A DNA stretch of 64,000 nucleotides from Vicugna vicugna (Eukaryota), in NCBI GenBank assembly GCA_013265495.1, contig MU057576.1, positions 406,982 to 470,981 of the forward strand, given 5' to 3'. The position numbers were made by a program, and so were the translations under genes. Below, one piece after another: positions 1 through 64,000 of this stretch. Under the pieces are notes generated by a model, which saw nothing but the letters and a program-made list of their open reading frames with translations, did no database searches and was not told where the DNA came from. How positions within the stretch are numbered: position 1 is the first letter of the stretch; each line of letters begins with the position of its first letter.

Positions 1-2997
1 CAGCATACACCCCAGCCTGAACCAAGCCCTCACTGGCCCCTTTTGCTCCTTCACAGGGCTCCACACTAGGGAGAAGGCTGCCATGGCTGAGGAGAACACA
101 CAGTTTTAGGGGGCAGAGCCAGCTCTGATCCAGCACACCATCCAAATGAGACAAGGGCAGCCATTACTAGTGTTCATTATGGTAGCAGATTGGGAGCAGT
201 CCGGAATTCTGACTGGTGCCAGGACTGCACCCAGGTCCACACCAAGCACCCCCTCCAGCCCCTCTTGCTCCAGCACTGCTCCACCCTGGGGCAAGGGTGC
301 CAATGCTGGGAGGAGGGAAAGCACACACACAAAGAGGGTACAGAACCACCTCGGACCCAACCCTCGGGGTTTCTGCTCCAGCAATCTGGGACCCAACACT
401 GCCCCCAGTAGGATGGTGTTGGCCACTGAGCAGAGTAGAAAGCCTGGCTCATACCTGGCTCTGGCTCTAGAAACTTCATCCCAGCTCCATCTCCTACCAA
501 GATGATACCTGCCAGCGCACCCTTGGGGAAGATGTGACTCATAATCATTTCAAATCCACCTCTCCCAAAAGAGCTACTGGACACATGCAGACAGTATGGG
601 GATGCTCCCACACAAGGACACTCCTTCAAGACCAGAATAGGAAAAAAACACACGCACCCTAATGTTCATAGCAGCACTATTTACAATAGCCAAGACAGAA
701 ACAACCCAAATGTCTATCAACATATGACGGGATAAAGAAGATGTGTTATACACACACACACACACATACACACACACACACACACTGAAATTCTACTCAG
801 CCATCAAAAAGGTCACAATAATGCCATTTGCAGCAACATGAATGGACCTGGAGATTGTCATTCTAAGTGAAGTAAACCAGAAAGAGAAAGAAAAATGCCA
901 TACAATATCGCTTATATGTGGAATCTGAAAAACAAAAAGGACTACTTATTATTTATAACTCATGATTGACTTCTTGAATATGTGTAAGCACATTTGACTG
1001 TCCTTTATAATTGGGTAACTGTATTCTGTTGATTCTTATTTTGTGGTTGGCTTTATTCCTTTGATAACTATATAAGTTTAAAGAGCTAAAGCTCTAAACT
1101 GTTCTTAGAAAGAAAGAACAGTACATATACGTAAATTTTTTTAATGTGCAGTATATTGTATATATATATTTACATGCAATATATTGTATATGTACAGTCA
1201 AATTGTGTCAATTGTACCTAATAAAACTGAAAATGGGAAAAAAAAGACCAGAATAGGTAACTATTTTGCCTAATTCTATAGAGACAGAAAAAGTTAAGCA
1301 AAATGAGAAGACAGAGTAATTTGTTTCAAACAAAAGAACAAGAAAAAATTTTAAAAACAACTAATGAAAAAGAGGTAAAAAATTTACAAAATAAAGAGTT
1401 CAAAGCATTATTAATAAGAACGCTAACTGAACTAGGGAAAAGAATTGATGAACACAGAATTTTAACAAGGAACTAGAAAATACAAGAAAGAACCTGTCAG
1501 AACTGAAGAATACACTAAACTGAAATGAAAAACACACTAGAAGGAATTAATAGCAGACTAAGTGATACAGAAGAATGCAAAAGTAACCTGAAGATAGAAT
1601 AATGGAAATCACCCAATTGGAATAGCAAAAAGAAAAACAGATTAAACAATGAGAACAGTATAAGGAACCTCTGGGACAACACCAAGCATACCAACATTCA
1701 AATTATAAGGGTCTCAGAAGGAGAAAAAGAGAAGGAGATCAAAAATGTGTTTGATGAAATTACGGCTAAAAATTTCCCAAACCTGAAGAAGGAAACAGAT
1801 ATCCATGTATAGGAAGCACAGAGAGTCCCCCAAACACATGAACTCAAACAGACACACACTGAGACATATCATAATGAAAATGTGAAAAATTAAAGATAAA
1901 AAGAGAATTCTAAAGGCAGCAAGAGAAAAACAAAGGGTCACATACCAAGGAACCCCCATGAAGCTATCAGCTGATTTTTCTGCAGAAACGTTGCAGGCCA
2001 GAAAGCAGTGACGTGATGTACCTGAAGGGCTGAAAGGGGGAAATTCTACAACCTAGGATACTCTGCCCAACAAGATACTCATTCAGAATTGAAGGGGAGA
2101 TAAAGAACTTCTCCGATCAGCAAAACTAAGAGTTCATCAACGCTAAACCAGCCCTAAAAGAAATGTTAAAGGCTCTTCTCTAAGTGGAAAATAAAAGGCT
2201 ACAACATGAACTAAGAATCTATAGGAAAAGAAAAATAAACCCACTAGTAAAGGCAAGTACACAGAAAAGGCTATGGATCAACCACAGAAATAAGTTAATA
2301 TGACGATCAAAGGACAAAAAAATTGTAAAATCAAGTATAACTACAAGAAACAGTTAAGAGATAAACATAAAGATGTAAAATATGACATCAAAAACACAAA
2401 ACGTTGAGGGGCAGTGAAAAAAAAGTAGATGTTGTAGAATGTGCTTGAACTAAAGTGACTACCAGTTTAAAAACAAGTAGATAAAGGCCAATACATATGA
2501 ACCCGTCGGTTAACATAGGTTCTGACCTATAATAGATAAACAAAAACTAGAGAGAAAGGATCACAAGCATATCACAAAAGAAAATCATCAAAGGGAAGAA
2601 ACTAAAAGAAGACAAACAGAGAAGAAATACAAAACCAGAAAACAAGTAATGAAGTGGCAATGGATACTCACCTATCAATAATCACTTTAAATGTCAATGG
2701 ATTAAATGCTCGAATCAAAATACATAAGGGAGCAGATTGGATTAAAAAATCCTATCTATATGCTGCCTACAAGTGACTGACCTCAGTGCTATAGACACAC
2801 ACAGACTGAAAGTGAGAGAATGGAAAAAGATACTTCATACAAATGGAAACAATAAGAAAGCTGGGGTAGCTATACTCATATCAGACACAATAGACTCTAA
2901 CAATGTCTATAACAAGACAAAGAAGGGAATTATATAATCATAAAGGGATCAATACAAGAAGAGGATGTAACATTCATTAACATGTATGCACCTACAT
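1..2997 (+). mobile_element. Degraded LINE-1: 5'UTR part, ORF1 and start of ORF2 (endonuclease); truncated on its 3' side and interrupted at 642-1243
   Basis: ORF1-like sequence ~1303-2183 with stops/frameshifts. ORF2 start-like sequence from ~2655 (ctatcaataatcactttaaatgtcaatggattaaatgctc, ITLNVNGLN). Similarity stops abruptly at ~2997. Confidence 0.9.
642..1243 (+). mobile_element. TSD-bounded retroposed insert: L1 3' fragment with (CA)n plus ~300 bp non-L1 tail
   Basis: 14-bp direct repeat aagaccagaatagg at 628-641 and 1244-1257. L1 3'-end motifs ~650-930. AATAAA at ~1220 followed by an A-rich tail. Confidence 0.8.
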
Positions 2998-3088
2998 TTC
3001 TTGTCAAGATGGCGAAAAAAAATAAAGTGAATGAGTGAGTGAATGATGTGGAAGAGAAAGGTTAAAGAGATAAAGAAGAGGTCAACAG

Positions 3089-3249
3089 TGCCCACGTCGG
3101 GACCCGGGTCCAGGGCACAGACGGCCCGGGCGTGTGCGTTGATCTGGACGTGCAGAGTTCCTGTACTGGCTTCGTACAGACGCACCTGCCCGTCCCCATA
3201 GCCTGCTGCTATGGTCCCCTGCCACAGCTGCATGGAAGGGCACGGGACT
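3089..3249 (-). pseudogene. WDR54: WDR54 exon (VPCPSMQLWQG...ALDPGPDVG), donor lost
   Basis: Acceptor at 3251-3250. Similarity ends at GTGGGCA with no GT donor. Confidence 0.88.
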
Positions 3250-3347
3250 CTGCAAGGGTGATAGCCCACTTTGATTTCCCAGACCTGGGCCCACTCCCAC
3301 CCTGAAGCTACCTCAGGAAGGCGTCAGCCCCCTTCTGCCTCACCTAC

Positions 3348-3385
3348 CTGAATACTGGAATTTGGGTCAGTAATTTGAATTCAGG
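3348..3385 (-). pseudogene. WDR54: WDR54 exon remnant (PEFKLLTQIPVF), 5' half missing
   Basis: Donor AG|GTAGGT present. The expected upstream DCVADMVTADDSG-like codons are not found. Confidence 0.75.
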
Positions 3386-4016
3386 CACTCACTGGATGGA
3401 TGATGAAACAGGCCACAGTGTCATGACCTTCTGGAGGTCTTGCAGTGAGACACTCAGAGTCACGACTAGACTCTGGGCCTCCCGAGAGCCCCTAACCCCG
3501 AGCAGCAGACACAGCCCACGGGCCCAGCTCTGTAGCAGGTGCAGCGCAGGGTGCAAATTGGAAGATACATACCCTGTTCCCAAGATGCTTACGACCCAGC
3601 TGGGGAAACAGGACTTGTCTCTGAGGGCAGTATCAATTCAAGGCTCAGCTGAGGGAGACCAGTGGGAGCTGGAATAGGGGGGTGGCTTCCTGAGGTGGCA
3701 CTGGGGTGGGCCTGAAGAGGCAGGACTCGCCCAAGTTCAGAGAAGGAAGCTACACATGTCAGAGCAGGAAAGCATCTCGGAAACTGTCTGCCCCAACTCT
3801 TCAGTTCACACCAGCACTGTAAAGTCTTGGAAAACGACTAAATGCCATGTAAATGGAAAGTAACCCTGGCGCTGTCACTGGACCCAAGGTTGCTGAAGCC
3901 TAGGAGAGTCTAGTAATTTGCCTAAAGTCATCCAGCTGCTTGAACCCAGCTCTCCTGCCTCCCAAGGCAGGGAAGGCCCCCACACCCACTGGAACAGGTA
4001 GGCGAAATCCACTTAC

Positions 4017-4144
4017 CTGGCCCTGGGCAGGCTCGGTGGCAATGTCTGTGACTGGTGTCTGGTGTCCAGCCGGCTCTTCACTCAGTACGATGTGGGGACC
4101 CTTGGCTGGGATGTCAAACACCAGTACCCGGCCTGACCATGCTC
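4017..4144 (-). pseudogene. WDR54: WDR54 exon (AWSGRVLVFDIPAKGP...EPAQGQ)
   Basis: 128 nt, AG/GT flanked, phase-consistent with neighbours. Confidence 0.9.
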
Positions 4145-4466
4145 CTGCAGAAGCAGTGCTCCACTGATGGCTTCCTGATCCTCCCAGGTCCCCAGCCCCC
4201 ACACTCAGCACTTCCTCCATCCCAGAGACCTTAGTAACAAACCCACCTCTCATTGCTCCAACCAGCCTTGCCCCCATATTCACCACCCTTATCCTATCCC
4301 ACCCTGCCCCTCTAAACCCCTCCACAGCTTTTTGGAGACTTCAGACCCCTCTTCACTCCCACCCTTCCCTCTAACCCTCCAGTTTGCTCAGATCAGCATC
4401 TTCCTGGCCAAAGCACACACCCCTATGCCCCAGAACCCCACAATGCCCTGCCCTCGGCCCCCTCAC

Positions 4467-4520
4467 CCACACAGATGAAGTGACCACTGGCAGCAATTCC
4501 TCGGGCAAACACAGCCTGTA
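4467..4520 (-). pseudogene. WDR54: WDR54 exon (VQAVFARGIAASGHFICVG)
   Basis: 54 nt, AG/GT flanked. Confidence 0.9.
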
Positions 4521-4610
4521 CTAAGTATGAGAGGGGAAAACTATTAGAAATAGCATCTCCCCATCCCCACAAACACTCCCTACCCCTGCCCCACGCAGTC
4601 CCACAGGTAC

Positions 4611-4677
4611 CTAGAGACGCATCTCCAGAGTCCAGTGCGTGCCAATAGACCATGACGGAGCCATCAGACTTGTACAT
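4611..4677 (-). pseudogene. WDR54: WDR54 exon (MYKSDGSVMVYWHALDSGDASL)
   Basis: 67 nt, AG/GT flanked. Confidence 0.9.
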
Positions 4678-5076
4678 CTGGAAGACGGGGTGAGGATGGG
4701 GTCACAATTCAGCTGACCTTTGCTGAGCTCTGTGCTGACTACTCCACGTACTCATGTTAGCCTTAGCCCAATTAATCCTCAAAACCACCCTGGGAGGTCG
4801 GCATTACTTTTATCCCCATTTTACAGAGGAGGACACTGAGGCTCTGAGAAGTCAATTAAATTACCCAAGGACATGCGGCTAGTAAAGGGGCAGATATTGG
4901 AGATGGCACCTGAGAACTGAAAAACAAGGAAGGAGAGAAGATGAGAAACAAGGAGGAAGGAGCTAAGCAAATTAAAAGTTTGGAAATGTTTAGAGGCAAA
5001 TGGGGAAAGGTCTAGGGGCCTTGGGGAGAAGGTGAGAAGACTCTAGTTGGGGAGGGCAGGAAGGTCCTCTTCTTAC

Positions 5077-5139
5077 CTGTATTTCTGGATGTGAAGTGAG
5101 TACCAGCAATACTCGGTAAGGGAGGACACACCAGTGGAC
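5077..5139 (-). pseudogene. WDR54: WDR54 exon (VHWCVLPYRVLLVLTSHPEIQ)
   Basis: 63 nt, AG/GT flanked, in frame. Confidence 0.9.
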
Positions 5140-5160
5140 CTGGAGGGCGGTGAGTCAGGG

Positions 5161-5869
5161 CAGGGAGAGGTGGTCAGAGCAGGGGACACGAGGACTCAGA
5201 AGTGTGGAAATTCAGACGGCTAGACAAGGCCTCTTCCTCGGGGTTTGGAGAGGAGGGGCTGGGTGAGGGCTGGTTTCAGCAGCACCGCTCCCAACTCCAT
5301 GGCTCACCTGGGTGATAAGTGGGGAGCTCACGCCAGCGCCCTCCTTAGCGTGGAGCTGGCGCTGGGCCAAGGGCACCCCCTCAGGAGCAGCGCTGAGAAG
5401 CTGGGCGCTGGGTCCATGGACTACGCCAAAATGTGTGAGGTTGCGCTGCTGCAGCACACTGAGGTTGTTGCACAGGGCGGCCGCCGAGCCTCGAAGGGGA
5501 ATGGAGCGCTCCCGGCAGGAGAAGTGGTCAGAACAGGGGACACGACGACTCTTAAGTGTGGAAATTCAGACGGCTAGACAAGGCCTCTTTTTCGGGATTT
5601 GGTGAGGAAAGGCTGGGTGAGGGCTGGTTTCAGCAGCACCGCTCCCAACTCCATGGCTCACCTGGGTGATAAGTGGGGAGCTCACGCCAGCGCCCTCCTT
5701 AGCGTGGAGCTGGCGCTGGGCCAAGGGCACCCCCTCAGGAGCAGCGCTGAGAAGCTGGGCGCTGGGTCCATGGACTACGCCAAAATGTGTGAGGTTGCGC
5801 TGCTGCAGCACACTGAGGTTGTTGCACAGGGCGGCCGCCGAGCCTCGAAGGGGAATGGAGCGCCCCGGG
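5161..5869. repeat. Tandem duplication, ~354-bp period, of the WDR54 first coding exon plus adjacent intron
   Basis: Units ~5161-5515 and ~5516-5869. Donors at 5307 and 5661 are 354 bp apart. Exonic parts are near-identical. Confidence 0.95.
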
Positions 5870-5877
5870 CGGAACAT
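5662..5877 (-). pseudogene. WDR54: WDR54 first coding exon (ATG-bearing copy)
   Basis: MFRPGRSIPLRGSAAALCNNLSVLQ...VSSPLITQ; 216 nt; donor CAG|GTGAGC at 5661. Confidence 0.9.
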
Positions 5878-6700
5878 CCCAGGGGAGAGACGCCCGAATC
5901 ATCAGGTTCAACAGAGGACAGCGGAGATTCCTGTGGGGACTCGGGGTGTTGTTATGCGGCACTGGGAGAGACCCCTGAGTCTGGGTCATGATGTGATGGG
6001 GGGTCACGTGGTGCGGGGAGGGTATCGTGGAGCAGGTAAGGGGAACCCCAGGGCTGAGTTAATCGGGCGATGCGGGGAATCCCGGAGGAGGAACGGCGAT
6101 GGCACAGGCCCCAGTGGCCCAAAGAGCCCAAGCCGAGGTGGGATGAAGCGAGGTAGCCCCCAGGCCCTATTTCCCTCCGCTTGGCTCCCCTAATACCCGG
6201 GCCAGGTAAGAGATCATAACAGCCCCCCTAAATCGGCTTCCGGTCTCTAGAAGCGTCGTCTCTCCGAATCCGCCGCCACCATAGAGACGACGCACGCACG
6301 CACGGCCGCTGGGTGGGGCCAGAAACACGGAAGTGCGATGCGGGGGCCCGGCTGCCTGGGCCCGGCTGCCGGGGCGACCTTTAGACCAGGGCGGCCCTTA
6401 GAACTGGGAGGCTCCTAGACTGGGGCGGACGCAGAGAGACTAGGAAGCCGTGGAGCTGCAGGGTCTGAGCTGCCGCTGTGGCGATGGCGGACAAAGGCTC
6501 GGTGAGCCTAAGCTCAGCGGAGGGTGCGCCAGAGCGGGGACAGCCCGCTCAGATCCGCGTCCCGATCCCTGGGCCAGCTCGGAGCCACCCGGCGCCCGCC
6601 CACCACGCGGGCGCTCGGGATGGTCAGGGAAGCCGCGTCACTGCGCTGGGGCGGAGAACTCCACCTGCGCCGCGCCCACACAGACGCCCGGTCACACCGG
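5850..6700. promoter_or_regulatory. CpG-rich bidirectional promoter region between WDR54 and C2orf81
   Basis: High CpG density. ETS-type CGGAAGTG at ~6328 and GC box GGGGCGGA at ~6422. Divergent start codons at 5877 (-) and 6484 (+). Confidence 0.7.
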
Positions 6701-9700
6701 GAAGCTGGGGGAAAGGGTTTCAGTGGGTGGTGCAGAGCCCAAGAACAAGAAGCGACTTAGCGTGTAATAAGTCTCTTACATTGAGTTACCCACTTAAATG
6801 GAAAAACCAGAACTGGTCAGGCCCTGGGGAGAGGTGTTGCTAGATGAATGAGCCATTTTGAGAATTTCAGGAGGAAGAAATGGACTATATAACAATGAGG
6901 CTACGCTTGAAAGTCAAATTGTTTAAGTCAAGACAGTTTAAAATAAGAAACAGATTTGGAGAGCATTTGTGCAACAATGTTTCTGGCCCCTGTGGTCAGG
7001 CCACTTCTAGGCACAGTCCTTATCACAGGTGCCACATGAGAGGCTGGGAGGGGAAGGCTAACCAACTCTCCTCTCCCAGACCTACCTGCCCTGCTCTGGC
7101 CAAGCCTGGACTGAGTTGTGGGCCGTTCCCTGGGCTTGCCACCAGCGCTGTTCTCACTAGCAGAGGGGCAGTGAGGCTTAAGGAGTTTTGAGTTCAGCGT
7201 GAGGTTTAGGGAACACAAGTTGAAGGAGAATGAATTTGGGGGAACACCATGTATGAGGCAATAAGGTTAGGCGTGGGGAGGCAAAGGTTTGGGAAGATTT
7301 TGTTGGGAGGTGAGTTTTGGAAGGACTCAGGTTCAGGGAGACTTGTGGGGAAGTGAGGAGGCGCATAAAAATCTGCTATTAATAGATAAACAAGATTATA
7401 CTGTAGAGCACAGGGAAATATACACAAGATCTTATGGTAACTCACAGGAAAATTTGACAATGAATATATATATGTTCATGTATGACTGAAAAATTGTGCT
7501 CTACACTGGAATTTGACACAACATTGTAAAATGATTATAAATCAATCAAAAAAAAAAAAAGAATCTGCTAGTAAATTCCTGGGTCGTTAACGGATTTTGG
7601 GGGACTAGTTTTGGTTTTTTTTTCCTTCTCAGTGGATTTTTCTTGATTATAAAAGGATACAAAATCATTGTAGAAACCTTATAAAATGGAGAGGAGTGTA
7701 GGAAAGAAATATATCCGCCATTACAGTTATTTTTTTTCCCATAATTTTGGGCTTTTCCTTTTCTTCAACATCTGTTGATTTACATATCTGAGATCATAGC
7801 TGATGTAAATTTGTGTCCTGTTTTTTCATTTAACATATCATAAGAATTTTCCTATGGTATTGTAAATTCTTCCTGAAGATTGCCTCCAATCATGGGATAA
7901 TGTTCCATCACATAGCTCGCACACAACTAGCCATCTGTTCTCTTTTTGTTAGACCTATGTTTTCAATATTCTGCTGTTATAAATGACATTACAGAAAATA
8001 TTTTAGAGAATATAGTTTTATTTTCATTTCAGAATATGCTTTTTGGTATATTTATAAAACTGGAATTGATATTTTTGAAAATTGCACATCTTTTCAAATG
8101 CCATCAACAGTTCTACTTTTATGAACTATGTCCTTTGCTTATTCTTGGGGGTCTTATGATTTTTAAAAAAATTTATGTGCAGTTTTATATTTGTGGGATA
8201 TTTATTCTTTTTAATATTTGTTGGAAACATTTTTGTTTGTTTGTTTAGGAAGCAGGATAAAGTCAAGTTCTGAAGGCAGACCTGCCTGCATATGAATTAC
8301 AACTGCACTGCTTCCTTGCTCTCTGATCCTGGGCAAATTCTGTAAAGTGGGGATAAAAATACTCTACTATTTTAGTACATACTCTAAAAAGTATAGCAAC
8401 TGAATCCATGTATGTGACTGATAGGCTTTAAGTGTCAGTACATGGTAATTACTATTACCAGCTTGTACATAGGAATTTTTTAAAAAGTAAGGAAAGGAAA
8501 ATTTGACCTGTATGTATACACTTTTCTACCCATTTGTTTATTATTCTTACATGACGTTTATGCTTAGGTAGTTCTCTCTTACCCAGAGATTCTATGACAA
8601 TTTAAACTACTTTTCCTACATTTTATGTTTTGTTTTTATTTTGTTTTATTTCTGTGTGTGTTTATCCTTTCATTCAGCTGGAATTTATTGAGATGTATAT
8701 TGTGAAGTGAGGACCTAAGTTGATTTGAGGGAGGGGAGGAGGCTCTAAACACACCAATACTTCCAGCACTGTTTGTTGCTCATCTTTCTCAAGTTCTTTG
8801 AACTCTCAAGAGTTTTGAACACTTTAAACTAGTGCAAATAACAAGCACTCTGCGGTTAGAGCTATACATAGCCTGGGTTCAGGGTGTAATCTCAAGCAAA
8901 TGCAGGTAAACTTCTGTCGAGTTTCAGTTTCTTTGTAAAATGGGCTTAGTGAGCTGTTAGGAAAATTGAATTAGCTAGGTCACTCACCCGAGAAGCGTCT
9001 GTCCCATAGTAGGCTCGTAGTAAATTGTCCCTTTCAGAAGGTTTTTCCTTCCTATTAGACAACTTGAGGAAGCTTCCTCCTTCTCCACTCCTGGGTTTCT
9101 CGCCCTGATTTGCCTGTTCCTTTCCCACAGAGGCAGGAGAACCAGGCCCAAGACTCCAGAGTGACCTGACCCAAGGCAGAAAATGCGACATCGCCTAAAC
9201 TTCCGGTGCTGCAGGGGGACGTCCTGCCTGGACGGCTCACTGAGGTGGAGGCGGCAAAGCTGAGGGCTCGCGAGGAGGGTGAGAAGGTGGTGGGCGACAT
9301 CCTGGAGGAGTTGGTGGACCAAGTGATGGATGACGTCTGCAAATCCTAACTGGAACGGCAGGTGGGGCTGGATCCGCGTCCTCCAGACCCATCTCCTCTC
9401 TCCCTGACCCCTGCCTGCTGGACTGAGACCCTCTCTCGCCTCCGCAGTGCATTCCGTACACCGTGAACGGGGCACGGGAGACCATACTCCAGATGGGCCA
9501 GATGCGATTCATGCCCCGGGATGAGGGAGAACCCCACCTGGCAGAGGACACCACGTGGGCGGAGGACGAGGAACCCTCACCTTGCCCGACTGACACCTGG
9601 GCTCTGGGAGCCTTGCCCGTGCGGTGCGCGCCCTCCTCGGTGGAAGGGAAGACCAGCCAAGGCAAAGAAAGCTCCTTCCCACCTCCCGCCCCCGCCCGGC

Positions 9701-10398
9701 CGCGTCTCTATTCTCTTCAGCGCCTCTCTGGGCTGCTCCTGCCTTAGTTCCTCTGTCTCCTGTGCCCGCGTCTCGCCATCAGTTTTCTTCCCTCTCCCGC
9801 CTGGGGTTCCCATCTGAGAGCTGGGCCCCAGCCCCAACCTCCAGTTCCCTACTTTAATCCTAGGCCTACCGTCGCCAGGCTTCAGTTCCAAGCTGACCTT
9901 CCCCAGTCCTGGCCTCTGTTTTCTCGCCACGCACCTGGGGCTCCCCTCTGTGGCCCATAGCCCCAGATCCAAACTATGGCCAGGTGCCAAGTGGCCCAGC
10001 GGCTGGGTGGGGGAGGCCGAGTTGCTGGGTGAGATTTGGGTGGGCCACACCCGTGTACCCCCGCAGGGCCTGGACCCCAAGGATCAGGAGAGCCAGGATC
10101 TTCAGAAGGGGTCTCACCCTGCGCCTGGACTTCTCAAGGCCAAGTCCCAGGTGGTGAGGAAGCCCATGTTGCTGCCAAAAGCGCCGAAGATGGCTCCTGG
10201 TGTGAGCATGTGGAAACCAGCCACCCAGGAGCTGCTTAGCCCTGCTGAACCTCAACATGAGGACAAAGAGGGCAGCACCTCTCGTCCCATCCAAACGGGT
10301 GCCCTAGAACCGCAGGTGATGGTGGCACCGCTAACAGAAAAGTCAGGTCTCCAATATCATCACTCCACTGCAAACACCTGCCCCATCCTGGGCCCTGA
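6484..10398 (+). pseudogene. C2orf81: C2orf81 homolog, unprocessed pseudogene
   Basis: Exon 6484-6501 (MADKGS|GTGAGC), exon 9131-9361 with in-frame TGA 9167 and TAA 9347, and last exon from 9448 (CIPYTV...RDEGE...WAEDEEP...LWPGAKWPSGW...RVPPQGL). Also TGA 9815, frameshifts, and AATAAA at 10444. Confidence 0.88.
7379..7561 (+). mobile_element. Short L1 3'-end insertion
   Basis: L1 3'UTR motifs and A-tail; flanked by aatctgcta direct repeats. Confidence 0.8.
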
Positions 10399-11141
10399 AC
10401 CTCAGGCAGTGGGAATCTGCCTACCTTCTGTCTGTCTGCCAGAAATAAACACCTGACTTGCTTTAAGAATTGGCCCCATGTGTGTCAGTTTCTTCCAAGT
10501 GTGTGTTCTCACGGAACTGGAGAGGGGCAGTTGTCCCACAGGCCTAGAAGAAGCCAGAACACTGACTCCTGGGAATAATTGCATTACCACCCTTAGGGGA
10601 CCCTGCTTTAGGGCCAAGGTGACTCCCCAGCAGAGGCAGTCTGGAGAGCCATCTGTCTGTCCACAAAGGAGCAGATGTAAAAGTTGTGAGTGGGGGTCTG
10701 TCTCAGTTTGGAGAATTCATCGAGTCTCATTCCAGTAGGGGAGGAAGGGGATGGCCCTGCTTAAGCACAGAGTGATTCAAGACATGAGGAATTCGATTTC
10801 CAGTCCCTGGGTCTCTGTCAGTTCACCTTAGAGTGCGAATCCAAGTTTTATGTGGAGACAAATCTGAGCCTATGCAGGGCTCAGAGTAGTCCTGGCTCTC
10901 TTGATCTTTGATATGGGCCAGCATTGGAGTGAGGCAATCAGGTTACTAGGAAAAACAGTTTAAGGAGGAACTCACTCTCAGGTTCAAACGGGGAGCTCCA
11001 ACACGTCCAAGAGGGAATGCCTCCTTAAATTTCGTGTCTGCTCCACACCAAGCTCTTGGTTAGTCCCTATTTAGCTTTGGCTAGTCCCTCCCCACCCTCT
11101 ATGTGGGCAAGGCTTCCACTGACAGGCCAGCATTCTCTGCT

Positions 11142-11319
11142 ATGTCACTGTGGTTTCTACTCAGCACCCCAGTCTGGGGTCCCGGCTCCGTCCTCCTCAC
11201 GGTGGTCCTCCTGCTTAGACTAAGTGTGTGTATCTGGCATAAGTGTTATCTCTGGGACCTCCAGCACTGCTCCACAGACCTGACCGGGAAGACGGCAGTG
11301 GTGACTGGGGCCAACAGTG
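11142..11319 (+). CDS. RDH-like exon 1
   Basis: MSLWFLL...DLTGKTAVVTGANSG; donor GTGAGT at 11320. Confidence 0.8.
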
Positions 11320-14300
11320 GTGAGTGCTCATCCTGCCCTGTCACCTCACATGGGCCACAGCCTCCAACAGCCCCAACAGGGGGGGCAGAGAGGAGGATCA
11401 GCACCCTCTCTCACACCCTTGTCTCTCCCCTTGGTCCGCTGCCCTCTCCGCACTCCCCGGACCAGCCTTCTCTGAAGCTGCCCTCCCACAGGCATCGGGA
11501 AGAGCGTGTCCCAGGAGCTGGCCCGCCGCGGGGCGCGTGTGATCCTGGCCTGCCGCAGCCGTGAGCGTGGACAGCAAGCCCTGGCCGAGATACGAGCAGC
11601 CTCACAGAGCAACCAGCTCCTGCTTGGTGAGGTGGACATGAGCTCGATGGCCTCCATCCGGAGCTTTGCTCAGTGGCTTCTGCGCGAGCATCCAGAGATA
11701 CACCTGCTGGTTAACAATGCTGCAGTCTGCGGTGTGTGTCTTCACTTACTTCCCCTAAACGCATTTCAGGAGCCTCCTTTCTGGCTCAGGGACCCCAAAT
11801 CAGGCATCCCCCAAGCCTAAACTGTATATCCTGTGGAAACACTCTTAATTCGGACACTGTCCTAAAAAGCCTACCTTAAGTTGTAGCTTCAGGCTTCACT
11901 GCCCCGATCTTGGCACATACATGCTCCTGTGGCTTTTCTACTGAACCCGCATATATCCTCCCCAGACATCATCTCCCTCAGGGTTGTCATTCTATCACCC
12001 ACCACCTATGTTTTCATCTCCTCCCAAGATTGCCCACAACACTTACCCCAGAGGGCCTTGATGTCACCTTTGCCACCGACTACACTGGACCCTTTCTGCT
12101 CACAAATCTGCTCCAAGGTAAGGAAGGATGTGTGCTTATCTTCTGTGCGGCCCCTGTGTCTTCATTCCTCTGGCATTTTCATGGCTTACCGCCTCCCATG
12201 GCCCCCAGATGCTTGCTGAACGATGCCTCAGTAACTTTTGCTGCACACAGCAGGAGAACCCACTTGGCAGCAGCCTGGATTAGGAGGCTGGTAATGGAAT
12301 CAGTCAGCCCCAAATATGAGCAGCAAGAAGGTGTAAGATCTATGCAGGCCGCCTCCCCTTCCCCCAGGTCTGAGTACTAGCCCGACCAGGAGTCACTCAT
12401 CTCAACAAAAGCTTTCTGAGGTCACTAGGCTGCTAGGATTAAGGACGTTCTCCCTGGGGAGGTGGGGGAGGGTGGCAGGTACATCCTCCCTAACAATGTT
12501 TTCTAGATGGTCTAATGACCTCTTAAAAAGCAAATTAATTTTTGGCCAGGTAATACACGTCCAAAGTACAAAATTGAAAGTGTGAAAGTATACAAAAGGA
12601 TATGCAGAAAAAAAGGAAGAATAGGAAAGAAAGAAGTCTCCTCCTCTCCTTGAAAAGCAGCTCCCCATCCCCCTCCTGGGGGGCAGCTGCCAGTGCCAGG
12701 GTCTCATGTTCCCTTTAGCGGGCAATTAAAGTAACCCCAACGGTAAAGTGCAGAAAGAGCAAGGTCAAACACGATGCATTTGCGAGTATAAATGTTTTTT
12801 TCCCCTTTCCAGCAAGCGGAATATGCTACAACAGCCAGTCTGTGCCTTGCTTAGTAATAGTTCCTTTAAACTGTCTTCTCTCCTGTCTTCTCTCCTGCCA
12901 CTAAATCACCGTTCATCATACCACTGTCTTGCTTCAGGTCCTTTGAAGGTAGTCTACGCTTTATACATATAAAAACTAAGCTGCTTCTCTCCACTTACAA
13001 GTCCCTCTGCAGACTGAGAGCCTCACCGTTGCCTTTCCCAAACCTACACTCTTGTCACCAGCCAGCCAATCTGTATCTCTCGGACCACACTCTGTTTTAA
13101 TTCTGGCTGCACTTTTGCACATCGGTTTTCCTTTATCTGGAATATCCCTTCCCATCCCTTTAAGGCAGAGTAGCTTTAGCTCAGCTGCCAACACTCAGCA
13201 CAGATACTGCTTGTGCTGTGGGCTCTGCCCTGACCCCTCTGCCTCCCCAGCTGCCCCCATTTCTAGGGCTCCCTTCGCCTCTGTGCCCGTCTCTGTTCCT
13301 GCACTGACGCTGCTGCATGAAGATCAGCCTCCAGCTTGGCTGTGAGCCCCTTTGGCCTTTATGTCACTGTCTCTGAAAGTTTGGGGTTCATTGTCCTCTT
13401 TAAGAATAATTTTCTCTCCAAAAAGTTTTCGCTACATACCTCCTGCTCAACTTTTCATTTGTGATTCTTCCTTTAAATGTAGGCTCAAGACAGTCTTAGC
13501 ATTTTGAAAGAATAAGTAAACTCATACGTGACAGCTAGTATCTTTCATACTTTATATAATCCGGAGTTCTTTCTTTTTATTAGAGTTAGATACTCTTTTT
13601 TTTCTTTTCCTTTTTTTAAGATTTAACTTGTCCTCTTGAGAGTAATTATACTTTCCTTTTTTTTAAGGTAGTTCAAAAAAAATTTTAAAGCCCCACTTTT
13701 CCAAGTATTTCTGCATACGTTTCTTGTCCCCTAAACTTAGCACCCATATGTCCTTAGCACGTAGTTTGTGTCTTTCATAGTCCAGGGGCCTAATGGATAT
13801 AGTTCTGCGATGAATAAGTAAGTGACTGAATCTATGAATGTGTGAAAGACAGCTTTCACAGCGTTTCCAGTCTCTCCTTCCCTCTCTTAGCCGTCAGTGA
13901 GATAAAAACATGAACCAGGGTCAATTGCATTACCTCCAGCTGGCAGGTGAGAAGAGCAAGGCAAAACCCCACTTTAATTTTAGGAAAGGAAACCAAAAAA
14001 CTCCCACAAAGACCGAAAAACAAAACCCCCAAACAAAACAAAAGACACACTGAAATACAAGAGGAAAAGCGTGAGGAAAGCAGCTGGAACGGAAACGCAG
14101 CCTCTGGCACACCCAGCTCCCCGCGCCTCACCTGGGCGCCTGCGCGGGGGCCGCGCTCCTGACAGCCCAGGAGGGGCCCCGCCCCCCCCGGCTCCTGGAG
14201 AAGCAGGCTGGGGGGCGGGCGTGGGCGTGAACTCCCGGCCTTGCCCTGAGAGTGTGTGGTCCTCTCTCCTCCCAGGGGCCCTACAACGGGCGGGGGCAGC

Positions 14301-15376
14301 CCGAGTGGTCAACGTGTCTTCCTTCCGGCAAGAGAAAGGGTACATTGACGAGAAACATCTGACAGGGGCTGGTAGACCTTTGACCTTCAACCAGAACTAT
14401 GACTGCAGCAAACTGCTTTTGGCCTCATTCACTGGGAAGCTTGCCCAGAGACTTCAAGGGACAGGTAACTGCCCCTGGCGGCCCCTCCTCCTCCACTGCC
14501 AGGGCTTCCTCCCAGTCCTTCGCATCTCATCCCAGTATGTTCTGACCATGAAATATTCCCAGTATCCCCCCAGCCAGCTGTTAACCTCCACCCTTTGTCA
14601 TCTGTGCGCCCTCTATTTCTCTCAACCCCATCTTCACGTCTCCATTTCAACCCTTTTTCCGACACTCATCACCCACAACTCCCTCTCTCCCAGTATTTTC
14701 CAATACCAACACCATCCATCGTGTTCCCCCTAAAGTTCACCCCGCGCTTTCAAATACTTAAGTCTGCTTCCTGGCTCGGATATCGCCATTCATGTGAGTT
14801 ACAGATCCCTGCCTTCTGGCACCACCTCGAGTCCCTGGTCACCTCCACCGGGCAGGGCTGGTAGGGCCCTCCCCTCTTTGCACATCCTAGAGCCACGTTT
14901 AACCCTTTCCTCCTCTCACTGCGCTTTGCACTACCGTTGTCTCTGTCTCTCGCAGGTGTGACTGTGAACTCCGTGGACCCTGGCGTTGTGTACACGGAGA
15001 TCATGAAGAATTTCTCTTGGTTATATCGTTTCATCTTCTGGCTCCTTAGCTTCTTCTTTAAGGTGGGTGGGGAGGAGCTGGCTCTGCCTGAAGGGGTTGG
15101 GGCAGGGGGTCTGCTGCTCAGCGTGTCCCTTCAGGCTACAGCCTGACTGGCTTTTATTCCTCCTCCCCAACCCTCGTGTCTCCGCAGAACAGCAAACAGG
15201 GTGCAGTCCCAGTGCTCTACCTGAGCTTGGCAAAGGAGCTAGATGGCATCTCTGGAAAACATTTTAGCAGTTCCGGTGTGATAACTCTTGCCCCTAAAGC
15301 TGCCCAAGATCCTCACGTTGCCCAAAGCCTCTGGGATACTTCAGCCCAACTAACAGATCTAGACAAGATGGACTGA
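11142..15376 (+). CDS. Retinol dehydrogenase 11/12/13-DHRS13-like SDR; six exons, 330 aa if spliced ancestrally; possibly a young pseudogene
   Basis: Exons 11142-11319, 11492-11731, 12028-12117, 14276-14464, 14956-15062, 15188-15376 sum to 993 nt with no stops. Motifs TGANSGIG, VILACRS, LVNNAA, VVNVSS, YDCSK, VDPGVVYT; hydrophobic N-terminus. Exon-3 acceptor is non-canonical. Confidence 0.8.
11492..11731 (+). CDS. RDH-like exon 2
   Basis: IGKSVSQELARRGARVILACRS...LVNNAAVC; 240 nt; AG/GT flanked. Confidence 0.85.
12028..12117 (+). CDS. RDH-like exon 3 (acceptor mutated)
   Basis: LPTTLTPEGLDVTFATDYTGPFLLTNLLQ; donor GTAAGG; preceded by CAA, not CAG. Confidence 0.75.
14276..14464 (+). CDS. RDH-like exon 4 (catalytic Ser and YxxxK)
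   Basis: ALQRAGAARVVNVSS...NYDCSKLLL...LQGT; AG/GT flanked. Confidence 0.85.
14956..15062 (+). CDS. RDH-like exon 5
   Basis: VTVNSVDPGVVYTEIMKN...FFK; AG/GT flanked. Confidence 0.85.
15188..15376 (+). CDS. RDH-like exon 6 (terminal)
   Basis: NSKQGAVPVLYLSLAKELDGISGK...AQSLWDTSAQL...TGA. Confidence 0.85.
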   Translation, partial: NSKQGAVPVLYLSLAKELDGISGKHFSSSGVITLAPKAAQDPHVAQSLWDTSAQLTDLDKMD

Positions 15377-15544
15377 CCTCTGTGACCCCTGCCCCGACTC
15401 GCCACCTTCCCCCTGACTCCCAGCCCTCACTCGGATTATGTCTTCTGCCTGTCAGTTCCAAGGAACCATCAGGCACCTTGTTCGGTGTAATCGCCACTTC
15501 CTCTTCCTGTTGGCTCCACGCATGAGAGCTCAGCTTAGCCTGGG

Positions 15545-15880
15545 GACAGCTCCAGCTTCTACTTCATAGTCAGTTCTCAGATAGTAGTGTTCTTCTCTTG
15601 GACACTAGGATCTCCAAACCTACCGAGCCCCGTGTTGTGGTGACGGGGGAGTAAAGGTCCTTCCGGTGGTCTATGAGGGTTCCTGGCTTTGGGGGAGGCA
15701 GCACCACATAGTGTCCTCTGGATGAAGGCATATACCACACGGCTGCAGGACAGCACCCAGCTGCACAGGGTGTTGTCTCCCAGCTGGTACGGTAACTGCC
15801 CGGGTAATGGTTCCATCTTTCTATCAGACCAGCTGCTCCTGGATGCTGAGTCATGTGATAAGGCAGGTGAATTCTCAGAG
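15545..15880 (-). mobile_element. ERVL-type integrase fragment
   Basis: Minus-strand HPGAAGLIERWN and, in another frame, QLGDNTL..W......VYA..QR; both resemble recalled ERVL integrase. Confidence 0.75.
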
Positions 15881-15925
15881 TGAGAGCCCACTGCTTCTTT
15901 TCTGGGGTCTTTGTTGATCAACAGG

Positions 15926-16024
15926 TTTTTGTTTTGTTTTGTTTTTAATGGTGGTGCTGGAGATTGAACCTAGGACCCTGTGCATGCTGAGCATGCTCTC
16001 TGCCACTGAGCTGTACCCTCCCCT
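15926..16024 (-). mobile_element. tRNA-derived SINE (Vic-1-like)
   Basis: A box, B-box-like GGTTCAATCTC and A-rich tail on the minus strand. Confidence 0.8.
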
Positions 16025-17455
16025 CATCAACATAAATTTTGGAATCAGTTTTTCAAATTTCACAGAAACAAATCCTTTAGGGATTTTGCTACATCTACTT
16101 GGCAGGATTGACGTTTTTATGATAATGTGTTGTCCTAAAAATGAACAAGGTGTACTTACATCTATTTAAATCTTATTAATACCTTCATAAAATTTTGAAT
16201 AATTTTATCAATAAAGATCATGCATAAGTCTTAATATAGTTCCTTGCTTTTTATGCTATTGCACATGGTATTTTAAAATTCATATATTAATCATATATCA
16301 AACAAGTTTATTAAGGTTTCTAATTCTAATAAGTTATCTGTAGATTCTTTTGGTTTTTCCACATAGAACATCACACCATCTAGGGATAATAACAGATTTC
16401 TTTCTTCCCTTTCAACTATTATAAATCTTGTTTCTTTTCCCAGACCTTAATTGATTTTCTAGTATTAAACCAAACTTGCTTTTAAACCAACTTGGTCAGA
16501 GTATTACTTTCATATACATTGCTAAATTTAGTATGCTAGTGTTTTGGTTTGGAACTTTTTACTGCGTTCATAAATGAGACTGGCCTTTACTGCCCTTTCC
16601 CTTACTTGTATTGCCATTGCCTGGTTTTGCTGTCATGGATATATTCATTTTATAAAATGAATTTGTATTTGTGTTCATCCAGGGACATCATATGAGAAGC
16701 AAATGTCAATAAATTGATAGGGGACATAGCTGTGAGGGAAAATGGGGAAGAAGCTGGGATAAGCTGGGGAAATCTGGGAGAACCTGGGAGACCCACCAGA
16801 CTGTGAGACAAGTCTGACCCTGAGTGAAGGAGAGGAGGCTGGGAAGGAGCTTCTTAGGGTGCGGTGCGGTAATTTTTCCATTTTAAACCTCCCTCTCTTG
16901 TTTTGAAAGTATACCATCTATTTCTGCTCTTTATTGGTTAGTCTAAAAATTTTAACCTGTATGTTTAGTTTAACAGTGTCTTTAATCAATATCTTTATTT
17001 TTCTTTTAAACAATACATAGATCTTAGAATTCTTCAACATTAATCATTCCCTTTGAATTTGTATACTTTTGTAACCCGATATTTTAATTATATGATTTCA
17101 TTAATTTCACAAATCAGGTATTTTGTTATTCTCAGTAGCTGATATTTATGTTGACTTACCCATGTATTTCATATTTCCTCTGCTCACTCTTCTTTTTTAT
17201 GTCTCAGATCTTCTGTCTGGGATTATTTTCCTTCTATCTTGAAGTATATGCTTTAGAGGTTCCTTTGATGGGGATTCGTGGTAGACACTTCTAGGTGGCT
17301 CCCAAGGTCCCCGCCCCCTTGTGTGCACATTCTCCATAATCTCCTCCTCCTGAGTGTGCAGAGACTCCTGAACACGATGGCAGTGCACTCCTGCGATTAT
17401 GTTATGTATCTGGTAAAGGGGTTTGCTGATGTAATGAAAGCCAGAACCATTTGGC

Positions 17456-17498
17456 TGTGTGTGTGTGTGTGTGAGTGTGTGTGTGTGTGTATGTGTAT
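17456..17498. repeat. (TG)n microsatellite
   Basis: Read directly from the sequence. Confidence 0.95.
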
Positions 17499-17619
17499 GA
17501 ACAATATTTTTTCATGTCTACCATAGTTTTCTTCAACTCTTTCTGTTACATGTTTCTGTGTTTGAGTTCCTCAAAGCTTTCCAAGGTTTGTGTCATTCAT
17601 TAATTTATTCATTAAATAA

Positions 17620-18075
17620 ATAAGCCATTTGCAGCAACATGTATGAACCTGGAGATCACCATTCTAAGTGAAGTAAGCTAGAAAGAGAAAGAAAAATACT
17701 ATATGATATCACTCATATGTGGAATCTAAAAAAAAAAAGAAAAAAGGGTACACTAATGAAGTCATCTACATAACAGAAACAGACTCTAAGAGATAGTAAA
17801 CAATCTTAGGGTTACGGAAATGGGGGGAAGGGGGTTGGAAGTGATAAATTTGGGAGTCTGAGACTTGCAAATGATAGCCACTATATATAAAAAGGGGTAA
17901 GAAACAGATTTCTTCTACATAGCACAGGGAACTATATTCAATATATTGTAATAACCTTTAGTGAAAAAGAATATGAAAACAAATATATGTATATATATGC
18001 ATGACTGGGACATTATGCTGTATGCCAGAAATTGATACAGTATAATTGACTATACTTCAATAATTTAAAAAAAGT
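17620..18075 (+). mobile_element. L1 3'-end fragment
   Basis: gccatttgcagcaacatg...ctatacttcaat followed by an A-tail. Confidence 0.85.
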
Positions 18076-18143
18076 ATCAGTTGTAACAAAATGAAGATGA
18101 ATCTGTGCTCTTGACCCACAATAAAATGCCCATCAATTCTTTT

Positions 18144-18145
18144 AA

Positions 18146-18184
<39 letters not shown>

Positions 18185-18194
18185 ACAAACAAAC
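18144..18194. repeat. (AAAT)n/(AAAC)n microsatellite
   Basis: Read directly from the sequence. Confidence 0.95.
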
Positions 18195-19844
18195 GTGTTT
18201 GTGGTGTGTCAGCTGATCAAGACATCGTTCTATATGTTACTGTCCTACAGTGATGGATAAAATAGACAAGCATCCACAAAGTCAAGTGGTCTGTATTCTA
18301 GTGTGGAGTGAGAGGCATAATAAACACAAATATGTTGTAAGATTCCATAGGCGTGAGTGCTGTGGACACAAAAGAAGCAAGAAAGGAAAGAGGGAGTGCC
18401 ATGATGAGGGGCTGGGGTTGAAATTTTAAATAGGTTGGCCAGGTAAAGACTCAAGAAACCAGTTGACTTTGAGTTCATAAAAAGAAAAGCTATTTTGGGT
18501 GGACCAGACCTAATCAGGTAAGCCCTTTAAAAGGGTTCAGGCTTCCTCAGAAGTCGGAGAGTCTCCTGTTCACCTTGAAGAAGCACACTGCCCCGTTGTG
18601 GAGCAGCCACAGGGCCTCTAGTAGTCGAGGCTTCAGTTCTGCGGTTGCAAGGAGCAGAATTTTGTCAATAACCAGTGAGCTTGGAAGAGGACTAGGAGCC
18701 CAGGTGAGACTGCAGCCCTGAATGACACCTGGACTTCAGCCTGGTGAGATCCTGAGCAGAGGACCCAGCTAACCTGTACCCAGACTCCTGATCCATAGAA
18801 ACCGTGAGACAACACATGTTTTCTTTTTAGCCACTGAGATTGTAGTCATTTCTTATCCAGAAACAGGTCACAAATACAGGATCTAGTAATAGCAAACTCC
18901 TTCAGTTTTATTTGTGTGAAAATGTCTTTATTTCACCCTCATTTTTTAAGAATCATTTTGCTGGCAAAGGTTGAGAGTTATTGTCTCTTATTCTGTTGAA
19001 GATAGTATTTTTCGCCTCTGGCTTTCATCGTTGCTGTTGAGAAATCAGATACTAATCTAACAGTTACTTTGTGGAGAATCTGCTCTCTTGTTCCTTCTCT
19101 ATACTTTAAATCCCCTTTTCTGTTTTTAAAAATAAATGAAACATATTCATTTTATATACTGTAACATTCCAATATCTGTCATCTTTGCAGGTTTGAATAG
19201 TTTATGGCAGCTTGTTTCTTTGTGTGTTCAGTGACTTTGTGCCCTCATGGTGCTTGGAGGTTTAGCTCTAGGAATGATTAGATTCCTAGGATTAAGCTAC
19301 TTTCCCCAGAGGAGTTTACGTTTAGTTTGGCCAGGTTTCCAGGAGTGCTGTACTGACTTGGACCAACTTAACTTACATTTTTGTCTTGGAATTTTTGAGC
19401 CACTCACATGGTATACATTCTGCCCCCAAATTTGTGTGAATACAAACTTATTGTTTAGAATTATAAGTGAGGACTCCCCCACCCCCACCCCGCTACAGCC
19501 AGAACTAAGGATGAGGTGAGCTTCTACCCTCACCGTCTCCCTCTGCAAGGCCCTTTTTCTGTTTGAAGTTCACTTTCTGGGGGGTGTTACTCTTTGAGTA
19601 TCCAGGCTTTACATGTATGGGGAATACTTTTTCATGCCAACCTTCTCTACTCAACCCCAGATTTTGTCTTCTGCCCCTGTTTATGGCCTTGTAAGCCCTG
19701 GTTTCAGGCCCCCAGGGGCTGGCTTCACAAATGCTGGCTCTAGCTGTCACCTGTGCCTTGGGAATCATAATTTCATATCTTCTCTCCCTTCTGAGGCTTT
19801 CCCTTCCTTTCCCACCAGTTCATTCAGACAACACAAATAAACAG

Positions 19845-19875
<31 letters not shown>

Positions 19876-20119
19876 GTTCCATCCAGCGTTTATGGTTGCG
19901 CTGCATCAGGGGCAGTCTCTGTGATACTTAGTCCTCTGTGATGCCAGGAATGGGAGCGTCCAATGTTTGCCTTCCTTTCTCCTTCCTTCTCTCTTTCTTT
20001 CTTTTGCATTTGGATAATCAATTGTCCCGGCACCATTTGTTGAATAGTGTGTCCTTTCCACACTGATTAATAATGTAAATTTTGTCACATCAAAATTTCA
20101 TGTGTATTCAACTGGAAAC

Positions 20120-22508
20120 ATAAAGAGGGAACCACAGCAGGATGGCAGGAGGGGCGTGCTCGCGGTATAAGTGGGCCCCATACCCCGGGGTGGGCGACCC
20201 ACAAGCTGAAGATTTGTTAAGTCGCAGAGGCCCTCCCACAGGAGTGAGAGCTCTAAGCCCCACGTCAGGCTCCCCAGCCTGGGGTTCTGGCATTGGGAGG
20301 AGTAGGAGACCCCGGGATATCTGGCTTTGAAGGCCAGTGGGGCTTAACCCCAGGAGCCCACAGAACTGGGGGAAACAGTTCGTTCTCTTGGGAAGTGTAC
20401 ACAGAATCTTGCATCCACTAGGTCCAAGGGCAGAGTCAGTGATTTTGAAGTGGGAGGAAAGGGGACAGGGCACAATCATTGGAGGAATTACATAGCAAGT
20501 GAGGACAGGACAAGATGGCAGAAGATTTGACTTCCAGTTGACCTTGAGCCTCATGGTGCACCCACAGATGCTGTGACAGTTTCTGGGCTGACCATATAAG
20601 GTCAAAAAGTGGGTGAGGGGGGCATTTCCTGGAAAACCTCGACCGTCCCCCAGAGTAGTTGGAATAATCCTCCTGCTCATTAGTACACGAAATAACCAAG
20701 CCCACAAAACCTAACAACTCCGCACCTCGTGGATGCTCTCTCTCTCTCTCTTGCCTTCTGATGTGGCCCACACTCTGTCTATGGAGTGTGTATCTCCTAA
20801 GCTGTCTTCCCTTCTGAGTCAGAGTGTCCACACCCAGCCTATGGAGTGTGTATGTCTCTAAATAAACGTGCTTTCACTTTACCATGTCTTGCTCTTGAAT
20901 TCTGTCCTGCACGAGGCAAGAACCTATTCCCCCACAACAATTTCATAGGAACCTGTGTCAGAACTGCCTGCTGGTTTTAGAAGTTCTGCTGAGGAGGTAG
21001 GGGGTGGCTGTGGCTTATGCTGAGGGCATAAAAGCTGGTGATGGACATTCCCGGAGTGTTCATCCACATGAGCTCTCCTGGAGGCTGACATTTTGATTGC
21101 GTCATTGGCACCAAGACCCACCCAACAGCCTGTAGGCTTAAGGGCTGGGAGGCCTCAGGCTAAACAACTTACTGGGTGGGAACATAGCCCCACCCATCAG
21201 CAGACCTCCCGAACCACAAACACCTCTAGACAGGGCCCTACCCACCAGAGGTCCAGGACCAAGCTTCACCCAGCAGTGGGCAGGCCCCAGCTCCTCCCGC
21301 CAGGAACCCTGCATAAGCCTGTAGTCCAGCCTCATCCACCAGGGGGCAGATATCAAAAGTAAGAAAATAACAACCCCAAAGCCTGTGGAAGGAATGCACA
21401 AACAGGCCAGACTCTACACTGGGATGGGCTAGACCCTGGCCCTTGGGTGACAAGAGAGGAGTGTGCTGCTGGGACACATAGAACGTCTCCCAGAGGGCCA
21501 CTTCTCCAAGGTCAAGAAATGTAACTAACCTACCTAAAAATACAAATAGAAAGACAGACAACATGAGGCGGTGGAGGAATATCTCCCAGGCAAAGGCACA
21601 AGATAAAATCCCAGAAGAAATAACTGATGAGGAGATAGGCAATTTATGCGAGAAAGAGTTTAAAGTAATGATGGCCAAGATGCTCAGAGAACTCAAGAGT
21701 ACAGATGCACAGAGTGAAGTTCTTAGTAGAGTTGGAAAATATAAAGAACACCCAAACAGAGTTGAAGAATAAAATCACTGAAATGAGTAACACTCTAGAA
21801 GGAACCAAGAATAGACTAAATGAGGCAAAAGAATGGATCAGTGAGCTAGAAGACAGATTAGTGGAAATCACTACTGCAGAACAGAAAAAAGAAAAAAGAA
21901 TGAAAAGAAATGAGAATAGTTTAAGAGAACTCTGGGACAGCATGAAGCACCCTAATATTTGCATTATAGGGGTCCCAGAAAGAGAAGAGAGAGAGAAATG
22001 ACTGGAGAAAATTTTTTGAGAGATAATACCGAAAACTTCCCTAACTTCAGAAAGAAAAGAGTCACTCAAATCAAGGAAACTCAGAGAATTCCACACAGGA
22101 TCAACCCAAAGAGGAACACACCAAGGCACATAGTAATCAAATTGACAAAAATTAAAGATAAAGAGAAAATACTAAAATTATCAAAAGAAAAGCAACAAAT
22201 AACATCCAAGGGAACTCCTATTAAGTTATCAGCTGATTTTTCAGCAGAAACTCTACAGGCCATAAGGGAGTGGCATGATATAAAGTGATGAAAGGGGAAA
22301 ACTTACAACTGAGGATACTCTATCCAGCATGGCCCTCGTTCAGATTTGATGGAGAAATCAAAAGCCTCATAGATAAACAAAAGCAAAAAGAATTCAGCAC
22401 CACCAAACCAGTTTTACAAATGTTAAAGCTTTTAAAGAACTTCTCTAGTCATCAAACCATAAGAAAAAAGAACAAAAAGAAGAAAGAGGGAAAAAAGAAC
22501 TACAACAG
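20120..22508 (+). mobile_element. LINE-1 5'UTR and ORF1 (degraded), interrupted by a solo LTR
   Basis: ORF1 peptides RLNEAKEWISELEDR, PNICIIGVPE, RINPKRNTPRHIVIK, LSADFSAETLQA. Confidence 0.9.
20446..20939 (+). mobile_element. Solo LTR, ERV1-like
   Basis: Starts TG and ends CA; 4-bp TSD ATTT (20442-45 and 20940-43); AATAAA at ~20861. The L1 5'UTR rejoins when it is removed. Confidence 0.8.
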
Positions 22509-23850
22509 ATTGCTTTAGCAATTTGGGGTCTTTCATGGTTCCATATAAATTTTAGAATTATTTGTTCTAGTTCTATGGAAAATGTCATATTTTGACAGGG
22601 GTTGCATGGACTATGTAGATTGCTTTGGTGATATGGTCATTTTAATAGTGTTGGTTCTTCCAATCCATGAGCACAAGATCTCTTTCCATTTCTTTGTATC
22701 ATCTTCAGTTTCCTTTGTCAATGTTTTATAATTATCAGAGTATAGGTAACCTTCGTGGTTGAGTTTATTTTTAAGTATTTTGTTGTTTTTGATGCAATGG
22801 AAATGTTTATGCCAATTACAAAATTCTGATTTTTGAAGTGAGGAAAAAAATGAACAAAGAGCCACAAATGGCAAAATATCCTTTTTTGTGGGTGAATTGT
22901 GTTCCATTGCGTATATATATACTGCATCTTCTTTACCCATCCATCTATTGATGGGCACTTAGGATGCTTCCATATCTTGGCAATTATAAATAATGCTGCC
23001 ATTAATAGCAGAGTGTATGTATCTTTTTGAAGTAATGTTTTTGTTTTTCTCACATATATACCCAGGAGTGGATATATGAGCCATATGGTGGTTTTATTTT
23101 TAGATTTTTGAGAAACTTCCATATTGTTCTCCATAGTGGCTGCACCAATTTACATTCCCACCAACAGTGTACATGGGTTCCCTTTTCTCCACATCCTTGC
23201 CAACATTTGTTATTTGTGATCTTTTTGATAATAGCCATTCTGACGGTGAGATGATACCGCATTGTGATTTCGATTTGCATTTCCCTGATATTAGTGATGT
23301 TGAACAACTTTACATGTTCCGGTGGGCCACCTGCATTTCTGCTTTTGGAAAAACGTCTATTCAGTTCTTCTGCCCATATTTTAAATGGGTTGTTTTTTGT
23401 TTGTTTGTTTTTTAATTGAAGTACAGTTGATTCAACGTATTGTATTAGCTTCCGGTGTGCAGCACGGATGGACTTGGAGGGCATTATGCTAAGTGAAATA
23501 AGTCAGACATGGATAAATACTACTTCACTTACATATGGAATCTGAAAAAATACAACTAGTGACTATAACAGAAAAGAAACACTCACAGATGTAGAGAAGG
23601 AACTAGTTAGTGGTTACCAGTGGGGAGAGGGGAGGGGGAGGGGCAGGATGGAGGTGGAGGATTAAGAGGTACAAACTATCAGGTATAAAATAAGCTACAA
23701 GGATTTGTTGTACAATATGGGGAATAGAGCCCATATTTTATAATCACTATAAATGATATATAATTTTTAAAAATCGTGAATCACTATATTATATCCCTAT
23801 AACATATATTATACATCAACTATACTTCAATTTTAAAAACATGACATTAT
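22508..23850. mobile_element. Mixed-orientation L1 ORF2/3'-end fragments
   Basis: Antisense ORF2 pieces 22508-22830 and 22860-23400, antisense tail 23410-23460, sense 3' end from ~23460. Confidence 0.8.
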
Positions 23851-23886
23851 AAAATAAATACATTTTTTAAAAAACCCTCTACCTAA

Positions 23887-24028
23887 GGAGGAGGGTATAA
23901 TTCAGTGGTAGAGCACTTGCATGCACGAGGTCCTAGGTTCAATCCCCAGCACCTCCATTAAATAAATAATAAACAAACAAACAAACCTAATTACCTCTTT
24001 ACCCCTCTGAAAAAAAATTTTTTTTTTA
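23887..24028 (+). mobile_element. tRNA-derived SINE (Vic-1-like)
   Basis: ggagggtataattcagtggtagagc...ggttcaatcccc followed by an A-rich tail. Confidence 0.85.
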
Positions 24029-24049
24029 ATATAATAGCCAAAGAAGGGC

Positions 24050-24500
24050 TGCTTCCCTGGCGCCCCTGGCTTGAAGCCGCCACCTGAGGTGGCGCCTGCA
24101 GTGAGCCGCCCGGCCTGAGGGGGGCGCCTTCGTCGGCTCAGGCGCAGGCGCAGGCGCTGGCCGAGAACTGGACACTCTGGGGGGCCGGTCTCTTGACTGT
24201 GAGAAGAAAGGGGATCTGTGCGCTTCTCACGCCTTGAGGTAGGGGAAGGGCTGAGGGCGGCGGGCGGCTGTGGGCAGCGCCTGGCGGGACGGGCTGGGGC
24301 GGAGGTCGGGCCTGCCTTCAGGCAGGTGTTGGCGGCCCGGGGCAGCTGCCGGGGCGGGACTGACGCCCAGAGGCCCGAGTCCAGCGCGGTCCGGTCCGCC
24401 CTGCGCCGGGTCTCTGAGGGCAGGGCGGGCAGGCGTGTCTCCTCCGCCGCCTCTCGTGGGCCTTGGGGCGGGCGCCCTGCCGAGGGCCACGACACTTGAG
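24050..24500 (+). promoter_or_regulatory. M1AP: M1AP CpG-island promoter and probable non-coding exon 1 (donor at 24239)
   Basis: CpG-rich. NRF1-like GCGCAGGCGCAGGCGC at 24142. GAG|GTAGGG donor. GGCGGGA motifs at ~24283 and ~24353. The coding exon at 30997 begins at an acceptor, so an upstream exon is required. Confidence 0.65.
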
Positions 24501-24602
24501 GAGGAGGGGCCCATGAGAATGTATTGACTTTCTGTGAAGTCAGAAGAAACCAGTGAATCCTTAGGGTCGAAGAAAAGGTTTAGGTGTTTGGAAGAGGGGT
24601 GT

Positions 24603-25060
24603 TATTTTATTTTATTTATTTATTTTGATGGAGGTACTGGGGATTGAACCCAGGACCTGGCGCATGCTAGCTAAGCACGGTCTCTACCACTGAGCTATGC
24701 CCCACCCTCCAAGAAGATCTTTTAAGTGAGGAAGGGGCCCATGAAAGCAAAAGTGCTTAGGATCCATGATTTTTTTTTGTTGTTGGGGGAGGTAATTAGG
24801 TTTATTCATTTAGTATTTTTTTAAGGTTTTTTGAGGGGGCAATTAGGTTTATTTACTTATTTATTTTTTTTTTTAATGGAGGTACTGGGGATTGAACCCA
24901 AGACCTCATGCATGCTAAGCATGTGCTCTACCACTGAGCTATAACCTCTACCCCAGGTTTATTCGTTTACTTTTATTTTTATAGGAGGTACTGGGGATTG
25001 AAACCTGACCCTCTTTCATGCTAACCATGCGCTCTATCACTTGAGCTGTCCCCTCCCCCC
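24603..25060 (-). mobile_element. Cluster of three Vic-1-like SINEs, one nested in another
   Basis: Copies at ~24603-24710, 24815-24954 and 24770-25060. TSD taggatccatga at 24758 and 25061. Confidence 0.85.
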
Positions 25061-25685
25061 TAGGATCCATGAAATTTTTAACGTGGCCCTGTGAGAGGGC
25101 GAACCATTGAATCATTTATCATATGCAAAATGTCCTAAGGGCGATAAAAAGCATTGTATAGGCTCTGTTATAGGGGCGTGTAAAGGGACCCTACCCTCTT
25201 CAGACCTTAAGTCTGATACCTAAAGCATGAGTAAGGTTAAGTAAGGGAATACTCTGCAAAGACTGTCCGGGGTCAGGATCCACAGCAAAAGGCTGACAGC
25301 CTTTGCTGAGCTGAAAGGCAAGCCAGGGGCAGATGGGGTGGTGTAGGGAAGGGAATTGGCCAGGTAGGGCATGGCATGAGGCTGGACATTTGGGAAGCAG
25401 ACACGTGCAGAATTTTGGAGCCAAGGTAAGGATTTCAGGTTTTGTTCAAGTGTAGTTAGAAGCCATTGAAGGGTTTTGGGTAAGGGAGTAACTATACCTT
25501 TTGGGGGTTCAAGGCCTAGATTTAACCAATTTACAGGAGGACACCAATAAATGAGCATTCTTGGTATAAGTGGAGAATCTAGGATCAGAAATAGTCAAAT
25601 GCTGCTTAGTAGTATGCGTCAGATGCATTAACTGATCATGTTTGAGGGGCTGAGGAAGAGAGTTGCTTCTTATCTCATTTAAAGA

Positions 25686-26756
25686 ACAGTCTTGGAATTG
25701 CATGTAAGTGTAGGATCTAAAAATGACCATGCAAGCTGAAACCATTCAAAGTCATCTTAATAGTCAATGGGAACAATTACATTTGTTTTGGAATCTCTCA
25801 AAATTGTCAAAATGTTAAAAACTCTCTTACTGTCAGTTATAACTGTAGAGGGAAATGAAAAATGGTAGAACTAGTATCTGTTTAGTGCACTGTCATTGAA
25901 AATATTAGAAACTTGGGAAAGTGTTTTCTTTGTAAAAAAATTAATCAAGAATAGTTTGAGCAGCTCTTGTGCTTGTTTTCTTCTCACGGTGTAACTTGTA
26001 GAGTGTCTTTCTTATGCCTTTTACCAAATTGTTCTATTCCTTTCTAAAGGTCTGGATCAACTTCCAGCATTTTATCCTTTGCACTTTCAATTTTGTAAAC
26101 TATCTCCCAGAGTTCCTTTAATATGAAGTGTTTTTGCCAGTGGCGCTTCTTCTGGGGCAGCTTTATACTTTGTGTCACAACCACTTTGCTCACTTGTGTT
26201 GCTAAGTTCACCTTTACTAAATTCCTCTTCTGCTCATCAAAAGTCTGTTAAACAGCATTGCTGTCAGTGTTCTCACAGTCAGCTCTTTCTTCTGTGATTC
26301 CATCTAAAGTCAACTCTCACTTTCAGTGTTACCACTTACTGTTTCTTTGCTCCACGTTCATCTTTGTTGGCCAGTTCCCTCTTTCAGTTATCTATTTTTG
26401 TAAGGCGTCGGTGTGGTTTTATCACTAAGAAACTAGTGATCACTAGGAGGTAATTAAAACAAATATGCTCTGCCGTCTGTACAGAGACTGAATAAGAGCT
26501 CTGCAGTGACCAGTCACCAGCAAACTTTGAAAGAGGTGACATGATTGATCACTGAGCATGATGTGCATGTGTTATTTATGGAGCGACTGGTGGGCTGAAG
26601 AGCTGACTGCGACTTGCACTTTTATGTAATTATGAGTAATAGTCCTTGGTAACTGAAATTAGAACTGTGTTGATGGGGGAGTGATATTAATTAACTAAAC
26701 TATCATAACTGAAATTTGTATATCTTGGAACCCTGTAAAATTAGAACTGCCTGTAC
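25686..26756. mobile_element. Probable Tigger-type (TcMar) DNA transposon relic
   Basis: Right end ...gaactgcctg|TA and overall resemblance to recalled Tigger elements; left TIR degenerate. Confidence 0.45.
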
Positions 26757-29349
26757 TCTAAAATGACAGAAGTTTCAGATGTGAGGAAGATGGACAGGGA
26801 GAACAGAAGCCCATTCTACATCAAATAAGGTCTCTGGGTACCTGTTTGTCTATGTGACTCTGTGTGTCAGCCTCAAACTCAGCATTACAATGATCTCATG
26901 CACTTAGTTTAAAAGTACAGTTAAAAGGTATTTATGATATGTGCTTTCCTGGTAAATATATATTACTCATTGATTTGGATTTCTGGTTCAAGATAACTTC
27001 CTATAGGTTAGCATATTCATTTACTTCTTTGCTCAGCTGTACACAGCACACAATTGGAGCTCAGTAAAAAACTGTTGAATGAACAAATGCTGACTTCCAC
27101 TATCCAAAAACGGAAAGTTTGAAAGGAAATAACTTCACAGATTCATTTTGAGAAACACATCTATCTATGTACTCTTAGACCATTTTTAAAAATCCCAAGT
27201 TCCAAAGTGTTTCTGAAAATTATCTTAAATATCTTTCTTTTGGACCTAGGGGAAGTCAAAGAAGCTTTTATTTTCCCTGAATTCTTTAGCTAAAAAACAA
27301 TTGTGCAGAATCATTTCAGTTCCCAGAGGTGGGGGCGTATTTTTTTTAATTTAAAAAATATATTCTTTTATGATTGTCCAGTGTTCTTTTTGAAATATTT
27401 TTATTGTTAAATATAACATATTAGAGAAAATTTCATAAACTATGAACATGTAGTTTAATAATTATACAGTGAGTACCCATTGTAACCACAATAAAGATCA
27501 AGAAATAGAACATTGCTGACATCCCACAACCTCCTTTTGTCCTTTCTAATCATGCCCTCCTTGCTTTTCAGAGAAAATCACTACACTAATTTTTGTCATA
27601 ATAATCCCCTTGCTCTTGAAAAATAGTTTTAGCATTATGTACACATCCCTAAACAATATAGTTGCTTATCTTTAAAATCTATGTAGATAGAATCATGCTA
27701 TATATTTCTTTGTGTCTTGCTTCTTTTATTCAATATTCTGTTTCTTAGAGCCATCCACATTGCATGTAACTAGTCATTCATTTTCCTCGCTGTGTGAATA
27801 CAGAATTTATCCATTCTAATGTTGATTGAAATTTGCGTTGTTTGAAGTCTAGGGTAATTGTGAACAAGACTATTAATGAATAGTCTTTTTGCTGCTATGA
27901 TCTGACTTTGTTCATGCATCCTAATGCATGTCATTATTCACGGATTAATGATTGTGAACAAAAAGTCCAAAAGAATCTATAGGTAAGTTATTATAACTAA
28001 TAAGACAGTGTAGCAGTGTTGTTAAATACAAAATCATTATATAAAAATCAATTTTATGTCTATGCTTTAGCAACAAAACAAAAAATGAAATGTAAAAAGA
28101 TGCCATTAAGCATTTAAAAAATAGCAGATCTCTAAAAATAAAATTTAGTGAAAGATAAGGAGAGCCTTGGGGAAAATTATAAAACTATATATTCTTTTAG
28201 ATTTTCTATATAAATATCATATCATCTGCACGACAGTTTCATTTCTTCCATTGTAACGCCTTTTGTTTTCTTTGTATTTCTTGCCTTATCGCTAACTGCG
28301 CTACTGTGTAGATTAGAAATGACGATAGTGGGCTCTTGTCTTGGATGGAAAACTTTCAGCATCACCATTAAAAATGATATTTGCTCTAGACTTTTGTAAA
28401 CATATTTGATCAGATTGTATCTATCGTCTCTTTCTAATATATTAAGATTGATTCTTTATCAGGCGTGAATGTTGAGTTTTTCTGCATTTTGATCATATGA
28501 TTTTTTAATGTGATGAATTACAGTGACGGTCTCTAAAGCCATGTCAACCTTATGTTCTTGAGATAAACCCAAGTTGGTCATGATGTGTTATTCTTTTTAT
28601 AATATTGCTGTTTTTCAATTTGCTTATACTTTCTTTAGGATTTTTACATCTCAATTCATAAATGAGACTGTCCTATAATTTTTTATTGTAATACTTTTAT
28701 CTGATTTTGGTATCAAAGGTTATGCTAAACTAGTAAAAATTAAATGAGTCTTGTGCCCTCTCCTATTTTCTGAAAGAATTTGTTGAAGATTGAAATTCTT
28801 GATCTTTGAGAGTAGTATGGAACTCATCAGTGGAATCACGTAGCCCTACAGATACTTTTGGGGAACATATTTGACTACCAATTAAATGTTTTCAGTGGTT
28901 AGAGACTATTTAGGTATTTTAATTTTCTTTTTGATTTAGTATTGGTTAAATATGTTTTTTCTAGCAATTTGTCCATTTTATTAAACTTACTGGTATAAAG
29001 CTGTTCATTATGTCCTCTTGTAACCCTTTCCATGTTTGGGCATCTGTAACGGTGTCCCCGTCTCACTGCTGATGCTTGTTCTGTGTTCCCATTTGTTCTC
29101 CTTTCCAAAATCTGAGCCCTGGGGATAAGTGTAAGTAGCCAGTAAACAAAGAAGGCAAGGGTGTCAGAAGTAGAGAAGACAGCATGAGCAAATGCACTGA
29201 AATGAATGGTATATTTGGTTTTGTTTCACTGAAAAGCTTGAAGTGAGGAATGGGTCTTGAATGGGTCCTGAAGGGGAAAATGTGGTTATATTTTCATTTT
29301 TAAGAATTACTATGCACCATATATATGGAAATTTAAAAACATGTGTGCA

Positions 29350-29884
29350 CTTATAAAAAAAGAAATGAGCTATCAAGCCATGAAAGACGTGGAAGAAACT
29401 TGAAAGACATATTAGTAAATGAAAGAAGCCAGTCTGAAAAGGCGACAAACTGTGCGATTTCAACCAAATGACATTCTGGGAAAGGCACAGCTACAGAAAC
29501 AATAAAAAGATCATGGTTTCCAGGGATTTGGGGAGAGGGAGGGAGGAATAAATAAATGTAGCACAAGGGATTTTTAGGGCAATGAAATTATTCTGCGTGA
29601 TACTATAGTGGTGGCTACATGTCATTATGCATTTGTCAAAATCCGTAGAGTGTACAACATCAAGAGTGAACCCTAATGTAAATTATGGACTTCAGTTGAT
29701 AATAATGTGCCCATGTTGGTTCATCGATTGTACCAAATATGCCACACTGATGAGGGATGTTGAGGCTGAGGGAGTATATATGTGTGGGTGGGGAGTGATA
29801 CATTGGAACTCTGTAATTTCTGCTCAATTCTGCTGTGAACCTGAAACTGCTCTAAAAAATAAAGTCTATTAATAAAAAAAAAAT
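29350..29884 (+). mobile_element. Old L1M-type 3' end
   Basis: gaaagaagccagtctgaaaaggc...aatccgtagagtgtacaacatcaagagtgaaccctaatgta...aaaaataaagtctatt followed by an A-tail. Confidence 0.8.
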
Positions 29885-30172
29885 TACTATGTCCCAAATA
29901 AACACTGTGCTAAGCTCTGATAGAGTTGACAAGACAGGTCCTCCATCTTTGGGAAGCTCACAATACAGTGGCAGAGGCAGTCTTAGAAACAAATTACAAT
30001 ACAGTACAATAAATGCTAATAAAGGTCAGATTCTATAAAGGCAGTTAGCTTTCTTTGAGACTGAAGTTTGAGTTTTTGATTAGTTGCATTCAACATCTCT
30101 AAGCATTCTCAGCCTTACATTATAGGCATACATCTAGGTCCCTTGGGAGCTGTTAAGATGGGATAGCCTAGA

Positions 30173-30850
30173 CTGAAAATAGACTTACCATGTGACCCAG
30201 TAATCCCACTCCTGGGCATATATCTGGAAGGAACCCTACTTCAAAATGACACCTGCACCTCAGTATTCATAGCAGCACTATTTACAATAGCCAAGACATG
30301 GAAACAGCCTAAATGTCCATCGACAGATAACTGGATAAAGAAGTTGTGGTATATTTATACAATGGAATACTATTCAGCCATTAAAAATGACAACATAATG
30401 CCATTTGCAGCAATATGGATGTCCCTGGTCATTCTAAGTGAAGTAAGCCAGATATAGAAAGAAAAGTACCATATGAGATTGCTTATATGTGCAACCTGAA
30501 AAAACAAAAGAAGACAAATGAACTTAAATATAAAACAGAAACAGACTCAGAGATATAGAGACATACAGACTTGTGGTTGCCAGTGGGGAGGCGGGTGGGA
30601 AGGAATAGACTGGGAGTTTGAGATTTGTACATACTGAAAGGTATATATAGAATAGATAAACAAGTTTATGCTGTATAGCATAGGGAAATATATTAAAGAT
30701 CTTGTAGCTCATGGTGAAAAAGAATATGAAAATGAATATATGTATATTCATGTATGACAAAAATTGTGCTGTCCACCAGAAATTGACACAACATTGTAAA
30801 CTGACTATAACTCAATTAAAAAAAAAAGAAAGAAAAGTGGGGGGTGGGGG
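30173..30850 (+). mobile_element. Lineage-specific L1 3' end with TSD
   Basis: TSD agatgg(g/a)atagcctaga at 30156 and 30851. Confidence 0.85.
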
Positions 30851-31047
30851 AGATGGAATAGCCTAGAGAAGCTTGCATTAGTACCTAGAGAAGCTTTCTA
30901 GACTTAGTCACCTAGACCTGTGTTAATTGTTTCAACAGAGTATATAATGTAATTCAGGTTTATGAAAGCCAGCAATTTCTCTTTTCTTCCCTGTAGGTGT
31001 AGAGAATATCCAGGTGTGGCTACAGTTCCACATCTGGTCTGGCTGCC

Positions 31048-31287
31048 ATGTATCATGGGCAAACTACTGGCAAAGGGCCCTCTCATTGCATGCAGATTTA
31101 CCAGCAACCTCCAAGGCTTCTCATCGTGCACATCACTCTCCCATCCTGGGCTGACATCTGTTCCAACCTCTGTGAGGCTCTGCAGAACTTCTTCTCACTG
31201 GCCTGCAGCTTGGTAGGCCCCAGCCGCATGTCCCTCTTCAGCTTATACATGGTACAAAATCAGCATGAGTGCATCCTCCCCTTTGTG
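31048..31287 (+). CDS. M1AP: M1AP first coding exon (exon starts at 30997)
   Basis: [11 protein letters not shown]...[11 protein letters not shown]...[14 protein letters not shown]. Confidence 0.93.
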
Positions 31288-34200
31288 GTGAGTATATCTG
31301 TATTTGTTCATATTCTCCTGAAAGCAGATGTGAGGTTTCTGGAGCAGCAGTTTCTTGAGAGATTTCTTACAGCAACAACTGTGCCCGTTCCCCATCTCCA
31401 ATACCCCACAGGCACCACAATGAGAGCCTGATGTCATCCTATATATTGGGGGGGGGATTACTGCAGAAGAGGAACCCCAAAATTACTAATACGGGAGTTT
31501 GAATCGGCCACATATTATCCCCTCCACTCCTGAGAGAGTGGAAGAAACCTTGGCATTTACAGTCTTTTGGAATGTAAGGAACTGACCTCTTCCGTCCCCC
31601 TTTGAAATGCAAACACAGGGAAATAAATCTCTTAAATTTCTTCAGAGGTCTCTGGCTATTCAATCACCCTTTAATTTCCAAGACTTGTCCTTTAACCCAG
31701 TTCGAGATTTTTTTTTTCTCTCAGAAAGCCCTAACTGTGCAGCAACATTAAAATATTTTTTCTACAGTTGCACGCAGGACTCAAGTGAAACTCCTCGTAG
31801 GGTTTCAGAAAGCAAAGGCTGGGCCGGGGCCCAATGCTTTTGCAAAGCTCCCTCACATGTAGACAGCCGTTGCTTTTCTTCCTCAAACAAATGTAAATCT
31901 TCACTCTCCCCCTTTACCACGTTCAGAGTCACAGAGATGGGAAAGATTTCAGAGGTCCTGGTGCATCCTCTTCTTGAAGCAGCCTTGCTGCTGGGATAGT
32001 CAGAAAGGACTTACGGAGAGCCAGACCTTTGATGCATACCTAGTGTGCACGTGACCTCCTCCCTCATAGTGTCCATGGAAGCTGTGCGGAGGCCTGGACT
32101 CCCCGCACCCCATCCAACATAACAAGGTATCTCTCACCCCCACCTCCTTTTTAAGGTAATGGAGGAGGAGGCAGAGTGGAGGCCATGTGGGGAGTGGCAG
32201 TGAGGTAGGCATCTTTTTACCTCCAAGGCAGGGTGATGTCAGTGAAGTCCTAGTGGAAAGTTAGGACTGTTAGGACTTTTTTCCTACTGGAAATCCTGGT
32301 GGTAATAAAGCTTCCCTACTCCCAGGGTGTCAGTGGGGCCCATATGAAAAACTTGAACTTCCATCCCCACCCAGAAGTAACAGCGTACCCTCCCTCCTGG
32401 GATATAATCAGAAGTCAAATAGAGGCACACCCCGACCTGGGCATAATTATGTGGAAACCTTACTTCCCCCTCTGGCACAGTGTTAAACTAGGCCTGCTAA
32501 AGCGTAAGATTTAAACAAGATCCAGAGTCTTATAGCATAATACCCAAAATGTCGAGAATACAATTTTAAAAAAAACACTTATGATTATTAAGAACCAGGA
32601 AAATCTCAACTTGAATGAAAAGACAACACAGACACAGATGTTAGAATTACCTGAAAAGGATTTTGAAGCAGCCATCATAAAAATGCTCCAGCAAACAGTT
32701 ATAAACATGCTTAGAACAAATGGAAACATACAAGATGTCATCAAAGAAATAGAAGTGTAAAGAAAAACAAAATAGAAATTTTAGAACTGAAAAATTAAAA
32801 ACAAAAATCTTCCATGGATAGAATCAACTGCACAATGAAATTGACACCTTCTATAGTGGGCAATTTGGTGACAGTATCAAAGTTTACACTCCCTTTAACC
32901 TAGCAAGTCTGCTTTTAGAAATTTATCCTACAGATATATTTTCATATGTGCAAAAATGATTTAAGGTTATTTGTTTCAGCATTGTTTGCAGTAGCAAAAG
33001 ATTGGAAGTAACCTGCTATCAATCAAAAGGGAATTGGTTAAATAAACTTACATTCCATCTATTCATGGAATACTATGTAGCCATAAAAATCAATGCTTTT
33101 TATCTATTGAGTGAAATAATTGCCCAATATACTATGCAAAAAATCAAGAAGAGAGTATCATAATCTCTTCTATTTTGGTAAGAAGAAAGATAAAGTTTAC
33201 TATTTATATTTTCTTTCACGTAAAGAAATACCTCTGGAAAGATACCTAAGAAACTAGTAATATCGATTGCCTCTAGGAACCTACCAGTTAGCTGAAGAAT
33301 TAGAAAAGAAAGGTGACTTTTTCTACATAACATGTAACCTCTGAATTTTGAATTTTGAATGCTTGCTGAGTAAGAGGAGAAAAAATCAGAATGAAAGTTT
33401 GAGTGGGGGGGTATAGCTCAAGTGGTAGAGCACATGCTTAGCATGCACAAGGCCCTGGGTTCAATCCCCAGTACCCCCTCTAAAAATAAGTAAACTGAAT
33501 TACCTCCCCCCACCAAAAAAATAAATGAATAAAAATTTTTTTAAAAAATCAAATTTTGGAAGCTATAATACAGGTGAAAAGTAATCATTGATTTAACAGT
33601 CCCAAGAATGCTAAATCTCAAGTCAATACTGGGGAAACCCAAGGAAGAAAGCAATTTAAACCACCTGGTTCTCAAAAGGCTTAGGATTGGCAAAATCAAC
33701 TTCTGGAGGTAAGAAAGAAGGACAAGCTAAAAGTAGAATGATGTTGAACTTGTGTTTAAAAAGAAACTTGACCTCTAGATCTCTCTCTTCTACTCCAAAA
33801 GCAACAGACTTACTCATCACTTATGATGGAATATCTGAATTTGCCCCATACCAATGGACCCCTAGAAATTTCACTGAAGTAGAAGGCTCCTGAATTTTAG
33901 TCCAGTTGATTTCCTACCCTCTGGCATGCAAATGTCTTACCAGTAAGTCTAAAGTAGTTGCTAAAGTAGTTTGCTCACTAGGTCCAGTCACCATGTCATT
34001 AATGTAATAGACCAGTGTGATAGCGTATGGAAGGGAGTGGCACTCAAACTCCCTGTGAACTGAATTATGACATAGGGCTGGAGAACTGATATGCCCCTGA
34101 GGTAGGACAGTGAGAGTGTATTGCTGGCCTTGAAGCTGAAAGCAAACTGCTTCTGTGGGGTGTTATAGACAGGAATGGAGAAGCATTTTCCAGATCCACA

Positions 34201-37200
34201 ACTGCATACCAGGTACTGGGAGATGTGTTAATTTGCTCAAGCAATGAAGCCACATCTGATAATCCACTGTCAGTCTCCAAGATCCTTCTGTCTTCTGCAC
34301 AGGCCAGATAGGTGAGTTAAAGGAGGGTGTGGTAGAAATCACCACACCTGCATCTCTCAAGTCCTTGATGGTGGTACTAATTTCTGCAATTCCTCCAGGA
34401 AGGCACTGTTACTTTTATTATTTTCCTAAGTGGAGGCAGTTCTAGGAGCTTCCACTTGGCCTTTCCCAATGTAATTGCCCTCACTCCACAGGTCAGGAAA
34501 CCAGTGTGGTGATTCTGCTAGCTGTTAGGTATGTCTATTCCAATTTTGCATTCTAAAACTGAGGAAATGGCCACAGGGTGCATTTGGGGAACAACTGGAC
34601 CTGATCTAAACCTTCGTTGATTAGATCAGGGGTCTAAATCTGACCTCCATTAGCCCCCTACTCTGACTAGTGGGCAATAATGTTTGGGGTCTCCTGGAAT
34701 TAGTGTCAGTTCAGAGCCAGTGTCCCATAGACCCTGCAAGGTCTGATCATTCCCTTTTCCTCAATATATAGTTACCCTGGTAAAAGTATGTAGGTCCCTT
34801 TGGGGAAGGCTGGGAGAAAGACTAACAGCATAAATTTTTGGTAATGTACTGGGGTCCTTCCCCAAGGGAGCCCCACGTCCCCTTCATTCAAGGTTTTCTG
34901 GGTCTGTAAGTTGGCTGAAGTCTGGGAACTGATTTAGGTCAACCAGAGCTTTCTAAAAAGGGGAACTAATTAAACAAATATTAGATCTCACTTTTTCTTC
35001 CATTTCTCTTAACATGTAAATAAACATGTTATTTTCTGTTTTTTTTTGGCTCTCTGGGCTGTGTTCTATGGTACTTTTTTAGTTTTATTCCCCAGTTCAA
35101 TAATTGTCTTTTTAGTGGTGTTTAATCTGTCAGTTAACCCATTGAAGGTTTTTTTTAATTGCTATATTTTAATTTCTAGAAATTCTCTTTGATCATTTTC
35201 AAATCTTTCTGGTCCTTTTTTGATAGCTTTTTAATTCTTTGTTCATGGTTTTGATACCCTCTTTTATTTCTTTAAACATCTTAAAGATATATATATGTAA
35301 TATACATAAGTTATTTAAATAATGTCAGAAATTTTAACTTGACACTTATTCAAAATACATATATTCTTAGGAAATGTAACATTGATCTAGAGTCTAATTA
35401 AATCAGATTACTTACTGAAAACAAGTTTTTGTGAAGGAGGGTGAGGAGAACCAAGAGGTTTACATGTTGTTTCCTTGACCTGACTGCAGACTAAGCCAAG
35501 CATCTCTTCTTTACTGGAGTGACCGATCCTGAGGAGTAGATTAGGTTGGACCTTATCAGTTCTAAAATGATTAACCATTTCTGGCAAAACATCACTCTTG
35601 AATAGAGAAGCTCCCAGTGCCTAGACTGACTAAGAAATGAAGATAATGTTTAAGAGCAATGCTGCTAGGGCTCCAATTTGCCTAAACTACCCCAAAGTAA
35701 AATTAAGCAGTCACAACTGTAAATGGAGTGGGGGAGGGTATAGCTCAGTGGTAGAGTGCATGCCTAACATGCGTAAGGCCCTGGGTTCAATCCCCAGTAC
35801 CTCTATCAAAGATAAATAAATAAGACCTAATTACCCCCCAAAAAAAATACAAAAAAAATTTTTAATTGTGTTTAAAAAATGTCCCTCTCTAACTTTTGTA
35901 ATATTCCTTGTTCTTAAGTTTACGTTGTCTGATATTAATATAGTGACTCCAGCTTGCTTTTTGTTTGTATTTGCATAGGATATATTTCCCTATTCTTCCA
36001 CTTTTAACCTGTGTCTTTAAATTAAAAATGAGTTATCCAATTTGAAAAAAACAAAAACTAGCAGTCACAACTGAACCTTCCTTTGGGTGAGCAAATATGT
36101 AAAACACATTCTTTCCTTTTTCTAGTAACTCCACATAATCAAAGCCTTTGACTGCAAATTTTCCTTCCTCTGGTCTAGTGCCTAAAACATAATAGGCATT
36201 CTGTAGATCTTGGTCAAATAAACAGATTTTCAGGGAGGCAAAAGTACTCCTGAGGAGTAATTGATAATGAAGTTAGACAGTTAATCTGAAACCTAGGTCA
36301 CTAAAGATTTGCATCTTTGGTTGGTATTTTCTCTGCAGCAAGTAAAAGGGAACTTTGCAAGGCTGCAGGCCTGCATCTCAGAACTCCGCTTATTGCAAAG
36401 AGAAGGTTGTTTCAGACCACAAGGCACTTCTCTGCAGCTGGCAGTAGAGGATGGGCTCCAGCAGCTCAAACAGTACAGCAGACACGTGACCACGGGTGCA
36501 GCTCTGACCTACACTTCCCTGGAGGTAAGAGATGCTGCCCTTAGGACTCTAAGCTGTCTTCCCATCAGTCCATCTAGATCCTTCATTGTTGGTCATCCTT
36601 ATCCTGTTCTCTGTTTCATACACATTGAAGGTCATGACAGATACTCCATTGGGTGCATGACTGACTCTGAGTTCTGATAACATCAGGCATCAAACAAATG
36701 AGTTTAAAGAATTATCCTTTCATTTGCATCCTTCTTCATCAATTAGAAGTGTCTAAGTACAAAAGAGAATTGCTTATATTTAATACTTGCCTTCCGGAGT
36801 TTCGAGTTCAACCTGGATCCTGGTTGAGCAAGGAGAGAAATCTACATGGAGGCACCACCGTGAGAAGACGGCATATAGGATCTCTGATATTTAGTGAGTG
36901 GAATTTAAGGACTCTATTTCCTTTGTTTCCTAGTGAAATCAAAGCACTTTAAGCAGGAGAGATACTGCAAGTGATTCATTCAACCCTAAAAATACTAAAA
37001 TACACTGATGGCCTCTCACTGGTAACTTTCTGGGGTAGGCTCAGCCTGTTTGGAAGGGTCCTGTGATGATCTGCCCACCAGACCTCTCCCACCAGAATTT
37101 GTCAAATGAAATTTGATTTGCAAGTTACGATTAAATCTTCTTCTTTGCCCTAAAGAAGAAACAGCCACTACCACAGATTTCTGCAGGGTTTCTGTCCTTC

Positions 37201-40200
37201 ACTCTGTACATCAGGAAAAGTAGACATGTTGATTCTTTGATTTATTTCCAGATTACTGTTCTGACTTCACAGCCTGGAAAAGAGGTGGTCAAACAATTGG
37301 AGGAAGGACTGAAAGATACAGACCTAGTCAGGGTCAGGAGGCTTCAGGTGGTTGAGATCACAAAGGGAGTCCTTGGCTGTATGGACTCAGCATCCCCTGT
37401 TGAAGAGCCCAGCAGCGATGGTAAGAATTAAAGGAAAAGGTAAAAAGAATGGTAGAGGTTTTAATGAGCAGTCTTTTACAGGTCAGGAAGATTATTTTCC
37501 ATGGTATTTTTATGTCATGAAATGAAATGAAGCCAACATATTTCACTGTGGTTCAGACAGGTGTTTCTAGGTGTTAAGTGTTGAATTTTTTAATCATATT
37601 TTTAATTTCAGAAACAATGTATGTTCACGTAATATTATAGGTATAATGTTCATGAAATATTATAGGTATAAAAAAGTAAAAATTCCTTCCTCCTCTAATC
37701 ACTTTTTTTTAATTTAAATATAGTCAGTTGACAATGTTGTGTCAATTTCTGGTGGACAGCACAATGCTTCAGTCATACAAGAATACACATGTATTCATTT
37801 TCATATTCTTTTTCACCTTAAGCTACTACAAGATATTGAATATAGTTCCCTGTGCTATACAGTATAAACTTGTGTGTCTATTTTATGTATACCAGTCAAT
37901 GTCTGCAAATCTCGAACTCCCAATTTATCCCTTCCCACTCCCTTCCCCTCTGGTAACCATAGATTTGTTTTCTATCTCTGTGAGTCTGTTTGTGTTTTAT
38001 ATAAAAGTTCATCTGTGTTTTTTAATCACTTTTAAGATATTGGGGTATCCCTCTTAATGTCCCATTAGACAGAGAGAGAGATTGAGAGAGCGATAAAGAG
38101 ATAGAAGTGTTTTAACAAGATCATGACATACATAATATTCTATAATCCTCTTTGAATGTTGGACAGCTGTCTGTGTTAGTATCTATAGACCTGTCTCATT
38201 TTCTGCTGGCTGCATGATCTTTTTTACTGTGTGGTTGGACCAGTTTCTTTATTTAATTGCTTATTGATGAACAGTTTGGTTTATTACATTTTCTAGTATA
38301 ACCTATGCTGTACGAACAGACTTCTCTGTAGGGCTGTCTTCACGGGCTTATGACCAGTGCAGTCACACAGGGCCTTGTATTCAGAAAGGCCCTATACTTA
38401 GGACTGAATGCTCTTTGGTTACTTTCTCAGAGTTCTTAATAATTTTATCTTTGGATCTGTGTTTTGTAAGTGAAGTTCGATGGAACAATGGAGCATGTGC
38501 CAGAGGATTATAGATTTGGTTTACATGTGCCCCGCCTCCTGTATCGTCCCCACCTCCTCAGAATAGGTTCTCAATCACCAGCTTCCCGGCCCTGAGGTCC
38601 CAAGCCTGCCTACCCCACCTAGTGGTCACTGGCACCCAAGTCCCTGCCAATAAATCCTACGTAAGACACCGATAATCCTACACCTTCTAGAAGAGAAAAT
38701 ACTCAAACTGAGTCTTGAAGAACAAATAGGAACTAACCAACTGGAGGAGGAGGAAAAGGGCACTCAAAAAGGAGACCCAGAGGCATGAGAAAGCCAGATA
38801 AATCAACTTTCAGAGACATGCCCATGGTTCCCTGTGACAGGAGCCTAGCAGCAAAAGTGAGGCTATAAAGGCAGGCAAGGGTTAGATCAAGAAAGGCCAT
38901 CTATGCCCTAGTTGTAAGACATTTGGGTTGCATTCTAAAGCAGTGGAAATTTATGAAAAGGTTTTCATCACAAAGTCAAGTAGACATTCCCAAATTACGG
39001 AGTTTAAAAGGTTTCTTATCACTTAGATGTGGCATCTAAGAAAAATGATACAAATGAACTTATTTACAAAACAGAAATAGACTCAGACATAGAAAACAAA
39101 ATTACAGTTACCAACGGAGGAAAGGGAGAGGGGTAAATTTGGAATTTGGGATTAACAGATACACACTACTATATATAAAATAGACAAACTGTATAGCACA
39201 GGGAACTATATTCAATGTCTTGTAATAACCTATAATGGAAAAGAATCTGAAAAAGAATACATATGCATAACTGAATCACTTTGCTGCACACCTGAAATGT
39301 AAATCAACTATACTTCAATTTTTTTTAACTTTTTAAATAAACTCCTTAAAAATTTAACTAATAAAATAAAGGTTTTTTAACTGGGTTTAATTTGTCCAAC
39401 ATTCAAGTTACAGATCACTCTCCAGCAGTTCTTTCTGGCCACATTGGCCTTCTCCAAGGTTCTGTACACGTGAAGGTGCCCACTATTCTTATACTATTGA
39501 AAACCTCACTCTTCCCTTCACCCCCTCATGATGTCAGGGGTTGGTAACCAACAATGTATTTCCCATCAGATTCTGACATGTGGATTGTTCCAGCATCATG
39601 GACCACTGACATTTTTCTGATTGAGGGGGGAGGGTCACCAGCCTTGCTGTTCGTTGTATGAGCTCTGTCACCTACTACATACACACTGCTTTCCTCAAAT
39701 CAGTCTCCTCACTGACTATCCTTTTGTCTCCATTCCTCCACTTGTACTCTTCTCCCCTGAATTCCCTCTTCTTTCCTTTGAATTCCTTCCGCTATCCTCT
39801 TCCAACCAAACCATCCCCATCCTTTAAACCCTAATTCAGGTTTGTGACTACTGTATTGATTTTCCTCTCCTTAGAACAACCACATCACTTGTGATCTGCA
39901 CCGCACAATTTAGTGCCTAATTATATACCATATAGAATTGTTCACCATTGCTTTACTGTGTAATCATTTTGTCTTCTCACCTAAACTGTAAGCTACTTGA
40001 TATCTTTTCTATCTGCATTGAACGTTAGGCATTAAGCCCTGGGATTACGAATTTGTCTTACTCACTTCTGTGTCCCACTGTATCCTAGATTTTCAATAGA
40101 CATTTGTTGAATGAATTGATGACGGTGATACCTGTAGAGTCTGTTCCTGACCTGTCCAGCATCCTCTTTCTCTAGTAACACCTCTACTTTCCTGGTCCCA

Positions 40201-43200
40201 GCATGGTCCATAACCCAGGTGAAGCAGTCATAGCTCTCCAGGCCACCAATCAGAGTCCTTCCCAGTGGGTTCTCAAACTGAATCTGTGAGAGAGAGGCTC
40301 TTTTTATTTCTCTTTGGCCATGGATAAATCTGGCTGGACTATGTCCTTTTCTCCCTTCAGTGACTGTACCCAGAAAGTACTGTATCTTTAATGGCACAGA
40401 GCTCAGAGTACTTTGAGGGTACCTGCTGTCTTTATTTAAAATACTCAGAGGCTAGCACTGTTTATTATTGTATTATTTATTTTTATCTTGGTGAGGGGTT
40501 GTAATTAGATTTATTTATTTTTAGAGGAGGTACTGGGAATTGAACCCAGGACCTCATGTATGCATGTGCTCTACCACTAGAGCTATACCCTCCCCCTCTG
40601 AGGCTAGCACTGTTTAGAAGAGCTTTACAATGCAAGAAACCAGCTTTCTACCTTGTGTCCCTGCTAATGATTCTTTCAGGAACTTCTTGTTTGCTTATAA
40701 ATAATACATTATCCCATAAGTTGCTTGTAGTTACTCTTTGTGGGTAAAGTGTATGTATGGTTCATAGTTTGAAATCTTCCCAATTTGCCTCTGCTTTCCT
40801 CATGGTTAATTCCTTTATTCCATTAATGTTTTACTTTATCTGGTGTCCTTATCAAGAGATTAGCAAGAGCAACTTTTCTCATTCTCAGAAGGTTGAGTGC
40901 TCTGGAAGTTAGTTGCCTGAGCCTAAATCCCATTTCTGTTACTTCCTACCTATGTCATTTCAGAGAAGGTACTTAGCCTGTCTAAGCTGTCTGAGCCTTA
41001 GTTATTAATTCCTGCCCCATGCAGTAGTTGTGGGGATTAAATGAGATCATGTATGTTAATTACTTAGTGTATAATAAATGCTTAGTGAAAGTTAGCTATC
41101 CTTAGTATTGATTTTTTTTTAATTTTTGTGTATGGATGGCTTAATATTTCTGAGATTTGTCATTAATGGCCAGGCCCCAAGTGGACTGTGAGTCACCAGA
41201 GGATAAGACTTTTACATCTTTGTGTCACCAGGGTATATCATTCTGCTTGGCACATAGTAGATTCTTGAAAGAGTAAATAAATGAATGATTGGAAAAAATC
41301 AAATGATTTGTGAGAGATGGTGGTCACTCTCTCTAACATCAACTCAGATAGTTAGGGACATATCTCAAACACCTGTAGCTTCCCTTCATAGCCCATGGAT
41401 ATCATGAATTGATTCAAACACTTCTTGAATCTATTTTTAACTTTTCAACTATGGTGAGATGATCATCAATTAAATAGAAATTGTCTACATGCCACTTTTC
41501 AAAGAAAGAAACAGATTACAAGGAAATGTTGATATTACAGATCAGTTTAAAAAGGAATTATGAGAATATGTCCAACTAGTCTAAATTCTACCTTCTTTCG
41601 TTCAGCCCAGCACAGTGAGAACTAGTTATAAAGATGACTCAGAGACTGCAAGATCCAGAATTGCTGAAGAAAAAGTGAACTTAAAAATTAAGAAGGTAGA
41701 CTTATCTTTTAGAAAGTTCTTGAACAAGGTCTAAAATGAAAGGATTAACTTTGTTTTTCAATTTTTTAATTGAAGTATAGTCAGTTACAGTACGTCAATT
41801 TCTAGTGTACAGCATAACGTCCCAGTAATACATATACATACATACAGTTGTTTTCATATTCTTTTTTCATTAAAGGTTATTACAAGATATTGAATATAGT
41901 TCCCTGTGCTCTACAGAAGAAATTTGTTTTTTATCTATTTTTATACATAGTGGCTAACATTTGCAAATCTCAAACTCCCAAGTTTATCCCTTCCCACCCT
42001 CTTTCCCCTAGTAGCAATAAGATTGTTACTAAGTCTGCAAGTCTGTTTCTGTTCTGTAGATGAGTTCATTAGTGTCCTCTTTTTTTCTTTTTCTTTTTTT
42101 TTAGCTTCCATACATGTACATCATATGATATTTTTCTTTCTCTTTCTTGCTTACTTCACATAGAATGATGATCTCCAGGTCCATCCATGTTGCTGCAAAT
42201 GGCATTATTTTATTCTTTTTTATCTCTGAGTAGTATTCCATTGTGTAAATATACCACAACTTCTTTATCCGGTCAATCCTAGATGGTTTTACAGTCAAAT
42301 TCTGTCAGACTTTCAAGGAACAGATCATGCCAGCCTTATACAGACTCTTCTAGACATTAAAAAAGAAAAAAAGAGAAAAAGAAAAAAGAAAACAACCTTC
42401 AAGTCATGGTAGAAAACCAGGCAAAAACAATGTAAGGAAAGAAAATGGCAGGCCAGTCCACTCATGAAAATAGATAAAACAATCTAAAATAATGTAGTCA
42501 TTATAAAAAGAGAATACAGAATTGACCAAATTGGATTTACCTCAGGAATGCAAGGTGATTTTGCATTAGAAATATATAAACTTAACCATGGAGGTGAAAA
42601 AAAAGCCTATACTCTGAAAACTATGAGAAAATATGAGGGAAGTTAAGGATGATACAAATAAATGGAAAGATACCCTGTGTTCATGGATTGGAAGAACTAA
42701 TATTGTTAAAATGTCCCTACTATCCAAAGCAGTCTTCAGATTTAATGCAACCCCTAAAAGTACCCATGACATTTTTCACAGAACTAGAACAAATAATTTT
42801 AAAATTTGTATGGAACTACAAAGACCCCAAATGGCCAAGGCAATCTTGAGAAAAAAGAAAAAAGCTGCAGGTATCTTGCTCCCTAACTTCAGACTATATT
42901 ATGAAGCTACAGTAATTAAAAAAAAAAAGTATGGTACTGACACAAAAACAGATACATAGATCAGTGGAACAGAATAGAGAACCCAGAAATAAACCTACAC
43001 ACTTAAAGTCAATTAATCTATGACAAAGGAAACAAAAATACACAATGGAGAAAAGACAGTCTCTTCAATAGTGGTGGTGGGAAAACAGCACAGCCATGTA
43101 TAAAAGAATGAAATAAAAACATTTTTCTCACACTGTATACAAAAATAAACTCAAAATTGATTAACAACTTAATTGTAAGGCCAAAAGCCATAAAACTCCT

Positions 43201-46200
43201 AGAAGAAAACATAGACAGAACACCTTTTGACATAAATCATAGCAACATTTTTTTTTAGATCTGTCTCCTAAGGCAATGAAAACAAAAGCAAAAGTAAACA
43301 AACAAGACTTAATTAAACTTAAATGCTATTGCACAGTGAAAGAAATCATCAACAAAACAAAAAGACAACCTACTGAATGGGAGAAGATATTTGCAAATGA
43401 TATGTCTAATAAGGGATCGTTATTCAAAGAGCTCATGCAACTCAATATCAAAAAAACAAACAACTCTATTAAAAATGTGGACAGACGACCTGAGTAGACA
43501 TTTTCCCAAAGAAGACATACAGATGGCCAACAGGCACATAAAAAGATGTTTAACATCACTAATCATCAGGGAAATGCAAATCAAAACCACAGTGAGATTG
43601 CACCTCACACCTGTCAGAATGGCTATCATCAAAAAGACAACAAGTAATAAATGTCGGTGAGGATGTGGAGAAAAGGAAACTCTAGTACACTGTTGGTGGA
43701 AATATAAATTGGTTCAGCCATTATGGAAACAGTATGGAAGTTCCTGAAAAAAATTAAAAATAGACCTACCATATGATCCAGTAGTTCCACTCCTGAGTAT
43801 ATATCTGAAGAAAACGAAGACACTATAATTTGAAAAGATAGTGCACCCCAATGTTAGTAACAGCATTATTTACAACAGCCAAGATATGGAAGCAACTTAA
43901 GTGTCCATCAATAGATGAGTAGATAAAGGTGATGTAGTGTATGTAAATACAATGGAATATTACTCAGCCATTAAAAAGAATGAAATTTTGCCATTTGCAC
44001 ATAAGGCATGGACCTGAAGGGTATTATGCTTAGTGGAGTAAGTCAGACAAAGACAAATCCTGTATGTTATCATTTATGAGGAGAATCTAAAAAATAAAAT
44101 GAATGAATATAATAAAACAGAAATAGACTCACAGATGCAAAGAACAAACTAGTGGTCATCAGTGGGTAGAGGGCTTGGGGGAGGGGCAAGATAGGGGAAA
44201 GGGATTAAAAGTTACAAACTACTATGTATAAAATAAATAAGATAAGCACAGGGAATATAACCAATATTTTATAATAAAGTTAAATGGCATATAATCTATA
44301 AAAATACTGACTCACTATATTGTGCACCTGAAACTAATGTAACATCATAAATCAACTATAATAAAAAAAGAGATGTATAACTTACCACATCAACAGATCA
44401 AAAGATAAAAATCATATTACCTTAATAAATACAGAAAAACATACGATAAAATGAACATCCATTCATATTTAAAAGAAAAATCTTAGTAAGCTAGGAATAG
44501 AAAATAACTTCCATAACTTGGCAAAATGTTTCAATCAAAAATCTACAATATGATTTTTACTGGTGGAATGTTAGAAAGATTGCCTTCAAAAGTCAAGAAT
44601 AAGACACGTATATCCCATCACCACTTTGGTTCAACATAGTTGTTCTAGTCTAATAAGTTAAGAAAAATACTTAAGGGTATGAAGATTGGAAAGAAAGAAG
44701 CAAGACTGTCTTTATTTGAAACATATTTGATTGGCTACATTAATAACCAAAAGAGTCTATGGAAAAATTATTACAATTAGTAAGAATTTAACAAGGTGGC
44801 TGGATATAAGATCAAGATACAAAAGTCAATAGCATTTCTATAATTAGAAAGAAACTCTTAGAAAATTCAATTTTTAAAGAAATACCTTTTACATACCCTC
44901 CTCCAAAAAAAAGAAAAACATTTAGGGAGGGAGGGTATAGCTGAGCTATAGGGTGTGTGCTTAACATGCACGAGGTCTGGGTTCAATTCCCCAGTACCTC
45001 CATTTAAATAAATAAGCCTAATTACCACCCCCCAAAAAAACCAAAGAAATACCTTTTATAATAACAAAAAGTAGAGCATTTAGAAATAAATCTTAACAAA
45101 AGATGCATAGAATAGTTATTGGGAAAAGTTTGAAATTTTACTGATGTACTTTAAAGAAGATATAATTAAATGGAGCATGTTAATGGAGAGAAACATTCAA
45201 AATCAGAAAGAGTCCATTCTCCCCAAAATGATCTATCAAATGCAATTTCAATCAAAATGCTATCAGAGTTTTTTTGATGAACTTGACAAGCTGATCCTAA
45301 TGTATATAATAGAGGCTAAGATATATATTAAGGCTAAGGTTTGCCCTATCAGATATTACAATGATTATAAGGCTGTTCTAATTAAGATAGTATTATATTG
45401 ACACAGAGGTAGATTGTCCAGTCTAGGACAGCTGAGAGAGACCAGGGACAAACAGACACGTTACATGAAAATTTGATGTGCGGCTGAGCCAACATGGCAG
45501 AGCAGTGGGAAAGGATGGATCTAGTCAGTAACTCATACTGGAACTACCAGTTATTCCATGTGGGAAAAATGATATTTGATCCCTGCTGCATGCCATTTAC
45601 AAAAATACATTTTAAATGGTTTAAGGACTTAAATATAAAAGCTAAAACTTTAAAACTTTTACAAGAAAATATAGGAGAAAATTTTTATCACCAAAGGTAG
45701 AGAGGAGAAGGAATAAAGTTTGCTAAGCATAAAACAAAAGATTGATAAGTATGAATACTTTAAAATTAAGAATTTCTGGGGCAGTCTACCCAAGCAATAG
45801 AAATAAAAGCAAGAATAAACAAACGGGACCTAATTAAACTTACAAGCTTCCTCACAGCAAAGGAAACCATAAGTAAAACAAAACGACAACCTACGGAATG
45901 GGAGAAAATTTTTGCAAATGAAACTGACAAAGGCTTGATCTCCAGAATATATAAACAGCTCATACAACTTAATAAGAAGAAAACAAACAACCCAGTCCCA
46001 AAATGGGCAGAAGACCTAAACAAGCAATTCTCCAAGGAAGAAATACAAATGATCGATAGGCACATGAAAAAAATGCTCAATATCACTAATTATCAGAGAA
46101 ATGCAAATTAAAACTACAATGAGGAATCACCTCACACCAGTCAGAATGGCCATCATTCAGAAGTCCACAAATGACAAATTCTGGAGAGGCTGTGGAGAAA

Positions 46201-49200
46201 AGGGAACCCTCCTTCACTGCTGGTGGGAATGCAGTTTGGTGCAGCCACTGTGGAAAACAGTATGGAGATTCCTCAAAAGACTAGGAATAGACTTACCATA
46301 TGACCCAGGAATCCCGCTCCTGGGCATATATCCAGAACCAACCCTACTTCAAAATGACACCTGCACCCCAGTGCTTAGCAGCACTATTTACAATAGCCAA
46401 GACATGGAAACAGCCTAAATGTCCATCAACAGATGACTGGATGAAGAGGATGTGGTATATTTATACAATGGAATACTACTCAGCCATAAAAACCAACAAC
46501 ATAATCCCATTTGCAGCAACATGGATGCTCCTGGAGAATGTCATTCTAAGTGAAGTAAGCCAGAAAGAGAAAGAAAAATACCATATGAGATCGCTCATAT
46601 GTGGAATCTAAAAACAAACAAACAAACAAAGCATAAATACAAAACAAACAGACTCATAGACATAGAATACAAACTTGTGGTTGTCAAGGGGGAGAGGAGT
46701 GGGAAGGGATAGACAGAGTTCAAAATTTGTCGATACTGACAGGCATATGTAGAATAGATAAACAAGATTATACTGTATAGCACAGGGAAATATATACAAG
46801 ATCTTGTGGTAGATCACAGGGAAAAAAAATGGGACAATGGATATATGTATGTTCATGTATAACTGAAAAATTGTGCTCTACACTAGAATTTGACACAACA
46901 GTGTAAATTGACTATAACTCAATAAAAAATGTTTTAAAAAAAAGAATTTCTGTTCATCAAAAGACACCATAAAGAAAGTGATAAGACAAATCATAACTGT
47001 GTTTACAACTTGTATGACCAGTAAAAAGAATGAGTTGGTGTCCAGAATAAGGAATATAGGAATGCCTGAAACTCAGTTTTTTTTTAAAAAGACGACCTAA
47101 TTTTGAAATCAATGAAAGATCTGAACAGGCATTTCACAGAAGAGGAACTCTTATGGCAAATAAACAGAAGAAAAATTCTCATTCTTATTAATAATCAGGG
47201 AAATACACATTAAAACAGTGATAGCCCATTTTTATGCCCACTAGTTTGCAAAAAATTAAGAAGTCTCACTATAGTGTTGGCAGTAGCAGAGCATGGAAAT
47301 ACTTATACAGTGTCAGAAAGAATGTAAATTGGCTCACAACTTATCATTTTGTTGTAAAGTAACATTCACAATACAGTACAATTCAGCAATTCCATTCCTA
47401 GGAGAATGTCGCCAGAAAAATTTTTCAAATGTGCACCTGGAGACATACAAGAATTTGAATATTGACATGATTCAAAAAGCCAAAAATTAGATGGACAACT
47501 CAAATATCCATTGAATGACATATGAATAAATATTATAAGTTATATTCACAAAGTGGAGTATCATAGTTATAAAAAATGAATGAACCAGAGCTATATATAC
47601 AATGTAGATGAATCTTCAATACTAAGAAAAAAGCAGATAACAAGGATATTCACAAGATACCTCTTTATAAAGCTCAAGCAAAACTAAAATAGTGAAGTGT
47701 TTGTTTAAAATAATAAAACTGCTTTTAAAAGGAATGATTTCTAAAAATTTAGTGTGGCAAAATTTCCCTTAGAGAAGGTCAGGGCACAGCATACACTTAT
47801 CTTAGTAGCACTGATGATCTGTTTCTTAAGTTGAGTAAAGGATTCATGAGAGTTCATTCTGCTCTTAAGCTTCATGGCTTACATATATGTTGCATGTAAC
47901 TTATTTGCATATAATAAAAATTTTATAATAGCATTCCAAAGAATGGCTAAGTAATAAATATGCCAAAACTAAAACGGCCACTGTGATCAATGCACTTTGG
48001 CTTCCAGAAAACATATGTCCAGGTTGACAGCAGGCTGCACTCACTGGGTATGTAAGTCTTTCAACCAGTTACAAATCATCCTAATGATGCTGTCAACCAG
48101 GCTCCATTTCTCAGCCTTGTACACAGGGATATCAGGTTCCCTTTCTAAGTGCTCACAAACCATCTGTTTAATATTTCCTCCTAGTCTTTGTCAGGGATCG
48201 ATGTCAAGCTCTTTTGGAAAGGTATTTTATCCATATGTGTTCTCAGGAAACACCAAATGTTAACAACTCAAACACAGAAGATAAAGATTCATTGTCTCCC
48301 AAAGGATTCCAGGAAAAGAAGAAAAAAGAAAAAAAAAACAAAAAACAAAACAACCTTTTCTATGATTCATGCTTGTCAGACTCCACATATTGATTTTTCC
48401 CCTTTCAGTGTCTTCGAAAGTGACCAGGAAATGCACCTATTCATTGAGTTTGTCTTTGAAAACTGCATTAAAGTCCTACCCCTGTGGCATTAAGACTAAA
48501 TTAGAACCCCTACTGTATTTACTATCTAAAGACTTTTAACACAGAGAGACATTTGTTTATTTCATTAACAGAAGCCATGGTCTCAGAAAAATGACAACAC
48601 TTCCCTTTTTAAAAATAGAATTAAAGAATTTTTTTAGACTATAGTAGAAAATCAAATTATTTGAAAATCAGATTTAAAAATTTTTTTCCTCACCAACTCT
48701 TTTGAGGAATAATTTGCCTATTGTAAGTTGCATCCAAAGTGTACAATTCAATGAGTTTTGACAGTTGTGTATGCCCACAAATCATCCCGCAGTTGAGATA
48801 CACACCCCTTCCACCAACCCTAAAAGATTCCTCTAGCCCCTTCACACCCCACCCCGCCCTCCGTCCTTGGCATTTGCCACCTATCTGCTTTGCCCGTAGA
48901 TTAGTTAGCATTTTATATAAAAGGGATCGTATAAATTGTATGTACTTCTTTTGTATCTGACTTTCTTCATTCAAATTTAAGATTCATCCATGTTGTTTAT
49001 ATCAGTAAATAATTGTTAGTTTCTTTTTATGCCATATATTATTTGACCATTCTCCTGTTAATGGACATTTCAGTTGTTTCCAGTGTTTGACTGTTGTGAC
49101 TAAAGCTGTACAAACATCTGTACACAAATCTTTGTATGGACGTATGTTTTTATTTCTCATGGGTCTTACCGTGTTTATCGTTAATCCTTTCCCATCCATT

Positions 49201-52200
49201 TACTTTCAACCTATTTGTGTCTTTATACTTAAAGTGTATCTCTTACAGACAGCATGTAATTGGGTCTCGCTTTTTATCCATTCGGTTCATCTCTGCCCTT
49301 TATGGAGCATTAACATTTATCAGAAGTATTGCTGTGGTTGGATTTAGGTCATTCTGTTTTTTGTTTGTGCTCATATTTTCCCTGCTTGCCTGATTTCTTT
49401 TAGATTATTAAACATTTTCTGAATTCTATTTCAACTTATCAGTTGTCATTTAGCTACATTTCTTTGCATTGTTTTTTAGTGGCTTCTCTAGGGATTACAT
49501 TAACCAGTCTTAACTTATATTTAGAGTCAATATAGTACACTTCACATAAAATGTAGAAACCTCAGGACTACAGTTCTTTACATAAAATATAGAAATCTTG
49601 AAGGGATTAAAATATATTTTTAAACTTTGTTGCAGTCTACTTAGAATTAATATAGAACCATGTCATGTAAAATATAGAAACTTTGCACTAGGTCCATTTA
49701 TCCCCCACTCCACCACACACAACATTGTCTTTTTTTGTAGTTGTCATGTGTATTACATCTTAACAAGACAGTGTTATATTTTTGCTTTAAACAATCATGT
49801 GTATATTTTTAAACTAAGAGAAAAATAGACTTTTATATTTATTATTTCCAGTGTTCTTCATTCATTCCTAAAGATCCAGCCAACTTTCCTTTGGGTATCA
49901 TTTCCTTCAGCTCAGAGAATTTAGTACTTCTTGTAGCATGGTTCTTGTAATGACAAATGCTCTTAGCCGTTATTTATCTGAAAATGTATATTTCACTTTC
50001 ACTCTTGAAGGATGTTTTTCTTGTATGTAGATGTATGGGTTGACAGGATTCTTTCTTCTTTCAGCACATGAAATGTGTTGCTCCACTGTCTTCCAGCCTT
50101 CCATGGTTGCTCAATAAAAGTCACAGTCCTTAAATCACTTTCCCCTTTATGTAAAGGATCATTTTTCTGGATGCTTTCAAGAATTTTCTCTTTATGTTTG
50201 TTTTTCAGCAGTTTTACAATGATGTGACTAAGCACAGATTTCTTGTTCGGGCTTCACTGAGCTTCTTTAATCTGTACATTTATATCCATAACCCAGTTTG
50301 GGAAATTTGCTGCCATTATTTCCTCAAATATTTTTTTCTGTCTTTTCACTCTCTGGGACTCCAATTACCTACATGTTAAACTTTTTTAAATAGTTCCACA
50401 GTTCCCCAAGGCTCTGTGGTTTTCTGCTTGTTTGTTTGGTTTTGTCCAAACTTTTTTCTTTTTATTCTTCAGATTAGATGATCTCTGTTGATCTACCTTT
50501 AAATTCACTGACTCTCACCTCTCATCTCCATTATGCTTTTAAGCTCATGTGGTGAATTTTTTGTTCAGATGCTGTATTTTTCAGTTCTAAAATTTCCATT
50601 TGGTACTTTTTTATATTTTCTATTTCTCTGTTGGTATTTCTTATCTTTTCATTTATTGTGAACATATTTTCCATTCCTTATTGAGCATAATTTTAATTAT
50701 GCTGCTTTGAAGTCCTTGTCTGGTGACTCTAACATCTATCTTTGTTATCTTAGGGTCTTTGCATCTATTGATCATATTTTCGTTTGAAACTGAGTCATAT
50801 TTTCTGACTCTTTGTATGCCAAAAGCTTTTGCATTGTATTTTGTGAATATTATGTTGTATAGACCCTGGATTCTATTATATTGCTCTGTAAAGTGTTTTG
50901 TTTTAGCAGACAACTAACTTTGTTAGACTCAGCCTGCAACATTGTGTAGGCCCCTCACTCAAATCTCAGTTCCATTCTTGAAGCCTACACTATGAGCTGC
51001 TTTCAGTTTGTCCCACCCAGGGTCAGCTAGGTGCCTGGACTGTTTAAACACATAATTTAAGGCTCTCTGGCTTTGGCTTTTTCCAGGGGATCTGGTTGCC
51101 CTAGGCTTCTTCCCCTGGTAATGCCAGTGAAAGACAGAGGCCTGACTATTGAAATTTTAGCTGTCCCTGCACTCCTGTGATGGAGGCCACCCTCAAAGCC
51201 AAGGTGCAAAAAATGGGGAACTTATTCCTTGCTGGTGACTAACTCCAAATTTTAGCTTTTCTCACAAATCTTTGTTCAGTCTCCAGAGCCCTTGGGTAGC
51301 TGTTTTGTTTTGTTTTTTTACTACTATCCTGAGTTTCTAGCTATGATTTACAGGAAGATCAGTCTGTTAGGCAGTGGGACCTAACCAGATTGGAAGGCCC
51401 TTATTTACTCTTGATCAGTTTACTGCTTTCTTTTTGCCTCCTCTTCCGTCTTCTGTTCAGGTCAATAGGCTCAAGTTCTTCATCATTTCCCTCTGTGTCT
51501 TTAGGAGATTATGACTTAAAAGTTCTTATTAAATCTCAATTTTTCTTTCCTCCTCTTGTATCCCCCTCATCTACTGTTCTTGGGTCTTGCACAGTTGTTT
51601 CTGAGCAAGCTTTGTCTGCTCTGACTATTTAGGCTAGTTGTTAACATCCTGTATTCACAGGCCTAATAGTACTGATTGTAGACTGGCCCAGGGAGGCTAA
51701 GATACGATTTCATATTTTCCATAGTGGTTCTTGACATTTTGAGAATCTGATAAAAACTAAGGGCCTATCCCCCCCCACCAAAATATGCCTATACACACAC
51801 AGATGAAATTATATACAATTTCAGGGGTTCCCAGAACCCCTGAAGCCCATCCATGACACCCAAAGACAGGTGACATGATGGTCATTTGGAAAGAAATAGG
51901 TCTGGACTATAGGTGAAGACTGTGGGACTGGGGAGGATGTGAAGGACCGGCCAGGAGCACCATCTTCCTGGGCCTCTCCTTTAGACAATATATGTCAAGA
52001 GAGAAATACAGCCATTGTATATGTGTGTGTGAAAGAGTGAAATTCTCCCATATTAAGTACACTTCAGTTTTGTAGCCATGTTTTAGGGTTGACCTCTGAG
52101 ACGGGCTGCTTTAGGCATGACCTTATTTTCAATCATTTGGCTTTCTTAGTCTTTTCCATTACTGTGGCCCTTGGAAAAGCTTAAAAAGAGCTCGGTGAAG

Positions 52201-55200
52201 GGTGTCACTGCTTGTGGCCACAGGGGGGCAGGGTAGGCCCAAAGTCTGAATGTGATTGCTGGCAGCCAGCTAGACTGCAACAGACTAGGCCTTCCTCACT
52301 TGTGACGAACGCTCAGATACTCAGAGCCAGCTGCACCTCCACGCCAGTAGCCAATGACCTTTCTAGTTGGTACCCTCAGTGTAACCAGTCTCACTGACTG
52401 CGCTGCTCACCAGTCAGTGTGCCGAGCTGTTCTTCAACACTAGAAAAGTGAGAAGTCCCCGCCCCTTCCCCCTAGTTTAGCACATTTTGTTGTATTTGTG
52501 AGGAACACAGTACTAGGTGTTGGTGCTCTTATATATGTTGATGGTGAGGGAGGAAGTCACCAAGAGAAGTAATCGGAAGAAAATGAGTTCCAAAAAAGGA
52601 AAGCACATTCTTTTCCTTTAAGAGCAAATCGTTTTGTTGATGACAGAAACGGAAGAAAATGCCATTTGTTGGACGACATGCCATTCAGAGCGAATTAGCT
52701 CACTTCTTATGCTTCCTATAACTATGAAATAGGTTGTACCATCTCCACTCTGCCCCAAGTCACATAGCTAACAACTTTCAAGCCGCAATTCAAACCCTGG
52801 TCTTTCCACTTCGTTCCACCACCCTTCATAAACTCACGACAAGATAAGAAATCCCTTCAGAAGAAACAAAGTAACAAGTGTCATTTGAATTGCCCACACA
52901 GAGGGCACAGATACCCAGGGGGTGCTGATTAAAGCCAAAGAAGGGGGTAGGGATGTAATTAAGCATAACTTCCTGGACAGTCCGTTCTGAGTTGAATTCT
53001 GGAGGAGCTGAGGCCCTGGATTGACAAGGGTAATAAAAGCACTGAGGAAGGAAGGAAGTCACATGGCAAGGAGGCTAACTTGGTTGAAGCAGAAGAGTTA
53101 CAGGAAAAAGTAATGAGAGCTGAGGAGCGGGGAACAGCTGTTTAACTCAACAGGCATTTGCTGAGCTTCAGCACTGCTGAGCTGGGGGCCCGGGGTGGGA
53201 GCATAGGCTTTCAGCAGGTGGAGATTGGGGGAAAGGTCTGAGCCACCACGGAACGAGGGGAAATGGGGGGTTTTGAGGAATAAGGAGTAACAAGTGGTAC
53301 AGGATGAGTGAAGGGAAGAAAGAAGATGACAGTAGGAAGGCGGTGTGTGCATTTTAGCAAAGGAAGGATCTGACAAAGCCATGTTTCAGAGAAACTGACT
53401 GGTAAGAAGGATCGGAGGGGAAGGAATGGCATTTGATGGAATAGCCAAGAGGCCACTGCCATAACTCAGGCACAAGGAAATGAAGGACTGGACCAGGGAC
53501 AAAGAAAACACAAAAGAAGTTCTCTATCAAGAGTGTTCTGGTTTACACATTAGTCCTTAGCTTGTATAATGTGACTGTCCCTGAGAAGGTCCCTGCAAAA
53601 GTGAGGACTCAAATCTGAAGCACCTGCATGGCGATTCCCTGAGAATTTTTTCAAAGGAAGACGCTCTGTTCTGTGGCTCTTCCAAGAACCTGTAGGTTAA
53701 GAAGTTGGAAAGAACTCCACACCATATACAAAAATAAACTCAAAATGGATTAAAGACTTAAATGCAAGACATGAAACTGTAAACCTTCTAGAAGAAAGCA
53801 TAGGCAGTAAGCTCTTTGATACCAGTCTTGGCAATATTTTTTTGGATATATCGCCTCAGGCAAGGGAAACAGAAACAAAACTAAATGGGACTACATCTGA
53901 AAAGCTTTTGCACAGTGAAGGGAACTACCAACAAAATGAAAAGGCCACCACCCCCTGAATGGGAGAAGATATCTGCAAATGACATATCTGATAAGCAGTT
54001 AAATCCAAAATATACCAAGAACCTATAAAAACTCATCATCAAAAACCAAACAACCTGAGTTTAAAAACAGGGCCTAAGTGGACATTTTTCTAGAGAAGAC
54101 ACACAGAGGGTCAACAGGCACATGAAAAGATGCTCAGCATCACTAATCATCAAGGAGATGCAAATCAAAACCACAGTCAGCTCACACCTGTCAGGACAGC
54201 TATTATCAAAAAGGCAGTCGCAAGTATTGGCAAGGATGTGGAGAAAAAGGAACCCGTGGGAATGCAAATCGGTGCAGCCACTCTGGAAAACAGTATAGAG
54301 GGTCCTCCAAAAATTAAAATAGAGCTACCATATGATCCAGCAATTCCACTCCTGGGCGTTTATCTGAAGAAAACAAAAACACTAATGTGAAAAGATATAT
54401 GAACCCGTATGTTCGTTGTAGCATTATTTACAGTAGCCAGGGTATGGAAGCAAGTGCCCATCAATAGATGAGTGGATAAAGAAGATGTGGTGTATATATA
54501 TACAACAGAATACTACACTGCCATAGAAAAAAAGAATGAAATCTTGCCCTTTGCAGCAACATGGATGGATCTAGAAGTTTTAGTCTAAGTGAAATAAGTC
54601 AGACAGAGAAAGACAAGTAATGTTAGATTTCACTTATATGTGGAATCTAAAAAAAACAAAACACACAAACTAACTGAACAGAAACAGAGTCACAGAGAAC
54701 AAACAGGTGGTTGCCACAGAGGAGGAAAGTAGGGCGAGGAGAGACGTAGGTGAGGTAGAGCAAGAGGTACAAACTTTCAGTTACAAAATAAATGGGTCAC
54801 AGGTATGAAATGTACAGTGTGGGGAAACTAGTCAATAATTATGTAATATCTTTGGTGCCGGATGCTAACTAGTCTTATCATGATGTTCATTTTGAGAGGT
54901 ATAGAAATATCAAATCACTACAGCGTGTGCCAGGAACTAACATTTAGTTATACTGCACTAAATAGCAACAGGTCATTACACTGCAAAAGCAAACTCACAG
55001 AAAAGAGATCAGATTTGTGGTTACCAGAAGTGGGGGCGTGAGGGGGAATTGAAGGAAGGTAGTCCAAAGGTACAAACTTCCAGTTATATGATAAATAACT
55101 ACTAGTAAATATATTAGTAATATATAGTAAATGTATAGTCCATAACTATTTACTGTAAGATAAATAACTACATACTAATGCACAGCATGATAAATATAAT

Positions 55201-58200
55201 TAGCACTGCTGTACATTACATATAAAAGTTGTTATAGAGTAAATCCTGAGTTCTTATCACAAAGAAAAATTGTCTTCTATTTCTTTAACTTTGTGTCTAT
55301 ATGAGATGATGGATGTTCACTAACTTATTGTGGTAATCATTTCATGCTGTATGTAAGTCATATCATTATGCTGTACATCTTAAACTTATGTGCTATATGT
55401 TAACTATATCTCAATAAAACTGAAAGGAAAAAAAGAAGTTGACAAGAACTTTAGCAACAGTGGTGGAGTGTCTGCAGGAAAGATTGGCAGTTTCCTTCAC
55501 AGAGGCACCATGTTTCAGGCTTGGTTCTTCAGCTTTGCAGGATGAAAAAGCTGATTTTGTAAGCATCACCTTCTCAAGCTCAAGACTGAAGTATAAGCCA
55601 GAATATTTTAGAAGGAGAACCATACATAGCCACTATCATCACCAAGAAGAGCAGAAACCTGACAAACACACCCTGCCGTGGGGACGCATGGAGCCAGCAC
55701 ACCCTCCCCTCTGAGCCCCTCTTGGACGGCACTGCCAGCGTGTGCTGCTGTGGCTCCCTTCCTCTGGGCTCCATTTCTGGCCAATCCTCCTCCCTTCTAA
55801 TGGTCACATTCATTCTTTGGATAAGCCAGGACCATCCACAGGCTCCAGCCAAATCTTGCTCTGGTCAGTAAGCCATCCTTCTTTCTTACTGTGACTGTTT
55901 TTCATTGGCCTTATCACTCTGTATTAATTTTATCATTTGACCATCTGAGGAAAACCCTCTTTTTCTCATTTCCAGATTCTTAATGGGAGATAACTTTGCT
56001 ATTGTCCTCATATAATGCCCATGGTAGGAGTCTCTAATCTTCTACCCTTTCCCTGGGGAGAAAAAAAGAAACAATTATTTCTCTTCAAAATTCTGCTTGG
56101 ACTCAAAGCAGTATTAACCTCTCTGCGTTTTGAGATCCTTTGCTCAGTTTCATTTCTTTAGTTCTGTGTCTGCGTCCTTATGCTTTAATGACTATTTTGC
56201 CTCCCTGAGAAGCAGCTGTCCAGTCAGTTCCATACTTGTTACTCAGGGTTGAACTCCAGGCTCAGAAAAATTACTTCTTGTTTTGCCTGTGACAAAAGAT
56301 GATTCACACTATTAAGAAGAACATTTCTCTCCACTTACGAGGAATGTTCCTTTGACAATGACCTCACGTTTATCACTGTAGTGCTTGAAAACATGGTGGG
56401 GCAGATGAAAGTTTAAGGAGGAATGGTCAAGAAAAACGTTGCTTGGGGGAGGGTATAGCTCAAGTGGTAGAGCACATGCTTCGCATGCACAGGGTCTTGG
56501 GTTCAATCCTCAGGACTGCCTAAAAATAAATAAATAGATAAACCCAATACCCCCCAAAATTTTTTTTAAATAATAATGTTGTTTTGTAAACTCTGTAAGT
56601 GCAAAGAGTATCATATATCTTTGTACAGTATTTCATCTTCTGTGTGATACATAATTACTATTAGTCCGTGTTGGAATAAATGAAATGACTAGTTACCTAA
56701 TGAATCCTTGTGACTATTCACAAAAGATGGTAGAGTTTTAGTAATACTAGTCGAAGAGAAAGGCATTTGGTGCCCCTTATCAGCCACAGAATAAGTCGTG
56801 AAATGTGACATGAAGTCATCTAAGTCTCGCCACACCTCCCCTGTGTGGGTGCCAACACTTTGGACTGAAGCCCTTTGTCCCTTGTGGAGAGCATGCCACC
56901 TCTGCAGACTTGTCCTCAGGAATGTCGTTCTAGAAATAAACCAGCTTTCTCCCCGGGATCCATGAGTCATACATAGAAGTTAATTCATTGGAGCAACTGA
57001 CTTTTCTTAGGCCCTTTGTGGAAGTATTTCAGAGAGTCCCTCATGGTGAGGCAAAAAAAAAGTCGGGTTCCTCCTCGGTTTTCTTCCAGATCTTGTCTCA
57101 TTTCCTGTCTCTCACCTTATATTTGGCTTTTACTGACAAACTACCTTCACACCCAAACCCCAATTCCTGAGCTAGTGTTGCCTGAGGAAGGAAGTAGGCT
57201 AGCAAAGGCTACCTGCCTACCTAGTTTCATTCATTCAGGTTTGGAGTCAAATCGCACTCCACCAGGCCACCCCGTCTTCTTGGCTGCTGACCATACTTGT
57301 GTGATTTAGTAAGTCAGCAGCAAACTTGTATCGTCTGTATCAGAAGGTGGAGCTCAGGAATTCATCTTTTTTTTTTCTATGAGTCTTTTTAAAATTTAAT
57401 TTTTATAACAGCAGTAATAGTTGAATACATTTTCACTGTGAAACAACAACATAAAACTGAAGGCCCCCTTGTTAATTGTCTTTAATTTGCATTGCTATAT
57501 TATTTGGGGGCTGTTTTTGTACCCTAAAGTGGGTTTTTTTTTTGCTAATATTTTTTAAATTTATTGAGTTATATAGTCAGTTTACAATTTTGCATCAATT
57601 TCTGGTGTACAGCACAATTCTTCAGTTATACATGAATACACATATATTCATTTTCATATTCTTTTTCACCATGAGCTACTACAAGATATTGAATATATTT
57701 CCCTGTGCTATACAGTATAAACTTATCTATTTTATATATACCAGTCAGTATCTGCAAATCTCAAACTCCCAGCTTACCCCTTTAACCTTGTCCCCACTGG
57801 CAACCACAAGTCTGTATTCTATGGCTGAGTCTGTTTCTGTAAAATGTTTTTTACATGTTTTCTGTAGAATGTTTTACTCCTGTCCGCTATTAACACTTTG
57901 ATGGTAGCCTTCCAGAGCTTTGTAAAAGGCATTTCCATACATATGTATGTACTCAGGCCAATAGTTTTATTTTTCTATAAATAGGCTCATACTATACATC
58001 TTCTTCTAGAACTTTCTTTATTCACATACTATCTCCTGACTCTCCACGTCAGTACATTTAGCTTTACTTTGTTTGTTAACAATAGCTTAATACTCCATCA
58101 TTTGTGCCATAATGTATTTCAACATTCCCCTAATGATGGGCATTTGATTTGCTTCCTGTTTGGAATTTTGATTATCTGTTTTTATTACAATGCTGTACCA

Positions 58201-61200
58201 GACGCCTTCGCATGAGTCTATGTGTGTGCTATCCAAGAATGTCTCTAGGCTGGATATCTAGAGGTAAAAGTTGATGGGTACAAAAGATGGGTGCATTTAA
58301 ATTTTTATATTTTTCAAAATTTACAGTTAAACAGTCAAACACTTTAACCACTGCGTCCCTTTCTTCTGCAGAGAATTCTGTCTTGGGAACTGACATTGAC
58401 CTTCAGACTGTAGACAATGATGTTGTCAGCATGGAGATGTTCTTCAAAGCCTGGCTACATAACAGTGGAACAGACCAAGAACACGTCCACCTTCTTCTTC
58501 CTTCACGGTGTCTCAGCAACATTTCCAGAGCCGGAGATAATCCAAGTACACACCCCCACAAAAGATGTATTACATAGATTATGGTTATCCCAGTCTACAG
58601 TTAGGACTCTAGATTGGTAGATCCCCAGAATACAGAGTAGTTGAAGTTTAGGGGTTGGAGGAGGATTGGATGAGGCTGTCCAGTGTAGGCATTGAGGAGT
58701 AAGAAGAGTAGTTCTAAAAAGTGACCACAGTTACAAAACTGAACTTAATTAAGCCCAGACAGCAAGGGCTAGTTAGTTTCAGCGTAAAGACTGAAATACC
58801 CCAATAACAGGGCATCAGCTACACTGCATAAGCGCACAATGAGTCCTATATTTTCTCAGTCTTTCACTTTTGATGCAGCAGACATTATCGACATTATAAT
58901 TAGAGGTAAGGTGGTACCTCGGCAATATCAACAGGGCCCATGAGGAGAGGAAAAGAACCAAAGGTAAGTGGAGATTAAATCGAGGACTTTTCAATAGGGA
59001 GACACCAAACTGAGGGGAACCGAAGCACCTGCAGAGGCAAAGCCCGAGGCCAGCGAGGTCCTGGCTGTTGCTCTGGCTGGCAGTGATGCTTAGTTCAGGT
59101 CCCACCAGACCATAGGACAAAGCCATTTCTAGAGTTCACCCCCTTTCGTGGTCGGCTTAGGGCCCAGCTCCAAAGAGAAGACTTAAATTGTGTCTTCCCC
59201 TTTAGGAGGGGGCGCTCAATGAGAAAAAGGGGTATAGACTTCCACCCCCAAAGGAAAGACGTATCTTGGCGCTTGCTTTCTGGGGATAGCCTTCTGGCTC
59301 TTTCTCTCCCTCCCACCCACTTTCAGTCTAGGGCCCCGGATGCATTTAGCAACTTAACCTTGATTTTACTGTCTTCAAGGCCAATAGTACCAATTGCTCC
59401 TAGTCGCATCCTCTGGAATTCACTTATCTATTTTCTTCCAGCCACTGTGTTAATTCCTTTCCCTGCATTATCCCATTTCAGCTTCATAACAACATGAGAC
59501 AGGTACTGTAACCATATGTCATTGAATCTAAGATGCTATTAATGAAAAGATACACCATTATTTTATGTACCACTAAGAAAGAAAAACGCTGCCAATTAAA
59601 TGTGACACAGTGCTTTTTTATCACTTATAAATATATTTTATCCTTACTGAGTGAGTAGAGTAGTAAGACGAAGATTATCTGCCCAGTCAATGGTGATTAA
59701 GAGATACATACAGAGATGTTAGTTAGAAAAAGGAAGTCTTAAAAACCAATAAAAGTAATATTATCCCAGTTTTACAGAGAAAATTGAAACTTAGAGAAAT
59801 TAAACATTTCCCCCAGGGCTGCACAGAAAATTCTTAGCCAAGCCAGAATTCGAAGCCAGTCAACTCCAGAACCCATTCTTAACCCCTAGGACTAGAAATC
59901 TGTATTTTGTGCATTTTGTGCATTTGACTACTCTTCAGTCCAGAGGACATTCATCAAACTCAGGTCTGTCACCTCCAGAGCCTGGGTCCTTACCAGCTAC
60001 ACAGCCTGCCTTGTGCGGGACAATTTTGAACCAAGAGTCTGCCTCCTGCTGGGCACTTATCTCATTAGGAGGGCTGGGGCCATCAAAAGCCAGGAACTCC
60101 TGCCACTAGCCTTCTTCCACTGTTGCATGGCGTTTGCCCATGGTACTGTTGAGAATTTCTTTGCTTTGCCTTCTATTTTTCCATGGCTTTCAGCACCAGC
60201 CAGAGCCAGAATGTTTATCTGCAGTCATTTTTCAGAAATCCACAGGTCTTCAGAGTGGGTGGTAGAACTTAGATCTGGACTTTTCTGCCCAGGAGGTCTT
60301 CACTGGAATCCAGATGCTCAGGCACAGGTGGAATGAGATCCAGGGAAGCAGGCCTCCTCTGGGGTGGGTGGGACACACACGCGAGTTTATACGAGCACAA
60401 TAAAGATCATACTATAGCTATCCATTGTTTAAAAAAACTGATGCACAATGGATTTCTAGAAATGTGACTCCCTACAGGAAAACATAACAAAATACAACAA
60501 AACCCCTGAAGTCTCCTACTTTAGAATCTTTTGAGGACTGCTCCTCAGATGTTCACTTTGACTTCTCCTTATAAGGGTCTCCATCCAACACCACCTGCTT
60601 CTGTAGCTGCCTCAGGCCCTTAACCCGCTCTCTAGGGACTTCCCTCAGAGGCCTCTTTCTGACAGAGTGCACAGTCTGCCCCACATGAGTGTCTTGTGTT
60701 ACCTCTTTGAGTTTGGGACCTGCCACCTCTGCACATGGGTTCTGCGTGGTGAGAAGCATACATGGTTCTAGACTCATTCCCTGCCTGCTAAAACATCTTT
60801 CCCAGCTTTGGGGACACTGCTGAGATTACAGTTCCAGGAGTTCTCAGCCCTAGCTGCAGGAAGAATCACATGAGGAACTTTTAAAAACACCGAAAACAGC
60901 TCCAGTCCCAGAGATCCCTGTTTCGTTGTTGTGAGTAGGGCCCAGACCTCAGTACCTTTGACAAGCCCACTAGGTGATTCTTACTGCAAGCAGAGTTGAG
61001 AGCCTCAGCCAGATGAACACAGCTGTCTGGTTCTAAAGCCCAGGGACCCAACAACCGAGAAGTCAGGCACAGAGGAAATGAGGGGCAGCTGGAGTCCTAG
61101 GCAGAGCCCCTCCTGCTGACTGCCACTCCAAGAGCCAAGAGCTGTCTCACCCCGAATTCATGTCTAGGTCTGATTGCTGCTCCCAGGAGGGCCAGCAAGA

Positions 61201-63370
61201 GCTGATATCTATTCTGACATCCTATTTTTTCCCCTACATTATTTCTACTTCTGTTTTTACTTCATGTTGCACTTACTACAGTCATTTCATAAATCACTGA
61301 CATCAACCTCTAGCCTTCTCGCAAGTACTCAACTTTCATACATTCCTAGTTTAATAGTATTCATATCTGATACATATTTTATTAAAGACCTTCGTAGTAT
61401 CAAGGATTCAAGCCTAGCACAACAGAACATCATACACAGTGATGTGAATACACCTGTTGGAGCTGAAGCTTAATACAAGAGTACAAATCCTCCGTGAATA
61501 ACCCACACATAGTTGAAGCCCCCCCAGAACTACTTACTGTCTGTTGCCACGGTGATGCTCCAAGGCCCAGAAGTTTCCATTCATTTGGGGAATTAAACCT
61601 AAGCTATTTCAGGAACTTACCCCTCCCCCTCCCCCTCCCCCTCCCCCCGAACGTCCCTAGAAGTGCTCACACAGAAACGGTAGCTATCAGCTGACCACCT
61701 GACTTCTGCTTCTCTGCTCTTCCCTCGTCTAACCTGAAGTCTTGCCAAAGCTGAGCCACAGGGAAGCAGCAGAGGCAAAATTTCCTTCTGTGATTACCAG
61801 AAGGCCCTGCCTGTTGCAGTGTTAGCTGCCCCTACCGCGGAGGACACGTGTTCCTCCCAGACTCCATCACAAGCCAGATCTTTCACCATGAGCTGCTCAG
61901 CCAACCCAGAAGTAAAACATAAGAATCATGTCGGACCCAGAAAATAAGTCTCCTATTGTGTAGAGCAATACTGTTCCAGACCTGCTCTGCCTTCCCAAAC
62001 CAATTGTACTTTCCTCTCTCCCCTCCCAGCCGCTACTTGCCTGGTGAGGGCAGAATGTGTGGCAGGTGTTCTCTCTTAACCGTATATATAGCCTCAGGTT
62101 ACCTGGGACAAACAGTCTCTCCCCCAGTACTGCTTTTCATTGCAGTGTGCCTGAAATGTGATCTCCAAGAGCGACTTCTCAGCCCGTCCCTGCTCCCTGG
62201 CACAGCTGGTGGCTCCCTGCGAATGGATGACCCAAAAGGAGACTTCATCACACTCTACCAGATGGCTTCCCAGTCGTCAGCGTCTCGTTACAAGCTCCGG
62301 GTGATCAAGTATGTTCCAGTCCATGCAAATGCTTATTCTTATGGGTTCCAGAACTAGGAAGTCCAGAGATAGAGGGCATCCCCAGGTGTCGGGCAACAGG
62401 AGGTCAGTTCCAAAGCAGCAACGGCGGGTATGGGTATGAAAGAGCAAGGTCAGTCTGCTCAGTGTGTGGAGTTGAATGAGGAGATGGTGGGAGATGTGCC
62501 TCAGTAGGACATTCTGAGGTCTGGATGAGGACTGAAAATCCAGAAAGTCTCTGAATGCAGAGAAAAACAAGATCAGCAGAAAGATGTTTATCCATTCAGT
62601 AAGTGCTATTGAGTACCTACTTTGTTTAGACATCAGGACAGAGATCTGACCCTCAAGGAGCAAGTGGTACATAAGATCTACTCCACCTTCCCATTTCTTT
62701 AAGTACTAGAATTCCTGCTTCCAAGAGAATAAATGCCAGGGTGGAATTAGCAAGGATGGCAAAGACCACTTTCACTGTTTCCTAGATCCTATCACATGCC
62801 CATGTACAGGTACCTGAGTAAGCTTGACCATGAATGCTGCTGGGGAACCTTCTTAAGTGCATCCTTTTCTGAAATGCATCTTCTGTCAGCATTTTGCCAC
62901 AAAAAAGCCAGGTCTGGGATGCAGATGGTTAACATACTGCTGTGTAATACGGTTGCTGCAGCAGGAGTGAATGGAACAGAATGAGCTCAGGAGAGGCAAC
63001 ACCCATCAGAGTCATGAAACCTCATGATGGCTGCGCCATTTAACAGACTCTGAGACCCTGCTGTGGGCCAGAGACCTTGCTAGGTCCTGGCCATACTATG
63101 AGTAATTCACAGGCCCCAACCTAAAGGACTTCACAGTAGGGTCTTGGACTTAAGCTGAATTTAAGTGGATCTGGGTCAAGGTTCTGGATATCACTGAGGA
63201 GACTTTCGCTGCCATTGTCTTTTCCCAGGGCTCTGAAATCCAGTGGGGTCTGCGAATCACTGACATATGGACTCCCATTCATCCTCAGACCCACCAGCTG
63301 TTGGCAGCTGGACTGGGATGAGCTGGAGACAAACCAGCAGCATTTCCATGCTCTGTGTCACAGCCTGCTG
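31048..63370 (+). CDS. M1AP: Meiosis 1 associated protein; six coding exons in the window, gene continues beyond 64000
   Basis: Exons 31048-31287, 36339-36524, 37252-37420, 58372-58545, 62146-62308 and 63229-63370 join into 358 open codons matching recalled M1AP. Confidence 0.93.
33404..33548 (+). mobile_element. Vic-1-like SINE
   Basis: gggggtatagctcaagtggtagagc...ggttcaatcccc. Confidence 0.85.
33925..34940 (-). mobile_element. ERVL-type pro/RT fragment (degraded)
   Basis: [32 protein letters not shown] and [21 protein letters not shown] are RT N-terminal motifs; frameshifted. Confidence 0.85.
35720..36059 (+). mobile_element. TSD-bounded SINE plus 3' flank cassette
   Basis: 14-bp TSD agcagtcacaactg at 35706 and 36060. 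Confidence 0.75.
36339..36524 (+). CDS. M1AP: M1AP coding exon
   Basis: [10 protein letters not shown]...LTYTSLE; 186 nt; AG/GT flanked. Confidence 0.93.
37252..37420 (+). CDS. M1AP: M1AP coding exon
   Basis: [22 protein letters not shown]...PSSD; 169 nt. Confidence 0.93.
37703..38022 (-). mobile_element. L1 3'-end insertion
   Basis: Antisense L1 3'UTR; taatcacttt repeats on both flanks. Confidence 0.8.
38331..38560 (+). mobile_element. MER45-like hAT DNA transposon fragment
   Basis: agggctgtcttcacgggc...tgcagtcacacagggcc...ttcttaataatttt resembles the recalled MER45 5' end. Confidence 0.6.
39030..39345 (+). mobile_element. L1 3'-end fragment
   Basis: gatacaaatgaacttatttacaaaacagaa...tcaactatacttcaat. 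Confidence 0.8.
40465..40599 (-). mobile_element. Vic-1-like SINE with 17-bp TSD
   Basis: gaggctagcactgttta at 40448 and 40600. Confidence 0.9.
41762..42277 (-). mobile_element. L1 3' end
   Basis: Antisense [13 protein letters not shown]...[11 protein letters not shown] plus 3'UTR. Confidence 0.85.
42285..47930 (+). mobile_element. Nested L1 cluster: old L1M ORF2/3' end interrupted by younger L1s (~42590-44370; 45779-46941) and a SINE (44925-45042)
   Basis: ORF2 C-terminal peptides recur three times. TSD aagaatttctg at 45768/46942 and TSD aaagaaatacctttta at 44876/45043. Confidence 0.85.
48680..51360 (-). mobile_element. Old antisense L1M fragments (3' end, ORF2 start, ORF1)
   Basis: Degenerate HIIVKLLK...KEKIL ORF1-like peptide; T-rich composition. 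Confidence 0.65.
53717..55432 (+). mobile_element. 5'-truncated L1 with long bipartite 3'UTR
   Basis: TSD aagaagttg(ga/ac)aagaact at 53699 and 55433; ORF2 C-terminal motifs. Confidence 0.85.
56444..56570 (+). mobile_element. Vic-1-like SINE
   Basis: gggggagggtatagctcaagtggtagagc...gggttcaatcc. Confidence 0.85.
57548..57840 (-). mobile_element. L1 3'-end fragment
   Basis: Same family as the 30173-30850 element, antisense. Confidence 0.8.
58372..58545 (+). CDS. M1AP: M1AP coding exon
   Basis: [12 protein letters not shown]...[14 protein letters not shown]...DNP; 174 nt; donor GTACAC. Confidence 0.9.
60835..61008. mobile_element. MER5-like hAT-Charlie relic
   Basis: gttctcagccctagctgc..agaatcac...ggtgattct...gagttgagagcc resembles recalled MER5. 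Confidence 0.55.
62146..62308 (+). CDS. M1AP: M1AP coding exon
   Basis: [11 protein letters not shown]...[17 protein letters not shown]...VIK; 163 nt. Confidence 0.93.
63229..63370 (+). CDS. M1AP: M1AP coding exon (not in the ORF track)
   Basis: [53 protein letters not shown]; 142 nt. Confidence 0.93.
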
Positions 63371-64000
63371 GTGAGTACCCATGTCACCAGGTGAGGAAGA
63401 GGGCGAGTGTTAAAGCACCACAGAAAAGCAGCTAACTCAAGCCTGCCCTGATCCCAAACCTGCCCCAGTCCACAAGAGGACAGGAAAATTGGACGTCCTC
63501 TGAAACGTGGACGAAATATGAGTTGCCTTTGTTGGTTTCACGCTACCATGAATAATTCCTGAAGTCAGTTATATGACACTAAACTTGAAAATCCCTAATT
63601 TTGTATATTTAAATGGCAACCAGAAATTTTCCATGAGTAACTATATTTTAAACTCTATTTTCTTCCTATCATCATGCTGGACATTATGGTTTATTTCAAT
63701 GAAGGGCACTTGGGCCAGACGTTGTGCCAAGCCCTAGATAGTCAGTCTATTATGATACACATTATCTACGGTCTCAAGAAATTTACTCTCTAATGGCAGA
63801 GGCGGGATTAAACATATATATTCTTAATCGTGAGAAGTTTATGAAGGAAAAAAAGAGGCTGCTATAAATAAGTGAAGGTGACATTGAAACTGAGATCTGC
63901 CAGGTGAAATGGGAATTAGAAAGGTGAAGGGCGGCAAGAAGAGCATCCCAGGTGCCGAGAAGGGCATGTGCAGAGACCCCGAGTCTGGAAAGAGCTGGTC

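Follow-up and report, generated by a model that had tools for sequence, protein, structure and literature searches.

In the vicuña genome the 5' end of M1AP is preceded by damaged forms of three genes, WDR54, C2orf81 and an RDH12-like gene, and the locus raises the question of whether these are copies of genes that survive elsewhere or the remains of the genes themselves. An earlier note on this DNA had described three adjacent intron-retaining genes with lesions, and within the window (the whole stretch of 64,000 nucleotides that was analysed) all three are present, with introns and damage in each. Judged from annotated proteins of public collections mapped back onto the window, the damaged block at 3089-15376 is a duplicate rather than the outcome of gene loss. 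The best explanation, and one that is very probably right, is a camelid-specific segmental duplication by which the RDH12-like gene, C2orf81 and WDR54 were copied into the M1AP-SEMA4F interval together with their introns and a bidirectional CpG promoter. The features of the window are given in Table 1.

Table 1. Features of the block upstream of M1AP and of its flanks (positions in the window)
Feature	Position	Strand	Remarks
Old LINE-1 (L1)	1-2995	+	Left flank of the block; 3'-truncated inside the ORF2 endonuclease
Left junction	2996-3088		93 AT-rich nt that separate the truncated L1 from the truncated WDR54 exon 8
WDR54 exon 8	3089-3249	-	Acceptor AG kept; lacks its GT donor and final 2 nt
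WDR54 exon 7, 3' remnant	3348-3385	-	Last 38 nt only; acceptor and first 21 codons deleted
WDR54 exons 2-6	5662-5877, 5077-5139, 4611-4677, 4467-4520, 4017-4144	-	Open, canonical splice sites
Internal tandem duplication	5164-5871		354 bp; repeats the greater part of WDR54 exon 2 and some of intron 2
CpG island	6001-7000		Head-to-head WDR54/C2orf81 starts; GC 0.56-0.66, CpG obs/exp 0.73-0.75
C2orf81 copy	6484-10456	+	Exons 6484-6501, 9131-9361, 9448-9663; 3' part of last exon from 9764
RDH12-like short-chain dehydrogenase	11142-15376	+	Six exons; exon-3 acceptor AA at 12026-12027; Asn157Asp
Repeat-rich gap	15377-24040		SINEs, L1 3' pieces, L1 ORF1 at ~21.7-22.4 kb and, as far as 23.8 kb, inverted fragments of L1
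M1AP promoter in a CpG island, with a first exon presumed to be non-coding	24001-24500	+	GC 0.70, CpG obs/exp 0.74; exon status inferred
M1AP coding exons	31048-31287, 36339-36524, 37252-37420, 58372-58545, 62146-62308, 63229-63370	+	Gene runs past the window

Structure of the three genes

The five consecutive exons of WDR54 join to 176 open codons, with 169 of the 176 residues identical to the intact 332-aa alpaca WDR54 (P0222) and 173 identical to the alpaca WDR54-like proteins P0090 and P0195; a 2-aa deletion is common to the window and the camelid parent. Beyond exon 6 the gene is in pieces. The tblastn coverage of exon 7 is limited to residues 198-209 of P0222, exon 8 has 50 of 53 residues identical to the same protein and corresponds to positions 213-265 of the 334 in the Pfam WDR54 model (which matches three exons of the window copy), the similarity ends at 3089, and exons 9-10 have no tblastn match within the window. 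The two 354-bp copies of the internal tandem duplication show 14 differences, none of them in the central 253 nt, and this difference-free centre suggests that gene conversion or a mosaic origin may lie behind them.

The C2orf81 copy, whose domain is DUF4639 of Pfam, has premature stops at 9167, 9347 and 9815, has lost the donor of exon 3 (its position being set by intron-retaining isoforms of buffalo and whales) and lacks about 245 codons of its middle, where residues of about 152-397 of the hippo protein are without match. The intact reference for these lesions is the gene of other mammals, not of a camelid parent. The CpG island between the starts of C2orf81 and WDR54 matches the upstream part of the whale model P0019.

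The RDH12-like copy carries far fewer lesions, and the lesion load differs strongly among the three genes: against intact relatives, disabling lesions are clear in WDR54 and C2orf81, and in the RDH12-like gene they come down to a single acceptor and a single missense change. Its 330 codons are open if the exons are joined where the intact relatives join theirs, 324-325 of the 330 residues are identical to intact alpaca proteins, the TGxxxGxG cofactor motif and YxxxK are kept, and exon 2 matches Pfam adh_short at E 1e-12. The AA at the exon-3 acceptor stands against AG in the dromedary paralog model P0233, which reads through that intron. Residue 157 is Asp in the window, where the intact proteins of camelids and outgroups have Asn, as does 3rd5, the closest solved short-chain dehydrogenase (SDR); this conserved helix-4 Asn we take to be part of the SDR catalytic tetrad.

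From these differences the RDH12-like gene has been disabled lightly, and probably recently, unlike its neighbours WDR54 and C2orf81. The description of the block as a decaying cassette thus suits WDR54 and C2orf81 and does not suit the RDH copy, which with one splice acceptor and one conserved Asn altered is barely decayed. It is possible, though on balance doubtful, that the RDH12-like gene still works in other animals, the acceptor change being a recent allele, and that WDR54 and C2orf81 alone are fixed pseudogenes. The retained cofactor glycine motif and YxxxK speak for this, as does the small difference from intact alpaca models (5-6 of 330 residues, comparable to the 3 of 176 by which WDR54 differs from the annotated WDR54-like protein), and the frame would survive through a cryptic acceptor 24 nt downstream or through skipping of exon 3. 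However, these in-frame alternatives cost 8 and 30 residues of the core respectively, use of the nearest AG as acceptor leads to a stop at codon 198, and Asn157Asp is a second lesion at a position conserved in solved SDRs.

Introns are kept in all three genes, with GT-AG ends except at the lesions, which identifies a DNA-level copy and no retrocopy. A processed pseudogene was rejected as the introns are present and no flanking duplication was found; the search for a target-site duplication around the whole block was likewise negative. Segmental duplications are commonly defined as longer than 1 kb with at least 90% DNA identity. The block is at least 12.3 kb long, with proteins 96-98% identical and intron read-throughs 89-100% identical to paralogs, figures that come from annotated proteins.

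Copies elsewhere in camelids

The closest named proteins to the window genes are those of alpaca and camels. The intact alpaca WDR54 shares a 61.07-Mb contig with two kinds of WDR54-like models. One of these kinds is the one that matches 173 of the 176 window residues, is likewise left after exon 6 and occurs in two annotation releases, the older model having intron read-throughs identical to the window in intron 4 (30/30) and intron 6 (39/39 and 22/22). The third alpaca WDR54 type on that contig is without the 2-aa deletion. In the WDR54 search 12 of 103 matches were camelid, none full length; the intact alpaca protein came instead from a sheep protein cluster, among the 15 of its 71 members listed. 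In dromedary two WDR54 types lie on one 57.4-Mb contig, and wild camel has a more distant type.

For the RDH12-like gene 7 of 70 matches were camelid. The main camelid cluster has 8 members, of which all except one are 330 aa long; alpaca, dromedary and Bactrian camel each contribute two intact genes, besides which there are altered ones. Copies of C2orf81 were found in dromedary on 124.7-Mb and 45.2-Mb contigs and in Bactrian camel on a 149.7-Mb contig (the RDH genes of the latter being on a 71.1-Mb contig), and in the wild-camel model P0271 C2orf81 and RDH are fused to a phosphatase domain. C2orf81 is present in the window and in both dispersed copies. None of the 89 C2orf81 matches is an intact camelid gene, a weak absence since the search also missed P0230.

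A DNA-level segmental duplicate had been proposed, and it is supported by the annotation of alpaca and camel, in which WDR54 and RDH12-like genes are intact and broken copies are present on the same chromosome as well. Of the second intact locus that the earlier note had recommended looking for, intact WDR54 and RDH12-like genes were found in alpaca, and no intact camelid C2orf81 among the 89 matches. The suggestion that the block is one unit of an array fares less well, a dispersed family being the better fit with copies on the same and two other camel chromosomes. For WDR54 and RDH, annotated camelid copies contradict the case in which the genome holds no other copy, that of rearrangement plus true loss with the block as the only copy of the three genes. 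Such a loss is highly improbable: the intact alpaca WDR54 has exons 7, 9 and 10, these exons are in camel models too, and RDH12-like genes are intact in all four camelid species listed. The failure to find an intact camelid C2orf81 means that loss may hold for C2orf81 alone.

The models nearest to the window are the alpaca RefSeq entries 'WD repeat-containing protein 54-like' and 'retinol dehydrogenase 12-like' (XP_072793536-8, XP_072794410-3), which are 98% identical to it and share the WDR54 stop after exon 6, and from which the window is set apart by 3 of 176 and 5-6 of 330 residues and by its broken RDH acceptor. The annotated WDR54-like gene could be a sister copy beside the parent rather than the window locus, as its accession number in alpaca is only some ten away from that of WDR54. 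Gene order from accession numbers was otherwise set aside as too weak to use.

The block was also compared with sequencing runs by means of 731 words from 8900-16000. Of 24 runs listed, 14 hold 0.61-0.67 of the words, 6 hold 0.07-0.14 and 4 next to none. The shares in the 14 genome runs fit either animals whose version of the block is slightly different or contigs that are fragmented where the region is multi-copy. RNA runs hold 0.07-0.14, a share that was counted neither for nor against expression.

Flanks of the block and possible routes of insertion

M1AP, named from homologs called meiosis 1 arrest protein, has 358 codons in the window with no stop, and all five internal acceptors are AG and all six donors GT. 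The claim that M1AP is intact holds for these six coding exons, the 3' exons being outside the window. On the other side of the block the L1 endonuclease matches the solved L1 ORF2 at E 8e-15, and a younger L1 3' piece is nested at about 641-1244 with a 13-nt direct repeat around it. The stretch at 1-600 would be the 5' region of the L1; a reading of it as the 3' end of RTKN was dropped, as the stretch runs on into L1 ORF1 across the nested insertion. No exons of RTKN, DCTN1 or SEMA4F were seen in the window, and 0 of 71 flank frames match Pfam, a weak test that missed the L1 endonuclease piece. Rfam gave two tRNA matches on 6000-32000, both coinciding with SINE repeats. The right breakpoint must fall in the gap before M1AP, which is mostly SINE and L1 and in which its position was not found.

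At the left end the cut L1, 93 filler bases and the cut exon meet without long homology, so the copy would have arisen by non-homologous, replication-type copying or have been trimmed afterwards. The self-comparison finds 1476-2171 about 70% like the L1 ORF1 at 21735-22428, and homologous recombination between the flanking L1s was considered unlikely at this identity.

An alternative route is a tandem duplication of the entire interval that stretches from the RDH gene as far as the M1AP promoter, followed by a loss from the second copy that took WDR54 exon 8, M1AP and all that lay between them. The block does adjoin the 5' end of M1AP, it is cut within WDR54 exactly where the parent would run on to RTKN, the opposite L1 is truncated as well, which is what a deletion would produce, and the orientation agrees with what we take to be the human order. 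Yet 1-3088 and 15.4-24.1 kb share no unique sequence in the self-comparison, only one poly-A 10-mer, and the copies on other chromosomes imply that the block moves by other means, so that the tandem route appears rather unlikely.

Less likely still is a misassembly, in which L1 repeats led to a false join between M1AP and a real copy that belongs elsewhere. L1 is found on both sides, the region is multi-copy and contains the 253-nt exact internal repeat, and in the best genome runs only about two thirds of the 8900-16000 words are present; against this, two false joins would be required, the flanking L1s are old and 70% alike, and the same type of copy is present in independent annotation.

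Ancestral neighbourhood and age

In human, WDR54 and C2orf81 are presumably flanked by RTKN and DCTN1, their strands and orientation relative to M1AP being likewise assumed. The internal order of the block is ancestral, since one bowhead model spans the start of WDR54, C2orf81 and RDH, and in bowhead and ibex these genes have neighbouring locus tags. An excerpt from a cattle gene list runs 'HK2, SEMA4F, M1AP' and 'RTKN, WDR54, C11H2orf81, MGC152281, DCTN1', without stating that this is the genomic order (PMC12075139), and the excerpts of PMC8505495 and PMC7272322 place these genes in one region with nothing finer. The position next to M1AP had been called non-ancestral, and these outgroup hints, from the ibex and bowhead tags and the cattle list, support that view.

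The signals of age conflict, WDR54 giving an early date and RDH a late one. The window WDR54 has Thr87 where the alpaca and camel parents have Ala, which points to copying that may have preceded the split of alpaca and camel. The window RDH groups with alpaca copies (support 86/90, unstarred), which points to later copying or to conversion.

Under the preferred account of a segmental duplication, the WDR54 copy would have been dead or truncated early, C2orf81 would already have diverged before the copying event beside M1AP, and the RDH copy would have stayed usable, or have been kept alike by gene conversion, until the recent acceptor mutation. The block would now be an unprocessed pseudogene cluster that yields no full-length WDR54 or C2orf81 and, in this genome, probably no active RDH; it would belong to a family whose members are dispersed over at least three camel chromosomes. 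Its transcription may persist, as the annotated WDR54-like isoforms suggest, and an effect on M1AP is possible, with the C2orf81-RDH unit pointing towards that gene.

Apparent rapid change of C2orf81

In the tree the camelid copies of C2orf81 group as a single clade (99/100), and their root-to-tip distances are 0.50-0.57, compared with less than 0.12 in other mammals. Against a nine-species consensus of exons 2-3 (145 columns) the window differs at 66 and the open-frame dromedary copy at 60, with 30 shared, compared with 4-10 in other mammals. These figures suggest that the change of C2orf81 has been unusually rapid in camelids. This divergence is not decay since the copying beside M1AP, as WDR54 and RDH of the same block differ from their parents by only 4% and 2%. 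Between the window and P0230 the C2orf81 exons differ at 49 of 149 positions and the RDH exons at 10 of 108, and few of the changes in C2orf81 are single CpG transitions. The relation is reversed between P0230 and P0271, that is, for the open-frame copy between dromedary and wild camel, where 0 of 135 C2orf81 residues and 11 of 110 RDH residues differ.

Exons were set against introns by means of protein read-throughs of 22-35 codons, not of DNA. Set against the far copy, the window differs at 36 of 77 codons in C2orf81 exon 2 and at 4-5 of 29 in the read-through intron, a threefold excess of the exon (p 0.002-0.007). The intron read-through of P0271 gives 8/35 when counted by eye from three frames. 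A second intron control is not significant (exon 2, p 0.057; exon 3, p 1.0), and the whale intron differs from the window at 10 of 22 codons, as much as the exons (66/142; p 1.0). A pooled exon-intron test with p 0.0004 was set aside because both pairs share the window branch and are not independent. The 86-nt intron 2 of C2orf81 may itself be constrained, and a prolonged relaxation of old duplicates would be enough to account for the divergence. In the ESM Atlas a camel C2orf81 piece returned only DUF4639, at 0.89.

A bolder and at present tentative reading, more likely wrong than right, is that C2orf81 is the core of a camelid duplicon that, as NPIP did in apes, spread over several chromosomes with WDR54 and the RDH12-like gene under bursts of positive selection, with the function moved to the dispersed open-frame copy on the 45-Mb camel chromosome and the copies at the ancestral locus dead. 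A live two-way promoter would then lie upstream of M1AP on the same strand.

Relation to known duplications and significance

The block is of a known kind, that of unprocessed pseudogenes within a lineage-specific segmental duplication, which it resembles in that introns and promoter were copied, the genes are adjacent, one end is partial, lesions are present and intact parents lie elsewhere. It does not differ in kind from ordinary unprocessed pseudogenes, with copies here over at least three chromosomes.

There is also a likeness to the primate core duplicons, of which LCR16a/NPIP is described in the excerpts available of PMC7419210 and PMC6920530. The copies are interspersed and would share a core (C2orf81 with or without RDH or WDR54) between different flanks, the protein changes fast, and there is one fused model, P0271 with its phosphatase domain. 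According to the excerpt of PMC6920530, core duplicon families have the core in all blocks, positive selection, copy-number variation in populations and broad expression derived from a testis-biased progenitor, and they generally occupy one chromosome. The dromedary copies, unlike these, are on contigs of 57.4, 124.7 and 45.2 Mb, and most camelid copies seen are broken. The core duplicon class would not be assigned to the camelid block on these grounds, as the single-chromosome feature fails and the selection is putative. A further likeness is to the accelerated exons in segmental duplications of PMC3906575, in the part available of which the same excess of exon over flanking-intron change is described for a duplicated gene; in C2orf81 it is seen in one comparison, on protein read-throughs.

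A literature search, with the supplements of camel genome papers outside its scope, found no paper describing a camelid duplication of WDR54, C2orf81 and the RDH12-like gene, and the excerpt of PMC6598621 has nothing on this locus.

The practical use of the block itself lies mainly in getting annotation and read mapping right near M1AP and in establishing how many RDH12-like copies camelids have. In the wider family, camelids appear to have multiplied the block, to have kept at least two intact RDH12-like genes and to have changed C2orf81 far faster than other mammals have. If the selection is true, this would be a non-primate parallel to the core duplicons, and the drivers of interspersed duplication would be testable in a second lineage.

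The right side of the block

The block of damaged WDR54, C2orf81 and RDH12-like copies may extend further towards M1AP than its last gene, with a short stretch beyond it giving a weak match (16 of 23 amino acids, E 0.002-0.004) to the C-terminal tail of P0193/P0194, the far C2orf81 copy. The match could be part of a shared flank, with the block then reaching 16.8 kb, or the two places could carry separate copies of one repeat. Nearer to M1AP the arrangement of the L1 pieces is like that of an inverted L1 insertion, and the right breakpoint may lie in this stretch. Two of the five SINE copies that follow were scored as tRNA by Rfam.

Features of the WDR54 copy and of the right side of the block
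Feature	Position	Strand	Setting
354-bp duplication	5164-5871		WDR54 copy
Match to P0193/P0194 tail	16756-16824		
L1 pieces, then L1 3' end	22507-23824	minus, then plus	directly upstream of M1AP promoter
Five short SINE copies	23886-25064		crowded on either side of M1AP CpG island

The duplication in WDR54

The two units of the duplication share 253 nt without any difference, the mismatches lying at the start (11 of 93) and the end (3 of 8), and at WDR54 codons 4-5 the residues of the downstream unit are still the ancestral ones. The parental-type WDR54 models of dromedary (P0091, P0092 and P0198) carry an exon 6 frameshift that could reflect either a fault in the assembly or a further loss. 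In UniRef an elephant WDR54 is labelled 'Semaphorin 4F' and a cattle C2orf81 'Rhotekin', both probably naming slips from adjacent genes.

Related copies in camels

Camels have a second RDH12-like subtype (P0305, P0233 and P0232) with a two-amino-acid deletion and changes clustered around residues 70-90, and two of its three proteins lack the conserved SDR residue Asn157. A C2orf81 copy is also found on a different camel chromosome, where exons 1-3 are open and are the same in dromedary (P0230) and wild camel (P0271), with a protein tyrosine phosphatase domain joined to the copy in the wild-camel model.
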